Source: Macrostomum lignano
Taxonomy: Eukaryota
Length of the DNA: 64,000 bases
Assembly: GCA_002269645.1 (NCBI GenBank)
Contig: NIVC01003912.1
Span: forward strand, 1 to 64,000
Direction: 5' to 3'
The notes beneath the pieces are model-generated. The model did not search any database and was not told the DNA's origin. It saw nothing but the letters and a program-made list of their open reading frames with translations. Below, piece after piece: positions 1 through 64,000 of this stretch. Each line of letters begins with the position of its first letter. Position 1 is the stretch's first letter. The position numbers and the translations under genes are program-made.

Positions 1-560
1 AAACGATGTGGCGGCATCCTGTGTGAACTTAAATGGGCCTGCAAGAATCCATCTGCATGGTAAAGCATTCTACTGCAACTCAAAGTCAGGTTGTTCTGGC
101 TCTGGACGACGCATCAGTCTTCTGTACCTGTTTGCTCCAAGGGTAAGTTTTTCTGGTCTATGATCTATTTGCCACTCACCAAATAGTTATCTTCTGCTCT
201 CAAACGTTCCTCTCGTGCAATTGGCGCTGCAGAAATGAAGAGCTCGTTGTGGACCCGCTGAAGGACAATCTGTTTCAGCTGCAGTCGCTCTGCAGGTCTG
301 TCTTGTGGGGCGTGATTGTGAGGCTGCGACCCTTTCTCCGTAGTTGTCGCCCCGCTGTATTTCTGTAGCGTTGCAGACAAGTCGCCTGCTTCTAAACGAA
401 ACATCGCCTGTACACTGTTTGATTTCGACGCATGCTCACCACAAAACTGTACTGTTTTTTCGACCACCGGAACATCCCTTTTTCGTTCCGAGCTGCTTGC
501 GATCAAATGAACGTGCATGGGGCGGGTACATAATCGTAAAGCTTCTGAAGCTGTGCTACT
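1..560 (-). pseudogene. Degenerate FLYWCH/Mutator-like (MULE) transposase N-terminal remnant
   Basis: Frame-hopping minus-strand translation gives FDRKQ...W*ACVEIKQCTG...QPHNHAPQDRPAERLQLKQIVLQRV..., then LGANRYRRLMRRPEPEQPDF. The F..K..W.C....C....H-N-H spacing resembles a FLYWCH finger followed by the helical linker of FLYWCH-MULE elements. It contains stops and frameshifts, and the family assignment is by eye. Confidence 0.35.
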
Positions 561-782
561 TCTGCAGCAATATGGTGGCTCGATAGCAGATTGCAGGTCG
601 ACCGCGGACTTAAAACTGTGGGTCACAGACTTGACAGCGCCAGTCAAAAGACGTCTACCCTCTTTATAGATATTGATAGTCGCGAGCATTTATGCGATAT
701 TTTCCTAATTAATTTACATTGAAAATTAAAAAATTCGGAGATATTAAAGTACAATTCAGGACTGAATTAATTAATAAATTTA

Positions 783-1376
783 TGTAACGAACGTACCTTT
801 AAAAGCAGCGCCGAGCTTGTACATCGATTACTCTTAATTGACTGCACTGATAATGACAGCTGTACGTTTACACTATGACTCATCAACACTCGGCCTACTT
901 GGCCTTACTCTCACTCCAATACTCGCGCACCAACGCGCAACGCATATGTACGACTGGTATTATGTAGAACGCAAAGCACACCAGGAAAATGCAAAATGCA
1001 GAACTTAGCAAAATACAAATCGCTCTAGTGAAATGCAAAACAAACTTAGTGACAAACTAATTATAAAGTATAAGTATTACAAACGGAATCGCAAAATACG
1101 AGCGTATAACGGATTATTAAAATACAAAACGGTAAACGGATTCGGCAAATCAGAAAATTCGGCGATTCAGGATATCGGCAAGTCGGCCGGGTTTCCTGTG
1201 CCACCCCTTTGCTGGTCCTGAACTTTCCCCTCGCTCTGAGCTGTACCTTTCGATCCTCCTATGCAAAAGTCCTCGTTTCCAGCACTGAATAGACTGTCCT
1301 TTGCAGGCCTCGCATATAGAGTCCCTAATCGGCCATTTCTATCACAGTTTGGGGTCAAGAACTTACGTCTGTTACA
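783..1376 (-). mobile_element. Candidate LTR (solo or 3' LTR) of an LTR retrotransposon
   Basis: The 594-bp segment starts TGTAACGAACGTA and ends TACGTCTGTTACA (TG...CA, 11/13 inverted match). A GC hairpin CGCGGGA-G-TCCCGCG lies immediately outside it (about 1380-1394). No TSD, PBS or clear PPT was found. Confidence 0.33.
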
Positions 1377-4300
1377 AACCGCGGGAGTCCCGCGCGTCTC
1401 GTTAGAGAGGGAGTCACTACCGCGGTGTACTGACCTGCACAGGTGACTGCATGGTGGCCGCGGCGGTGGCCGCGCCTCTGGCGTGTACCTTCAAACAACT
1501 TTTTTGGCCCGCTGTCTAGATATAATGTGATATTGGCCGAAACGGACCACTAGGAACACTTCGTTCCTAGTGTAGTAGTCCTTGCGTACATGTACATGTA
1601 GTTACAGTCCTTTTGTTATTTAGCACAAGGATATGCCACAAATGGTAGTCAAAAAGTACGAGTATACCGTCTCGATCAAAATGGGTACGATGCAGATATA
1701 TAACCACAATAATATATGCCAATGATTCAATGAAAACCTGAATTTTTTTTTTCTTTTGGGGCCCTGCTCAGCTGGGGGGCCCATTGTGTCTGGCGATGAT
1801 GGCGCCCCTTAATTTTCCTTTGGGGTAGCAGTCCCAAATATTATCAATATTCTGAACTATTATATATCCAAAACAAACAGAAAAAAGACAGGACTGCCAG
1901 AAAACACAAGCATAGAAGTTGCCCCTCTGTAACTTCATACTATAAGCTCAGGTCCTCATCAAAAAGAAAAAAGGTCCTCACCACAACCCTCAGTTTGCTC
2001 AGTATGGCGCCCCGATCTAGTGAACATTATGGCGGCCCCCTCTAGTGTATATTATGGCACCCCTCCCAATCTCGAAGTTAAAATCCATCTCCCTCATTTT
2101 AGTTTATATTTCTAAATCCACCTCTGCCCTCAGCTTCTGTTGAGACTATGTATTGTATTTCACATCAACGGACCAGTTGTTTCCACTTTTTGTTATGTCG
2201 CAAAGTACAATAATTCGTGTCCAATTTAAATTGGCAAATCCGAGGCGTTAAAACAGGTCCTACCTACCTACCTGGGTCGTTCGCAAATTCTAGGAGGAGC
2301 AAAAATTTTAACAATTTTCCGAACATTTACTATTGTTACTGCCATATTGAAAATAATAGGACACTTTTATCTGTGAATAAAGATAATTTTTGGGTTAAAC
2401 TTTATCATGCAAAAGTGTTTTTTAATCATCTGGCGGTATTAAGCGATAATTAGCGATGAAAAAATTCAAATTCAATCATTTCACCGATGTTAATTTTTGG
2501 TACTACAAGATGTCTGTAGCTAAAAAAAAGTTGTTGTTGTGTTGAAACCTTGCTATATTACATTTAAAATTAAAGCTTATATAAATTTAATTTAAGATTT
2601 TTTTAAAGCTCAATAAACTGCACTATAAATGATTTTATAGACGCTTAACTGTACGCCTAGCATTTCCGGTGGGATAGCCTCTTTGCGTCTCACAAAATGT
2701 ATTTTTTCAGCTGACGTCTAGAATGTGCGCTTAAAATGATACATTTTGATGCAGATAATTAGAAAAACATGTCTTTTTATCTTTTTGTAAAAAATTGTTA
2801 TGAAATAGAGCACTATTGTTGATAAAAATAATTAAAAGCAACCATGCATCGCAATAAACTCCTACTTTGAAGCACAAAATAAATATCCTGTAACCACACT
2901 AGCATTCTCCATGGAGCACCTTTTGAGCTGAAATTTTACACAGATATCCAGTAAAGTAAACTGAGCAAATGATTTTTTTTGTTTTTGAAAATACTTCAAT
3001 TTGGCTATGTATCAGTTAGTACATTGGACATATTTATTATATTTTTATTAAAATCCTTGTAACCAAGCTACAGAGAAACATGTGCAAAACTGGACCTTGA
3101 AATTTGACCTGAATGATCAGCAAATGTGTATCTCGAAATGATTTTTTTTGTTTTCATCAAGTCATTCTATGCTAATTTTTTCTGAAGGTAAAGATACCAT
3201 ATATTTAGAGTCAATAGGGGAAGCATTTAGACTTATTCAATAGTCATTAAAATTGCAACTATATTATTATAATATAGTAATAATATTATACATGTATTAT
3301 ATAGTAATATTAACTTCTAAGATGCCCTTATAAATTTAAGTAAAGACAACAGGCCTTAATTAATTAATCAGCATTTTGAAGAAACTGACCTTATACAGAT
3401 GGGCCCCAAGCTAAGAAATGAATGTAGAGCTTATTTCGTGTAAGGTATAAAAATCAATTTATTAAAATATTAAATACTTCTAATAAATTGGTTAAATTAG
3501 TTATTTACCTTGAATTAATTTAATTTTAATAATTAAATATATAAATTTGTTTCACTTCTTACTGCATTTAAATAGAGTACCTCTCTACTATACTATAGAA
3601 GTATAGTAAAAGTACATGGTAAAAAAGTATAGTAAAAAATTTTCTTTGGTTTAATCCCAGCTTGCCTCAGTTTTTTAGTCTTAATACGAGCTAGATAGTA
3701 AGTGTTGATTAATTTGCTCCATCACCTTTTGCCACGGAAACAGCACATGTCGGACATGCAACACTCTTCCTGATCCCTGGATTCAAGATGACTGCTTCTG
3801 CTTCTTCAATGCTTGAAAACTGAGCTCATGGAGCTTTAGGTTATGCTGTCAGAGTGCTGCTGCCGGTGCTGTGTGTGTATGTGTGTGTCTTCTGCGGGTA
3901 GGTTCCATGTCCCTCAGTTTAGCCACTGTTGTGGGCTAACTGGAGGAATTGCCGTTGTCGGTGCTGCAGGTGGCACTGCATGGTAGTATTGACGCTGTCA
4001 GTGACGCTGGCAAAGGCTTGGACGAAGCTAGGTGCCGTCATTGTCAGAAGGACATGCGTGTGCTGCTTAGACCAGTGCGCACATTCGACTGGACTCGTAT
4101 CTGGTGCAGTCTGGTGTATTCACTGAGATTGTGTGGATCTGCCTCCTCGCATCACCTCAACCAGGCTCAATTTCTTTTGTAGAATTTTCGTGCGCTGCTT
4201 AACTGCATCTTGTGCCTGCTGAGTGATGCCAAGAATTGTGCCACACAATAATTTGGCCCATAAACTACTCGTATATTATACATATGTATGCACAGCACAC

Positions 4301-6766
4301 ACACACGCAGTTCATTCATATTAAATGTACTAGTTAATGGAATTCTCATCTCATGAGCTCTAGTCTATGGACAAACCTGAAATTACTAGAATATCTAGAT
4401 AGATCTAAACTTCTTTGAGCAGCGCGTTGCGCTGCGAGCAAAATACATGTAGATTCCTTAGCGCAACTAATTAATAGTGTAGTACAGTCTACAGCCTGAA
4501 GTAGCCTGTGTAAGATGCGGAGGGATGATTTTTGCATAGGAAGCCACTACGGTAAGGTTGATGGAACTATGGGGAGGTGAGAGATTCAAAGCGAGGGACG
4601 GAAGCCATGCATAGTTCGATCATAAGTTTGATTATTCCATGAGTCTGGGGATGCATTAACGAGAGGCGGACGAGAGCATAGAAATAAAGCGGGCTAAATA
4701 TATTAATACACAAAATTACATGTACTAGCTAGTAATTTCAGAATGGTCAGCGACTCCTCCGATTTGTATCCGCGACCGCGTGCCCACAAATCCCCCGGCA
4801 GACCCTGTCGCAGTTGGTGGTTGTGCACAGAATACAATGTTAATTTTCGAGCTTCTCTGCAAAAAATGCGTGATGCACTCAAGATGCGTGCTATAGTCTA
4901 CTTCTTTGATTGATGGCTGGGTTTTGCCTTTTCGCTTGTGATCATCAAAAGCTTGGGCGTCATTGCTACTGGTGTTTCAGTGTGCGCATTATGTCTGGTT
5001 ATCATATTATGTGCATGTGCAGTGTCTTTTACCTACATTTTTGTTTGTCTCTGTTTCCTGCATGCTCTTTCGCATTTTTACACCTCGCACACCCTCATTT
5101 TTCTCAATTAACAAGTGAAATCTTTTTTTAAAGACTAACTGCTATTTTAGTTAAGCTAGTAGGTTTTTGGTAATTAAATAATTCAATTTTGTCTATTTTC
5201 CAAAAAGTTTCAAAAAATGAATTGATTAAAATAAATTTGAATTATTTTAAGTTAATTGGAGTAAAATGTCTAATAAGTAACTATAATTTTTTATTTTAAG
5301 TACATGCAGCTTTGGTATAAGTATTAATGTAATAAGTACTTAAAGTAAAATCAAGCAAGTTATAGTTTTCAGAAATTATGCTACAAATAATCAAATATAT
5401 ACTAGAATCCGAATTCCTTTATTAAGGAACATGCAGTTGATATTAAATCCACAATGTGCTTTTTGGTGTTCAAGGATAGTTCCCTGACTTTTTCTATTAT
5501 TAGTTAGATTTTATTATATTTAATGTAAAAATGAACAATTCTATTCACCGTAAAAATGAACATTCTTTATTTGTCGAATCATCTTGACTTTGAAAAGATA
5601 CATAGTGAAAACTTGATTTTTAATTCAACTTTTCAAGACTTATTTAGACTTCTTAATTCAGTGATTAGTTAAACTGATCGAAGTCCTTTCGAGTGCATGC
5701 TATAATAATTTCGCACTTTTTCGCACACGATAATTTTAAATGTCTGGGATTTAGAGCAGAGTAACAAAATGCTGTGCTCAAAAACATTTCCTTTGTCAAT
5801 TTCTTGTTCTTTTATTTTTGCAAAAGAAATTTAACTGCATATTTAAAATAAAAATAGAAGAAAATTTTATTTTCTCTTTAATATTTTTGTCGTTTATTTT
5901 CCGCAACAAAGAATAACAAATAGCCTTGATTTCTTCTCAATTTCAAGTTTTCTTGTGGTTTTAGTAGCAGCTTCTTACAGAAATTGTCGAAATAATTTTT
6001 TTTGTACGATTATTGGTCGATGTATAAACTTTTTTTGCAATAACAAAAAGTTGTGACCTAGCTTTGAGAACGACCCACCTATGTTACAGACGTATGTACA
6101 GACAGTACGTCTCCTAATCTTCTTCAGCACTGCATGCTGATGTCCCTTGCACTGATCGAGCTGTTATGAGACGAAACGTAAAAACAATGGAGGACATCTT
6201 TTTTGTTTTTAGACCCAAAGCATTGACCATTGGCATTGGCATGATTTGGAGGCAAATTTCAATTTTCCTAGTTATTCTTGAATTTCTTGTATCTTGACTA
6301 GTTTTTATCCATCAAGACAAATGTTTGTTTAAATTTTGACCAATCTGAGATGCATTGGGTTTTTGTGATTAAATGCAAATGGCCAAATGATAGAATGACC
6401 ACATATCTTTTTATGCATTGGGCATAGACATGGCTGTTCTATTATCTAGAGATAGGACATAGGCCTATTTATTTGGAATATTTGGAATTAAATCAAATTG
6501 ATAAAATTTTTATAGAAAATGTAGTTCTTTATCTAATATATCCTAAGGGACAAAAGACCTAGGCTAAAATGAATTTTAAAAAAATATTCAAATCTATTAT
6601 TCTATTGACTATTGTAAGACCCTAATATTTGATATAAATAACCAGTTTAAATTTTCATAGGCTAGGCCTATTTTGCAAATTTTTTGTGATTATTTTTTGG
6701 TCAAAATAAAATTTAGTTGTAGACCTATAAAGTACCTATAAAGTAGACCTATAAGTTAAAAAATAG

Positions 6767-7451
6767 TAGAGCTGTCACGAGATCTCGACGAGACAAGATT
6801 TGAGACAAGATCTCGACATTTTTTCTCGTCTCGAGAAATCTCGAATTTTGTCAAGAAATTCGAGACGAGATTCAAGAATTTTTCCGATACCTTTTTTCAA
6901 AAGCTTTTAAGTGATAAAATATAAAAAGGGGAGCAAATTTTCATATAAATACAACTGTTTGTTGTAACATGCTTGATAGGGCAATTTTCAAATGGTAAAA
7001 TCTAGCCAATGTTGAGCAGTTATTTAACGAACGTTGTTATATACGAGTTTGCATTGCATATGTGCTCTTTTAGTTATCATTTCAGTTCTGCAGCAAGGTG
7101 TATCATAGCAGACTTGAAGATAATCTGCACAGGTCTTTTGACAAATTAGTAATAGACATAGTAGGGCCAAGGGCCTATATGCTACAAGCATAAATTCTTA
7201 TGAATAAATAGCAAAGAATTAAAACTAGAATTAAGAAAGTATTCTAGAAAATCTAAAAAATATTTTTTTAGAATTGTATTTTATCAAGAAATTTAAGACA
7301 AGATAAGGCAAGATAAAAGCAAGACAAGATGCAATTCTGAAATATATTTTTTAGATTTACTTTGTCTTGTCTCGTCTCGAAATTCTCGACTTATAAGCCT
7401 TTCTCGTCTCGAATCTCGTCTCGAATAAAATCTCTAATTTTGACAGCTCTA
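6767..7451. mobile_element. hAT-type MITE (685 bp)
   Basis: 11-bp TIR TAGAGCTGTCA (6767-6777) / TGACAGCTCTA (7441-7451), exact 8-bp TSD AAAAATAG at 6759-6766 and 7452-7459, and multiple subterminal CTCGAC/GAGAC/CTCGTCTCG repeats at both ends. Confidence 0.9.
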
Positions 7452-7576
7452 AAAAATAGACATTTAATTTATAGTATACTGTATAGGCTATAGCAAAAGA
7501 GGACAACATTTTAGTTTTGGCCTACCATTATTTTGCCATTTTCTTTTTTTAGTTGGTTTTCAAAGGTCCTAGGCCC

Positions 7577-7792
7577 TAGTCATTTCGTCAACTGGAATTT
7601 TGTCAATTGGCCATTTCATCAACTCTGTTTTATCACTGGTCATTTCGTCAACTAGCCAATGAAGGGATCTCAAACCTCGGTCACTTCATCAACTGGCCAA
7701 CAAGAAGTGTTCCAGCATTGGTCACTTCGTCAACTGCTAATAAACTACCCCCAGCAGCCGCAAAAAGATAAAACTGAACCCTGAAATGACTA
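7577..7792. mobile_element. Small MITE-like element with internal direct repeats
   Basis: 10-bp inverted ends TAGTCATTTC (7577-7586) / GAAATGACTA (7783-7792) and about 6 internal copies of (G)GTCA(T/C)TTC(G/A)TCAACT. No TSD confirmed. Confidence 0.4.
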
Positions 7793-8129
7793 AGTTGACA
7801 GGCTAATTAATATTTATACCCTTCTCCAATATTTGCCAGCTTTTGATCGATGCATCTCTATTATATGCTTGTACATATACTAACAAAATATAATGTGCTC
7901 ATGTTTGAAATTTGTGCAGCATGACGGGGTTGACATCCTATGTTACACATTTGTATATGTTAAATTTTGAATGCAAAAGTTAATTAAGAAGTAGTACATG
8001 TAGTTGAGGAGTACCCGGACCAAAAATAATGCTTTAAGTGGCCAGGTCCTCTATTTGCAAAACATACATATAGAAAGCATTCCAAATCAAGCCATTACAT
8101 ACATGAATGTGGTCATCTATGACTTCGCA

Positions 8130-8345
8130 GCAGGTCACTTGGATGGAACAGGTCGGCGTGGTGATACAAAAGCCGCGTTGGTTACTCGCGTAGGCAAACT
8201 TAACTTGAAAGCAGCGTACAGTAGGCCAGTGTACACGCACCGCATCAACTTGTTGCTCGAGTGACTTCATTAGCGTCTAGGTCTTGACAGTGTACAGCAG
8301 GACAGTCTCGATCACCGCCTTGCCTGGAACAACGCTGTCTTCTAG
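8130..8345 (-). mobile_element. Decayed RTE-clade non-LTR retrotransposon ORF2 C-terminal fragment
   Basis: Minus-strand translation with two frame hops reads LFQA/AVIETVLLYTVKT*TLMKSLEQQVDA/VYTGLLYAAFKLSLPTRVTNAAF. This matches the post-RT motif of RTE elements (F.A.VE.VLLYG.ETWTL.K.LE..LDG.YTRLLR.AL.+SW..+VTN). Confidence 0.62.
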
Positions 8346-9537
8346 CAGTCAGCTATACATTAAGCTGGCCTTGGACTGCAGGACTCCCCTAGACTACATG
8401 TAAATGTACTGTAGCTCAAGCCAGTAGTGTCGGAACATATTTCAGAGTGGGGGGGCTATTGATGGGAGGGCACATTGCACATAATTTCTTCTAATCCAAG
8501 GGCACCCAAACTGCTGCTATTATATAAGTTTGTGTGGCAATATGACATAACCAGGCCATTCAATTCTGTGTTGGAGTAGCCAAAAGTCTAGCTGAAAATG
8601 CTCAAATTTTCAACTAATTCAAACATTGCGCAACTGTACTGCACTCATTTCAAGGGCTGCGCTTAAGTGACTTCAGTGGTCTTTGACTATTTTATTATTT
8701 ATTAATTATTTGAAATAAAACCAAGTATAATAAAACATCAATATTCAAGGCTCTCTATATAAACATTAATTTTAAGGCTAATAAAATTATATAATAAAAT
8801 TTTAATTTTTTGGCTAAATGTAGGATCTAATATTTTAATAATTGTATTATTTATAAGTAAAATAAACCTATTGGAATAGAAAGATGAATTATCATTTTAT
8901 AATTTACACTCATTTGTTTAGCTATGGTATATATTTATTTTATAGTATAAGCAATGTTTATATTTTATTAATTCTTTGCTGTAGTGTATTTTACAACTTC
9001 AAGTAGTAATATTAGGTAATTATTTATATTCTTAATGGTTCAATCTATAATGTCTTTTCTTATTGCTAAAAGTTTATATTTTACACAAATAGCATTTGTT
9101 CAAAACCTTGTATTCATGCTTTGAATTACTTTATTTTCAAATACAAATGAAGCTACTCATATCAATAGCATTTTTAAGTAGTATGGCCCACATTGTATGT
9201 TCATTGTCATGTGAGCAATACTTCAATAACTTGGAAAAAGGAATCCTCAAGGATCTTATTGGACTAAAGTAAGTATCAAGTATAAATTAATATGGTATTT
9301 ATGAATCACATACAGAATTTTTTTAATGTCTAAATGTATTTTAACTTAAAAATCATAATTAAGCAACAAAATTAACTCAACTCAAGCAAAGTTTTTGAGG
9401 AGCTCCAAAATCAAATATTAGTACAAATTAGTAGGGGGTCACAGACAGAGAACCAGGGGGCAGACAGGCTTTTGGTGATTTCAATCCAATGAACTCAATT
9501 CTTAACTTGATAATCTCACTGGCCTATCACTGCTCAG

Positions 9538-9888
9538 GGTGAAGGACTCATCTGGCCAGTTTGCATTCGGCTTGTGCTCGGACGCGGACTCGAGTCTGGC
9601 TGGGGCTGGCCTGGTCCAGCTGGACAAAGCTGCCGGCAATCGAGTGCTCGGTCGCTGGGGCCAGTTCTATGCCACTGCCGGTCGCGGCTGGGTGGAGCTG
9701 GTGTACATGGGCGGCAAGGCCAGTGCCGAGGACTTGGCCGATGGCAACTGCAGCAGCACAGTGGGCTGGTCAGCTCACACGATGCTCATCTGCGATGCCA
9801 CCGAGCGCAGTGGTAGTTTCCGTTATATCGGCCGGGTTGCCATGGGCAACGGGTCTGGCTGCTACTCGCTGTTCGAGCTGCTGCACAG
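9538..9888 (+). CDS. M6PR: Cation-dependent mannose-6-phosphate receptor-like, lumenal MRH-domain exon
   Basis: Acceptor tgctcag| at 9537 and donor CACAG|gtgcgg at 9889 (phase 2). Translation: VKDSSGQFAFGLCSD...GAGLVQLDK...NRVLGRW...WVELVYMGG...CSS...TMLICD...CYSLFELLH, with the FxVC/GLVQ/VxGR/W+.L.Y.GG/C..LFE pattern of CD-MPR. The upstream signal-peptide exon was not identified. Confidence 0.88.
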
Positions 9889-9937
9889 GTGCGGAGCGGG
9901 GGAATTGCTCAATTCTTTGTACTGCTTCCTGGCATCC

Positions 9938-11126
9938 ACCACTGTGTCCATCAGTAGCACCCAGTATCCCCCTGTGTCCATCAGTAGCACCCAATATCCC
10001 CCTGTGTCCATCAGTAGCCCCCAATATCCTGTGTCTATCAGTAGCACCCAATATCCCCTGTGTCCATCAGTAGCCCCCAATATCCCCCTGTGTCCATCAG
10101 CAGCCCCCAATATCCCCCTGTGTCCATCAGTAACCCCCAATATCCCCACTGTGTCCATCAGTAGCCCCCAAAATCCCCCTGTGTCCATCAGTAGCCCCCA
10201 ATACCCCCCTGTGTCCATCAGTAACCCCCAAAATCCCCCTGTGTCCATCAGTAGCCCCCAATACCCCCCTGTGTCCATCAGCAGCCCCCAATATCCCCCT
10301 GTGTCCATCACTAGCACCCAATATCCTGTGTCCAGTAGCACCCAATATCCTGTGTCCATCACTAGCACCCAATATCCTGTGTCCATCAGTAGCACCCAAT
10401 ATCCTGTGTCCATCACTAGCACCCAATATCCTGTGTCCATCAGTAGCACCCAATATCCTGTGTCCATCACTAGCACCCAATATCCTGTGTCCATCAGTAG
10501 CACCCAATATCCTGTGTCCATCACTAGCACCCAATATCCTGTGTCCATCACTAGCCCCCAATATCCTGTGTCCATCTGTAGCCCCCAATATCCCCCTGTG
10601 TCCATCAGTAGCCCCCAATATCCCCCTGTGTCCATCAGCAGCCCCCAATATCCCCCTGTGTCCATCAGTAGCCCCCAATATCCCCCTGTGTCCATCAGTA
10701 GCCCCCAATATCCCCCTGTGTCCATCAGCAGCCCCCAATATCCCCCTGTGTCCATCGTAGCCCCCAATATCCCCCTGTGTCCATCAGTAGCCCCCAATAT
10801 CCCCCTGTGTCCATCAGCAGCCCCCAATATCCCCCTGTGTCCATCAGTAGCCCCCAATATCCCCCTGTGTCCATCAGTAACCCCCAATATCCCCCTGTGT
10901 CCATCAGTAGCCCCCAATATCCCCCTGTGTCCATCAGTAGCCCCCAATATCCCCCTGTGTCCATCAGCAGCCCCCAATATTCCCCTGTGTCCATCAGTAG
11001 CCCCCAATATCCCCCTGTGTCCATCAGTAGCCCCCAATATCCCCCTGTGTCCATCAGCAGCCCCCAATATCCCCCTGTGTCCATCGTAGCCCCCAATATC
11101 CCCCTGTGTCCATCAGTAGCCCCCAA
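9938..11126. repeat. 29-bp minisatellite (CCCCAATATCCCCCTGTGTCCATCAGTAGC-type), left part; includes 26-bp variant units
   Basis: About 40 tandem units starting about 50 nt after the M6PR donor. It breaks at ...CCCCAA (11126). Confidence 0.97.
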
Positions 11127-11199
11127 CTAGCCAATTCCAACCCCCGTTGGGGCTTTCCGTCCAAACTCCAATCACAGTTTTTCCACGCAATAAAATTTC

Positions 11200-13810
11200 A
11201 CCCCACTGAATCCCACATCCAAAGAATCCCTCATCCAAAAAATCCCCCATCTATAAAATCTCTGATGCAAAGAATCTCACATGCAAAGAATTCACTATCC
11301 AAAGAATCCGCCATCTAAAGAACCTCCATCGATAGAATCCACTCAATTCCCCACTCCACACAATCCACACAATTCCCCACTAAAGGAATCCTCCTATCTG
11401 AAGAATTCCCCATCCAATGAATCGCCCATCCATAGAATCTCACATGCAAAGAATCCTATATCCAAAGAATCCTCCATTCAAAGAGCCCCCCATTGATAGA
11501 ATCCTGATTCGAAGAATCCCCATCCAATGAATTTCCTATCCAAGGAATCCGCCATACACAGAATCCCCATCCAAAGAATCTCAAATCCATCCCTATCCAA
11601 AGAATCCCCATCTAAATAATCGACATCCAAATAATCCCCATCCACAAAATCCCCATCTAAATAATCCAAAGATTCTGAAATCCAAATCATCCCTTATCTA
11701 AAAAATCATTGACAAAATAATCCCCTCATCTAAAGAACCCCCGTCCAAATAATCCCAATCCAAAGAATCCAAAGAATCCCCCTCCAGAAAACCCCCCTCT
11801 AAAGAATCCACATCCAAATAATCCCCATTAACATAAACCCCATCCAAAGAATCCAAAGAACCCCCCATCCAAAGAATCCAAAGAATCTCCCATCCAAATA
11901 GAATCCTTGGCCAAAGAATCCCCTCATCTACAGAACACCCATCCAAATAACCCCCATCTAAAGAATCCCCTCATGCAAATAATCTCCGTCCAAACAATCC
12001 AAATCCAATCCAATCCAAAAGATCCCTTTATCGGAAGAACCCTTCATCGAAAGAATCCCCCATCGAAAGAAGTTCCCAATGAATCATTCTTACCAAGCCT
12101 TGAAATCTCAGTAATTCCCCTCCCCAAGACTTGACATCTCAAAAATTACCCTTAAGCCTTGACATCTCAGTAATTACCCCCCCCCTAAGACTTGACATCT
12201 TAGCAATTTCTCCCCGTCTCAAGTCTTGACATCTCAGAAATTCCCCCCACGCCTTGACATCTCAGAAATTCCCCCAGTAAGCCTTTATATCTCAGTAATT
12301 TCCGAAGTAAGTCTTGCCATCTCAGCAATTCCCCTCTGTAAGACTTGACATCTAAGGAATTTCCCATTAAGCAATGACATCTCAGTAATTCACCCAGTAA
12401 GTCTTTATATCTCAGTAATTCCCCCTAGTAAATCTTGACATCTTAGCAATTTCTCCTAGTCAAAAGCGTTGACATCTCAGCAATCCCCCCCCCCTAAGAC
12501 TTGACCTCCACAGAATCTCCGTTCAAAGAATCCCTCATCCAAAGAACCCCCCATCCATCCCTATCCAAAGAACCCCAGATCCATCCCTATCCAAAGAACC
12601 CCCATCCATCCCTATTCAAAGAATCCCCCATCCACCCCTATCCAAAGAATCCCCCTCTTAAGAATCTCCCATTCAAATAATCCCCCATCAAAAGAATCAT
12701 TGGCCAAAGAATCCCCTCATCTAAAGAACCACCGTCGAAATACTCCCCATCCAAAGAATCCCCTCATAAAGAATCCCCCCAAATAATCTCATATCCAAAG
12801 GATCACTCTATAGAAAGAAGCCTTCAGCTAAAGAATCCCCCATTCAAAGAACCTTTCATCGATTTAGTAATCCCCCAACGAAGGAATTCCCCAATGAATC
12901 ACTATCCAAAGATATATATTAGAAGCACCCTCCCTCATTCAAAGAATCCCCAATCCATAGAATTCCCCCAAAGACATGACATCTCAGCAATTCGCCCTCA
13001 GGACTTGAAATCTCTGCAATTCCCTTCCCTAAGATTTTGACATCTCAGAAATTCCCCCAAGCCTTCACATCTCAGCAATTCCCCCCTGAGACTTGATATC
13101 TCACAGATTTCCCCCTTCTAAGACTTGACATCTCAGGAATTTCCCCACCAAGCATTGACATCTCGGAAATTCCCCCAAGCCTTCACATCTCAGCAATTCG
13201 CCCTCAAGCCTTGGCATCTCAGTAATTCCCCCCAAGCCTTGAAATCTCAGCAATTCCGTCTTACGTCTTGACATCTCGGCAAGTCCCTCTAAGCATTTGA
13301 CATCTCAGCAATTCCCCCCCTAAGACTTGACATCTCAGGAATTTCCCCACCAAGCCTTGGCATCTCAGCAAGTCCCTCTTAAGCCTTGGCATCTCAGCAA
13401 GTCCCTCTTAAGCCTTGGCATCTCAGCAAGTCCCTCTTAAGCCTTGGCATCTCAGCAAGTCCCTCTTAAGCCTTGACATCTCAGCAAGTCCCTCTTAAGC
13501 CTTGGCATCTCAGCAAGTCCCTCTTTAGCCTTGGCATCTCAGCAATTCTCCCCCCCCCAAGACTTGACATCTCAGGAATTTCCCCACCAAGACTTGACAT
13601 CTCAGGAATTTCCCCACCAAGCCTTGGCATCTCAGCAAGTCCCTGTTAAGCCTTGCCATCTCAGCAATTCCCTCCCCCCTCTAAGCCTTGACATCTCAGC
13701 AATTCCCTCCCCCTCTAAGCCTTGACATCTCAGCAATTCCCTCCCCCCTCTAAGACTTGACATCTCAGGAATTTCCCCACTAAGCCTTGACATCTCAGTG
13801 ATTCCCCCAG
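11200..13810. repeat. Composite degenerate satellite inside the Helitron: alternating blocks of type A (AAGAATCCCCATCC-like) and type B (~29-31 bp, GCCTTGACATCTCAGCAATTCCC)
   Basis: Type A occupies about 11200-12100 and 12500-12970; type B occupies about 12110-12500 and 12975-13810. A homogeneous 29-bp run AAGCCTTGGCATCTCAGCAAGTCCCTCTT lies at about 13360-13530. Confidence 0.9.
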
Positions 13811-14109
13811 TTAGCAATCTCCCCGAGCAAGCATTCCCAAAAGCAAGCGTCCTTCCGATAGCAAGCATTCCCTGATAGAAAGTACCCCCAGCAAGATTGT
13901 GAAACAATTTCGTCAGCTATTACAATAATTAATTTCTTATCTATTGGAATAGTCCTTTTTAAAACTTTTCAAAATTTAAAGTTGAATAAAATTTTTGATT
14001 ATACTACATGAACGCTCGTAGCTTCTTCTCTTTTACCTGATTTACTTGACATTTTTAAGATTCCTTTAGCTTTCTTGAAATTAATTTTTTTAATAAAAAA
14101 CTTCAACAC

Positions 14110-14172
14110 TCTAAAAATTCGAACCCACGTCGCTGCATTAGCAGTTCAGTCTGTTTACCTCTAGGCTAGCTC
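14110..14172 (-). other. tRNA-derived (tRNA-Ser-like) SINE-head remnant
   Basis: The minus strand reads TAGCCTAGAGGTAAA...AACTGCTAAT...ACGTGGGTTCGAAT, with A-box-like and B-box (GGTTCGAAT) motifs and a CTGCTAAT anticodon-loop-like motif. No intact cloverleaf or acceptor stem. Confidence 0.42.
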
Positions 14173-15490
14173 TCATCGTTTTGATAACATGAATTGTAGC
14201 ACTTATATATTTCAACACTTTGAAAACTCCCAGCATAGAGTAGAAATCACTCGAAGCAGTTACGACGTAATCAATTTCTCAGGCAGTCAATATCAGTTTC
14301 AATTAATAAAGTCAACAATTAAAGTCAACAATATGGTTACGCAATCTAAATTTAGATCTAATGGCGCTGGCTTGAATAGTGGAGTTGCGATAAATAGGGG
14401 TTTGCGATATGAGAGAGCGTACAATGAGAATATAGAGTAAAAAGTATAGAAATTTCTTTTTTATGCTGTGCTTTTAATTTTTCAAATCTCAGCAAACAGA
14501 TTATATTCTCGAACTCAGCGTTTCTAGCTCTTTCCAGCAATACAAGGCTCTCTTCTGAAAGTGAAAAACTCGAAGCACAAACAACGGTTTGATATTCCTG
14601 CTTTAAAGCAGTCAAATTCATAAAGGTGTACATTCAGCGCCAGCTACAGTGAGAGGCCTGCAGTTGATGCATTGAAATTCACAACCAAGCCAATGCCCGG
14701 GACTCATTGAATGGCAATACCCGCCCCTCAATTCAATAACTAAAAGGTGTTGCGCAACCTTTCAACGCTTATAGCTCTCTACGCCAGTGTAGAGAACCAA
14801 TGCTATAGTTGGCACTGAGTTATGATGCAATACAATTCCATCGGCAGTCAGAATGCTTCTCAATTGGAAAGAACTGTTTGAACTTAAAAATGCGGGGCAA
14901 AAATCGAGTTTTTCGAATATTTAAGCCCGAAAAAATGAAGCAATTTCTTAGCAAAATTTCGTGTACCAGCGCGCCATCAATACGCATCGAATGCAGAAAA
15001 CCCCGCGAAATTCCGACCATGTAGAGCCAAGTTACACGAAGGTTCCTATAGGTACATAGTTTTGATTTTTAGTATATTGGAATGGAAGTTTTGATTTTTA
15101 GTATATTTATTTTAGTATATTGGAAGCATCCAGAATTTTCATTATACCCCCCCTTAATTGGTTACGCAAGTTAAATAGAGTAATTATCTGGGCAGTGGGG
15201 CAAAGTGAATTTTCTTATCAGTTGGCTCTGGCGCAATCATTAAAATTGGCTGTGAAGTTTCTCGCTGCGCGCAGGCTGATAAAAAAATACACTAAAAAGG
15301 CCATTTAAAACAGTTTTTCGAATATTTAATCCCCTTAGCATTGAGCTAGAGCTTAATAAAATTACATGTACCGTCCCGGGCACATTTGACATCTTTTGGC
15401 GAAGAAACGGAGAAAATCGGTTGAGCCTTTTGGGAGATAACCTGTTACATACCCACAGACAGACAGGGCCGGTGGAGGGGGGGTTGCTAC

Positions 15491-15545
15491 TTTAGATAGA
15501 TTAGATAGATTAGATTAGATTAGAAGATTAGAAGATTAGATTAGA
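15491..15545. repeat. (TTAGA)n/(TAGA)n microsatellite at the Helitron 5' terminus
   Basis: TTTAGATAGATTAGATAGATTAGATTAGATTAGAAGATTAGAAGATTAGATTAGA is directly visible. Confidence 0.9.
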
Positions 15546-16200
15546 TATCCCCCTGTGTCCATCAGCAGCCCCCAATATCCCCCTGTGTCCATCAGTAACC
15601 CCCAAAATCCCCCTGTGTCCATCAGTAGCCCCCAATATCCCCCTGTGTCCATCAGTAGCCCCCAATATCCCCCTGTGTCCATCAGCAGCCCCAATATCCC
15701 CTGTGTCCATCGTAGCCCCCAATATCCCCCTGTGTCCATCAGTAGCCCCCAATATCCCCCTGTGTCCATCAGCAGCCCCCAATATCCCCCTGTGTCCATC
15801 AGTAGCCCCCAATATCCCCCTGTGTCCATCAGTAACCCCCAAAATCCCCCTGTGTCCATCAGTAGCCCCCAATATCCCCCTGTGTCCATCTGTAGCCCCC
15901 AATATCCCACTGTGTCCATCAGCAGCCCCCAATATCCCCCTGTGTCCATCAGTAACCCCCAAAATCCCCCTGTGTCCATCAGTAACCCCCAATATCCCCC
16001 TGTGTCCATCAGTAACCCCCAAAATCCCCCTGTGTCCATCAGTAACCCCCAATATCCCCCTGTGTCCATCAGTAACCCCCAATATCCCCCTGTGTCCATC
16101 AGTAACCCCCAAAATCCCCCTGTGTCCATCAGTAACCCCCAATATCCCCCTGTGTCCATCAGCAGCCCCAATATCCCCACTGTGTCCATCAGCATCCCAA
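15546..16200. repeat. Same 29-bp minisatellite, right part
   Basis: Resumes exactly in register (TATCCCCC...) at 15546 and runs for about 22 units, ending about 18 nt before the M6PR acceptor. Confidence 0.97.
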
Positions 16201-16218
16201 GCCGCAATTGATTTCCAG

Positions 16219-16525
16219 ACGCCTGTGCAGCCTGGAGCAGCCGCAGGGCGGCCTGCCTGCCTCGGCTATCGCGCTGATTGTTTTGCTCAGCCTGTTCATC
16301 TCCTACCTGCTGATTGGCGCCGCAATTCAACGATTCGTATTCAAGCGTCGCGGACTCGAATCCATTCCGAACTACACCGTTTGGCGAAGATTCGGCGACT
16401 GTCTGGCCGACGGTTGCGACTTCGTGTGCCGCAGCGGCGGCGGAGGCGGCGACAGCAGCAACGGACGCTACCAGCAGGTGGGCGGCCTGTCAGATGAGGA
16501 CGATGAGCACCTGATTTCCGGTTAG
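16219..16525 (+). CDS. M6PR: CD-M6PR-like terminal exon: TM helix and cytoplasmic tail
   Basis: Acceptor tttccag| at 16218 is phase-compatible with the 9888 donor (AG+A = Arg). Translation: RLCSLEQPQGGLPASAIALIVLLSLFISYLLIGAAIQRFVFKRRGLESIPNYTVWRRFGDCLADGCDFVCRS...YQQV...DEDDEHLISG*. It has the hallmark ADGCDFVCRS and an acidic-cluster dileucine-like end. Confidence 0.93.
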
Positions 16526-16761
16526 GAAGTAGCGATACGGTGACCTGATGGCGACATGATCGGTTTCATTTAAAATTGTATTCAGTGCCAAAACTGTCAC
16601 ATCCCCGTCATCTGTATCACTATTAATATGCCATTCATTTACAGAGATGATATCTATAAATATTCTGTGTTTTATTATCTCAAGTAGGTTCAATTTAATA
16701 GAATTTCTTTGCTGAACGGTATTCATAGTACCTTTCTTTGCTATGGGCAGATACCTACAAT

Positions 16762-17183
16762 AACTAGATGGGCCACTCAGGCATATATGCTTAGTAAGAC
16801 AGCTGTCTACTTTCAGTTCAGTAGCAAAGAAGTATACATAATCTATTTTATTAAAAAAGGAAGCTGAAGTGCCTTTGATAAGTTTGAGAAGCCCAAGCTT
16901 GCAGGCGTTTACAACTTGCTAATTGGTTCAGCAATAATGTACATTGGCCAGTCCACTGAAATGTGCATGGCAGCTTTAGGCGGGAGTTCCGAGAAAGGCA
17001 ATAAAATTAGGGTGGGGCGGGTGGGGTAGTGTGGAAAGGCGCGGTTGGAGGGTTTAAGCTGGGGGGGGGTTAAGAGCCAATAAATAAGCCTTGGCTTTAA
17101 AAATACATTAAAATGCTTCTGTTTAACTTGCTACTGAACTGAAAGTAGCTTACACGCAAATGTGCTGAGTGGCCCATCTAGTT
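16762..17183. mobile_element. Non-autonomous element with perfect 19-bp terminal inverted repeats (422 bp)
   Basis: AACTAGATGGGCCACTCAG (16762-16780) / CTGAGTGGCCCATCTAGTT (17165-17183). Non-coding interior, A/T-rich flanks, no clear TSD. Confidence 0.72.
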
Positions 17184-17719
17184 TTTCTAGTATCTGTGGC
17201 TAAGGGTCAAAATTTTCCAGATTGTTAATATTGGGAAGAGTTAAGATGAAAGTCTGGCTTTTCATAATTGCAACGGAAAATCTCAGAAATGTCCAACTAA
17301 TCTCTGCTATTGAATAGTTATTTGATGATTGATTTCCCAAATATGCTGCGTTCGCTTGTACATGCAGCTAAAAATAGTATGAATTGTTTCTCCAGGATTT
17401 CATTTTATCACTCTTTTGTATCCAAGGTTTGCCCTATTGGGCCCATTGATTCCCGAGTCAATCTTTCTTATATCCACCGCTCTTTTAAACAAACAACAAG
17501 ATATGTTCTAATGCTATTAGAACATTTGCTGTCCTGTTCCTATCACTTTGTTAAGCCTATAAATATACAGATGTGCGCTCTTGACCAGTGAATCTGCTTT
17601 TAATTGCTTGTGCTAGAAAGAAAAAAATACTATAATGTCATTCATAATTTATTCTTTATTTTTATAGCAATACGTTACTTTTATTTATTTAGTGCGTTGT
17701 AGTTCTTACGCGTCACTTC

Positions 17720-18400
17720 CACATCCGTCAAGTTCTCATGCGTGACCTCAACATGTGCCCAGTTCTCATGCGCGACCTCACAGTGTGCCCAGTTCTCATG
17801 CACGACCTCACAGTGCGCCCAGTTCTCATGCGTGACCTCACAGTGTGCCCAGTTCTCATGCACGACCTCACAGTGTGCCCAGTTCTCATGCGTGACCTCA
17901 CAGTGTGCCCAGTTCTCATGCACGACCTCACAGTGTGCCCAGTTCTCATGCACGACCTCACAGTGTGCCCAGTTCTCATGCGCGACCTCACAGTGTGCCC
18001 AGTTCTCATGCACGACCTCACAGTGCGCCCAGTTCTCATGCGTGACCTCACAGTGTGCCCAGTTCTCATGCACGACCTCACAGTGTGCCCAGTTCTCATG
18101 CGTGACCTCACAGTGTGCCCAGTTCTCATGCACGACCTCACAGTGTGCCCAGTTCTCATGCACGACCTCACAGTGTGCCCAGTTCTCATGCGCGACCTCA
18201 CAGTGTGCCCAGTTCTCATGCACGACCTCACAGTGTGCCCAGTTCTCATGCACGACCTCACAGTGTGCCCAGTTCTCATGCGTGACCTCAACATGTGCCC
18301 AGTTCTCATGCGTGACCTCAACATGTGCCCAGTTCTCTTGCATGACGTCACTATGTTCACAGTTCTCATGCGGGACCTCCAGACCACATCCGTTATTTCT
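17720..18400. repeat. 30-bp minisatellite AGTTCTCATGC(A/G)(C/T)GACCTCACAGTG(T/C)GCCC, about 22 copies with degenerate edges
   Basis: Exact 30-nt periodicity; the 60-nt lines repeat. The ORFs in all frames are repeat translations. Confidence 0.97.
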
Positions 18401-19017
18401 CAAGCATGAACTCTGCATCCTACATGTAGTTCTCGTGCGTGGTTTATGCATTCCTTCATATCTGGGTGACCCCAGCACATCCTAGTTCTCAAGCATGAAC
18501 GTAGCTGTTTTCGTTCTCCTTTTTCTGACATCCTCTAAGCAAATTGGTCATTTGAAAAAGTATTGAACCATCATTAAACTATTTCTGGGTTACAATTAAC
18601 GTTGATAACCGTCCGCCCTTTTTTAATCCGTAATTGTGACATGCACATGCACACAATATTATTTGTTAGTAGATATGTTGACATAACATAACAGGACATT
18701 TAAGCAAAAGAAGTACAGAGGAAACTAATTCAACTAGCTATGAGATTTTCATAACGAAACTGTAAACACGAAGTTTGAATCGATTTTGGTAAAAAGTTGA
18801 GTTTGCCGATCATGTGCCAGTTCGTGACCATTCAATAGCCTAAAAGCAAATCAAAAAGTTGCTTTTCTGTCGCCCGAATGTCAAGCTCTGACGCACTCTG
18901 TCTATAGGCTTGTTACAGTTCGTTGGAAGGAATGGAAGCTTTAGACATGCAATTGTCTTTCGGCAATTACATGTATGTAAGTCTAGTAAAGGTAGATATA
19001 TCTAGCTCGGCAGTATT

Positions 19018-19140
19018 GTAAAGCTAGATAAGTCTCCTGCAGTATGTAAAGCTAGATAAGTCTCCTGCAGTATGTAAAGCTAGATAAGTCTCCTGCAGTA
19101 TGTAAAGCTAGATAAGTCTCCTGCAGTATGTAAAGCTAGA
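19018..19140. repeat. 28-bp tandem repeat TAAAGCTAGATAAGTCTCCTGCAGTATG, about 4.4 perfect copies
   Basis: Directly visible, period 28. Confidence 0.95.
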
Positions 19141-20175
19141 CAAATTAGACGTTCGCGAGCCTAAATCGTGGCTAATTTTGCAACTCAGCTGGCGTCTCTC
19201 AAACAGCATAGATAACAAAACCAGAAAGCGAGTCAAAATCGATAAACAGTAAATTTTCAGTCGTCTCAAAAATTTTTATTTGAATTAAAAATGTGTCCGC
19301 GTGAGAAAATTCTGAGCTGGTTGCACCTGCATACAGGCTTAGCATGATAGCTGATGTAGTCCTCAAAGAGAGGGCACATCGTCCAAAATATTGCTGCTAA
19401 TTGACAGACACGAGCAATGAGCAATCAAAAAGCGAGGTGTTTGGCTGTTGGGGTAGCCAGACACATTTGGGTACAGAAAACGGAGCTGTCCCATCCGAGA
19501 GAGAAAAAGCGCTAAAAATGCTGAGGAGAACTCTCATTGTTCGATCCTACCTTCACTTACCACATGCTGCGCTTAGTGACTCCTTTGAATAGAAACCTAC
19601 TGGATAGTATTTACTAGGCTTGAAATGGCGATTTGGCATGACAATTGCAAAAATGCATGGCTGCATGCTTACCCAAGTGGAGCGCGTGATCTTTCTTGAC
19701 ATGACAAGCTTCCTCAGTTGCAGTTTCTTGATCAGGTTTTGCATGCACTCAAGCGTCAATTACAGCTGCAATGAATCTCATGTTGTACGTTTACCATATT
19801 CTGGTTTTGCACATGCAATCATCTTTTAGTATAGGAACACCAAAAGGACGTGTTACACTTTTAGAATGCAAAGCTGCAAAATTGTATAAAAATTATTAAA
19901 GGCCCTAATTTTGACTTCAAAGGCAAATGTGAGCATACGAGTATTCTTCGCTATATAGATACCATGGCTCAAGGGGGAGTTTCTAAAATGCCAAGGCTCG
20001 AAGAGGGGATGCTGATATCTTATTTTGCTAAAGCTTGATATCAGGGTACTTGCGTTATGCATTAAACATCAAAATTTCACGAAACCAGCGATAGTGACTG
20101 GGCCATGCAGGCTTTTACGTGCGAAGTTTCTCAAAAATATTTTTGTCTTGCCTTCCCAACAGGGAGCTGACGTCG

Positions 20176-23100
20176 CTAGTACGAATATAAAGGAGTTAAA
20201 CAGTACAGAAGTATCAATAATTTTGTGATATTGAGAAAAAATACTGACATCTGGGAAAGTGACTCTCTGAACCCACCTTGACCAGAAGCGGTCCCATTCC
20301 ACTGCTGGCAGTCCTCGGCAAAGCTCCACTGCGGACCGCTGAGGCAAACCGCGCTCGCAGCCTCTGCGCCCAGGCTGGCGAATCGATAACCTGTCGGGCA
20401 GCGCAACTCGACTCGCCTGCCGACTGCATGACGCACGGACTTCGACAGCGGATCCAGCAGAGCGCTGCCGTTTTTGGCTATTCCGTTGACGCTGGCGATG
20501 GTCAAGTTGGACAGCGGATGGCACGGAAGCTCCTGGCAGCTGGGCACGCGGTTCGATTCGCTGCCGCTGTGAGAGGAAGCATCAAGCACCTGCCAGGTGC
20601 CGTTTAGACAGCGCATCGTTGCTGCCGTGGACGAGAACTCGGCGCTAGTGTTGACCCAGCTATCACTGTGGAGGTACGCTTGGGTCCCACCAGAGCCAGG
20701 CCTGCTGCAGTTCACGGCTGCGAGAGACCCGTTGCCTACCAGGGACACGTTGGCCGCCTGGAACACTTCGGCCTCGAAAGTCACCGAGCCGTTGTGGAAA
20801 GCGTCAAGCAGAATTTGGCTGGAGCAATGCTCTGCAAAGTGCGTTTGCCAGTTTTTGCTTGTCTGCTAAGGGGGCCAGATGTGGGGATGACTTAGATCAT
20901 ACGATTCCATATTGACGCTTGTAAGTACATGCGAGAACACTGGAAGGGTGGGGCAGGGCGCGAGAAAAAAGGGCACGATGGTACAACAGTAGCATGTAAC
21001 GCACTACCCTGGGGGAGAAACTGAGACACACAGTATCTGGATCTGTTTATTTTGTAACCGCTCACCACGCTACCACTGCGTGCAATACAATGGTGTGTGT
21101 TTTTCTGAAGCTGTTATTTACAAAGGCATGCTATACCGAAAAATTAATGCTTGAAAAACAGTGGATTTTCATCTGAGAGGTCACGAGCCAGAGTCATAAG
21201 AGTCATCACTAAGCAAAATATTTCCGCAGCGATTTAGGGCCGCCAGCGAGATTTTAGCGTTACTGGCTTTTTTGTTGACAATTTTAACAAGTTTAAATTC
21301 AAAACTTTATTGATCCGCCGAACCCTTGGCTACGCCACTGCTGAAAAATGTTTTCGCTCAAAAGAGGGAAGAGCAGCTTAACTGCAAGCGGACTAAACCA
21401 GAACCGCACCAAAACCAGATCTACGAAGCCAGATGATTGTAAATCCGGACTAAGAATAATCGGCCAATGTGTTCAGTCTAAGCAAGCCATATTTATCAAG
21501 CCATGTTGCAGAAAGAACACAGCTTGCTGGTGTCTCACCGGGACAAATGATATCCTGCCAGTTCCGGGCTAGGGAGCCGGACCAACCGGCTATGCCTGGG
21601 CCAGCTGTGTCCGTGCAGTTGAACAGCGCCGCAGAGTTTGACTCAATCTCCAGCTGGGCCAGCAGGCTGCTTCGACACGCGTAGCCAACCAGAGTAGCCG
21701 GGGGCTGGCCGGACAGTGCGCTGGGTTCGGCCGAGCCCAGACTGTTGGGAAAGTGCGGCGCCAGACCTCGAGCCGCGATTGCCTCAGTTTCATTTGCCAG
21801 AGGCAGACCCGGGCACAGCTGGGCCTGGCAGTTTGAGGCGAAACTCCAGACTGAGTTGTTCAGACAGGTTGCTGTCTTTTTAGTTTCATTGATGGCTTCG
21901 AAATAGTACATCGGGTGGCACTGCAGCAACATTTCCGCGCCCGGCTCGTGGCGTGTCGCCTTATTGAGGATTTCACTTGACGTCACACTGAACAGGTCAA
22001 GGTTCGTCAAGTTCGTCAGCGGCTCGCAAGGCAGCTTGCGACAGAGCTCGACGCTAGCATTTGCTTTTCGAGCATCTTCTATGTCCCAGCTGCCCTCTTT
22101 GCAATTGACAGTTCCAGCTGACTTGTATGACTTCCCACGAGCTAATGTGAAGTAGTTTCCCGCCCAGCACTGCACTGTGGCTTCGGCTGAGCCCTCGACA
22201 TAGCCTGTACTTGTGATGAGTGAACGGAAGGTTGCGTTTCCTGGACCGACTACACTTGTTAGAGCTGATATTCGGCAGTAGTCTGAAAGAATAGAGTGTT
22301 TTCTGCCTCACCTGATGTTCCAAGATAATCTTACTGCACACATACTCACGTGAACAGCTCAGAGTAGTGAACGATGACGAGGGGTTCACATCCTCCCAGC
22401 TACCCCTGAGGCCATCACGTCCAATCCTGCACTGAAAAGGCCTCCACGTGTTGCTGTCATTCACAACAGACAGAATCTGGCATAGGTAATGCACCTTGGA
22501 GTAGAGTGAAAACCCGGTGGCATTCCAATGCACTGGCAATATTTCACCCTTCTGGCTGAGTTGGAAAGGTGCAGTTAGGTTCATCAACCCGGAAACTGAT
22601 GCATTGAAAGGCAGATTGTCGCACGTGACTGGCTCGCAGATTGCAGTGGCGTTCCACTTCCCGGAAGTCCGGTTGCAGGCAATGGTTGTCTTGTTCGCCA
22701 CCACCGGGCTTCGAATTGTGTGCCCGGGCAGGCAGCTGACGGTGACGAACATCTCCATCGGGTTGCCGATACTCGTTATTGAGGCATTTTCAACAAATAT
22801 GCTTAAATTAGAACAGTTGTGCTGCGGACAGAGTTGCAATCCGTTCATGTCCGGTGCAAAGTCACTCGTCCAGTTGGCATTATTGGAATATACATTGCAA
22901 TTCACTGTCCAGTTGTAACTGACGAAGCTGGGAGACATCGGAATTCCATGCAGCAAACTGGTAGTCCAGTTGCACACCAGAGATGCATGGTTGTTTGGGT
23001 AATGAAATCGGAACCAATGTGACAGCAAATTGGTTGAGTAGGGAGAAAAAAGCACCAAGCCGTTGTCTCCAGAGATGCTGTTTCTGAGGACGGCGTTGCT

Positions 23101-26100
23101 GCAAGCTCCTATGAAGGTAGTAACAAATTTATTGCCTTTTAAGCTGGGGTTTAAAATTAAAGTTCAAAACATCACCAGTTCAAAAATTATCATAAAAATT
23201 TCCAAGAAATATTCAGATAGAAACTGACGTCACTAAGCAGTGATAATAGTGGTAAAGTGACAAGATCAAAGAAACTGTTTAACTTACGGACGCAGAAAAA
23301 TGCTCTTTTGCCTTTGCCGAGCCACGACCATTCTCCAGTCTTGGTGCATTCTTGCTCATCGGAGGCGCCAGGAATTTTAAGGTGATCTCCGTGACAAAAC
23401 CACCGCAGCTGGGTCTTGTATGGAAGTACCTGGCTTGTTTCGGTTGTTGAAGCTGTAAAGTTTTGTTCGGTGACGTTAGGTAAGACTTTATAGTAGTCCA
23501 CCCATGAGTAGGACTTCACCCCGGGACAGGTGACTAAGGAGCACTCAAAGCGGATCGGAGACCAACGGTTGCCGATCTCGCAGGTGGCCTCCAAGAATGT
23601 CCCGACAATTGTTTCGTTATTCAACCTGACCGGCTTGTAGCCAATGTCGCACGCGTATCGCACAACCTGACCAACAGGGAAGGCCGAGTTATTCGGCAGC
23701 GTCAGCGGCTTAGCGGTGTCCCCGTAGAGCACCGTTGCCATGGAATTGTTCACTTGAGGTGGCGGTTCAGTGCAGGGGCTCGGCTCACAGCTGAACGGAT
23801 ATCCGCCAGCTAGCGTTGCTGCTTCGCAGAGACATTGCCCCTGGCTTCCGTTTGCAAGAATGTTGCACGTGCCAGACGCGACAGTAAGGCTGGAGTTCAA
23901 GGGACTTGAGTAGTTTTCTAAGCACTGATGCGTAAAATTCAAAGGCTTCTCAGAGACACCGAGACCAGTGGGCTGGATGAGAATCGCATTCGGCACCACA
24001 GGTATGCAGCAGGAGGCCTCGGAAACAGTGAAATTCGAACAGCTACAGTTCAGCCCGCTGGCGTCCCAGATGGCGTTATGGCCGCACTGCATGTAGCCAA
24101 TCCTGCCAGAGTCTGAGCAGTTGAACAGCAGCTTGGATTTGAAGGGAACCAGCAGACTCTGTGGATCAGAATAGCTCTGAACAGCTACCGTTCCCTGGGG
24201 TGTATAGCTGGACATCTGCAGCGTCGGCACCGCACCATCCGGGACGCTGTCAGGGAAAGCGCAGGATTTTGGCAGGCAGATCGGAAATTCAACCGGTTGC
24301 CAAGAACCCGCGGCATTGCAACGGCGAGTGAAGTTCGTAAAACGTTGCGCCGCGGAAGTGTACTCATAGCCAGTCTGGCAGGTATACAGGAATGTCAACT
24401 GGGAGTTCTGGAATGTAAAAAATAGTGGATTTTGGATCGTCTGTAAGTTTTTTATGTCGGCAAGGACAAGAAGATAGTTTTTTTACACTACGAGTGTACA
24501 GGGATGAAAAGCTTCAACGGGACGAAAAAATCTCAGCTAAAGTGAAATGCAATACTTGAATAGTTGCCTGTACTTTTGGAATGACTTTATTGTCGATTTT
24601 AAACAACATAAAGAACAGAAAAAGAAAATCGCAGTAGAACTCCCGGCTCATTTTAGACAAGCAATGCGGCATTTATTCGGCATTAATTTAGAGAGACTCA
24701 CTGCATTAACCAGATAGCGCAAGTCTTGCGAGCTGTTTAAGGCCACCAGGCCGCGACCCAGCAAATAAGAGTCGTTGTGAGGCTGTAGGCATCTCTTTGC
24801 TGAAATTCACGACGTGGGATTAAAATATTCTTCAGCTTCTAATATGCAACAATATTCTAATAAGTTCCGGAGAACAGTAAAATTGAGATCTCCGAGAATT
24901 GTAACAGATTTAAGAGGGCTTACCAACGCAAAATGCTACATCGCCAGCAGTGACCAGCCTCCTTGATAGCTGCACTCCGTTAACGTTGTACGCGAACACG
25001 AGGCGATAGGCCTTGGTTGCGTCACTCTTCTGCACCAGCTGGTAGTCGTCAAACCAATACTTGGGTTTTCTTAGACCTGTGTTGAACTCCAGCATGTCCT
25101 TGTAGCCAGCGGACTGTACATCGCCGCCTCCATGAACTGTCAGATAGTCGCTTTGAATTAGCAGAATCGAAACTAAGTGACCACTGTAACCCGATGGCAC
25201 TTCGCTCAGCAGGGATCTGAAGTCATTACGAATGTCAATCGATCATAATAATAGTAATAACAATAATAATAACTGCAGAAGGGTGCCGGGCACCCTGGTG
25301 CAACGCTTTTGGTGACATTGTCCCACAACCAGCGCTGATGCTCCCACAGGATGTACAGCGGCCCTGGCTTTCTAATCGTCAGGCTTTTACAGTCTCTGTG
25401 CCTTGAGGGTTGATCCTCATGGAACTGAATTGCACAGCTCCCGACAATTTTTTGCGCACAAGCCAAAAATACACGTGACCACGCACGGAATCGAACGAGG
25501 GGTCGAGGCGCGAGAGTCGAGACGCGTTTAGCATTGAGCTGACCTCAATCCGGTATGGGGAGATTTTCGAATTTTTCTTCAAGAAATGTCATGAACCAAC
25601 CTTTTTCGAAATTTGCGCGTGATTTCCCCCACTTATCATTTCTTTAAGTTCAGGCTAAAGAATAAACAAATACGAGTAATTTATAACAAGTGATGGACCA
25701 TCGTTGCTGGGCTTTTCCAGGCCTGGATCCTGCATAAACTCTAGAAACATAAATAGAAGAATAAGCTGAGCAAACAATTCATTAAACCTCAATCAGACAA
25801 TCTATCTTTTTTGCTAGGAGTTTTGTATGCGCAACACGCCCGATTCCAGCATCTACGCTCGTAAAAGGGCGAATCTGAAGCTGACACTTTATTCTTTGTT
25901 CACTGTACTTACCTTTGAAGCCATTTCTATGATAACAGCATCACAATTCACAAAAGTACTTATCCTTAAACCCATCGAGAAGTACGCTTTTAGAACAAAT
26001 AGCCTCTATAGTCTCTCTAGTGTCCTCTTGCGGTTCTCAAATTCTAACATTTGAGGTTGCCATACTGTGACGCACGACACCCCGTTTTTCAGTGGGTTCG

Positions 26101-27649
26101 CCCAGCAAACTCACACGAAGGTGTCCGCTAACTCGGGCGTATCCAATTTCGGCAGCAGGCAGCTGATCAGCAGTTGATCAAGCAGAGTCTCGATAGAGAT
26201 CTGACTGCGGCGAAGGCAGAGGCAGGCAGCTGGTGCGCCCGGATAGCTGCTGGACACGCAGGTCTGGTTTTCACTGGCTGCAGTGCGTCATGGCGAGGAG
26301 AATGTTCTATTCAGTCTCGTTCCATAGCAACTAATCGAGTCCTGAACGGATAACTGCCGCAATTTATTTAAGGAAATTCTTCAATGAAGTTATGTTCAGC
26401 TCCCGAATGAATGATCAAAGCAATATCTTTTGGTCTAAATATAGCAGCAAGAATATTTATTCAAAGCTAAAAAGCATTCCGTCCGTCTGATTCGAATCGA
26501 ATATCCGGATACACTGTTAGGCCTTACCTGAGTAGCCTAAAGAGTACAACAATGTCGCACAAAAGCCTGTAAGAAAATATCATCAGTGAAAGTCTTACAC
26601 GTGCAGTCGGTGGATGTCCAGCAGATTGGATGCACCAGCTCCCAGTGCCGGGTCAGCACGAACTCGAACTGGCAGCTGGAGTTTCCGCCACCGCCATCGC
26701 TGCTGTCGCCTGCTGTGCCGTTGAAATCGCCGCAGGCAAGCAGCCGCATGGCCACCAGGCTGCCCGCGCCGCCACCAGTCGCGTAGGCGTTGCCCTCAGC
26801 AGCCCAGGGAATGCTGGTGAGGTTCTCGTTCAGCCAGCCAACGTTCAGGAGCTGACCGGTGAAGCCCCATCTGAGGCTGCTGCCGTTCAGCAGTGGAATG
26901 TGCGGAGCCTGAGCCCTGTGCTCGATATCCGTTGTCATGGTTACGCCAGAGAGCCAAACCGCAAATGAAGTGCTGTTGAAATTGAAAAAATCACTGCCTT
27001 GCAAAATAACAAACGCTTTGCGCAAGGTAAGCCTAGTTATACAATATCTGTATTATGGTATTGAAGAAATTGCTAAAGTAAAAAAATGCACCAGAAGAAC
27101 ACTTCGAACACAGACCACGAACTTCGAGAACGCCTTCTGTTGCGCTCATTCTCGAACAAGAATATTTGAAGGTTTGGGAGCTCTGCTTAGGCAAAGGCCA
27201 GTGGCTACCGGAGTCTGAGATGATGCAGGCACATGTCGACATGCCGATGAAACAGACTTGAACTTCAGACTGCACTAGGTGCCAACAACAGGGGCACCAT
27301 TCGCTTCGAGTAAAGAAAGCCCAAAAATATGCTATTGATAGGAACAGAGAAGGGCCACTCACTTGACGGAGACCAGCCGAATCAGGGGTGCCAGGAACTC
27401 GGCGCTGTCAGCTATGCGAAACGGTTTCAACCCGTTCATCTCTTTGGTAAAACACGCCTGTCTCTGTTCTAGATAGTCCATGTCTGTGCCAGCGAACTCC
27501 TCCAGATTGAAGGTGTATTCAAAGCCATTGTAGTCCACCGTACTCAGGTGGGAACTTGTTGGTGAGCCCTGTACATCCTGGCAGAAGGATGCAGTGAAGA
27601 CGACTGCAAGTGCCAGACTAGACAAGCACTTTGCAACAATAAAAAGCAT
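20176..27649 (-). CDS. Multi-exon secreted or surface protein: signal peptide, divergent C-type-lectin-like region and about 13 sushi/CCP modules
   Basis: Exons (minus): 27649-27363 (MLFIVAKCLSSLALAVVFTASFC signal), 27303-27092, 26997-26599, 26277-26115, about 25424/25364-25274 (frame ambiguous), 25216-24924, 24799-24702, 24407-23288, 23108-22350, 22282-21539, 20831-20176 (or to a donor at about 20279). GT-AG phases match from 24924 downward. Repeated C...Y.C..GY...C...G.W....C modules and many N-x-S/T sites. The 3' end is uncertain. Confidence 0.82.
21159..21340. mobile_element. Degenerate hAT-type MITE in a sushi-gene intron
   Basis: Right end GGCTACGCCACTG, left end CAGTGG..., flanked by TTGAAAAA / CTGAAAAA (7/8 TSD match). 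Confidence 0.5.
24702..24799 (-). CDS. Internal exon of the sushi gene (start of CCP1), absent from the ORF track
   Basis: tttcag|CA AAG AGA TGC ... AAT GCA|gtgagt, encoding KRCLQPHNDSYLLGRGLVALNSSQDLRYLVNA. Phase 1 in and phase 0 out match both neighbours. Confidence 0.75.
26115..26277 (-). CDS. Internal exon of the CTLD/sushi gene, absent from the ORF track
   Basis: ctgcag|CC AGT GAA AAC ... ACC TTC GT|gtgagt, encoding SENQTCVSSSYPGAPAACLCLRRSQISIETLLDQLLISCLLPKLDTPELADTF. The phase 1 start matches the upstream donor at 26599. Confidence 0.68.
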
Positions 27650-27922
27650 TGTGTTGCAAGTCAACCGTATCGAACGAATGCCTGATGAAGCGTCTTATTG
27701 CCCCTTTTTATGCAAGTAGTTCGTACGGCATCGAAACGTTTACTTAATGCCTCAGGCTTGCTTCACTGCAGAAGAAGGCTATGATTGGTTCGCAACTTAT
27801 TCCCTGTAGCTTCAGTTTCATGCGGAGACAGAACTAGACGCGTAATGAATTGAGTTGTGCAAAAATTCGCTATCTCATTTGAATTGGCGCCATTTTATCT
27901 GACTAGCTACCATGAAGGGGCA

Positions 27923-28180
27923 CCAGTGCCAGGGACGCCAGTGCCAGGGACGCCAGTGCCAGGGACGCCAGTGCCAGGGACGCCAGTGCCAGGGACGCCA
28001 GTGCCAGGGACGCCAGTGCCAGGGACGCCAGTGCCAGGGACGCCAGTGCCAGGGACGCCAGTGCCAGGGACGCCAGTGCCAGGGACGCCAGTGCCAGGGA
28101 CGCCAGTGCCAGGGACGCCAGTGCCAGGGACGCCAGTGCCAGGGACGCCAGTGCCAGGGACGCCAGTGCCAGGGACGCCA
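27923..28180. repeat. Perfect 15-bp tandem repeat CCAGTGCCAGGGACG, about 17 copies
   Basis: Directly visible, with no mismatching units. It lies about 270 bp upstream of the sushi-gene ATG. Confidence 0.98.
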
Positions 28181-29637
28181 TGTCAGAGTGCAGGAGGTGC
28201 CAGCAAAAGGAACGCCATTTACTCTGTTTGGACACCCAAAATCTCGGGTGCTAAAGCTACGACGAGCATTCCGAAATTAATCTACCCGTCATTTTTAATG
28301 CAGCGTACCTTTAAAGTTTAGCGCAAATTCAAGTGCAATATTATTTAGTCGCAGTTGAAAAGTACGAACTAGGCAGCTTGTCTGAGATTTTCACAAGCTG
28401 TAAAAGCAATCCGATCAGGAAATATAAGAAATACAGATGGATTTAGTCCGGAAATGTCTTCATTGAGCGTGAAGCAACCAGATGACGCGGCATCCGTTAG
28501 TGAAGTAACTTTTTTATTAATTTTAATGCTTTTCCTTTTAATCTGTTCAGCTTTATTGTGAGTGCGTCATCTGTTGCACTCATGGTTCGTGTAGCGATCA
28601 CTGTGTACAGGTTAGATAGTTTATTGTAGTCACATTACACACTCTGCAGCAGTGTTTTCATGCTGTTTCACCCTGAAGATGCACCACGGAGTGCGAAACG
28701 CGTCGACTTACAAATGTTGTTTGTTGGTTTTTTATTCTTTCTGTTTGAATAAAATGATAAAAGCTAGTTAACAAGCAACCGAGCGAATATAAAAATTGAA
28801 TCTTGAATATCTGGCAAGCTATTTTGAGTCCAAAAGTTTATTTCTTTCATCGGGGTGAATTTAAGTCACCAGAGAAGTTCATATCTAAGAAAAAAGTTCT
28901 AAGCACTCGTAGATTCGATAAGAGATGTTAACGTCGTCTAAAGGAAACAGTTTTTCGAATACAAATAGATAAAGTCGAAGCAAGTGAGTTTGTCTAAAAT
29001 CACTCAGTAATTTTTAGCATCAACACGAATATGGAAAACAGCGATTACTACATAAATAAAAGGTATTATTTGTTCGTAAAGTTTGGTTCAATAAAAGCAT
29101 TGTGTCTAAAAACTAAAAGCCACTTGAAAAATTCTCCGTATCTAGCTGGCGAAAAGGCTTAAAAGATAGGGATCAAAATGCCCTCTTATTTGTGACGTGA
29201 GGGCAAGATGGACTCTTAGAGTGCATCGAGTGCATCCACCTGGGCCGAGCGCCATTAATTGAAGGTATGGAGTTCATAGTCTGGTGACCTTGATAGCTCG
29301 CCCTCTTTGTACGTGACTGACGATCCAGCTGCACTGAACCATCCTACTAAACATTAATGTCAATATTTTTGAAATACGGAGGACTTTTAAATGGCTCAAC
29401 TAGAAAAAAATACTAAAATCTACTGCGTGCGTACATATACCGATTTGCGTATAAATCTGACAGAGTAACAAAAAATATAGTTCTACGTGTAGAAGTAGTC
29501 AGATCATTTTTGGTCTTACAGCTCTTGCTAAAACACTCACTACACCTAGAAGGCTACACTAGCAGTAAACTCATCTAGTCTGTCCAATAAGAGTAGTTTC
29601 TTAATAGTATTTCAGGTTGCTCCATTCCCTCACTCGC

Positions 29638-32600
29638 TCAGCTCTCGACTCTCGACTTTGCGATGGACCCGTCTCCCTGAGCATTTCCTGTCGTAGGAAG
29701 GACACGGGTGCGCGTTAATGCAAGTAATGAAAAATACTAAAATCAATTTCTCAGAACAAATATCGCTAAGTAATCTTTTTTACTTGTGAGCGAGTACACG
29801 TTCATTTGTGATTGAGTCGCATAGTTTTTAATATGAAGACCAAACCCTATAGAACAGTGTGTGCAATAAAGTGCCTACTACGTACAGCTTCGCACGCAAA
29901 CAAAAAATGTAGCCCACCGAAAGAGCTCCTTACCGTTTTCCAACGGGGTGGTGCAAACTTGACTGGAATGACACCGACCGGCCAACTTGTCTCCGTTGCT
30001 CTCGGGTCACGCACCGTATTCAAATCATTCCTTAAGTTGCTCTCATGTTCTTCTGGGACTTTAGAGTTTCGGTTGCTCCTTCGCATAAGCAGAAGGACTA
30101 CTATAAAAGTCCCAATTAGGCAAAGGGCACCAACTGAAGCACCAACAGCGATGGAAATAATGTTGGTGTTGTTGCTGCTAGTCCTTACAGTAGGCTGCAT
30201 AGCTGTTTTTACGTCCAGCACCCGCAGGTACTCCCAGGAGACCGTCAGGCTGCTGTTGCTCAGGCCAAGTAGCACGAGCTGGCGGTTGTTCATGAGCTGC
30301 ACCAGCAAATAAACAGCGAAGGAAGCACTAGTGTTGGCACCAGACTGACTGTTGACGGTAAAACTGATAAGAACGCTGCCATTTGCAAACTGCATGTCGG
30401 TTAGTTGCGACTCAGCGAGCCTTAGCTGACGCGCAAGCTGACTCGTCAGGTGGCCTTGAAGGCGGCTTTCGTCTGTAACGACGTTAGAGAATGACTCTGT
30501 GACCCTAATTTGGAGTGCCACAGCTATAGTGTCCGTCTCTGAGAGTGTCGGAGCCGTTACACGGGGTAATATAGTCGTCGTGATGCTGTTCCAAAGCGTT
30601 GCAGCTGAAGTTTGCGTCTCTGAGAGTGTCGCCGACGTACTAGTGGGTTCCTGAGTAGAAGTGATGGTACTCTGAGAAGTGCTAGACAAACTCGGCGCTT
30701 TCGAAAGTGTCGCAGATGTACTAGTGGGTTCCTGAGTAGAAGTGATGGTACTCTGAGAAGTGCTAGACAAACTCGGCGCTTTCGAAAGCGTCGCAGACGT
30801 ACTAGTGGATTCCTGAGTAGAAGTGATCGTACTCTGAGAAGTGCTAGACAAACTCGGCGCTTTCGAAAGTGTCGCAGACGTACTACTGGGTGCCTGAGTA
30901 GAAGTGATGGTACTCGAAAAAGACACAGATGAGGTATGCATCTCCGAAATTGTAGTCGTTAAGCGAGATTCAAGTGTTGTTTCAAACGTCGTCCTTGCCT
31001 GGCCAATCTCACTTTCGGTGGTAGATGGAGCGATGGTTGTCTCCGGTTGGAAGCCTGGTGGTCCCTCAAAAACGCCAATAAATGAAGATATGTCATGGCA
31101 CACACACGTTACGTGCCAGATGCCATCGTCGGTCTGGAATGGCGCGCGAGTCGTGCAGTTATCCGGGGTCCAGTCGGCTCCGCTCCAGCTACGGCAGATG
31201 AGGCTGATGCTACTAAGATTCACAGAGCCACTGATGTTGGTGGTGATAGTCACACCATTGCTGAGGCGTGAAACATTCTGGTTCGCACCGTCGCTCGGGT
31301 GAAATATTCCTACGTAGGCCAGAGGACTGCGTCGCGGGGGAATCGTCGGAGAAGCCACTTTGGCCTGTGGAGTGAGCAGATCCTTGTCCAGCAGGATGGT
31401 TCCGATGCAGGCACCGTCCTGGAAGCAGTCAGTCTGGCCACATGACCAGTTATAGTAGCGCTGCTCGAGATCGGCACCAAGTGCAACCTGTTGACGGACT
31501 GTGAAATTGGATAGACAGTCGGTGCTTCCTGAGTCACATCCCATCTCCAGATTGGCTGAACCGACTGAGTTGAAAGACGTCTTGTACACGCGTACAACGG
31601 TCATTGTGGATGCTGCCGCCTGAGCTAGCGAGTTCGGATTTTGACTGTTGCAGAAGGCAGGAACGGTGTTAAGAATTGTAGCCTGGATATCAGCAGCTGT
31701 TGTCGAATCGAGCGTGGAGTGATAGACTCCGGATGCGATGTCGAGGACGGACTTCACTTCAGTGGCAGTTATTTTGCTTGTTGTTCCACGCTGAGATCCC
31801 GACGCGTTGCGCCTTCGCCTTCTTTTTGCGCTGTCTGGCGAAGCTGGTGAAAACGACTGAGAGTGAAACGCATCAAGGCACTTTTTAAGAGTGTTCAGTA
31901 CCAAGTTAGTTATATACTGGCTGTTGGCTCTCGTTTTCCGAAACAGTTGACAGCTTGTTGCAGCCCTGAGACAGGAAACCGATGGCACACTGAAATTATC
32001 GATAAAGTTTGAATATAATACTGCCCTTTAGTTATTTTACACTATTGACAGGTTGGTTTTCTGTTAAAAAAGTGTATTACTATTTAGCATGACTTATATA
32101 CCTTGTGTCTAAAGTCAGAAGATCCCGAATCACCAGTTCCTGCACCAGCTAATTCTTCTTGTTCTTTTCCTCGGACGACAGGCCAGTATCTGGCTCACTC
32201 AGGATCATTCCGCATAGTGCTGGACCGTCAACTACAATACAATATATCAAATGGATACCTAGTTAATTTGAATTCGAAACTAAATAGAAATAGGAAATAC
32301 GAGCTAACTTAATCGCCCTCACAGCTGTTTGAAATATTGTTCAAGTTGTTTAGTAAATCGTCGAGCTTGGCAAGCGTCAGCTGCTTCGCTTGCACCTGAA
32401 TTACAGTAGTAAATGAGAACCAATCGGAGCCTGCTCCGTTAGAGTCGATGGCTGAAGCTTTGCAGATCCAGTTTCCTCCAGGTAGACGAGTGGTGAGCAG
32501 TCTAGCGGGTGTTGGTTCACTAGTTACGCTGACGCACTGGCTTGATGAATCTTGGCGACAGCACATGGCGCTGTAACTGAAGGACACGTCGGAATCGTCA

Positions 32601-35600
32601 GTGATATTCGGCCATATGGTGAGCGTGAAGGGTGTCTCCAGAGCGGCTCCTTGACTGGGAGTCACAGACAGTGATGCATTCACGCGGAAGTCGAACTGGG
32701 CCTGAGCGGTCCCGGAACTGGCGCTGGCGATCAAAAGCAGTCGGTAGGAGACACCGGCAGCAAAGCTGCAGCTTCGTCCTGGCTTAAGAACCAAAGTGAT
32801 GAAGCAGCGTCGATTGGGTACGCATGTATCGGTCAGCGGCGGTCCTACTGAGCACTGCTGAAGCGACAGCGAGCCAAAGCCAGTCTCTTGAGTATCCACA
32901 GACCATTGAGTCTGAGTGATCTCACTGGAAATCACTAAAGCTGTCACCGGGACAGCAGCGTTTGGATTGATTGGTTTGTTGCTCGGCTCGGTCAAGATCC
33001 GGACTGATGGAGGCGGACGAGACAAAATCTGCACAAGCTTTGTACGACTGGACCGTCGCTGACCCCGCTGACAACTCACAGTGAGGTTCATGAAGCCTGA
33101 GGGTAGCTCGTATACACTGGGATCCGGCCAAGGCACTTGGATACTGTTCGATGATGTCTGAGTTCCATCCGAACCGAAGAAGCATGGTCCCAGTGTGTAT
33201 GTTGCGCATGTAGATTGCCTCACCGTTGGCCCACTTGGTCAGATAGAAGGTGCAAAATGTCGTCTCAGTCGAGTAGTCTGGATCGATGATGTACACGGAT
33301 TCCTGCAGTGCATCGCTGACGCCGAGATCAGAGCGACCTCCGCGGACGAACATGAGAACCAGAGGGCGGCTGATCGTCTCCAGAAGCAAAAAGCCGCACG
33401 CCACGTTGGGCCAAGTCGGCATGGAAGCGCAGACACTCAGGTTGTAGGACTGGCCTCCTTGCAGGACTCCAGATCTCAGTCGGAAGAATTTACCTGTGAT
33501 CGCCTGTTGGTCCACATTGATGGCTCTGGTGCCACCGACGATCTTCCACTTGTACTGCAAAATTAAAATGTGGAGAATCACGCCTGATGGCAGTGTAGGT
33601 GCAAGAGCCTAAAGGTATACTATTGTATAGCAGACAGCAGGTGTACTTTATATTCGATAGTACGAGCTAAGACATTTCAGAGATATGCTCATTGAGATTT
33701 TGTTGCAAATTTTGCTTCTCTTATCATACTATGATGCATGATTTATACAATAAGCGTTCTCAGAGTACTGTTACTTACACTCAGAGTGCCGATAGCCTTG
33801 GTATAGCAAAATGACGGTCGTACAAAAAGCACAGCGCTGTACCAAAGATCGGGCTTCACATACTTTTGCTGTCCGAAGATACTAATGCTAAATGGCGTTT
33901 TTTCAACGAGTCGTTTAACTATGATGCTCGCCGTATTCGACTGTGTTCCGCATTCGTTCTGGGCAGAAGCCGTGATGTTGTATGACTCCCCAGGCGGAAT
34001 CTGAAGAATAAAGCAAGATTTGAGACTGTAAATATTATAATTTTTTTTGAGTAATATCTTCTGACTTAAGCGCTTGAGATCACTAACATCCTTTCCGGCG
34101 TAGAAAGTGACTTCTGTGGAAAACTTTGACTGGAATGCGGCCAGCTCAGTTGCTTGACAAGCTGAGCCTGCAGCACACCGGATGTCCCAAGTGATCTGCT
34201 GCACCATCGATCCTCTGATGGTGGCATACAGGTTGAACGAGTCACAGAGTCCGACGGTGGCCACCTGGTTGGCATCTGATTGAACTCCGGCCAAAAAGAT
34301 GACAGGTGGCTTCCGACCGTTTGCATTCACAACAGCGGTGCTGACACTGGAACTGGTGGCCAGGCTGATGTCGCTGCCACCCACATAAATGATATTCGAA
34401 TTGATGCTGATTCGAGAGCCAGAGCAGATTGTTGCGCCACGTCCTTTCCACACGATGAGAGCGTTTGCCCTCGCGTAGCACTTTGGGCCAGCGCAAAAGT
34501 CGACGCATCAAAGATGGCCGAGCACGCCGTCTGTCGCAGCTGGATGTTTGTGTCGAACTGGAGATACAGGTGGTAGCCACTAGCGTCATCAGTTGCTGAG
34601 AGCAGCACCGGACCCTTACTCGAGCGGATCGAGAACGGCAGAGAGTTGTGCCTGGTCGGTGATTGCAAGAGGTGTAACCGATGTGTCACTTGGTGTAAAT
34701 CATTGCATTCATACTTGCAGCAATAAAAACAAACCACTCACTTGAACACCGCATATGCATCGTAGCTAAGTGTTTGCAGCTTGCAGTTCATGACGCTGAG
34801 CTTCCATTGCAGCGACTGTCGGACTTCGGCCAGCGCAGAGATATTGCAGGTGACGCTTGTCGCGCTGTCGAATCTGGCCGGCACAGTGAGAAAGCCAGTG
34901 CGCGGGTCGCATCGGGTGTGGCGGCTAAGATCGTCGCAGTAGAGAAGGCAGACGAGATCGGGCGTGTTGACGAATCCCTGTCCGCTCACTGGCAGAGAGT
35001 AAACGGGATTTTCTAGCGTGAGTCTGCTCCCGACACTCAAGCTGGACAAGCTGGGAGCTCCAAAAACAGTCAAGGTTCCACCGGAAACGTCCTCGATGAC
35101 TGTAGCACCGGAAGCGGTCAAGTATTTAACCTGTAGAGCGTACTCGCGAGCAACGAGACCCGAGGGCACAGAAAAGCGGAACAGACCAGAAGATACATCG
35201 ATGGATATTGCTTGAAGCTCCGTGTAGAGCGACTGTCAATGTGAGGGCGGAAGAAGTAGTTTGTATTTTATCAACGTAAATTACAAAGTTATCAATTGAA
35301 GCTTATAAATTTTGAGTATTGCTGGACTTGCTATCTATTTTGCTAATAATCGCCTAAATCTACATCTGTAAATACATCTGTAAGTAAACCTTTAGGCGCG
35401 TTGCCACTAAATTAGGCCATTAATCGTCACTATCAGGATAAACGGCTTGTACTATTTTTTTCGCCGCGTTTTACATCGTCGTGTAATTTACATTTGTGCA
35501 ATTTGATAGCGGTGTACGTAAAAGAGCCTTTAGTTATATTATTGCAAAAATGGAATTGATGTCTTACCCAATCGGTCACTTTCAGCAGGCGCAGAGTGAT

Positions 35601-38600
35601 TGAGCTGATTGTAAGGTTGATGCTGCTGCTGCTGATTGTCACTTGCTGATAAGCAGCGTATGACCCCACGCAAGCGTTTCGGGTAATCGTGAAGTGGATC
35701 CGAGCACAGATGTCTCTCTGCGGGTCGCTGGGCAGCAGACAACGACGGCATTTATCGTAAGTCTTTCGGGACGACAACGATGGCTCAGCGACACCGTCAC
35801 AGCCTGTGATACAGGAAGTGTCGTTGCTGCAGCCGCAGGGTCCTACGCCGAAGTTGGCCGCTCTTCCGGTGCTTCCCTCGGTGCAGAAGCCGCACTTATT
35901 GATGCGCGCAGTGCTGTTCACTTTACCATCGCACCACACCGATCTGATGTACTCATCAGCAGTCGCAAATCGACTGGAATTGTAGCACAGGCCAGGCATT
36001 GGCGAGACAAAAGATCCGTTGCATCGACCAGCGCAGTCCTTTCCATAACGCATGGCTTTGCCAGTTCTTCCACCAACGCAGTTGCCACAGTCGTTCCAGA
36101 TCGCTGTGCCATTTGCATCACCGTTGCAGTCGATGCATGAGCGACCATTTCCACCACAGATTTTACAGACATCAGTCTGGAGACCTGACCATGGCTGATT
36201 GTCGCAGCCAACCGTCACTGGACGGACAACTGCCCATCCAGCAGCTGCACTTTTGTTGACCACGCTACTGACAACGAGTGGATTGATGTAGACTTGTTGT
36301 TGGGCGACCAGCTTCTCTGCGGCTGTAAAAGCAAGGATGGCGCGACTGCGGGACCAGGACGCCGGGACGGTTGGCCGAAATCGGATCGTAGCGTTGGCCG
36401 GGAGGAACATCGCTGTGACAGGCCCCGTACCGTTGACGCCATTTGCTAGGAAGTCAGAGAGCTGCAGCGTGGAGGAAGATGTAGATGAGATGCTTCCCAA
36501 ACACTGGATGGTTGAAAAGGCATCCGAAGTTTTTGCCGAGTCCTTAAAACGCGAGAGCATGCGATACTGCTTAAACGCAGGCTTGTCAGCGGATACATTC
36601 AGAGTCTGCCAGGACATGGAGTTCGGCAGCTGGTACTCCAGAACACCACTTGCATCGTCGCCGAGGCCTTGTAGAACGAGAGCGCCCAACTCAAATGTAT
36701 TATCGTCACAAAAGAACAGTGAAACCATGTCGCCGACCCGAATCTGAGTGACGTAGTTTTCTCCATGCCGTTGCAGCATGAAGCCTTGCTCTCGCTGTAA
36801 TTTCTGACTCACGTACTCGTTCTCCCTGTCCTTGAGAACACCAACAGAGAAGAAATCTTTATTCACAACAGGAGGCTGCTCCTTGTGCAGCACGCTGATT
36901 GTGACTTTGACTATCCCACCCATGGCTGTAAAAGGAAGGACGGATGGAACAAGGGAACCAGAGCTGGTGTAGCTGAAGCGAGGCGGCAGTCCACTCCAAG
37001 CCTGGCACATCAGAACGAAGGTCTTGGTAGCGGCATTGCGATTTGGTTCGAATCGGATGTTGGCTTGGCTTGGACTCGGAACGAGAAAGCCTCTCATGTA
37101 CTCGTTGATACCGCTTGTCGTGACTCCACTTCGGAACGTCAGGTTTCCGTAGATGTCAGACCTGGAAGTTACACAAATTACGTTTACACTATATTTATGT
37201 ATATACTGAAGTATAATACTTGAACCAAAACAATTCACATGAGATATTTTTCATTCTCCTTTTATTCCATTATTTCAAGTATTAAACCGAAAAATCTATT
37301 TATGTTTCGGTTCTTGTTACATTTCTTACATTGTTCTGGCAGCAATGTGCCGCCTCTACCTTCGTAGCAGGAGTAAACTTACCACACTGGCTGCACCATG
37401 TACTTGCAGAACACGCCACCGACAGTCGAGAACTCAACCCTTGAGCGCATGTTGCAGAGACTTCGCTCACAGTGCAGATCAATTACGTTGTTAAGTCTTA
37501 GATCGCACACGCTGCTGCTCGGGAAACCGTTTGGACTCAACACCAGCACTGTGGAGAGAGACACATCCAGCACAGAGGTGTCCATGACGCTGAGGCTGGA
37601 TTTATTCAGTGTCACATTGGGAGGTAAAGCTCTCGGAGGTAGGAGCACGAAGCTTCTCATAACGCATTCCGATCCGTCCGGAAGTAGCAGCGAGTACGTG
37701 AGATTGATGAGTACATTTTGAGCGCCGTGTAAGAGAAGCTGGAAGCAACTGTCGGGTCTGATCGGCTCTGGACTTCCGCTGACGTTGATTTTGCGACCAT
37801 CCAACTCCATCTCAGTACCGGATGCCGGGCTAACAAAAATTACTTTGATGCGTGCGGCAGACGCAGCGCCAAGAAGGTGACCTGTGCGACAGACGCCGGG
37901 GTCCGGAGCATCCCTGTACAAGCCCTTGAAGCCAGAAACGAGCTGAGCAGCTGGCAAAAGCCGATGAGGGCGAGGACACAATTGACGGCAATTGGCAAAG
38001 TCCAAGCAGGCACCGAATGCGTGAGGACAGGCAGTCTAAGGATGAGCATTTTGAATGAAGCAATCTCGTCACCGCGCATTAGCAATACAAACAATGAGCT
38101 TTTTTACCTGCTACGAATGTAACTCAAAAAATTAGTAGGCATTCAGTAGAATGCATTCTGTTGCTTACCTCATTGGCGCCCTCGCATATCGTGAAATTTT
38201 GAGGCAGAGACGCACAGAAGCTTGACCCAGCTGTAGCATTCTCACAGATACGAGCGAAGCTCGTATTGTCGAGAAAAATAAGCTAAAGAAGCTAAAAAGC
38301 TAAAAAAAAACAGCCATTTTGATACCTACCTTGCCTTGTGCGTTGCACCGTGCACCCTGATCGACAAGAGACAGCACACAAGCAGCCTTGCAGAGTAGTT
38401 GACCGCTGGGTGGGCAGGAAACCTGTGCAAAACGACAGCAATGGGTTTCATGAAGTTGGAACGACTCGAATAAATCATAAAGTTGCTTGTACCCACTTTG
38501 TATCGGCAATCCTTAGGCTTCTCTGTAGTAATCTGATCATTTGTAGTTTCTGGACCGATTGTTGTACGAGGATAAATTGTCGGCGCTTCGCACAAATTAT

Positions 38601-41600
38601 CAGAAGGAATACAAGTCTTTGAAGCCAAACAGGGAACATATCCAGGATAGCAGATGGATGAATACTGAATTCGGAGAATCTCGTCGCCAAAGTAGTTTCC
38701 GTCAGTCGGAGGCGTGTCCTGCTCCGGCAGCAGTCCGTTCCACAGTCTGCATGTAAAATTCACACTGCCTGGCTGTCTGAGTTGCACATAAAAGTATGAA
38801 CTCTCAACCGATAGCAGTAGGTATCCTGAGCCAAACTTTCTGACAGGAGCACTGCCATAGTAGGAGTAGGCGTGAAACGAATATTCGGTGTAGAGCGACG
38901 ACGCCTCAATGTAGCAGTAGGCAGCCTTGCTCGGCGCCTCTCGACACAGCTGACGAACGTGGTCGTTGAGAGCGGATTCGGGAAACTCGGGCAAACCGAG
39001 ACTGTCGCACCACGGGGCAGAGGCTGTAGACTGGTTCAATACTGGACCTAAAATATTATTTGGGTAGACATCGTCATACATGGATCCAGTGCCGTTCTTT
39101 TCTACCACGACTGTCGGGAATCTAGCTGGTGGCGGTCGCGACTTCGGCGGAAGCAGAAATCCGTAGGTAGGCTGACACTCGGCGACTACCTTGTTGTCCT
39201 TGTTGAAGTAGCGAACCCTCAGCTTTACCCACGATAGACTCGCATTGGAGCCGGCGTAGTTGGACATTCCCAGAGCATCTGCGCTCACGCAGCTGTTGTT
39301 ATCGAGAAGCCTGTCGAGTGTAATTTCCTGTCCGATGCGGCTGTTGTCGAGCTTGTTGGATCCGATTCTCATCACTGGAGGACCCACTTGCTGCACGACG
39401 GTGAAGCGAAAATTCAGATCCGCAGGAATGAAGCAGGAGTTTGTAGGCGACACGGACGTGATGATAATCTTGTTGTTGGGACACGACCTCTTTGCCTCCA
39501 CTTCATCGCACTGTGTCTGTCTTAGACACATGTGGTATCCGGTATAGCATCGGATCAGAGGATCAGTGCTGGTGCTGGTGGCATTGTCACACGGGCTGTT
39601 CATGTAATTGCAGTCGTCCCAAGACATGTGAACACTTCTGTTGTAGCAGATTCCTTGTTTTGTACACGATTTCTGAATATTGGAGAGGTGTAAGATTGAA
39701 AGGCTTTGGAGAGATCAAATCTAAAGAATCACCTTAGCATGAAATGAGTATCATTTTATTAGAATTGCTATTTTCAAAGATCTCTAGATGCTGGCAATGC
39801 CCTCAGAACTGTTAGCTTTCAATAGTTTTCGCATGGTAGTATGTGTAAAATATTACAGATAAGATTTTTCTGCTGCAATTTTTGACACTTTAAGGAGCGA
39901 GTGCATCAAATAGCTGACATTTCTGGCTTCTTGGATCGAAAATCGAGCAAATCATTTCAGAATTGTTTCGGCTATTAATCTAATATTCATAGCGAGGTTC
40001 GGACTATTTATTTATGCACGAACTTTTTAAAGGTCTTAAGCCTTAAACTTTCTAATTAAGCGTAAATTAGTATTGCGTTATTTACTATTGGGGGGGAATG
40101 CTTCTTATCTTTATCTATTCAACTTTCTTTTGTTGTTTTTTTGTTTTTTTCAATAAAAAGAGATTTATAGCAAAACTCCTTGTCCTGATAATTTTAATGG
40201 AATAAAATGATTTGTAAAACTGAAGACAAAATGCTTTTAAGAAAATGTGCTTTTATTTTTAAGGGTTAACATAAGTAATTTTCGTCCCTAGCTTAGTGGT
40301 TCAAATCTTAGTCGCGTAATTTTTTGATTAAAATCGTCATTCAAGTAAATATTTTGGAATACCTACGATGTCAAGGCTTGGGGGAATTGCTTCAATGCTG
40401 TGACTCTTGGAAAGAATTGCTGTGATGTCAAGGTCTTCTGACGGAATTGCTGGTATTTCAGGGCTGACGGAGGGAATTGCTGAGATGTCAAGGATTGCTG
40501 GGGGGGAATTGCTGAGGCGTCAAGGCTGAGGGGCAATTGAAGCTACATGTAGTTTATTAAGAACCGAGGGAACCAGTAGACTGCTAGTCCTCATACACTC
40601 AGCAAAATTGAAAAGTTTCCACCCTCGCACCAGCCGTGTATATTTAGAGTTTCAAAACTGGTTTTGTCGCCAGACTTGTGCCATAGACGATTGATGATTT
40701 CGTCAACACGCACTTGGGCCATAGACAAAAACTTGGGTAATAGACGCCAGACAGGTCGAAGAAAACAGTCACACGGAGCAGACAGCAACAGCTTACAGGA
40801 GTCTAAAATCCACGTTCGCAACCGAACGCAATGCTTCGCCAAATGACCGACCTGGAACGAGCGCGCGCCATTGGCATGCTGGACGCTGGGATTACCTGAA
40901 GCGCTCGATTCGGCGCGAAAATCCGCCGCAAAACGTTGCCCAACTGCGCGAATCACTGTCTACTGCATGGCAACAACTACGGCAAGACTTTCTGCGACGC
41001 CTGGTTCTGGGAATGCCCCGGAGAGTGAGCGCTCTGCTGCACGCACGTGGCTGCTATACGCGTTACTGACCCTGTTCTGGGCAAGTTGTCACCCATGCTC
41101 GCGTACTTTGTTTCTTTGCTGTTCCTTTGCTTCGTTCGAATCCGGATTATATATTTGTCTATGGCTCAAACCACGAATATCTCCACCCACCAAAACGTTG
41201 ACCCTTCGCGCGCTAGGGTGGAAACTTTTCAATGTTGCTGAGTGTATGTATCGCGTCTTATTCTCATTTTGATATTCCATTTTTTAGTCTATGGCCAAGC
41301 CATTCCTGCAGCCAAGACTGGGCATGCTCTGGCCGTGGCTAGCCTGGCCTTGCTTGCGATCCTATGCAGTCTTATTTTGAATGTCTAAAGTCTTATCTAG
41401 AGCGTCAAAAGCGATACTAAAAATGATTTCTCTAGGGGCAGCTATCATAGATCTTATATTCCCTAGATAGGCCACTTTGTATGGCGGTAATAGGGAAAGT
41501 GCGACCGCTGTTTTTCGTCACTTCTGCGAAAAAGCCGACACGGATTGCTTATAAATTTGAGTTCAGTAGCTTTGCGACATAGAAGCTATTTTTTGAGAAT

Positions 41601-44356
41601 TTAATAGAGCTTCTCATGAATTGAAAAAAAAACTACTCAATCAAACTAAGAACTATCCATACACTGCAGAGACTGCTGACGAGATAGATTTCAGTAGTTG
41701 ATTTTCTCGCTATCGCGAGTCTCAATTTTTTTTACATTAGCCTCTATAGCCACATAAGTGGCTAATGAGTGGCCCTTCTTTTGTAAATATGAATGTATAC
41801 GAACGCCGCAGATGCACATAAAGATATTTTAATACACATATCTGTAACATAAAACAAGAAACGAACAAGCACTCACCAAGCCATTTAAAGAACACTGCTC
41901 CTCCAAAGCCATGAGACGTTCTAAACAGGTGCTCATGTTTGCACAGCCATTAGCAGCAGGACAGTCGAACTCACCCTGTGATTAAATACAAATGCGTCAT
42001 CAGTTCTAGCCGAACAAAATTGTTTCTAAATTTGCTTTGGAAAGTATTCCGAAACGATAAAGTCCAACTAGTTACCAAGGTGCAGTTCTTGCCCTCTCGA
42101 CACGAGGTTCCGGCTGGAAGACAGGCTGGAGCTGACAGACACGGGTACATGCCTGAAATACAATCAATCTCGTACTTAACTCGAAGAATCTCGTCTCCAA
42201 AGTAGTTGCCGTCAGTCAGAGACGTGTCCTGCACAGGAAGAAATCCGTTCCACAATTTGCATGTCAGATTCACATTGCCTGGCTGACCCAACCGCAAATG
42301 CATGCGCACATTCTCAACCGATAGCAGGAGATATCCAGGGCCAAACTGTTTGGTAAGAGCGCCACCATAGTAAGAGTAGGTGTAGAACGAATAGGCGGTA
42401 TATAATCTCGGTGCTTCGATATAGCAGTAGGCAGCTTTCCTCGGCGCTTCTCGGCATAGCCGACGAATCCGGTCATTGGGTCCGGGTGTAGGAAACTCGG
42501 AGCGACCGAGACTGTCGCACCACGGTGCGGATGCATTCGAATTGTTGATAGTAGCATTCAGAATATATTCCAGATACAGATAGTCATACATAGTGGCGGT
42601 GCCGTTCTTTCGCAGTACCACTGTCGGGAAGCCAATTGATGGTACTGGCTTCGGCGGAACCAGGAATCCGTAGGTAGGCTGACACTCGGCAACCAAGTTG
42701 TTGTCCTTGTCGACGAAGCGCATCTTCAGCGTAACCCACGAAATTGTCGCATTGTAGCCAGCGTAGCTAGACATTCCCAGTGCGTCTGCGCTCACGCAGC
42801 TGTTGTTGTCGAGTAATCTGTTGAGCTGAATCTCCTGACCAATGCGGCTGTTGTCGAGCCGGTGGGACCCGAGTCTCATCACTGGTGGACCTACCTGCTG
42901 CACAACAGTGAAGCGAACATTCAGCGTCGCAGGCACGAAGCAGGAGTTAGTCGGCGAGACCGATGTGATTATGGTCTTGTTGTTTGGGCACGACCTCTTC
43001 GCTGACACCTGGTCGCACTGCTTCTTTTCCAGACACAAGTTGAATCCACTATAGCAGCGGCCCAGTTCGACAGGCTCGCTTGAGTCTGTAAAATTGTCGC
43101 ATCTCTCACTCGCATAGTCACAAGTGGACCAAGGCAGGTAAAGAGTCCGATTGTAGCAGAATCCTTGTTTCGGACAGAAGTTCTGCGGAAAGTTTGTTTT
43201 AATGTTTTTGAGGAACGCATGAGTCACTTCTCGGGGATTAGAATCAGACATGCGTCCTCATGCTTACCATGTTTCGTTCGGAACAGTTTTTTTCGATGGT
43301 TTGAAGTTCTTCGACGCAGATCTCTATAGTTTTGCAGAATTTCGTTGTCGGGCAGTACATTTGAGTCTAAAATTTTGCGTCCACTTTAATATTTTCACAT
43401 GTTTAAAAACACTGAGGGATTGATTGTGTAAAGTAATTTATAGCTTGCGCTTAATTTTTTGTGCAGGCTCGTATTTGTTATACTGAACAGTTATGTTCAG
43501 GACTGCGGATGTTTATTTTCTTACATGATTTTACGAATCTAGCAGATTCTTGGCCTACTTGGTGAACAGAGAGACATACTCGTTCACCCCAAGTTAACTT
43601 GTAAGTGTTGACACCCGAGAGCACTTTCCCCTGTATGCAGACTTGATGCATTAATTTTGTAAATGGCTTGTGTACATGTAACTTTTTATGATAATTTAAG
43701 ACGGCATAAAAATGATTAAAATGCACGTGAACACGGCTTTTACATGTCCATGTGTGCATGAATCATGCGATTTGTTGGCTCAACTGATAACGAACAGAGT
43801 CGACGGGTCCTCCCATTGTTAAACGCTAAACTTTTTTCTTGAGTTCTTTGCACCCCAGTGTAGGTAATGAGGTAATTCATAGAACGTGCACAAACTGACA
43901 CATTTTACGGTGTAATTGAGCATTCTTTTTAAGAAATGTTTATAATGTAACAATTCTACAGTTGCGTCGCTGGGGGTGGGGGATACAACGATGTTTCCGC
44001 GAATCCTGAGTTCCCAAAATGCCGTAGTCACAGGGCAGATGTCTGACGCCTTTTATAGTTATTTAGAAAGTTAAGAAAGTTTTTTAGCCTACCAGGTATT
44101 ACTAATGATAAAGGTACTTTTTTAATGCATACGTAAAGCAAAAATTACAAAAACCCTATTCTATTTGACTATGGCTTCGACATTTTCAGTTATCTCTCCA
44201 TTTCAAAATCCTAGCTACGCCACTGCAATTCTACATAAGCCAGTGAGTCAGTCAATCGCTTACTGCATCCGAACAATTTCCAATCGCCAATACGTCTTGA
44301 GGTCCGGTTAGCAGCAGCTGCAGCACCAGCCAGAGTCCCAGCATGGCGCCTGCCAT
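29638..44356 (-). CDS. Giant (~3150 codon) polycystin/REJ-like single-pass receptor: signal, 2-3 Cys-rich modules, cadherin-like, Cys-rich CGxC repeats, IPT/TIG, REJ, GAIN/GPS, S/T stalk, SEA, TM, tail; possibly pseudogenised
   Basis: 13 GT-AG exons with matching phases: 44356-44264, 43182-42076, 39672-38497, 38422-38330, 38035-37383, 37161-35568, 35232-34742, 34651-34088, 34000-33779, 33554-32323, 32231-32102, 31989-29934, 29688-29638 (sum 9462 nt). GPS: CRSWSGADWTPDNC...VTCVCHDISSF. REJ-type YKWKI...LRSGVLQGGQSY...IDPD and VNP...QWSV motifs; TM IISIAVGASVGALCLIGTFIVVLLLM. Lesions at about 34490 (-1), about 33225 (+1) and a TAG at 32149-32151. Domain names are by motif recognition, not by HMM. 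Confidence 0.8.
30625..30915 (-). repeat. 81-bp (27-aa) coding tandem repeat in the mucin-like stalk (STITSTQEPTSTSATLSKAPSLSSTSQ), about 3.6 copies
   Basis: GAGAAGTGCTAGACAAACTCGGCGCTTTCG recurs at 30674, 30755 and 30836. Confidence 0.93.
40365..40588 (+). mobile_element. Remnant related to the 11127-15545 Helitron (type-B repeats, possible CTAG|T end)
   Basis: About 5 degenerate GGAATTGCTGAGATGTCAAGG units, the reverse complement of the type-B repeat, followed by CTAG-T at 40584-40588 in the same relative order as in the full element. Confidence 0.5.
40596..41244 (+). mobile_element. Non-autonomous Tc1/mariner derivative (649 bp) with decayed transposase N-terminus
   Basis: 30-bp TIR CACTCAGCAA(A/C)ATTGAAAAGTTTCCACCCT (40596-40625 / 41215-41244, 1 mismatch) and a TA TSD on both sides. 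The internal MTDLERARAIGMLDAGIT* (from 40843) is the Tc1 paired-like HTH start motif. Confidence 0.9.
43959..44225. mobile_element. hAT-type MITE (267 bp) in intron 1 of the REJ receptor
   Basis: Ends CAGTTGCGTCGCTGG / CCTAGCTACGCCACTG, with an exact 8-bp TSD CAATTCTA at 43951-43958 and 44226-44233. Confidence 0.88.
44264..44356 (-). CDS. First (signal-peptide) exon of the REJ/GAIN/SEA receptor, absent from the ORF track
   Basis: ATG GCA GGC GCC ATG CTG ... GAT GCA|gtaagc, encoding MAGAMLGLWLVLQLLLTGPQDVLAIGNCSDA (31 codons). The phase 0 end joins ccgcag|AAC TTC TGT at 43182. Confidence 0.8.
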
Positions 44357-44689
44357 TTTTGTGAAACTAAAATTTTGTGTTCATTTTCATATGTAATAAT
44401 TGCATTATTCTCGCTAGAAAACTATCGGCAAGTTTATAGCGCAGAGTTACTCGAGCCTGTGAAATGTTTACCGAATAAATTTGCTTTCTTTAGAAAAGAA
44501 ATTTTTCTGTAAACAGTTAGAAATTAAAAAATTGGAAAGTAATTAGCAACCTTAATAAATAAGAGGCACCAGCTAATGTACAAATCGTAGCTAGGGATAC
44601 GCATAGATTTGAATTGGAGGGGCCGCAACCCTTAGGGGTGCCACAATTTGTTGTTTTTGTGGGCGCTCCCTGTCTCTTGATGAGCACCC

Positions 44690-45595
44690 TTGACTCTTAG
44701 TGGGTGCCCCTGTCTCCTAGGTTGGGTGCCCCCACTGCCCCTGTCTCCTAGGTTGGGTGCCCCCACTGCCCCTGTCTCCTAGGTTGGGTGCCCCCACTGC
44801 CCCTGTCTCCTAGGTTGGGTGCCCCCACTGCCCCTGTCTCCTAGGTTGGGTGCCCCCACTGCCCCCGTCTCCTAGGTTGGGTGCCCCCACTGCCCCCGTC
44901 TCCTAGGTTGGGTGCCCCCACTGCCCCCGTCTCCTAGGTTGGGTGCCCCTGTCTCCTATAGGTGGGTGCCCCCACTGCCCCTGTCTCCTAGGTTGGGTGC
45001 CCCCACTGCCCCCGTCTCCTAGGTTGGGTGCCCCCACTGCCCCCGTCTCCTAGGTTGGGTGCCCCCACTGCCCCTGTCTCCTAGGTTGGGTGCCCCCACT
45101 GCCCCCGTCTCCTAGGTTGGGTGCCCCCACTGCCCCCGTCTCCTAGGTTGGGTGCCCCCACTGCCCCCGTCTCCTAGGTTGGGTGCCCCCACTGCCCCCG
45201 TCTCCTAGGTTGGGTGCCCCTGTCTCCTATAGGTGGGTGCCCCGTCTCCTAGTTTGGGTGCCCTTGTCTCCTATAGGTGGGAGCCCCTGTCTCCTATAGG
45301 TGGGTGTCCCGTCTCCTAGGTTGGGTGCCCCTGTCTCTTAGTTTGGGTGCCCTTGTCTCTTATAGGTGGGTGCCCCTATCTCCTAGGTGGGTGCCCTTGT
45401 CTCAGCTATAGGTGGGTGCCCCTGTCTCAGCGATAGGTGGGTGCCCCTGTCTCAGCTATAGGTGGGTGCCCCTGTCTCCTAGGTGGGTGCCCCTGTCTCC
45501 TAGGTGGGTGCCCCTGTCTCAGCTATAGGTGGGTGCCCCTGTCTCCTATAGGTGGGTGCCCCTGTCTCAGCTATAGGTGGGTGCCCCTGTCTCTC
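44690..45595. repeat. Minisatellite: 31-bp unit GCCCCCACTGCCCC(T/C)GTCTCCTAGGTTGGGT grading into 21-25 bp units GCCCCTGTCTC(CT/AGCT)(AT)AGGTGGGT
   Basis: Period 31 from about 44710 to 45200, then shorter variants to 45595. Confidence 0.95.
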
Positions 45596-45974
45596 AGCCA
45601 CTGCTGTGGGAGCCCAGAAAATAACATTCAAAACTATACATAACTTTCGTAGATAACGAGGGGCAAGATAGATACCTTTTATTTTTTAAACTTCAAGATT
45701 ATTCAAGCTGAAAACCTTGAGCAATACAGTAACAATCACTATGCATGCAGATAGTGAGCATGATCGCTAATTCACTCACCGAACTTATTAGAAGACGAGA
45801 CTATGGCTATAGTTAAACTGAGCAAAGCTGGGATAAAAGTCTGTGGTTTTGTGTGCCACCAATTTTCATTTCGCGGCTTTTATGCGATGAGTTTTATATT
45901 CAACTATTCAAACCCTTCTTGAGGCTTTTGAGGCTCCAATGACCAATGAGAAACGTACAATGCAATTCTAAATT

Positions 45975-46200
45975 ATAGGGTTCGCAGGTGCAAAACCAGA
46001 CTGAGAAAGTGGACTGGTCGAGTGGAGCTTAAAAGTCCTGCAAAGCGTCACTAGGACTGGCAGCCTGAGACAATTAGGGTTTGTAGTACATGGAAATTCA
46101 GCAGGCTGAGTGCATCGGACAATGTGGAGTGGAGAGACTGAAAAATGAGGCGGGCTGGCCCTCGGTGCAGTACAGGGCTACTCTGCTCTTACAGTCTAAA
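45975..46200 (+). mobile_element. Possible highly decayed RTE-like 3' fragment
   Basis: CKTRLRKWTGRVE...KRH*DWQPET.R resembles the RLRW.GHV.R...K....W.P...R motif at the RTE C-terminus. The match is weak. Confidence 0.25.
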
Positions 46201-46918
46201 ATGTGTGGCTGTCACCGCGGTAAACAAAACATAAGCAGTGAGCACACACTCGTTACAATAAATCTTACTTGTATTTTCTCACGGTCCTAAAGCTCACTAA
46301 TTTGCTGTACAAAATTACTTAACCTTCTCTGTCTCTTACTGTTTTTGGTTTGATGCCTAACTGTTGCATTGCTGACTGGGTTGGTTATTACATAGGCCTA
46401 GCTGAAGCATAGGACAAAATGGGTAATGCGACCCTGGGTTCTAGTGCCGATATGCACAGTCGTCACGACCGTTCACCTTTGTTGATCTCTGGTGGCTTCA
46501 GTTGCACGACAGAGTTGCCATATGGATATGGCTGGGCATAATTAAGTATAGAAGTGGCTAATCGGTTTTCACGAGGTAGGCCAGTTCGAATTGGTTCTGA
46601 CCTTATCCTTTTGTCATATCACTGCTTATTGAGGAGAAATTAAATTGAATAAGCAACAAGTAAGGAACTTTGGAAATTACTTGGCTAAAGCCTACACAGT
46701 AACAAAGACAAAACACGAGGCAACGCGCTGGCTAGACAAGCAAAGGGGTACCAACCTGTCCTAAATTGTTCGGGTCGGTAAATGATAGCTGCTTTGTTAT
46801 CACGATGGTACTTTCTGATCTCCCCACCCCTGAGACTTCAAGGTTTGTTTTAGGATCTCCGGCTTCTGGTATCCGGCCCTACTGTGATCACATTCCTATA
46901 TCAAAAAGACCAACAGTG

Positions 46919-47375
46919 CAGGGTGTATTTCATGAGAAAACTACAAATGAAAAGTGACAATTTAACAAGTGATAAGTGTGACAAGTGACAAATTGTAGTT
47001 TCTTCTGTTTCATTCAGCTTTTACAAAATGCTTGACAATTTTCAAAAGTAGCTCGCTCAAAATTCCAAGTCTATTGGCCGAATGGCGTATTTTCGCTAAT
47101 TAAGTTTGTTAGCCCGGCTCTCAGTCTGCTACAAAGACCGTGCTAATTAAGTTTGTTAGCCCGGCTCTCAGTCTGCTACAAAGACCGTCGATCCTCGTCT
47201 TGAGCATACTTGACAAGTACACGGACCGCTTGTCAAATTTTATTTTAATACTGCGTACACCATAGATCCGCAAGAGCGTAGTGTATGTTTATAAGCAGAT
47301 CGGCCAGGATAGCGCTAGACAATTATTGTCACTTGTCACCTGTAACTTGTCAATTTGTCACAACTTCTCATGAAA
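46919..47375. mobile_element. Degenerate TIR element containing a perfect 47-bp tandem duplication
   Basis: TTTCATGAGAA / TTCTCATGAAA and GTGACAAGTGACAA / TTGTCACTTGTCAC inverted pairs. GCTAATTAAGTTTGTTAGCCCGGCTCTCAGTCTGCTACAAAGACCGT occurs twice (47095-47141, 47142-47188). Confidence 0.5.
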
Positions 47376-49399
47376 CGCATTCATAATTCTCACTTTGTCA
47401 CTATACTAGTAATTTGACTGACCATTGGCTTCACGAAAATTATCTCTTTTTTCACAAAGCTATCAAAGTCTACTAGTCTCTATCCAGAGCATTCTATTAG
47501 ACAAAAATTACACAGTATGTTTCACTCGTCTACAGAAAACGGAATAGTATTTTTAAATTACATCGAAATTCGGCCGACGTATGAATTGTTGACGTTATCC
47601 GTCAATGTAAAATGTCAAAAGCACATTATCATCGACGTCGATAGGCGTCGCGGGTACGTACGGTCGGCCAGACTATAGTAATCACGTTAAACTGATCGTG
47701 TACGTACATATATATAGTACGGGGCTGTGTAAAAAAATTGCCGTAATAAAACAGTCATAGTGGGGCCAAGTGGCATTTCGCATAACGATACAAGGCATGT
47801 AGTGAATTCTATTAGTGTCGAACTCTTTGAAAATTAAGCACTTTGTACATGTACATAGCATACATGCTGTAACGACCTCAAAGGGCTATAATGTCTCAAC
47901 AAATTAATAACTTCATTGACTCTGTATATTATACATGTATGACCATCAGAGCACCGGAGATTTTAAGCCTAACTTTATGTTGAATTCTGCGTTTTCTGCA
48001 TAGGTTCTCGTTCTCGTAAGAGGCCCGGCCGGAGATCTGTAGCTCTAACAGCGGCGTTGCTATCAGCCAAGTGACGTCACCTACCAAGCCGCGATTTAAT
48101 CCGCTAAGAAAAGGGGTGGGGTTACGTTCAAAAGAGAGGGGTCGTCCGTATCAGTACTTGCAGCATGTGCTTGACACGTTAAAACTGGGAGGGTTATAAC
48201 TTCGTCATATCACTAATTTTACTATCAAGTATAACAAATAGTGAAGCAGATCTTCTAAATTTAGGTGTATAAACGAATAATAAGCCTAATATCAGAAAAA
48301 ATTAACACACAAAACATATATCGTAAGCATAAAAATAAAGTGTACACCTGTCCAAGGGCTGAAACTGTTTTTTGAGTACTTGTTTCGACTAAAGTGCAAA
48401 TTATGCCGTCAAGGTGCGGCGGCATCAACGTGTGGCTGTGGCCTTTTATTCTGTTCGCTTGTTACTGTTCTGTACAGACAGTACAGTCTGTCTATATGTG
48501 GCCTAGGGCCTATCAGTTCTACTGCAATGCCTTAATGAAAGCTTGAACAATTTCTAACTGATAGTGTTAGCATAGGCCTACCATAAGTTATAACAGCATA
48601 GTTTGTTTTTTTAAGACAAAGTAAGCCTACTATGTGTATGCAAATAAAAAATGCTTTTACTTTTCACATTTACTTAGTAATAGTAATATCTCATTAAGTT
48701 TAGGTAAGAGTGCTTAATCAGGCTTAAGTCTCCTAAAATCTTTATTTATACTTAAAATAGTTTGTAGACTTTTCTAGAGTCAAAATAATTTAACAAATGC
48801 CAATGGAACTTGACAATGTCAATTGCCATTGACATTAAATTAATATTTAATTTTTCTTTTAGGCTTTAGGCCTATTGAGTATTTTATTGTCTACAAATTT
48901 TATGCTACCTATCTATAACCTATCCTTAGAATCGTTTTTAGCTTTGCCTTTATTTAAGTTTAATAATAGACCTAGGGCCAAGGCCTATTAAGAAATATTC
49001 TCACACTTGAATTTTTAGCAAAATGAAGCTTTTGTTGATTTCAGTTTCTCAAAACATGTTAGCTATATCTTCTATGTTAATTAATGTTATATTCTTAATT
49101 TCATACTAGGCCTATGGTCTTACTATGGTGCAAATTTCGCACCAAGCACTAAAATTTATGAAAGAAGCGCAAATCCGCAAATATTGAGGCCAGGCGCAAA
49201 TTACAGCCTTGTGAATTTTTGCACCATTGTTTTTTTTTCAAATTTGTATTTAAAGCAGTAACTTTTTCATCTTACACTCATACCTTGTACATCTTGTTTT
49301 AGTTTCATGTATCCAAAATAAATCTAATTTAAGAAAGTCTCAGCCAAGGCAGAACTATTGTTTGAATAAAAGATGTTTGCAGTCTTGAGGTTGAGATGC

Positions 49400-50040
49400 G
49401 ACTACATTGGCATGCCATTGACCAGGCTCAGATTGTGGCCAATAAACCAATAGTCATTGAATTTGAAGCGCTGTTAAGAAAGCAAGCAACAGGAAACTAC
49501 TTGTTTGCCTGGTTAGAGCATAGCATTATTGGTGCTTCTGCTTCCGCATGGCAATGCCAAAGTGGAGCAGATCTTTAGCAACCTTAACAACGTCATGACA
49601 AATAAACCTAGAAGTTTGGCTCTTATGACAATCAATTCTTTGATTGTTGCAGCCCCATGTCTTCAAGTCAAGGGCTAGACAGCGGCAACACTACCAGTCT
49701 TCTTTAGATTGCTCAATTTATACATTAGTGCCAATGCCACTTATAGGCAGTGCTTGAAAGACAAACGAAAGGTGGAAGAAGTGGCGCAGCAAAAGCAACT
49801 GGAAGAGTCACCCTGGCTTGAAGTTTCATCTGAAAAAAAATCAAGCAAGACATTCAAAGACTTGGAAGAGGCTATTGAGAACTTAAAAAAGAAAATTGAG
49901 CGCATATTAGAAAGGAAAGAATTGGCATAGAAGCTGCTAGAAAAGGTACATAAAGCTTCAAAGTCTAAAGGGAAAGAGCTAGATGAGTTGAGGCGGCAGC
50001 ATGAGAAGCTACTAAAAAAAGAGAGCAACAAGTGGAATGT
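49400..50040 (+). pseudogene. Decayed hAT-superfamily transposase C-terminus (dimerisation domain plus coiled coil)
   Basis: VLLLPHGNAKVEQIFSNLNNVMTNKPRSLALMTINSLIV (about 49530-49650) matches the hATC motif LP.SNA.VER.FS.L..+.T..R..L. It is followed by a K/E-rich coiled coil with stops. Confidence 0.62.
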
Positions 50041-52660
50041 TAAGGATGCTCGCGATCTTGTATTTGCTTGCTATTCTATTTGCAAAATAAACATATTTTT
50101 TAATCATTGAAGCAGGTTTTAACTCAATCAATTCCTCAAACAAATCATTTGAGGAATTGAGGCATTTTTGGAAATTTTTTGTTGACACTTAGCTTTGGTT
50201 TCATTTTTTGTAAGTTTGTAATATCTTTATCTACAAGCATTTGCATAAAATTAGTTTATTTCACAATAATGTAGGCCTTACTAGTATGTAGGATTAAGTA
50301 TAGAATTTTTTAATGCACACTGATTTACAACTCAAAAATATGCCAACACTGTCAGGCGCGGAAATTCAGTACCAGGCACAAAAAAAATCGGTGCAGCTGA
50401 GTGGGACCACTGATTTCATACTCAATATTTTGGTCTATAAAAAAATTAAATCTTATTAATTTGTTACAAAGGGCTTTGTTTTATCTTATATAATACTAAC
50501 AATGTTACCAAGTTGTTACAGTGTTAATATAATCTTTTCTAAGCTTATGAAAAATCCTACAGATACTACCAAGTTGGCATAGGTATATTTGTACTATTGT
50601 TTAATCAACAATTTACAATTAACAATTTAACTATCAATTGTAGTAGGTTTTCTAATTTTGTCCAAGCAATTTTTTTTACAATTGTTATCAAGTTTCCATT
50701 ATAAAATTATTTACTTGACTTTACTTTATCTAGGTACTAGTCATTTGGATGACAAATTGATTAGAACCTAGAAGCAAGTTGCTTTTGTTATAGACACAAT
50801 TTGTTATTGATAAAAGTTAAAGAAATTAGAAATATAATTTTTTAGTTAGTGACAGGTGCGTAATAATATTAATTAGCTTGTAATTATTTGTTTCATTCAT
50901 ATTTAAAAAATTCTATCAAAATATTAATATGTATAAAAAAGTCATACTAATTATATGGTATTCTTTCTATGCAGATCATTTTGAATTTTCCTAGAATATT
51001 CAGACATCTAAACCATAAACCTATAGAGAATCCTTTTGAAATGTTAACTACAAGAAAAGCAGAGATATTTACTAGACACTAAAAACAAAATAACTATTAC
51101 CTAAGGATATTTTTCTTCTTATCAAAACATTTGTCACCAAAATGTCTTGTCACCAAAACAATTATAATCCTTTTATCTCTAGTACAAATCTTTTACTAAC
51201 TATATATAGACCATTGTCAATACAATTTACCTTGGTAGCTTTGGTACCTGAGTGTCAAGACACTGCTAACTAATAATCACTAATCTATATATTCCAGTAT
51301 GGCATTAACAATGACCAAAAGGTTTCTAGCTTTTTAGCACTATCTCAATTTAACTTTGCATTGCATTATTTTGATTGTAATAGCTTGTGTCTATTTCTAG
51401 TGTTGGACAAGTTACTTTGAAAAAGTAATTTTCAGTTAAGTAATTTCTACTTCCAAGGAAAATAACTTCTGGCACTTGTTCTGGTACTGGTACTCTTTAA
51501 AAAAGTAACTTTTAGTACTTCTATTACTGGTCCTTTCTAATTTTAAAGAACTGCTAATTAAAAAGTACTTAAACATGTATTTGTGAAATTTATTGCAATC
51601 TGGCACCCTGCTATTGACTGGCTTCCTAGAGCATAGACATATCCTCTGACTAAAAAGAACTCATATTTAAGAGATTTTTGCAAATATTTTCTTTAGAGCA
51701 AAGTGTAAAATTTGAAATTACACTAGCCTTGACTTTGTTTTGGTACTCAAGCAAGTTGCAAAACTATCAAACTTTCAATAAAAACAAAGTTGGCTAAGAC
51801 AAAGTTTTGGTACTTTGTTTTGGTATTCAAGTTGCAAAACTATTAAAATTTCAATAAAAACCTTGTCAAAATTAATGGCACTTTTGATTATATCTCTTTT
51901 TAAGATGGTCCAAATAATATGTTGTACCATTTTATAGTAGCAACTCTCTTCTTCATATTAAATTTAATATATTTTAAAATAGGCAATGGAAACAAAAGTT
52001 ATAAACAAAAATATAGCAGAAAGTAGCAAAAAGTACTTTTGATTGAATGCACTCAAACTTCTTTGTAGGCTACTTTGACAAAAATATGTTTATAGAAAAA
52101 CTAAAAAAAATTTAAGCCTTTTAAAATAGCAAAATATTTCAGACTTCGGTTTTAGCTTCATTGCTTTTTATTCCCTCCTTTTTTGAGTGCCAAAAACCAT
52201 ATATATACATTTAAGTGTTGCTTAGAAAAGTGTGATGACCAGCATCAATGCTGATTCATAATCCATGGCTTTAGTGAATGGTCAACTGTGGAATATTGAG
52301 CCTCTTAAACACCTTAGATTGCTATTCAATAGTCTTTATCTAGATTATTGAGGGTAGTTTTGGCAAAGAGTCACAAACATGTGGCAACCTGTCCTAGGCT
52401 GTTCTATCCTTCCATCTTGAAACTGATCCATCTAGCAATAGATAGTCATTTTTTCTATAAACATACTTATTGATAGCTAAAATTTTCCTAAAGTTATTTT
52501 TTAAAAACTGTTTAATTGACATTTAAATTATTACAAATGATCAATATAAAACTGTTAGCAAATAGACAAAAGTGCATTTGCATTTTGCTTAGAAATAGTT
52601 TTGAAGTCACTATAGTTTTAAATAAAATTGTGTTCAAGTTTGGCATTTTTAATTGGGTAG

Positions 52661-52964
52661 CAGGGGCGGATTTTGGGGGGAGTGGCCGCCCCCCCCCCCT
52701 CCAAAATAGCTTAACCAAACATATTGCGCCCCCCAAAAAACCTAAATTTGCGCCCCTAAACGTGATTTTTCGCCCCAAACGCCTTTTTAGCGCCCCTAAG
52801 CTTGATTTTTCGCCCCCAAACGCCTTTTTAGCGCCCCTAAGCTTGATTTTTCGCCCCTACACGCATTTTTGCGCCCCTAGCTTAAAAATTGGCGCCCCTT
52901 ACACTCATGTTGGCGCCCCAAACTTGGACCGCCCCCCCCAAATGAAACTCTGGATCCGCCACTG
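52661..52964. mobile_element. hAT-type MITE (304 bp) with internal CGCCCC repeats
   Basis: Ends CAGGGGCGGATT / GGATCCGCCACTG, with an exact 8-bp TSD TTGGGTAG at 52653-52660 and 52965-52972. Confidence 0.9.
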
Positions 52965-53146
52965 TTGGGTAGTATTTATTACCATAATCTTTTAACAGTC
53001 TAAAATCTAGGTGAAACTTTCATCATATTACTAGATATAAGTAGTAATGTGGAAGTTACTTGTGCACTATATAATGTGTCCACTATATGTTAATTGGTAT
53101 AACTAACTATATTAAAATTGCATGTGCTACAGTACTTGGCTAAGAC

Positions 53147-56100
53147 ATGAGCACTAACATAGAGCTGCGAGATGCTGACTCTGCATTAGATTACCTTGCT
53201 AGCCAGGTGTGCGGTCCAAGCAGTCAGTTTCTATCTGCTGGCCGCCCCTTATGCGGCCTTCGAGTCCACGGTGTAGCCGGAGTTACTCACATCTCCGAGC
53301 TGCTGTCCCGGTCGCATCCGACCGAAGTCCGGGCAATCCTTGTTCACTACTTGGGCCTGCTGGCTGCCGGCACTTTCACTGCGCCAATGTCGGCCTTGAG
53401 TCCGCTGACGCCGCATCTGCTTGAGTCTGGCGACTCTGGCCTGGTTACGGTTCTGTGGCAAGAGCTGTCAGCTGACGTCCGAGCCGAGGTCTTTAGCCGG
53501 CTATTCACCGATTTGCACACGCTGATGAAGCGTCAAAGACTAACTGAGACTTTCTACAAAGCTGTCCTGCAGATGATTATTGAATTGGTCGAATTGCAAA
53601 TTGATGGTGTCCGAGTATTTGCCAGATTCCTGCTCCAGATGGAGAACTGGAATTACAACACTGAGGTGCCGGTGCTGTTCGAACGGCTGTCTTTTCTGCC
53701 CGCGTTTCTCTGCTTATCTCCGTTCGCGTCGGAGTCTGTAAGTTGCTGTAATTAATTGGTCACTTTTAAACCAGAAATAGTTAGTAGAAAGCTGAATGAG
53801 CAAAATTGCCTCACAGTCACTGTTGGTTGTGCGCCTGCTTGAATGCCTACAAATCATGCAAATATTTATTTACTTGGGCATATGGCGACTTAAAATAATA
53901 ACGCTTTCAATAAAAATGGGTTGGGTACCATGTGTAGAAGTGAAATGATTTTATGCAACCTAGCGGAGCTCAACGATAGTTTAAAAAGCAAACTCAATGT
54001 GCACCATCGCATCATCGTGTTACCCAGTTTGAAGTGGCCGAGGAACTGTTCCCAGTGGTGGACAATCTGAGCCCAGAAGAGGTTTTGATGAGTCATCGAG
54101 TTATCCACACGGCTCTGGACGTGGCCCGCGATCGGCAGTACCAGCTGCTCTATTCGCTGCTACGCGAGCCGCAGTGCCGCCCGAAGGTGCTGCGTCTGCT
54201 CTGGCGCTGCTGCCGGCTCGGCTCCAGCCGCGGCCAGATGCAATTCGACGAATCGTCCGCTCTGAGCGAAGGCTTCCTGTTGAATCTGCAGGCGACTCTG
54301 TGCAAATTGGCCGCTAAGATTCCATTGGACAAAGTTGATCGGGCATTCTTGCTGAGGCCCGACTGTCCGTTTCCGATCAAAGTGAGTTCAGTGCAGTGCA
54401 CTGGCGCATCAAGGGGTAGGTGGTGCATCAAGGTGCAGGTGGTGCAAGGGTCAGGTGGTGCATCAAGGGGCAGGTGGTGCAAGGGTCAGGTGGTGCATCA
54501 AGGGGCAGGTGGTGCAAGGGACAGGTGGTGCATCAAGGGGCAGGTGGTGCATCAAGGGGCAGGTGGTGCAAGGGTCAGGTGGTGCAAGGGTCAGGTGGTG
54601 CAAGGGACAGGTGGTGCATCAAGGTGCAGGTGGTGCAAGGGTCAGGTGGTGCAAGGGTCAGATGGTGCATCAAGGGGCAGGTGGTGCAAGGGACAGGTGG
54701 TGCATCAAGGGGCAGGTGGTGCATCAAGGTGCAGGTGGTGCAAGGGTCAGGTGGTGCAAGGGTCAGATGGTGCATCAAGGGGCAGGTGGTGCAAGGGACA
54801 GGTGGTGCATCAAGGGGCAGGTGGTGCATCAAGGGGCAGGTGGTGCAAGGGTCAGGTGGTGCAAGGGTCAGGTGGTGCAAGGGACAGGTGGTGCATCAAG
54901 GGTCAGGTGGTGCAAGGGACAGGTGGTGCAAGGGACAGGTGGTGCAAGGGACAGGTGGTGCAAGGGACAGGTGGTCCAGGTGATGCAGGTGGCAGGTGGT
55001 GCATCAAGAGGCAGGTGGATTAATGCATCATCACTAGGTCCATCATCACCCATAAATAACTAATTATCAGGATGACGATGCCCGCCTGATGGCGAACGCC
55101 GGCGAGGTGGCGGCCTGGCGAGGCGAGCTGGGCACCGAGGCGGCCAGCTTCAACACGCAGGGCTTCTTTCTGGCCGCCTACGCGCATCACATCGGCCTGA
55201 TTGCGACGCTGCGCAAGCATAAGCGCAGACTGCGCAATCTGCGTGAAGCGGAACGCATCCTGGACAGCGGAGAGCAGGCGCAGAATGCCGACAGGATTCG
55301 GACATTTCTCAACAGTCAGAAGCGAGCTAAACTGTGCGATCAGGTGAGCGTTCCGTGAATAATTCAAGTTCCGTACCGGTGTCTTTGAATCATTTATTAA
55401 CTCACCCGTTAAAAGCACTAAAACCGTGACAAGAATGGCTAAGGAGTCATTGCAAACCACTCACTAGTGGCTCTCTAGCGACTCTGGGGCGAATCTTGTA
55501 ACCTTTTACCGGCTCAATTGACTGTTGGGTCACGAGCGCATCACGCCTGAGTTGCAGAAAGTCGTCTAAAAATCGCTGTGTTAGCGCTTAACTTTCTACT
55601 AACTCAAGTAGATTATGCGCAGTAGGTTGTCTTATTCATAAAGTGACGCAGATGCGCTTTAGAGATGCAACTCGGTGATTCTACAGCGACTCTAGCACGC
55701 TTCAAATACAACTCTACCAGAGTGACTGTTGTCGCCCAAGAGTCTTTTTAGAGTCGCAGATAATAGAACACCTCAAATTGACTCATTGACGACTTTTTGT
55801 CGACTTGTACCGAGACATCTTTATCGTATTTTACCTGTGTTACCTGCAACGACTATGGGGCGACGCAAGTGACGCTAGGAAGCTTCTATGCCTAGGTACC
55901 GTTTTCATCGGATTGACTCTGCTTTAGTATTTAGAGAATAATAGTGCTTATGAAGACTAAGCTCGGGTTATGAAGACAATTAACAATTGTCGCTAAGTTG
56001 GCATTGCTTACACTGATCCATCTCCGCTAGGCGGCAATCTACCACGAGTCGCTGCTGAGAGACGCCATGTTCTACTACGATCAGCTGGCCGACTGGCTGC

Positions 56101-58668
56101 TCTCCCTGCTGCAGTACGGCGAGCCGCAGCAGTGCAAAGAGCTGCGCAGCCTGCCTGAGTTCTTTCTAGAGGACATGTGCGAACTGCTCGTGCTGGTAAT
56201 CGAATTCCAGCCCGGCTACTTCAAGCAGACTCCCGTGCCGCGCTGCTTCCGCCTGGTGATTGCGGCTCTGTCCCATCCGTATCCGCTGGTGCGCAATCCC
56301 CACTTGGTGTCCAAGCTAGTTGAGATATTATTTTACCTTGATCCCACTGTGCAGCCTCGTATGGAGGCTCAGTTCCATGACCTGGTGATGCAGCAGTGGA
56401 GTCTGGATGGATTAGTCACTAGCCTGTTGCAATTCTACGTGGAAGTTGAAAGCACGGGCTCGAGCAGCGAGTTCTACGACAAGTTCACCATTCGCTATCA
56501 CCTGGCCACTATATTTCACAGCCTCTGGGCGACCCACCTGCACAGGGAGCAGTTCCGTCGACAGTCTCAGAATCCCGTATTTGTACGATTTGTCAACGTG
56601 TTGATTAACGATGCCACCTACCTGTTGGACGAGAGTCTCGGCTGTTTGAAACGAATCCGAGAGATTCAGGACCTTGCAGATTCCGGCTTTCAAGGCTGCA
56701 CCGCCGAGCAGCAGGGAGAACTTAAACAGGAGCTGAATAACAATGAGAGACAGGTGCGTTTATGTTATACGGGTGCAAGACTTGTAAGGAACAGTTGGTT
56801 TGGACGGTGTTAGCCAATAAAATGTTCCGCGCCAATGAAATGTGGAGTGGGGTGGGTAATTTTTGTATTCATCTCAGCCAATTAGAAGTTGCTGAAGTGA
56901 AGTGGTGCCTTTTCTATTCGCTGTAGTCAATAAGAAATGACTGGGTGTGAGTTGCGTGACTTCTCTATTTGTCTCAGCCAATGAGAGGCGACTGGAGTGA
57001 GGTGGGTGACTTCTCTGATTGTCTTAGCCAATGAGAAGCGGCTGGAGTGAGTAAGATGGCTTCTCTGTTTGTCTCAGCCAATGAGAAGCGGCTAGAGTGA
57101 CGTGGGTGACTTCTCTATTCGTCTCAGCCAATGAGAAGCGAATAGAGTGAGGTGGGTAGCTTCTCTATCCATGCCAGGCAAAAAGGAGCGACTTCGTAGA
57201 GGGTTATTATTGATTTCTCCCAGCCAAAAATTTTCCACAAACTGACCTAACACCAACCTGCAGGTGAAATCCTACCTGACCCTGTCGCTAAAAACGGTGG
57301 AAATGTTCAACTACCTGACTCAAGAGCTGCCCAGGGCTTTCATGAACGGCGAACTAGTGGAGCGGTTAGCAACTATGCTCAACTACAATCTCAAGCAGCT
57401 CTGCGGCAGCAAGTGCAACACTTTAAAAGTCCGAAGTCCGGACAAATACGGCTGGGAGCCGAGGTCCATGCTGAGCAATTTTATCACCATCTACTTGAAT
57501 CTGGCCGTCCAGCCCGAGTTCCAGGAGGCCATTGTGAATGACGAGCGCAGCTACTCGGAGTCGCTGCTCCCCCAGGCTATCGAACGGATCCGACGGGCCG
57601 GCATTCGCTCCGAGATGGATCTGCAGGTGCTGGAGCGGCTGCGGGAGCGGACAGACGAGATCGCCAATGCCAGGCGGCAGGTTGACTTGGACTATGACAA
57701 TGCGCCGGACGAGTTCATGGACGAGATGATGTTCACTCTCATGTCCGACCCTGTGGAGCTGCCCACTGGACAGGTGCGTGTTGTTTGCATGTCTGCCTGT
57801 CAATAGCTGTGCCAGCCTCTCAGGTCCTCTGTTGCTAAGGCCACCCTCCCAGATCCTCAGTTGCTAGGCCAGCCTCCCAGATCCTCAGTTGCTGGGCCAG
57901 CCTCCCAGATCCTCAGTTTCTGGGCCAGCCTCCCAGAGTGTCAGTTGCTAGGCCACCCTCCCAGGTCCTCTGTTGCTAAGGCCAGCCTCCCAGATCCTCA
58001 GTTGCTGGGCCAGCCTCCCAGATCCTCAGTTGCTGGGCCAGCCTCCCAGATCCTCAGTTGCTGGGCCAGCCTCCCAGATCCTCAGTTTCTGGGCCAGCCT
58101 CCCAGAGTGTCAGTTGCTAGGCCACCCTCCCAGGTCCTCTGTTGCTAAGGCCAGCCTCCCAGATCCTCAGTTGCTGGGCCAGCCTCCCAGATCCTCAGTT
58201 GCTGGGCCAGCCTCCCAGATCCTCAGTTGCTGGGCCAGCGTCCCAGATTCTCAGTTGATAGGCCACCCTCCCAGATCCTCAGTTGCTGGGCCAGCCTCCC
58301 AGATCCTCGGTTGCTAGGCCAGCCTCCCAAATCCTCAGTTTCTAGGCCAGCCTTCTCAGTTGCTAGGCCACTCTCCCAGATCCTCAGTTGCTAGGCCAGC
58401 CTTCTCAGTTGCTTTGCCAGATCCTCTTCAACTGTCTGCCGCAGCCTGACCCCCTGCTGTCTCCCCCTTTCTAAACTTTCAGATTTTGGACCGAGCCACC
58501 ATCAGGCGCCACCTGTTGAACTCGGCCACCAATCCCTACTCAAAGATGCCCATGTCCGAGTCCGATCTGAAAGAGCTGCCGGAGCTTCGCAATCGAATTG
58601 CCGCTTGGAAAGCCGAACGGGACGCCGAGAGACGAGGCGGAGCTCGAGGTGAGCCAATGCAGCACTGA
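53147..58668 (+). CDS. UBE4B: Ubiquitin conjugation factor E4 B (Ufd2 core plus U-box), six exons
   Basis: Exons 53147-53737, 54028-54381, 55071-55343, 56031-56753, 57264-57773 and 58483-58668, with all internal junctions phase 0 GT-AG (about 878 aa). Diagnostic motifs: SSEFYDKFTIRYH (UBE4B-type), FVRFVNVLINDATYLLDESL, VERLATMLNYNLKQLCGSKC..LKV, and U-box [37 protein letters not shown]. The N-terminus may be incomplete. Confidence 0.93.
54405..55015. repeat. Mixed 16/19-bp minisatellite (CAGGTGGTGCAAGGG(T/A) and CAGGTGGTGCATCAAGGGG) filling UBE4B intron 54382-55070
   Basis: Directly visible, with dozens of CAGGTG motifs. Confidence 0.95.
56810..57230. repeat. Degenerate 50-bp tandem repeat (TCTCAGCCAATGAGAAGCGGCTGGAGTGAGGTGGGTGACTTCTCTATTTG) in UBE4B intron 56754-57263
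   Basis: TTCTCT recurs at 56961, 57011, 57061, 57111 and 57161; the copies at the edges are more diverged. Confidence 0.88.
57810..58425. repeat. 28-bp minisatellite GTTGCT(A/G)GGCCAGCCTCCCAGATCCTCA with higher-order variants, in UBE4B intron 57774-58482
   Basis: Period 28. A 29-nt GCTAAGG variant recurs at 57831, 57972 and 58141. Confidence 0.95.
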
Positions 58669-58873
58669 ACTGGGCTGGTGTAGCACCCACAGACTGATTG
58701 CGTCACCTCTGCATCATCAAATCTTTTTATTACATTTTGATGCATTTCTTTGTTGAGGTCCTGTCCACACTAGTTAAAATCGATGGCCCTTACTGAAGTA
58801 ATGTGCGAGACAAGGCTTGACTGTCTCAGGTAAGGTGGCTTCTCTATTAGACGTTGGTGATACGTCTAATAGG

Positions 58874-59416
58874 TGAGATCTTAGATCTACTGTCTCATAG
58901 GTGAGATCTCACTGCTACTGTCTCATAAGTGAGATATCACTGCTACTGTCTCATATGTGAGATATCACTGCTACTGTCTCATAGGTGAGATATCACTGCT
59001 ACTGTCTCATAGGTGAGATCTCAGTGCTACTGTCTCATAGGTGAGATCTCACTGCTACTGTCTCATAGGTGAGATATCACTGCTACTGTCTCATAGGTGA
59101 GATCTCACTGCTACTGTCTCATAGGTGAGATATCACTGCTACTGTCTCATAGGTGAGATCTCACTGCTACTGTCTCATAGGTGAGATATCACTGCTGCTG
59201 TCTCATAGGTGAGATCTCACTGCTACTGTCTCATAGGTGAGATATCACTGCTACTGTCTCATAGGTGAGATCTCAGTGCTACTGTCTCATAGGTGAGATC
59301 TCACTGCTACTGTCTCATAGGTGAGATATCACTGCTACTGTCTCATAGGTGAGATCTCACTGCTACTGTCTCATAGGTGAGATCTCAGTGCTACTATCTC
59401 ACGGGTGAGATCTCAG
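58874..59416. repeat. 28-bp minisatellite CTACTGTCTCATAGGTGAGAT(C/A)TCACTG, about 19 copies, 3' of UBE4B
   Basis: Period 28. The C-variant units contain the perfect 12-bp palindrome GTGAGATCTCAC. Confidence 0.96.
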
Positions 59417-60000
59417 AAGTACTCATTATAATCTGAGTGAGAACTCAGATAATTTCAGTTAAAATTCCGGTGCTAACAAAATCTCACTTGGGATAATTAT
59501 GCCGTCTGTCGCCATCATTAGTCTTAGTAGACTTCGGATGTCTTGATAACTGCTAATTGCTGCTTTTTCAATGCTTTTTTTGTAGTTGTTTGTTTCCTCA
59601 CCGAATATCCCAGTGCACTCGCTGATCAGTTATCCTAGCTGTGTTGCATATTTAATGGGCGTTTCTGCTTTTTTGTATTGTAAATCGCCTTCCCTTTACT
59701 ATTAGCCAACTATAAATGTTGATCTGCTTTGCTGCATCAGAAGTATTCTGTTGTTTAATTTTGCGTATCAATTATTTTATCATTAATATTTTGCTTGTTT
59801 TCTCGCAAAAAGTCGTTTGTTATTTGTACTGTGTACTTTAGATAGGTTTGCTCGTTATGTTTTTGTTAGGCCCTAGAAATGACAGTTTCTGAAAGCAATT
59901 TATCGATAAGTTTGCTGGTTGAATTGTTTAATTATATATCTTATATTCGTAGTCACTTTCAGTTCCTTAGTAAAATGTTTAATTACCTATGGTACTTTAG

Positions 60001-61157
60001 TCGGGTATTTAACCATTTCAGTTCCTTTGGAATATAAACCATTTCCGGTCCTTCGATTGGGTGTATAACCACTTCCGGTCCTTTCATTGGGTGTATAACC
60101 ACTTCCGGTCCTTTCATTGGGTGTATAACCACTTCCGGTCCTTTCATTGGGTGTATAACCACTTCCGGTCCTTTCATTGGGTGTATAACCATGCACTTCC
60201 GGTCTTTTCATTGGGTGTATAACCACTTCCGGTCCTTTCATTGGGTGTATAACCACTTCCGGTCCTTTCATTGGGTGTATAACCACTTCCGGTCCTTTCA
60301 TTGGGTGTATAACCACTTCCGGTCCTTTCATTGGGTGTATAACCATGCACTTCCGGTCTTTTCATTGGGTGTATAACCACTTCCGGTCCTTTCATTGGGT
60401 GTATAACCACTTCCGGTCCTTTCATTGGGTGTATAACCATGCACTTCCGGTCTTTTCATTGGGTGTATAACCACTTCCGGTCCTTTCATTGGGTGTATAA
60501 CCACTTCCGGTCCTTTCATTGGGTGTATAACCACTTCCGGTCCTTTCATTGGGTGTATAACCATGCACTTCCGGTCTTTTCATTGGGTGTATAACCACTT
60601 CCGGTCCTTTCATTGGGTGTATAACCATGCACTTTCGGTCCTTTCATTGGGTGTATAACCACTTCCGGTCCTTTCACTGGGTGTATAACCACTTCCGGTC
60701 TTTTCATTGGGTGTATAACCACTTCCGGTCCTTTCATTGGGTGTATAACCACTTCCGGTCCTTTCATTGGGTGTATAACCATGCACTTCCGGTCTTTTCA
60801 TTGGGTGTATAACCACTTCCGGTCCTTTCATTGGGTGTATAACCACTTCCGGTCTTTTCATTGGGTGTATAACCACTTCCGGTCCTTTCATTGGGTGTAT
60901 AACCACTTCCGGTCCTTTCATTGGGTGTATAACCATGCACTTCCGGTCCTTTCATTGGGTGTATAACCATGCACTTCCGGTCCTTTCATTGGGTGTATAA
61001 CCACTTCCGGTCCTTTCACTGGGTGTATAACCACTTCCGGTCTTTTCATTGGGTGTATAACCACTTCCGGTCCTTTCATTGGGTGTATAACCACTTCCGG
61101 TCCTTTCATTGGGTGGATAACCATGCACTTCCGGTCCTTTCATTGGGTGCATAACTA
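60001..61157. repeat. 30-bp minisatellite TTCCGGTC(C/T)TTTCATTGGGTGTATAACCAC with interspersed 34-bp (+TGCA) units, about 37 copies
   Basis: The 34-bp variant occurs at 60191, 60345, 60439, 60563, 60627, 60781, 60935, 60969 and 61123. Confidence 0.97.
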
Positions 61158-62822
61158 CTAGCACTTCCAATGCTGAGTTACCTTACTACCCGAGTCTCTC
61201 TATCGTTACTGTTTTGTTGAAATACCAATTCTCAGTGTCAAATAACCACATAGACTATTTAGTGCTTACAGTAGTGTTGTGTTGCTCTTTCATGCAAAAT
61301 TAAAGTCCTTAACTGCAACTTACTCGCTCTCTCAGCTTCTCTGTTCGGTTTGCGTTTGAGTTGTGTTATAAAAATGCTAACTGTTTTGGTGCTGATATTA
61401 TAGCTGGACTGTTCTGTGACAGCCCTGACGTGGGTAACTTTTGCAAACTGTTGCAGCAGGCTTGGTTCTTGGCTTATGTTAATAAAAATGTAAGATTATA
61501 TCTGTAATCATCTTAATCAAACAAGTATCAATAAATTAATGTGCGACAATTGTTTGCCAGAGACAATCTGGCAGAAGCCAAATTGTGCGTTATGCTGATT
61601 TAAATCTATCCTTTGTGGTTCTTGTTTCTATATTGATGGTTAGGAGAAGCGTTGCTCCAGTGTGCTCGCAGCTCGCGATTGTCTGGCGAGCGCCGGTAGG
61701 CATAGACAAATCGTTGTCACGTGCTGCGACCGCTGATTCTTTGCATTGTTTTTCTGTTTGACGATCCTACAGACAATGCATTGTTTGTAGTAATGATTGT
61801 TCTGCATAAAATATGCGAATAATGATCGTCAAATTGCTAAACAATGGCCATAGACGATAAGAAAATTCATTTACTTTGCCATCAATTATTTAATTGCTTG
61901 CTGGCATTCTCTACTAGCTTGCAAAATGCTATATTACACTTTTAAAGTGAGGTCCGAGAGAAGTTGCTTTCTGGAGCAAAGGGTGGCGAGTTATCAATGT
62001 TGCTGAGCATACTAATTAAATGCGCTTTTCATGTTACTATTATCTTGTACTTTCGATTTACATGTGCAACTTTCCAATACATTACTGTGAAGAAGCATCG
62101 AAGTAATGCTTTATGGTTGCTCTGCGGTTTTACAACAACCGCCGCAATATAAAGCACTTTGCTGCTGCAAAGCTCGTAAGACGCTTAAAAGATAAAACAG
62201 CATCAATGTATATTTATAATGTTTTATAATCAGATTGGCCGAAGTTGAAGCCCGATGGGACTGTAGGGTTTAGGGCTCTGCATCCGGATCCCGGGTATTG
62301 GGGTGCAACTAAAAAGAAGGGGCTACAACATCTGCAAAAATCCCCGTATTCATTGACACTTAGCTGCATAACCTTCAAAACTACATATCCCCAACCTTCA
62401 TACCCCCATCCCTAATATGCATGCCCCCAATATGCATATCCCCAATGTCCCCAATATGCATATCCCCTATATGAATATCCTCAATATGCAACGTAGAATT
62501 GAGGCAGGCTACATTTCTTTAATAATATTATATAGACAAAGCCAACAAGAAACCCTTTCTTTTCCGAGTATTTGTGGATAACGATGGCGAATAAAACTAA
62601 AACTTTATTTGTACAACATGTTTCGTTGAACATACAGCATCGTCAGGTAGAATAAAATATTTGTGAGACCAACGGGGTAAGAAAGACGCAAAAATATATA
62701 TTTTATCAATTAGAGCATGGTGTACCAAAAAGCTAGAATTGAACAACATTAAAATTACAGAGTCGATAGAACTAAAGTGCACACTGCATGCTGCCTCTCC
62801 CTGCTAATTGAACGCTAAACAC

Positions 62823-63942
62823 GTAGAAAGACCACGGGGTGTATTACAAATACACACGACCCATTTCACGATAGCTCGCAAACCGAATTACCGATTTTCG
62901 TAAAAGTCTGCCATTTGGATCGAAATTCAGCATTCAGCTCCTGTTCTGGAGGTTCATTTTTGTCATATTTTTGGGGTTTTACTTATTTAATTGTACATGT
63001 ATTTTCTCTTTAATGTACATGAGCCAACCCCCCTCAATCTGCTAACCCCACCCACGTTAAATAATAATAATTAAAAAGGGCGTGATTTTTGGTAAGCGTG
63101 TTCTTGCTAACTTGTTTGATTTGTTTGCCTGCGCGAGAACGCAGAGGTATTGAAGGCTACAAGCATCGGATTTTTGCCTACTTAGTTATTTTTCGGTTTC
63201 GAAGAGTTAGTCGATTTAACAGCTCCATCTGGACGACCTTCGGGATCTTCAACGGGGTGCCCTGACGAGCTGGCTCCCGCACCTTGCTGAACATGGTGCA
63301 GGACCATTGTATAATATGCAAACATGCCTGGTTTGGTGCCTTGTGAGAAAAATCACGATGTTAGCGGTGTCAGCTTGTCGGGGTCGCGTGGTGGCACTCT
63401 GTTGAAGGTCTCGAAGGTCGTCTGTATGTCTACAGTTCAGCCTAGGAGGGTCGCCATCGTCCCTTTCATTCACCGATTATGTCTACTGACTGAATGCTGC
63501 ATGCTGAAGAGGATTCTTCCATTTCAGTTTTGGGAACGCAGCCGTCTCTGAGATGCCGATCGGGTGCTTTTGTTGAAGGTCCCGACGGTCGTCGCCGATG
63601 CTCCAGACGGTGATGAAGGGGACCCTGGTTCCTGGGATGCTGATAACAAAGGCCTCTACGACTGATATGCATAGTTTGTTGAGCCGACGTAGTTTCATGA
63701 TGAGATTTTTGTGAGCAGAAAAATTTTACCAATGTTGGTGGTTTTTTCCACCAGACACCCGAGGAGAATCGTTGAATATCTCGACAATGCCGATTTTTCG
63801 TGATTCTCAAAGTTGCTCCATCGAATAGAGCGGAACATTTTAGCACGTGTTCTGGATTTTCATGACAATTGGTTGAATATTTTTGGAGATCCAGACAAAA
63901 GAAAAAAGTGTGTATTTGAAATACACCCCCTGGTCTTTCTAC
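62823..63942. mobile_element. ~1.1 kb non-autonomous TIR element
   Basis: 35-bp TIR GTAGAAAGACCA(C/G)GGGGTGTATT(A/T)CAAATACACAC (62823-62857 / 63908-63942, 2 mismatches). TTAA lies just outside the right end and CTAAA outside the left. No recognisable transposase ORF. Confidence 0.8.
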
Positions 63943-64000
63943 TGTTAAAAGAGGGTTGGCAGTCTTAAACGTGCAAAGCTTCCAATATAGAAAGTTTATT

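What the first reader, a model, noticed from the sequence alone, without database searches (positions are those of the whole stretch)
29638..35570. Single-pass receptor with REJ-GAIN-mucin-SEA-TM order: polycystin-like ectodomain but no channel or 7TM
Seen in sequence: after the GPS motif (about 31080-31200) the same exon continues into a Ser/Thr stalk with 27-aa repeats, a SEA-like domain (IAVALQIRVTESF...FANGSVLISFTV, about 30280-30530), one hydrophobic helix (about 30090-30170) and a short tail. Established: GAIN/GPS domains normally sit directly N-terminal to a 7TM (adhesion GPCRs) or to the first TM and PLAT of PKD1-family proteins; where SEA and GAIN co-occur (ADGRF group), SEA is N-terminal to GAIN. 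Inference: this is an unusual architecture with two force-sensitive, potentially autoproteolytic modules in series on a mucin tether. It is a candidate mechanosensing, shedding or gamete/adhesion receptor.
Basis: partly seen in the sequence, partly recalled or inferred. Interest (0 to 1): 0.85.

Follow-up and report, generated by a model that had tools for sequence, protein, structure and literature searches.

The report
Broken flatworm REJ-GAIN single-pass glycoprotein gene
This is a copy, probably disabled, of a Macrostomum lignano (flatworm) gene for a single-pass surface glycoprotein with a polycystin-type REJ and GAIN/GPS ectodomain; the GPS sits far from the membrane and lacks its cleavage residues, and the proposed SEA domain could not be confirmed.

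Summary
They are a Pfam REJ domain, a GPS motif (31202-31068), an S/T-rich stalk with 3.6 copies of an 81-bp (27-aa) repeat, a small juxtamembrane domain, one TM helix (30161-30084) and a short tail. GPS through TM lie in one exon (31989-29934). No PLAT, channel or multi-TM exons follow, and the next gene has its own signal peptide.

GAIN/GPS is supported only through a bridge. A metagenomic homologue has a Pfam GPS in register, and a joint profile hits adhesion-GPCR GAIN structures. The motif has lost His(-2), the stacking Phe and the Gly of Gly-Cys, so self-cleavage at the GPS is unlikely.

SEA is not supported by Pfam, profile searches or Foldseek. What remains is a beta-alpha-beta-beta-alpha order, a conserved G-S-V-L-I hairpin and purifying selection (dN/dS 0.24).

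The source is Macrostomum lignano. A paralogue, BOX15_Mlig013328g1, encodes the same order intact with a short linker. The window copy has two frameshift deletions and one nonsense codon relative to it.

Single-pass REJ+GPS proteins (sea urchin SpREJ1, 8, 9) and SEA+GAIN proteins (ADGRF1) are already known. Verdict: a new variant of a known kind, of moderate interest.

The parts
34742..35232 (-). Exon E (ectodomain, upstream of REJ)
   Evidence: Acceptor and donor scores. Homologous to P0010 residues 1-100. dN/dS against the paralogue 0.79 on very few changes.
34088..34650 (-). Exon E2+F1, carrying a 10-nt frameshifting deletion at ~34489 relative to the paralogue
   Evidence: DNA alignment of window and L002: GATGGGTTCA is missing here, and the frame changes from ...FDASTFAL to ...GPKCYARANAL.
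33779..34000 (-). Exon F2
   Evidence: Homology with P0010 exon 6569-6790 of L002.
32323..33554 (-). Exon G+H: the REJ domain. It is one exon in the paralogue; here it is broken by a 14-nt deletion at ~33183.
   Evidence: Pfam REJ PF02010, E=4.8e-10, on 33091-32326; P0010 scores 3.5e-17. Deletion of GCTGTCCTCATTCA. dN/dS 0.11.
32102..32231 (-). Small exon (start of the helical GAIN subdomain A) with an in-frame TAG at 32151-32149, where the paralogue has GAG
   Evidence: tblastn of P0010 residues 787-827; translation and DNA alignment.
29934..31989 (-). Large exon I: rest of GAIN, GPS, S/T stalk, SEA-like domain, TM and most of the tail in one ORF of 685 codons
   Evidence: ORF. The acceptor phase matches the small-exon donor as in P0010. 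Donor AAAACG|GTAAGG scores 9.2.
31068..31202 (-). GPS motif LICRSWSGADWTPDNCTTRAPFQTDDGIWHVTCVCHDISSFIGVF; degenerate cleavage site D-I-S at about 31094-31086
   Evidence: In register with the Pfam-certified GPS of L001. The joint profile hits aGPCR GAIN structures. The sequence is identical in the paralogue.
30531..31067 (-). S/T-rich (51%) mucin-like stalk, 179 aa. It includes the 81-bp x 3.6 tandem repeat at 30625-30915.
   Evidence: TRF; composition. A 402-nt in-frame insertion relative to the paralogue, whose linker is about 45 aa.
30210..30530 (-). Juxtamembrane alpha/beta domain ('SEA-like') with a conserved N/S-G-S-V-L-I hairpin (30366-30383)
   Evidence: AF2 secondary structure b1-a1-b2-b3-a2 with G|S in the b2-b3 turn, pLDDT 44.7. 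dN/dS 0.24 at dS 0.86. No Pfam, PDB or Foldseek support for SEA.
30084..30161 (-). Single transmembrane helix IISIAVGASVGALCLIGTFIVVLLLM
   Evidence: Kyte-Doolittle scan: the only segment above threshold in exon I. Followed by RRSNRNSK (positive-inside). Conserved in the paralogue.
29601..30083 (-). Short cytoplasmic tail: 30083-29934, then (after an intron) the last exon 29687-29601. In the frame used by the paralogue the stop would be at 29641-29639.
   Evidence: No Pfam domain. The tail is not conserved between the paralogues.

Best explanation
The window holds one of at least two recently diverged copies of a Macrostomum lignano gene. The gene encodes a type-I, single-pass surface glycoprotein from the non-channel branch of the PKD1/REJ family.

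Domain order, shown for this copy and the paralogue:
1. a large Cys-rich ectodomain;
2. a REJ domain;
3. a GAIN-like domain (helical part, then beta part) ending in a GPS motif;
4. an S/T-rich stalk, presumably O-glycosylated;
5. a small alpha/beta juxtamembrane domain with a conserved G-S-V-L-I hairpin;
6. one TM helix;
7. a short, non-conserved tail without a recognisable signalling domain.

Inferred mechanism. The protein works like sea urchin REJ1 fused to a transmembrane-mucin anchor. The ectodomain binds a ligand or matrix. The GAIN domain is a structural remnant that no longer cuts itself, because His(-2), the stacking Phe and the Gly of Gly-Cys are all replaced. It cannot act as a tethered agonist, because 150-300 residues and only one TM helix follow it. 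If the ectodomain is shed or senses force, that most plausibly happens at the G|S hairpin of the juxtamembrane domain. Any signal would pass through partner proteins.

State of this copy. It has expanded its stalk through an 81-bp repeat. It also carries two frameshifting deletions and one nonsense codon upstream of exon I, so it is probably a decaying duplicate. The intact architecture is that of the paralogue BOX15_Mlig013328g1.
For: Organism and locus:
- The REJ exon is 99% identical to UniRef100_A0A1I8FVC6 of M. lignano.
- The paralogue P0010 is NCBI BOX15_Mlig013328g1.

REJ: Pfam E=4.8e-10 here and 3.5e-17 in P0010.

GAIN/GPS:
- Colinear alignment with the metagenomic homologue L001, and BLASTP E=1e-8 over the GAIN-B plus GPS part.
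- L001 has Pfam GPS at 3.5e-12 at the aligned positions.
- A joint profile gives adhesion-GPCR GAIN chains as its top 8 PDB hits, best ADGRG3 7qu8 at E=1.4e-4.
- The predicted order is helices, then strands.

Loss of cleavage residues: with residue roles from PMC13062082.

Single TM and nothing downstream. The next minus-strand gene starts with its own signal peptide at about 27694.

The region after the GPS is coding and constrained: dN/dS is 0.24 at dS 0.86 for SEA-like plus TM (Fisher p=3e-12), 0.26 for GAIN and 0.11 for REJ.

Lesions. P0002, predicted from a slightly different sequence of this locus, contains the frame-shifted peptide TMLLRFGWNSDIIEQYPS. The 14-nt deletion is therefore not private to this window.
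Against: - No transcript data were available, so splicing, expression and the pseudogene call are inferred.
- The lesions could be assembly or haplotype artefacts, or could be bypassed by alternative splicing, as the automated model P0002 does.
- The paralogue L002 has its own 1-nt deletion in exon D, so neither copy is demonstrably full length.
- The GAIN fold was not confirmed in three dimensions (AF2 pLDDT 33.5; Foldseek meaningless).
- The profile hit to aGPCR GAINs depends on including L001.
- The SEA-like reading has no statistical support.
- Low dN/dS averages over both lineages and does not show that this copy is still under selection.
Confidence: 0.55

Rival explanations
1. This is a functional single-pass receptor in which a cleavable GAIN domain and a cleavable SEA domain act as two force-sensitive autoproteolytic modules in series on a mucin tether.
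For: The domain order is real and conserved in a paralogue. A G-S-V-L-I motif lies in a predicted beta-hairpin, at the position of the MUC1 G|SVVV site. ADGRF1 shows that SEA and GAIN can sit in one protein (PMC7060178), and that paper's reference list cites the report that Ig-Hepta is cleaved at both modules.
Against: The GPS lacks the His base, the stacking Phe and the Gly of Gly-Cys. SEA was not detected by Pfam, PDB profiles or Foldseek. This copy has three disabling lesions.
Confidence: 0.12
2. The window copy is a working gene. The three lesions are assembly or haplotype artefacts, or are bypassed by alternative splicing, giving an isoform that keeps the module REJ, GAIN-B, stalk, juxtamembrane domain, TM.
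For: Exon I is open for 685 codons. All indels inside it relative to the paralogue are multiples of three (+3, -6, +402, +9). dN/dS is well below 1 in every segment with enough changes. UniProt carries a gene model for this locus (P0002).
Against: Deletions of 10 and 14 nt and a G->T substitution are not typical long-read errors. The 14-nt deletion is also reflected in P0002, which differs elsewhere from the window. P0002 bypasses the lesions only through non-homologous joins, including one at 33183-33096 that has no GT-AG, and it removes the last GPS strands.
Confidence: 0.3
3. The juxtamembrane domain is not a SEA domain. It is an unrelated, lineage-specific alpha/beta domain, and the G-S-V-L-I match is coincidental.
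For: There is no Pfam SEA hit at E<=10. hhalign against MUC1 gives probability 2.8%. Alignment z-scores are 1.6-3.3. Adding these sequences to a MUC1 profile loses the hits to genuine SEA structures 1IVZ and 2E7V. Foldseek returns only generic ferredoxin-like folds.
Against: Genuine SEA domains barely detect each other (MUC1 against 1IVZ or 2E7V, E about 0.02), so a negative result is weak. The predicted b-a-b-b-a order, the hairpin position of G|S, invariance of GSVLISFT across dS 0.86, and the position after an S/T stalk just outside the membrane all fit transmembrane-mucin SEA modules.
Confidence: 0.4

Closest known systems
[quoted passage not shown]
   Same: Large glycosylated ectodomain with a REJ domain and a GPS upstream of a single TM segment. 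No channel domain (PMC1934368).
   Different: Here 150-300 residues (an S/T stalk plus an extra folded domain) separate the GPS from the TM, and the GPS cleavage residues are lost. The N-terminal modules differ: no C-type lectin or EGF was detected by Pfam.
Polycystin-1 / PKD1-like proteins
   Same: REJ followed by GAIN/GPS in the ectodomain.
   Different: No PLAT domain, no 11-TM or channel region, and no juxtamembrane GPS. A tethered-agonist mechanism is not possible.
Transmembrane mucins (MUC1 type): PTS repeats, SEA, TM, short tail
   Same: S/T-rich tandem-repeat stalk. A small b-a-b-b-a domain with a G-S-V-hydrophobic hairpin next to the membrane. One TM and a short tail.
   Different: SEA homology is not demonstrable. 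Proline is low (7%). The stalk is short in the paralogue. The N-terminal part is a REJ-GAIN ectodomain rather than mucin only.
ADGRF1/GPR110 and ADGRF5/GPR116 (Ig-Hepta), adhesion GPCRs
   Same: They combine a SEA module and a GAIN domain in one ectodomain (PMC7060178).
   Different: The order there is SEA, then GAIN, then 7TM, with GAIN at the membrane. Here it is GAIN, stalk, SEA-like domain, then a single TM.
Metagenomic homologue on JGI contig Ga0189854_1004157 (L001/P0001)
   Same: Colinear REJ plus GAIN/GPS (23% identity; BLASTP 1e-8 on GAIN-B), a single TM, and extra modules between GPS and TM.
   Different: It has a canonical GPS (CVFW, EGC, DHLT). Four laminin-type EGF repeats take the place of the SEA-like domain. 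Its TIG and PKD domains are detectable by Pfam. The source organism is unknown.

Membership tests
PKD1/REJ family | REJ domain | tested here: met
   Pfam PF02010: E=4.8e-10, 39.1 bits (cut-off 25) on the window exon; 3.5e-17 in paralogue P0010.
PKD1/REJ family | GPS/GAIN C-terminal to REJ | tested here: met
   Not detected by Pfam directly. It is colinear and in register with the Pfam GPS of L001, and the joint profile hits aGPCR GAIN chains at E=1.4e-4.
PKD1/REJ family | PLAT/LH2 domain after the first TM, and 11 TM with a channel-like region (absent in SpREJ1, 8, 9) | tested here: not met
   One TM only. There is no Pfam hit in the tail or in downstream minus-strand ORFs. Downstream ORFs are Sushi repeats of a separate gene.
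GAIN domain | GPS Cys/Trp pattern C-x2-W...W-x4-C...C-x-C | tested here: met
   C-RS-W, W-TPDN-C and C-V-C are aligned with L001 and with ADGRG3, ADGRG1 and ADGRL3.
GAIN domain | Catalytic H-x-S/T, plus the stacking Phe and the Gly-Cys | tested here: not met
   D-I-S, C-R-S-W and D-N-C in both M. lignano copies. Residue roles are taken from PMC13062082.
GAIN domain | Fold: helical subdomain A plus a 13-strand subdomain B | tested here: inconclusive
   The AF2 model has pLDDT 33.5. Only the order of 7 helices then about 11 strands agrees. Foldseek was uninformative.
GAIN domain | Position immediately before the first TM helix (Arac et al. 2012) | tested here: not met
   The GPS ends at 31068 and the TM starts at 30161, about 300 aa later. 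The gap is about 150 aa in P0010. The rule is quoted from PMC3321182.
SEA domain | Match to a SEA profile (Pfam PF01390) or to solved SEA sequences | tested here: not met
   No hit at E<=10. PDB profile searches were negative. hhalign probability 2.8%. Shuffle z-scores 1.6-3.3.
SEA domain | b-a-b-b-a-b fold with a G|S-V-V-V type site in the b2-b3 hairpin | tested here: inconclusive
   AF2 (pLDDT 44.7) gives b1-a1-b2-b3-a2 with G60-S61 in the hairpin turn; b4 is not modelled. Foldseek finds only generic ferredoxin-like folds, E>=0.018. GSVLI is conserved in the paralogue.
Transmembrane mucin | S/T-rich tandem-repeat (PTS) domain on a single-pass anchor | tested here: met
   51% S+T over 179 aa, with 81-bp x 3.6 repeats, and one TM. 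O-glycosylation itself is not testable here.
Adhesion GPCR | 7TM domain after GAIN | tested here: not met
   One hydrophobic helix, and no further TM-rich ORFs on this strand across 1-29850.

The most novel reading that the evidence does not exclude
Macrostomum (and, judging from contig L001, other eukaryotes) may have a so far undescribed branch of single-pass REJ-GAIN surface proteins in which the GAIN domain is uncoupled from the membrane. In the flatworm version the GPS would have lost autoproteolysis, and a juxtamembrane SEA-type module with a G|SVLI site would have taken over non-covalent tethering and force-dependent shedding. That would be a swap of one autoproteolytic tether for another within one protein lineage.
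Probability: 0.25. Interest if true: 0.6.

Novelty: new variant of a known kind. Interest (0 to 1): 0.4.

Why it matters
GAIN domains are understood mainly as juxtamembrane devices that hide a tethered agonist for a 7TM or 11TM core. Here a GAIN domain is followed by 150-300 further extracellular residues and a single helix, and the unrelated metagenomic contig L001 shows the same arrangement. In these proteins the fold must do something else, either structural or ectodomain release. If the juxtamembrane domain proves to be a cleaving SEA module, the protein would be a natural test of how the two known non-dissociating autoproteolytic tethers can replace each other. The practical weight is limited. 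The family seems narrow, this copy looks disabled, and single-pass REJ proteins and SEA+GAIN proteins are already known.

Tried and rejected
Searches and predictions that led nowhere:
- Pfam on whole exons and on isolated GPS, GAIN and SEA segments found no GPS or SEA.
- phmmer of exon I and of the REJ exon against PDB sequences found nothing.
- The word-indexed search of 5.8 billion proteins found nothing for exon I (probably swamped by S/T words). It found only P0001 for a REJ+GAIN composite and only P0010 for a two-sequence profile.
- Exhaustive phmmer of the REJ exon against 1.84 billion representatives found only the locus's own model P0002, plus five unrelated repeat proteins. The family is therefore very divergent or narrow.
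- AF2 on the SEA-like segment gave pLDDT 44.7 and on the GAIN region 33.5. Neither gave a specific Foldseek match.
- A metagenome scan with the REJ-GAIN alignment found nothing.

Models I rejected:
- My first splice model joined 32323 to 31843, as P0002 does. It was wrong.
- I considered that the Sushi-repeat ORFs at 24482-20179 were downstream exons of this gene. I rejected this because an ORF with a Met and a signal-peptide-like start lies at about 27694, and Sushi modules are extracellular.
- I considered counting a 7-nt gap in the tail as a fourth lesion. I rejected this because the DNA alignment there is too poor.

Full report
**What is in the sequence**

The finding lies in a multi-exon eukaryotic gene on the minus strand. 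The large exon 31989-29934 is one ORF of 685 codons. It encodes, in order:
- a helix-rich stretch, then a strand-rich stretch;
- the motif LICRSWSGADWTPDNCTTRAPFQTDDGIWHVTCVCHDISSFIGVF (31202-31068);
- a 179-aa stalk with 51% Ser+Thr (31067-30531), holding an 81-bp, 27-codon tandem repeat of 3.6 copies at 94% identity (30625-30915);
- a segment of about 107 aa, TIAVALQIRV...FANGSVLISFTV...LTVSWEYLRVLDV (30530-30210);
- one strongly hydrophobic helix (30161-30084);
- RRSNRNSK and a short tail, completed by a last exon at 29687-29601.

Upstream, the exon 33554-32323 carries a Pfam REJ domain (E=4.8e-10, above the gathering score).

**Where it comes from and how it is spliced**

An exhaustive search with the REJ exon found a 99% identical protein. 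This is P0002, UniRef100_A0A1I8FVC6 of Macrostomum lignano, an automated model of this locus.

A profile search then found P0010, NCBI BOX15_Mlig013328g1 ('PKD/REJ-like domain-containing protein', 1396 aa). P0010 is a paralogue on contig NIVC01001490.1, fetched as L002.

P0010 maps exon by exon onto the window. By that homology the exons in the window are:

| Exon | Coordinates |
|---|---|
| E | 35232-34742 |
| E2+F1 | 34650-34088 |
| F2 | 34000-33779 |
| G+H | 33554-32323 |
| small exon | 32231-32102 |
| I | 31989-29934 |
| last | from 29687 |

It also corrects my first model and P0002's model, which joined 32323 to 31843.

**No channel, no 7TM**

Exon I has exactly one TM segment. No cluster of hydrophobic segments occurs in any minus-strand ORF of 50 aa or more between 1 and 29850. 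The tail and the ORFs between 29343 and 24517 have no PLAT or PKD_channel hit. An ORF at about 27694 starts with Met and a signal-peptide-like stretch (MLFIVAKCLSSLALAVVFTASFC). It is followed by Sushi-repeat exons, so this is a separate gene.

**GAIN/GPS**

Pfam does not see a GPS in the flatworm protein. AlphaFold failed on it (pLDDT 33.5), and only the order of 7 helices then about 11 strands fits a GAIN domain. Support comes through a bridge:
- The only other relative found was P0001, on a 7.9-kb JGI metagenome contig (L001). It belongs to a gene that I spliced by eye.
- That gene reads: signal peptide, TIG, PKD, REJ (1e-41), GPS (PF01825, 3.5e-12, CSCDHLTEF), four laminin-type EGF repeats, an S/T/P stalk, one TM, tail.
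- The flatworm protein aligns colinearly with it through REJ and GAIN. BLASTP gives 1e-8 over the last 147 residues, with the GPS in register.
- A profile of the window, P0010 and L001 sequences returns adhesion-GPCR GAIN chains as its eight best PDB hits (ADGRG3 at 1.4e-4, ADGRG1 at 7e-4, then ADGRL3, ADGRG6 and ADGRB2). All are aligned over the GPS and the preceding strands.

I therefore accept GAIN/GPS homology, with the fold itself unverified.

**The GPS is probably dead**

| Determinant | L001 and cleaving aGPCRs | Both M. lignano copies |
|---|---|---|
| Stacking Phe | C-x-F-W | C-R-S-W |
| Gly-Cys motif | G-C | N-C |
| Cleavage site | D/N-H-L-T | H-D-I-S |

In the published mechanism the His at -2 is the base that activates the Ser/Thr nucleophile. 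The Phe positions that His by pi-stacking, and the Gly-Cys region hydrogen-bonds to it. Even an intact HLS site can fail to cleave (PMC13062082). All three determinants are replaced here, so self-cleavage at the GPS is unlikely. This is an inference.

The GPS is followed by about 300 residues here (about 150 in P0010, about 215 in L001) and then a single helix. The tethered-agonist mechanism of aGPCRs and polycystin-1 cannot apply. [quoted passage not shown]

**The 'SEA' domain**

Evidence that fits SEA:
- Single-sequence AF2 is of low confidence (pLDDT 44.7) but gives b1-a1-b2-b3-a2, with Gly60-Ser61 in the b2-b3 turn.
- MAFFT aligns the segment end to end with the MUC1 SEA domain, whose sequence I checked against PDB 2ACM/6BSB. 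G-S-V falls on the MUC1 G|SVVV cleavage site.
- GSVLISFT is invariant between the paralogues.

Evidence that does not support it:
- There is no Pfam SEA hit at E<=10.
- hhalign aligns only the hairpin, with probability 2.8%.
- Shuffle z-scores are 1.6-3.3.
- A profile of the two flatworm segments finds nothing in the PDB.
- MUC1 alone weakly finds the genuine SEA structures 1IVZ and 2E7V (E about 0.02). A profile of MUC1 plus the flatworm sequences loses them.
- Foldseek returns only generic ferredoxin-like folds.

I therefore call the domain SEA-like in position, predicted topology and motif, and do not count it as a demonstrated SEA domain.

**Is it coding and constrained?**

| Segment (window vs L002) | dN/dS | dS |
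|---|---|---|
| REJ | 0.11 | 0.10 |
| GAIN+GPS | 0.26 | 0.20 |
| SEA-like+TM | 0.24 | 0.86 |

All three are far below neutrality (p<=3e-8). The post-GPS region is thus a translated, selected part of the protein. It is not an intron, as P0002's model would have it for the last GPS strands and most of the stalk.

DNA identity is about 92-93% from 38246 to 31011, introns included. It is only 73% over the SEA-like and TM region. The two copies are therefore mosaics, with the break at the repetitive stalk.

**This copy looks disabled**

Against L002, inside exons that are otherwise about 95% identical, the window has three lesions:
- a 10-nt deletion at about 34489;
- a 14-nt deletion at about 33183, inside the REJ-region exon;
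- a GAG-to-TAG change at 32151-32149 in the small exon.

Every other exonic indel whose alignment is reliable is a multiple of three (-15, +3, -6, +402, +9).

P0002 avoids each lesion with non-homologous joins. It contains the frame-shifted peptide TMLLRFGWNSDIIEQYPS while differing from the window elsewhere (for example ADESVWC against ADEYIRSVWC). The 14-nt deletion is therefore not peculiar to this window.

L002 in turn lacks one base in exon D, and its NCBI model starts downstream of that point. M. lignano evidently carries several partly decayed copies. Without reads or transcripts I put the pseudogene reading of the window copy at roughly 60-70%.

**What it most likely is, and how new**

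It is a type-I surface glycoprotein of the non-channel REJ branch. Sea urchin SpREJ1, 8 and 9 already show REJ plus GPS plus one TM (PMC1934368). The anchor resembles that of a transmembrane mucin. SEA and GAIN are already known together in ADGRF1 and ADGRF5, in the opposite order and on a 7TM core (PMC7060178).

What is new is the combination and the order: a GAIN that is away from the membrane and apparently inactive, followed by a stalk and a conserved G-S-V-L-I domain. L001 adds evidence that 'REJ-GAIN-spacer modules-one TM' exists beyond flatworms.

The proposed functions (adhesion, shedding, gamete recognition) remain inference. I rate this a new variant of a known kind, with interest 0.4.

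Noticed in passing
window 43257-41974 and 39714-38329 (minus strand): Two paralogous modules of about 400 aa (55-61% identical), each preceded by a small Cys-rich exon (43354-43280, 41975-41844). They form the N-terminal part of the same gene in P0002. There is no Pfam hit, although UniProt names the protein 'ZP domain-containing'.
   Followed up: partly
window 37161-35568 (minus strand), especially about 36200-35650: Exon D encodes a Cys-rich region with a recurring D/N-x-C-G-x-C-x-G-G motif (DVCKICGGNG, NDCGNCVGG, NKCGFCTEG). It has no Pfam hit. This exon is intact here but carries a 1-nt deletion in paralogue L002 (at window position 35775).
   Followed up: partly
window 27694-20179 (minus strand): A separate downstream gene. 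Its first ORF has a signal-peptide-like start (MLFIVAKCLSSLALAVVFTASFC), followed by several large exons with Sushi/CCP repeats (Pfam PF00084, best E=3e-9).
   Followed up: partly
window 38246-31011 against 30566-30029, compared with L002: Divergence between the two M. lignano copies is mosaic: about 92-93% DNA identity (dS 0.03-0.2) upstream, introns included, but 73% (dS 0.86) in the SEA-like and TM part. The break is at the repetitive stalk. This suggests gene conversion of the 5' part, or exchange of the 3' cassette.
   Followed up: partly
window 9942-11126, 15545-16192, 17731-18379, 27923-28180, 44705-45593, 57811-58402, 58864-59415, 60037-61159: There are many minisatellites of 15-31 bp period, several with more than 20 copies at over 90% identity. 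One is a perfect 15-bp x 17 array between the two genes. They create long spurious ORFs in several frames.
   Followed up: no
L001 (JGI contig Ga0189854_1004157) 864-7285: A gene from an unknown eukaryote reads: signal peptide, TIG, PKD, REJ, canonical GPS, four laminin-type EGF repeats, S/T/P stalk, one TM. It is a second example of a GAIN domain that is not adjacent to the membrane. The splicing was done by eye.
   Followed up: partly
window 29687-29601: The last exon is read in different frames in the two copies: EMLRET...NLKYY* here with the canonical acceptor, against a frame homologous to NTQGGGSIEMSRVEN* in the paralogue. The cytoplasmic tail is therefore not conserved.
   Followed up: partly

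Follow-up and report, generated by a model that had tools for sequence, protein, structure and literature searches.

A stretch of 64,000 nucleotides of contig NIVC01003912.1 from Macrostomum lignano (the window) carries on its reverse strand two long, Cys-rich exons with closely similar products. The locus raises the question of what this duplicated module is, whether a new extracellular unit or a known domain that has diverged strongly, and what it does at the tip of a surface receptor. A sequence-only reading of the window had proposed a lineage-specific ligand-binding module that expands by exon duplication. The present analysis identifies a lineage-restricted orphan module carried by a REJ-type receptor (Table 1).

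Table 1. Exons and motifs of the receptor gene in the window, in order along the reverse strand
Feature	Position	Strand	Description
First coding exon	44264..44356	(-)	Signal peptide MAGAMLGLWLVLQLLLTGPQDVLAIGNCSDA; 31 codons, phase 0
Mini-exon L0	43268..43366	(-)	33 codons, TQMYCPTTKFCKTIEICVEELQTIEKNCSERNM, C-x5-C-x5-C-x10-C; AG/GT-bounded
Module exon 1 (m1)	42076..43182	(-)	369 codons, 20 Cys, 11 N-x-S/T sequons
Mini-exon L1	41877..41975	(-)	33 codons, GEFDCPAANGCANMSTCLERLMALEEQCSLNGL; AG/GT-bounded
Module exon 2 (m2)	38497..39672	(-)	392 codons, 20 Cys, 7 sequons
Mini-exon L2	38330..38422	(-)	31 codons, VSCPPSGQLLCKAACVLSLVDQGARCNAQGK, diverged four-Cys; AG/GT-bounded, phase 0
First exon of putative, diverged third unit	37383..38035	(-)	TACPHAFGAC...ECVMRSFVLLPPRALPP...; ends in phase 2
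Next exon	35568..37161	(-)	First ~65 codons close the putative third unit (FVLMCQAWSG)
REJ-domain exon, same gene	32309..33223	(-)	Pfam PF02010, above curated cut-off
Last listed exon	29847..31988	(-)	KRRRRR, GPS-like motif, Ser/Thr stalk, TM helix
KRRRRR	31826-31809	(-)	Within exon 29847..31988
GPS-like motif	31196-31080	(-)	CRSWSGADW...CVCHDISSF; within exon 29847..31988
Stalk	30915-30625	(-)	55% Ser/Thr, 81-nt tandem repeats; within exon 29847..31988
Single TM helix	30161-30087	(-)	Hydrophobic; followed by short tail to the end of gene model P0008

Two paralogous module exons under purifying selection

Both module exons have stop-free frames and canonical AG/GT boundaries (cag before the exon, gt after it), and their lengths of 1107 nt (m1) and 1176 nt (m2) make them symmetric phase-0 exons. 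BLASTP aligns their products with 232 of 361 residues identical (64%; E = 1e-176). The two are thus colinear paralogues, as the sequence-only reading had described them; its estimate by eye was about 55 to 65% identity, and the six identical blocks that it had picked out are all present in the alignment. m2 has an additional Pro/Thr-rich tail of about 30 residues. The dN/dS ratio between the copies, which had been suggested as a check, is 0.28 (dS 0.90) and drops to 0.13 across codons 62 to 121; purifying selection acts on both copies.

The identical blocks reflect conservation at the protein level, since they contain synonymous differences and the surrounding introns are dissimilar. Identity at third codon positions is 0.66 within the blocks versus 0.67 at all identical residues, perfect DNA matches extend for 26 nt at most, and the introns flanking m1 and m2 are unrelated. 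Third-position identity and run length together rule out gene conversion as the source of the blocks. In all six frames of the window, tblastn and a profile HMM find exactly two copies of the module, m1 and m2.

The locus corresponds exon by exon to the M. lignano gene model P0008 (UniRef100_A0A1I8FVC6), with about 99% identity over the cleanly modelled exons; m1 residues are 99% identical to residues 1 to 155 of the model. P0008, which contains locally odd stretches and skips mini-exon L2, joins the C-terminal part of m1, L1, m2, and the downstream REJ and transmembrane exons in one protein. By the database gene models, m1 and m2 belong to a single predicted transcript.

Mini-exon and module exon repeat together

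The unit that repeats is a cassette of two exons: a four-Cys mini-exon of 33 codons comes first, and a module exon of about 370 to 390 codons comes next. The view of the module exon as the duplicated unit therefore holds for the module and has to be widened to take in the mini-exon that precedes it. L0 matches the first mini-exon of a paralogue (E = 1.7e-8); L1 starts 100 nt past m1 and sits between the two modules in P0008. Three foreign contigs (L001, L002, and L003) have the same exon ends and mini-exons as the cassette of the window, and the cassette with its exon boundaries is kept in other genomes. Junctions from module end through mini-exon to module start are crossed by each of the proteins P0005, P0013, and P0009. 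Behind a signal peptide, four tandem units are found in P0007 and six in the paralogue A0A1I8J2W3 (P0012), which, together with the phase-0 exons, agrees with the proposal that the module multiplies by exon duplication. Copy number differs among paralogues, being 2 (3 with the diverged unit) in the window versus at least 6.

A diverged third copy had also been proposed, with the span 38422-37383 as its first exon. This span is not a single exon, because its frame contains many stops; it resolves into a mini-exon (38422-38330) and, past an intron of 294 nt, a further exon (38035-37383) that is continued at 37161. The homology of this putative third unit to the module appears weak. A colinear HMM alignment reaches an E value of 3e-4 at best (in a search space of one), the Cys spacing is similar, and a mini-exon precedes the unit, its likeness to L0 and L1 being judged by eye. 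In an unbiased scan the third unit is noise (E = 40), its hhalign probability is 1.4%, and a search for relatives that could serve in a profile-profile test found none. Exon 35568..37161 is 99% identical to P0008 and has a C-x-x-W-x-G motif that aligns with the module; its remainder is unassigned ectodomain with CGxCxG-type Cys-rich repeats, and the exon has no Pfam match.

The host is a single-pass REJ-domain receptor

The host protein is a type I, single-pass surface glycoprotein with a REJ domain and with two tandem cassettes at its N-terminal, membrane-distal end. It is composed, in order, of a signal peptide, the two cassettes, the doubtful third unit, the REJ domain, a GPS-like motif, a Ser/Thr-rich stalk, and the transmembrane helix. 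The ATG and the GT donor (gtaagc) of the signal-peptide exon were read directly, and its product is 48% identical to the N terminus of P0007 (tblastn, E = 1e-4). Since this exon lies directly upstream of the cassettes, the modules occupy the distal tip of the receptor, where the sequence-only reading had placed them. The REJ domain scores 39.1 and 42.5 bits against PF02010 (cut-off 25; E = 4.8e-10 and 4.5e-11), and the match spans profile positions 176 to 432. Pfam finds no GPS or SEA domain in exon 29847..31988. The GPS-like motif fits the pattern C-x2-W...W...C...C-x-C-x-H by eye, without H-L-T/S, and is situated about 300 residues before the membrane. There is likewise no Pfam match to a PLAT domain, and one transmembrane helix is present instead of a multi-pass region (up to 11 helices).

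Receptors of the REJ/PKD1 family swap their distal recognition domains, with lectins in sperm receptors of sea urchins and PKD, LRR, and WSC domains in polycystin-1. Positively selected surface patches are reported for the lectin domains of SpREJ. As in SpREJ1 and the PKD1/REJ family, the protein described here is a large, heavily glycosylated surface protein in which a REJ domain is followed by a motif of GPS type, here a putative one, and few transmembrane helices. SpREJ1, a heavily glycosylated receptor of sperm, has distal lectin domains and, like SpREJ2, either one or two transmembrane segments (PMC1934368); in SpREJ1 as in the protein described here, the presumed recognition domains are at the distal N terminus. 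Some SpREJ proteins also are without PLAT and the multi-pass region (PMC1934368). In contrast to SpREJ1 and the PKD1 family, an orphan cassette takes the place of C-type lectin, EGF, and PKD repeats at the tip, and neither PLAT nor an 11-helix channel-like region is present. The GPS-like motif also differs from the GPS of the PKD1/REJ family, reading H-D-I-S instead of H-L-T/S and being separated from the membrane by a Ser/Thr-rich stalk of about 300 residues rather than lying next to it. A literature search found no paper uniting Macrostomum lignano with the REJ domain, and Macrostomum was unmentioned among the best-ranked papers of a broader search.

The module has no assignable sequence family

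The sequence-only reading could not assign the module to a known family, and profile searches lead to the same result. For the module exons Pfam has no match at E ≤ 1, and for the full unit none at E ≤ 10, where ZP, cadherin, Ig, GPS, EGF, and LDLa are all missing; the module exons have no cadherin match either. ZP is also absent at E ≤ 10 when the remaining locus protein, from residue 561 onward, is searched in overlapping pieces, and at E ≤ 1 from P0008 as a whole. The sequence-profile search of the PDB gives no match for the module core. The two halves of the module compared with each other, and the module compared with the rest of the receptor, reach hhalign probabilities of at most 4%.

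It had been pointed out that the module might resolve entirely into known domains, such as a cadherin-like domain with LDLa or EGF. In part it does resemble them, its edges being weakly EGF- and LDLa-like and its core giving cadherin-like fold matches (next section), none of which reaches family level. The tail, with its pattern C-x6-C-x5-C-x6-C, can be aligned to the first half of LDLa (PDB 2m7p) at a nonsignificant E value of 0.2 and is without the acidic calcium cage. Residues 21 to 59 align with the second EGF domain of factor IX, also nonsignificantly (E = 0.93) and with no Pfam match. The two aligned segments together make up less than a quarter of the module. A glycoside hydrolase 99 profile matches the mini-exon and module head of P0007 with 31.2 bits (E = 1.6e-7), below its cut-off of 33. 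This match was rejected as spurious, since its score adds up two stretches of near-identical units, and neither the modules of the window nor the full unit match anything at E ≤ 10.

Searched with a profile, 1.84 billion (1.84e9) protein representatives gave 8 matches, 6 of them real; two of these 6 are translated from short contigs unassigned as to source, and the other four are M. lignano or M. lignano-like proteins. The bacterial repeat proteins P0010 and P0011 (E ≈ 5e-6), which match through 6 and 26 short repetitive stretches, are compositional or repeat artefacts. A scan of metagenome contigs with the module alignment gave 56 pattern matches, 0 of which were confirmed. The module is known from M. 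lignano, its only identified source, and from four short contigs of unassigned source, in keeping with the lineage specificity that had been proposed. On the strength of these searches, it appears to be an orphan, taxonomically restricted unit.

The predicted core is a pair of beta-sandwiches

The core of the module, about 280 residues, is predicted to consist of two disulfide-braced beta-sandwich domains with a helical insert of about 40 residues between them. The AF2 model, built on 8 similar sequences and of moderate confidence (pLDDT 69.7, pTM 0.54), has a beta/helical insert/beta layout. Eight conserved cysteines are divided four and four, at core positions 9, 25, 73, and 111 and at positions 166, 187, 197, and 252, and two N-glycosylation sequons are invariant. 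A short, weakly EGF-like Cys-rich head precedes the core, and a tail like the first half of LDLa follows it.

The best Foldseek matches of the core model are generic tandem pairs of cadherin-like or Ig-like domains, with TM-scores of 0.17 to 0.26 and identities of at most 12%. RET CLD1-4 ranks at the top (E = 4e-4), followed by classical cadherins (TM-scores of cadherin pairs 0.17 to 0.21). Such TM-scores do not suffice to settle the fold family of this predicted model. AlphaFold and Foldseek, recommended by the sequence-only reading, provide a predicted layout (pLDDT ~70) and only generic matches. RET CLD1-4, classical cadherins, intimin, and contactins are, like the predicted core, extracellular tandem beta-sandwiches used in adhesion or recognition. 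In contrast to the RET, cadherin, and Ig-like ectodomains, the module has a helical insert, eight core cysteines, Cys-knot caps, and no Pfam match. A model of the whole exon (pLDDT 53.5) retrieved pilins, kinesins, and phage proteins at TM-scores of about 0.14, which were discarded as meaningless.

Role of the module and alternative explanations

The two tandem orphan cassettes on top of the REJ receptor probably constitute a glycosylated distal rod with a recognition surface. The modules would form a stiff rod reaching beyond the REJ domain, the GPS-like motif, and the mucin stalk, and this rod would bear the recognition surface of the receptor, in a role comparable to that of the distal C-type lectin domains of sea-urchin REJ1. 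All cassette exons being in phase 0, unequal recombination could add or remove whole cassettes with the frame intact, and such gains and losses may alter how far the receptor reaches as well as its binding repertoire. Ligand binding by the modules, also part of the earlier proposal, is inferred from their position and by analogy.

It is possible that the module belongs to a known family, such as a cadherin/Ig pair, ZP-N plus ZP-C, or a GAIN/GPS-like domain, that has diverged strongly in a fast-evolving flatworm lineage. The cadherin-like pairs at the top of the Foldseek results point this way, yet they go with low TM-scores and with the empty Pfam results for the full unit. ZP modules are bipartite and about 260 to 280 residues long; each half is a beta-sandwich and holds four of the eight conserved cysteines (4+4), a logic that the core recalls in size, halves, and cysteines. 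They are usually membrane-proximal and single copy with a cleavage (furin) site after them, whereas the orphan modules are N-terminal and in tandem. The Cys spacing of the first half of the core, 16/48/38, also seems to differ from that typical of ZP-N. ZP-protein structures are absent from the best 50 Foldseek PDB matches, a weak test at a model pLDDT of 69.7, and so are GAIN structures. With GAIN/GPS the module shares a C-x-x-W-x-G match to the GPS-like motif of the receptor (strand TC[KR]LWNG against ICRSWSG; hhalign E = 0.01 over 17 columns), and the C-x-C-x-H-L-T part is missing. UniProt automatically names the locus model "ZP domain-containing protein", but the names of sibling models clash (EGF-like, Disintegrin, GON, and ZP), which suggests borderline profile matches on Cys-rich sequence. 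These automatic names are unsupported, and a dedicated family model should replace them. A very diverged cadherin/Ig pair serving as a spacer would be an ordinary finding.

Somewhat more doubtful is a role of the modules mainly as structural spacers or mechanical beads that set the length or elasticity of the ectodomain, with no specific ligand. In polycystin-1, the PKD repeats as well as the REJ region have been proposed as length or elasticity elements. Such a role would fit the discussion of the PKD1 REJ region as an elastic element (PMC1934368), the beads-on-a-string layout with small Cys-knot connectors, and the copy number of 2-3 versus at least 6 in paralogues. However, RFTVVQQxGPPVMR and ECQPTYGFLLPP are strictly conserved at a dS of 0.9 and across contigs that are 50 to 60% identical, and dN/dS is as low as 0.13 at codons 62 to 121; long stretches of this kind indicate more constraint than a pure spacer requires. 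It is very unlikely that m1 and m2 are skipped or mutually exclusive exons or, as the sequence-only reading had considered, parts of separate transcripts, so that the mature protein would carry only one of them. Symmetric phase-0 exons can be skipped with no frameshift, and the database model does skip L2, but the predicted transcript model A0A1I8FVC6 includes both modules, paralogue models have 4 to 6 in series, P0005, P0013, and P0009 cross the cassette junctions, and purifying selection applies to both copies.

The rod reading, as favoured above, leaves room for a bolder version that we consider unlikely, in which the core represents a novel family of extracellular domains that originated in macrostomid flatworms, has a fold arrangement absent from the PDB, and forms a fast-diversifying, copy-variable recognition head. 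Gamete or mating-partner recognition would then be one possibility, with SpREJ1 as the analogue. If true, this would be a tractable case of the birth of a de novo or ultra-diverged domain followed by exon-cassette expansion. As a model, M. lignano is open to genetic work through RNAi and transgenesis, and its mating biology is well studied. With a REJ-type receptor whose tip is an unannotated module on a frame-neutral two-exon cassette, differing in copy number between paralogues, it offers a practical system for the origin and expansion of extracellular domains and for REJ-type receptor targets outside deuterostomes.

Order of the duplications

Near-identical units 3 to 6 of P0012 could be an artefact of assembly or annotation instead of a true recent amplification. 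The core of m2 shares 88% identity with unit 2 of P0012 and only 70% with m1; the duplication that produced m1 and m2 therefore predates the split of the paralogues.

Modules 1 and 2 are paralogous exons

Modules 1 and 2, the two Cys-rich exons, are open frames on the minus strand, each with a pyrimidine-rich tract and CAG immediately before it and GT directly after it. At 1107 and 1176 nt, both are divisible by three and hence symmetric phase-0 exons, which agrees with the sequence-only reading. BLASTP aligns them with 232 of 361 residues identical (64%) and two gaps (E = 1e-176), and all of the identical blocks quoted in that reading lie within this alignment. Only these two copies rise above noise in the window, both in tblastn with either module and when a module profile HMM is run against all 1569 stop-to-stop frames.

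The Nei-Gojobori method gives a dN of 0.257, a dS of 0.904, and a dN/dS of 0.28 over 365 aligned codons, with dN/dS spanning 0.13 to 0.40 along the exon. Recent gene conversion as the source of the identical peptide blocks was rejected, since third-codon-position identity is 0.66 within the blocks versus 0.67 over all identical residues, perfect DNA runs reach at most 26 nt, and the introns flanking the two modules are no more similar to each other than shuffled controls. The open frames, the 64% identity, the dN/dS, and the exclusion of gene conversion confirm paralogy, and with it the duplicated module described earlier. The duplication is old, and both copies are under purifying selection, maintained at the protein level.

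Features of the receptor gene and its surroundings
Feature	Position	Strand	Remarks
Signal-peptide exon	44356-44264	-	MAGAMLGLWLVLQLLLTG...GNCSDA then GT; 900 nt upstream of L0
Mini-exon L0	43366-43268	-	Precedes module 1; product TQMYCPTTKFCKTIEICVEELQTIEKNCSERNM
Module 1	43182-42076	-	369 codons
Mini-exon L1	41975-41877	-	33 codons; between modules, 100 nt past module 1; revealed by P0008; product GEFDCPAANGCANMSTCLERLMALEEQCSLNGL
L1-module 2 intron	41876-39673	-	2204 nt
Module 2	39672-38497	-	392 codons
Mini-exon L2	38422-38330	-	31 codons, four Cys; skipped by P0008
Exons 3' of L2	38035-37383, 37161-35568	-	Then several unassigned exons before REJ exon
Cys-rich stretch	36330-35570	-	In exon 37161-35568; repeated CGxCxG / DCxG motifs (CKICGGNGRSCIDCNGDANGTAIWNDCGNCVGG...)
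REJ-domain exon		-	Downstream in same gene; Pfam E 4.5e-11
Large exon		-	KRRRRR site, GPS-like motif, Ser/Thr stalk, single TM helix, short tail
Polybasic KRRRRR	31826-31809	-	Ectodomain, between REJ domain and GPS-like motif
GPS-like motif	31196-31080	-	CRSWSGADWTPDNC...CVCHDISSF (CRSWSGADW...CVCHDISSF); after REJ region
81-nt coding tandem repeat	30915-30625	-	3.6 copies, 94% matches; 27-residue Ser/Thr-rich repeats STSATLSKAPSLSSTSQSTITSTQEPT
TM helix	30161-30087	-
E4 gene	53147-57806	+	Upstream neighbor
Sushi gene	27664-20176	-	Downstream neighbor
Tandem arrays	44705-45593		31-nt and 25/67-nt units (TGCCCC..GTCTCCTAGGT..GGG)
C-rich ~30-nt satellite arrays	9942-11126, 11208-12008, 12095-12490, 12961-13808, 15545-16192		41 copies in 9942-11126; identical unit in 15545-16192
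Minisatellite arrays, period 15-30 nt	17731-18379, 27923-28180, 54410-54975, 57811-58402, 58864-59415, 60037-61159

A two-exon cassette at the distal end of a REJ-domain protein

An exhaustive profile search recovered the M. lignano gene model P0008 (UniRef100_A0A1I8FVC6; 2438 aa). Its exon-by-exon match to the window, at ~99% identity across the cleanly modeled exons, indicates that the window carries either the P0008 locus itself or an allele or homeologue nearly identical to it. A mini-exon precedes each module, so that the repeating unit is a two-exon cassette; L0 aligns with a paralogue's first mini-exon (E = 1.7e-8). All cassette exons and the signal-peptide exon are in phase 0. The N terminus is of the secretory-pathway type, and the signal-peptide exon upstream of L0 puts the modules at the N-terminal end, in agreement with the distal-tip placement proposed earlier. 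This single-pass REJ-domain protein thus carries tandem disulfide-rich, glycosylated modules distally. The long intron between L1 and module 2 may carry an insertion; the other cassette introns measure 74 to 100 nt, with 294 and 221 nt around the third unit.

A word-indexed search with the module returned six relatives, and HMMER, run exhaustively against 1.84 billion protein representatives, returned eight proteins at E values of ≤1e-3, two of which, bacterial repeat proteins matched via many short stretches, were discounted. The genuine relatives are M. lignano gene models and four short contigs (1.0 to 1.7 kb) from run SRR28338156, ENA assembly ERZ27315222, JGI metagenome 3300038379, and Logan contig P0002; pattern scanning of JGI metagenome contigs turned up no more. 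The module exon ends at the identical place in all three foreign contigs read, two of which carry a four-Cys mini-exon ~100 to 140 nt from it. In the paralogue, a signal peptide is followed by four tandem cassettes in model P0007 (A0A1I8FW02) and by six in P0012 (A0A1I8J2W3), the last four of the latter (units 3 to 6) being nearly identical at the protein level. The cassette architecture is frame-neutral, and copy number differs between paralogues. In the core, module 2 shares 88% identity with paralogue unit 2 and only 70% with module 1, which places the module duplication before the split of the paralogue gene; module 1 is ≤71% identical to all other copies. The paralogue's extra units point either to amplification at a much later date or to an artifact of M. 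lignano genome assembly or annotation.

The sequence-only reading had also described a diverged third copy, beginning with a single exon at 38422-37383 (-). That frame contains many stops, so this is not one exon; it resolves into L2, a 294-nt intron, and the following exon, whose 3' end is in phase 2, the reading frame resuming at 37161. Homology of this third unit to the module is weak but plausible. In the unbiased window scan it scores at noise level against the module profile (E = 40), and the spliced unit alone (HMMER, search space of one) gives a colinear match of 5 to 6 bits (E = 3e-4), aligning profile positions 167 to 320 with residues 123 to 281 and pairing four Cys, among them those of the EC...LLPP and C-x-x-W-x-G motifs. 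Relative to shuffled sequences, Smith-Waterman z-scores reach only 1.0 to 2.3, hhalign returns an E value of 0.036 (probability, 1.4%; 40 columns), and a search for third-unit homologues for profile building found none. The Cys spacings are alike (48/38/56/31/55 in the module, 48/27/53/33/60 in the third unit), and a four-Cys mini-exon lies ahead of both. Judged from these alignments, a diverged module copy is plausible but unproven.

Family, fold, and possible role of the module

Pfam finds no family at E values of ≤1 in either module exon, nor at ≤10 in the full mini-exon/module/mini-exon unit. In profile searches against all PDB sequences, similarities are confined to the module edges, where the tail (C-x6-C-x5-C-x6-C) is similar to an LDLa repeat over the first half of the latter (E = 0.2) and residues 21 to 59 are similar to an EGF domain (E = 0.93); the ~280-residue core has no match. 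No family test run placed the module in a known family, and the earlier failure to assign the module to a known family is borne out. The automatic UniProt names of sibling models conflict (ZP, EGF-like, Disintegrin, and GON), and none is reproduced by Pfam. A 31-bit GH99 match in the paralogue was rejected as a subthreshold sum over two stretches in near-identical repeats, absent from the window copies. Conserved Cys number eight in the core (4+4) and two more in the tail, and two N-glycosylation sequons are invariant across all eight sequences. No internal repeat is detectable between the core halves. Elsewhere in the receptor the module resembles only the GPS-like motif, through a C-x-x-W-x-G match spanning 17 columns (E = 0.01).

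AlphaFold2 predicts a clear arrangement for the core (eight sequences; pLDDT 69.7, pTM 0.54), with beta strands at core residues ~30 to 147, helices at 148 to 189, and beta strands at 195 to 284. The Foldseek comparison that the sequence-only reading had proposed retrieves from the PDB coherent but generic tandem beta-sandwich pairs (RET cadherin-like domains 1 to 4 at E = 4e-4, classical cadherin ectodomains, intimin, and contactin). TM-scores are only 0.17 to 0.26 and identity ≤12%, without a family-level match. Foldseek matches of a poor whole-exon model (six sequences; pLDDT 53.5) were meaningless. The module looks like an ordinary adhesion-type unit of tandem beta sandwiches. That it is a very diverged cadherin, ZP, or GAIN relative seems somewhat unlikely; cadherins figure among the matches, and ZP and GAIN structures are absent from the top 50 PDB matches of the core.

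Sea-urchin SpREJ1 carries distal C-type lectin domains, and its ligand is the egg-jelly fucose sulfate polymer (PMC1934368). By analogy with those domains, the modules would form a rigid projecting rod bearing the recognition surface of the receptor, whose reach and specificity unequal recombination among cassettes would adjust. A purely mechanical spacer is unlikely, as the strongly conserved blocks point beyond a passive one, and it is highly improbable that the two modules are alternative exons.

The host receptor has the REJ domain of the PKD1/REJ family. Its GPS-like motif is noncanonical and nonjuxtamembrane. It has neither a PLAT domain nor a multi-pass region and is therefore in outline closest to SpREJ1. 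Flatworm genomes encode many orphan Cys-rich ectodomains. The receptor is of REJ type, its tip being an orphan, lineage-restricted unit built of duplicated cassettes, and the finding is not categorically new; the module stands out as clean, conserved, and expandable, in a tractable model organism.

Membrane-proximal features and neighboring sequences

The GPS-like motif has H-D-I-S in place of the canonical H-L-T/S cleavage triad, is not detected by Pfam GPS, and is partly spliced out in P0008. It is nonjuxtamembrane because a ~300-residue Ser/Thr-rich stalk (55% Ser/Thr) separates it from the TM helix. The 81-nt repeat makes up a mucin-like stalk whose length may be variable. The polybasic site could be a furin-type processing site, at which cleavage would free the distal half, including the modules. 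The Cys-rich stretch has no Pfam matches, and a whole-protein PDB search gives only a faint ADAMTS5 match there (E = 0.75).

Upstream, divergent from the receptor, lies an E4 ubiquitin-chain elongation factor/ligase gene (Pfam Ufd2P_core at E values of 1.6e-60 and 3.6e-48, plus the start of a U-box). The downstream neighbor is a separate gene that begins with a signal-peptide-like sequence at 27664 and then runs through multiple Sushi/CCP repeats (24398-23190, Pfam Sushi, E = 3e-9; 22175-20176, weaker matches). The 31-nt and 25/67-nt arrays lie in the presumed promoter, starting ~350 nt upstream of the receptor start codon. The C-rich satellites account for the strongly negative GC skew at 10 to 14 kb. 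Several of the 15- to 30-nt minisatellites produce long spurious ORFs on both strands, and two of these arrays fall inside introns or exons of the E4 gene region.
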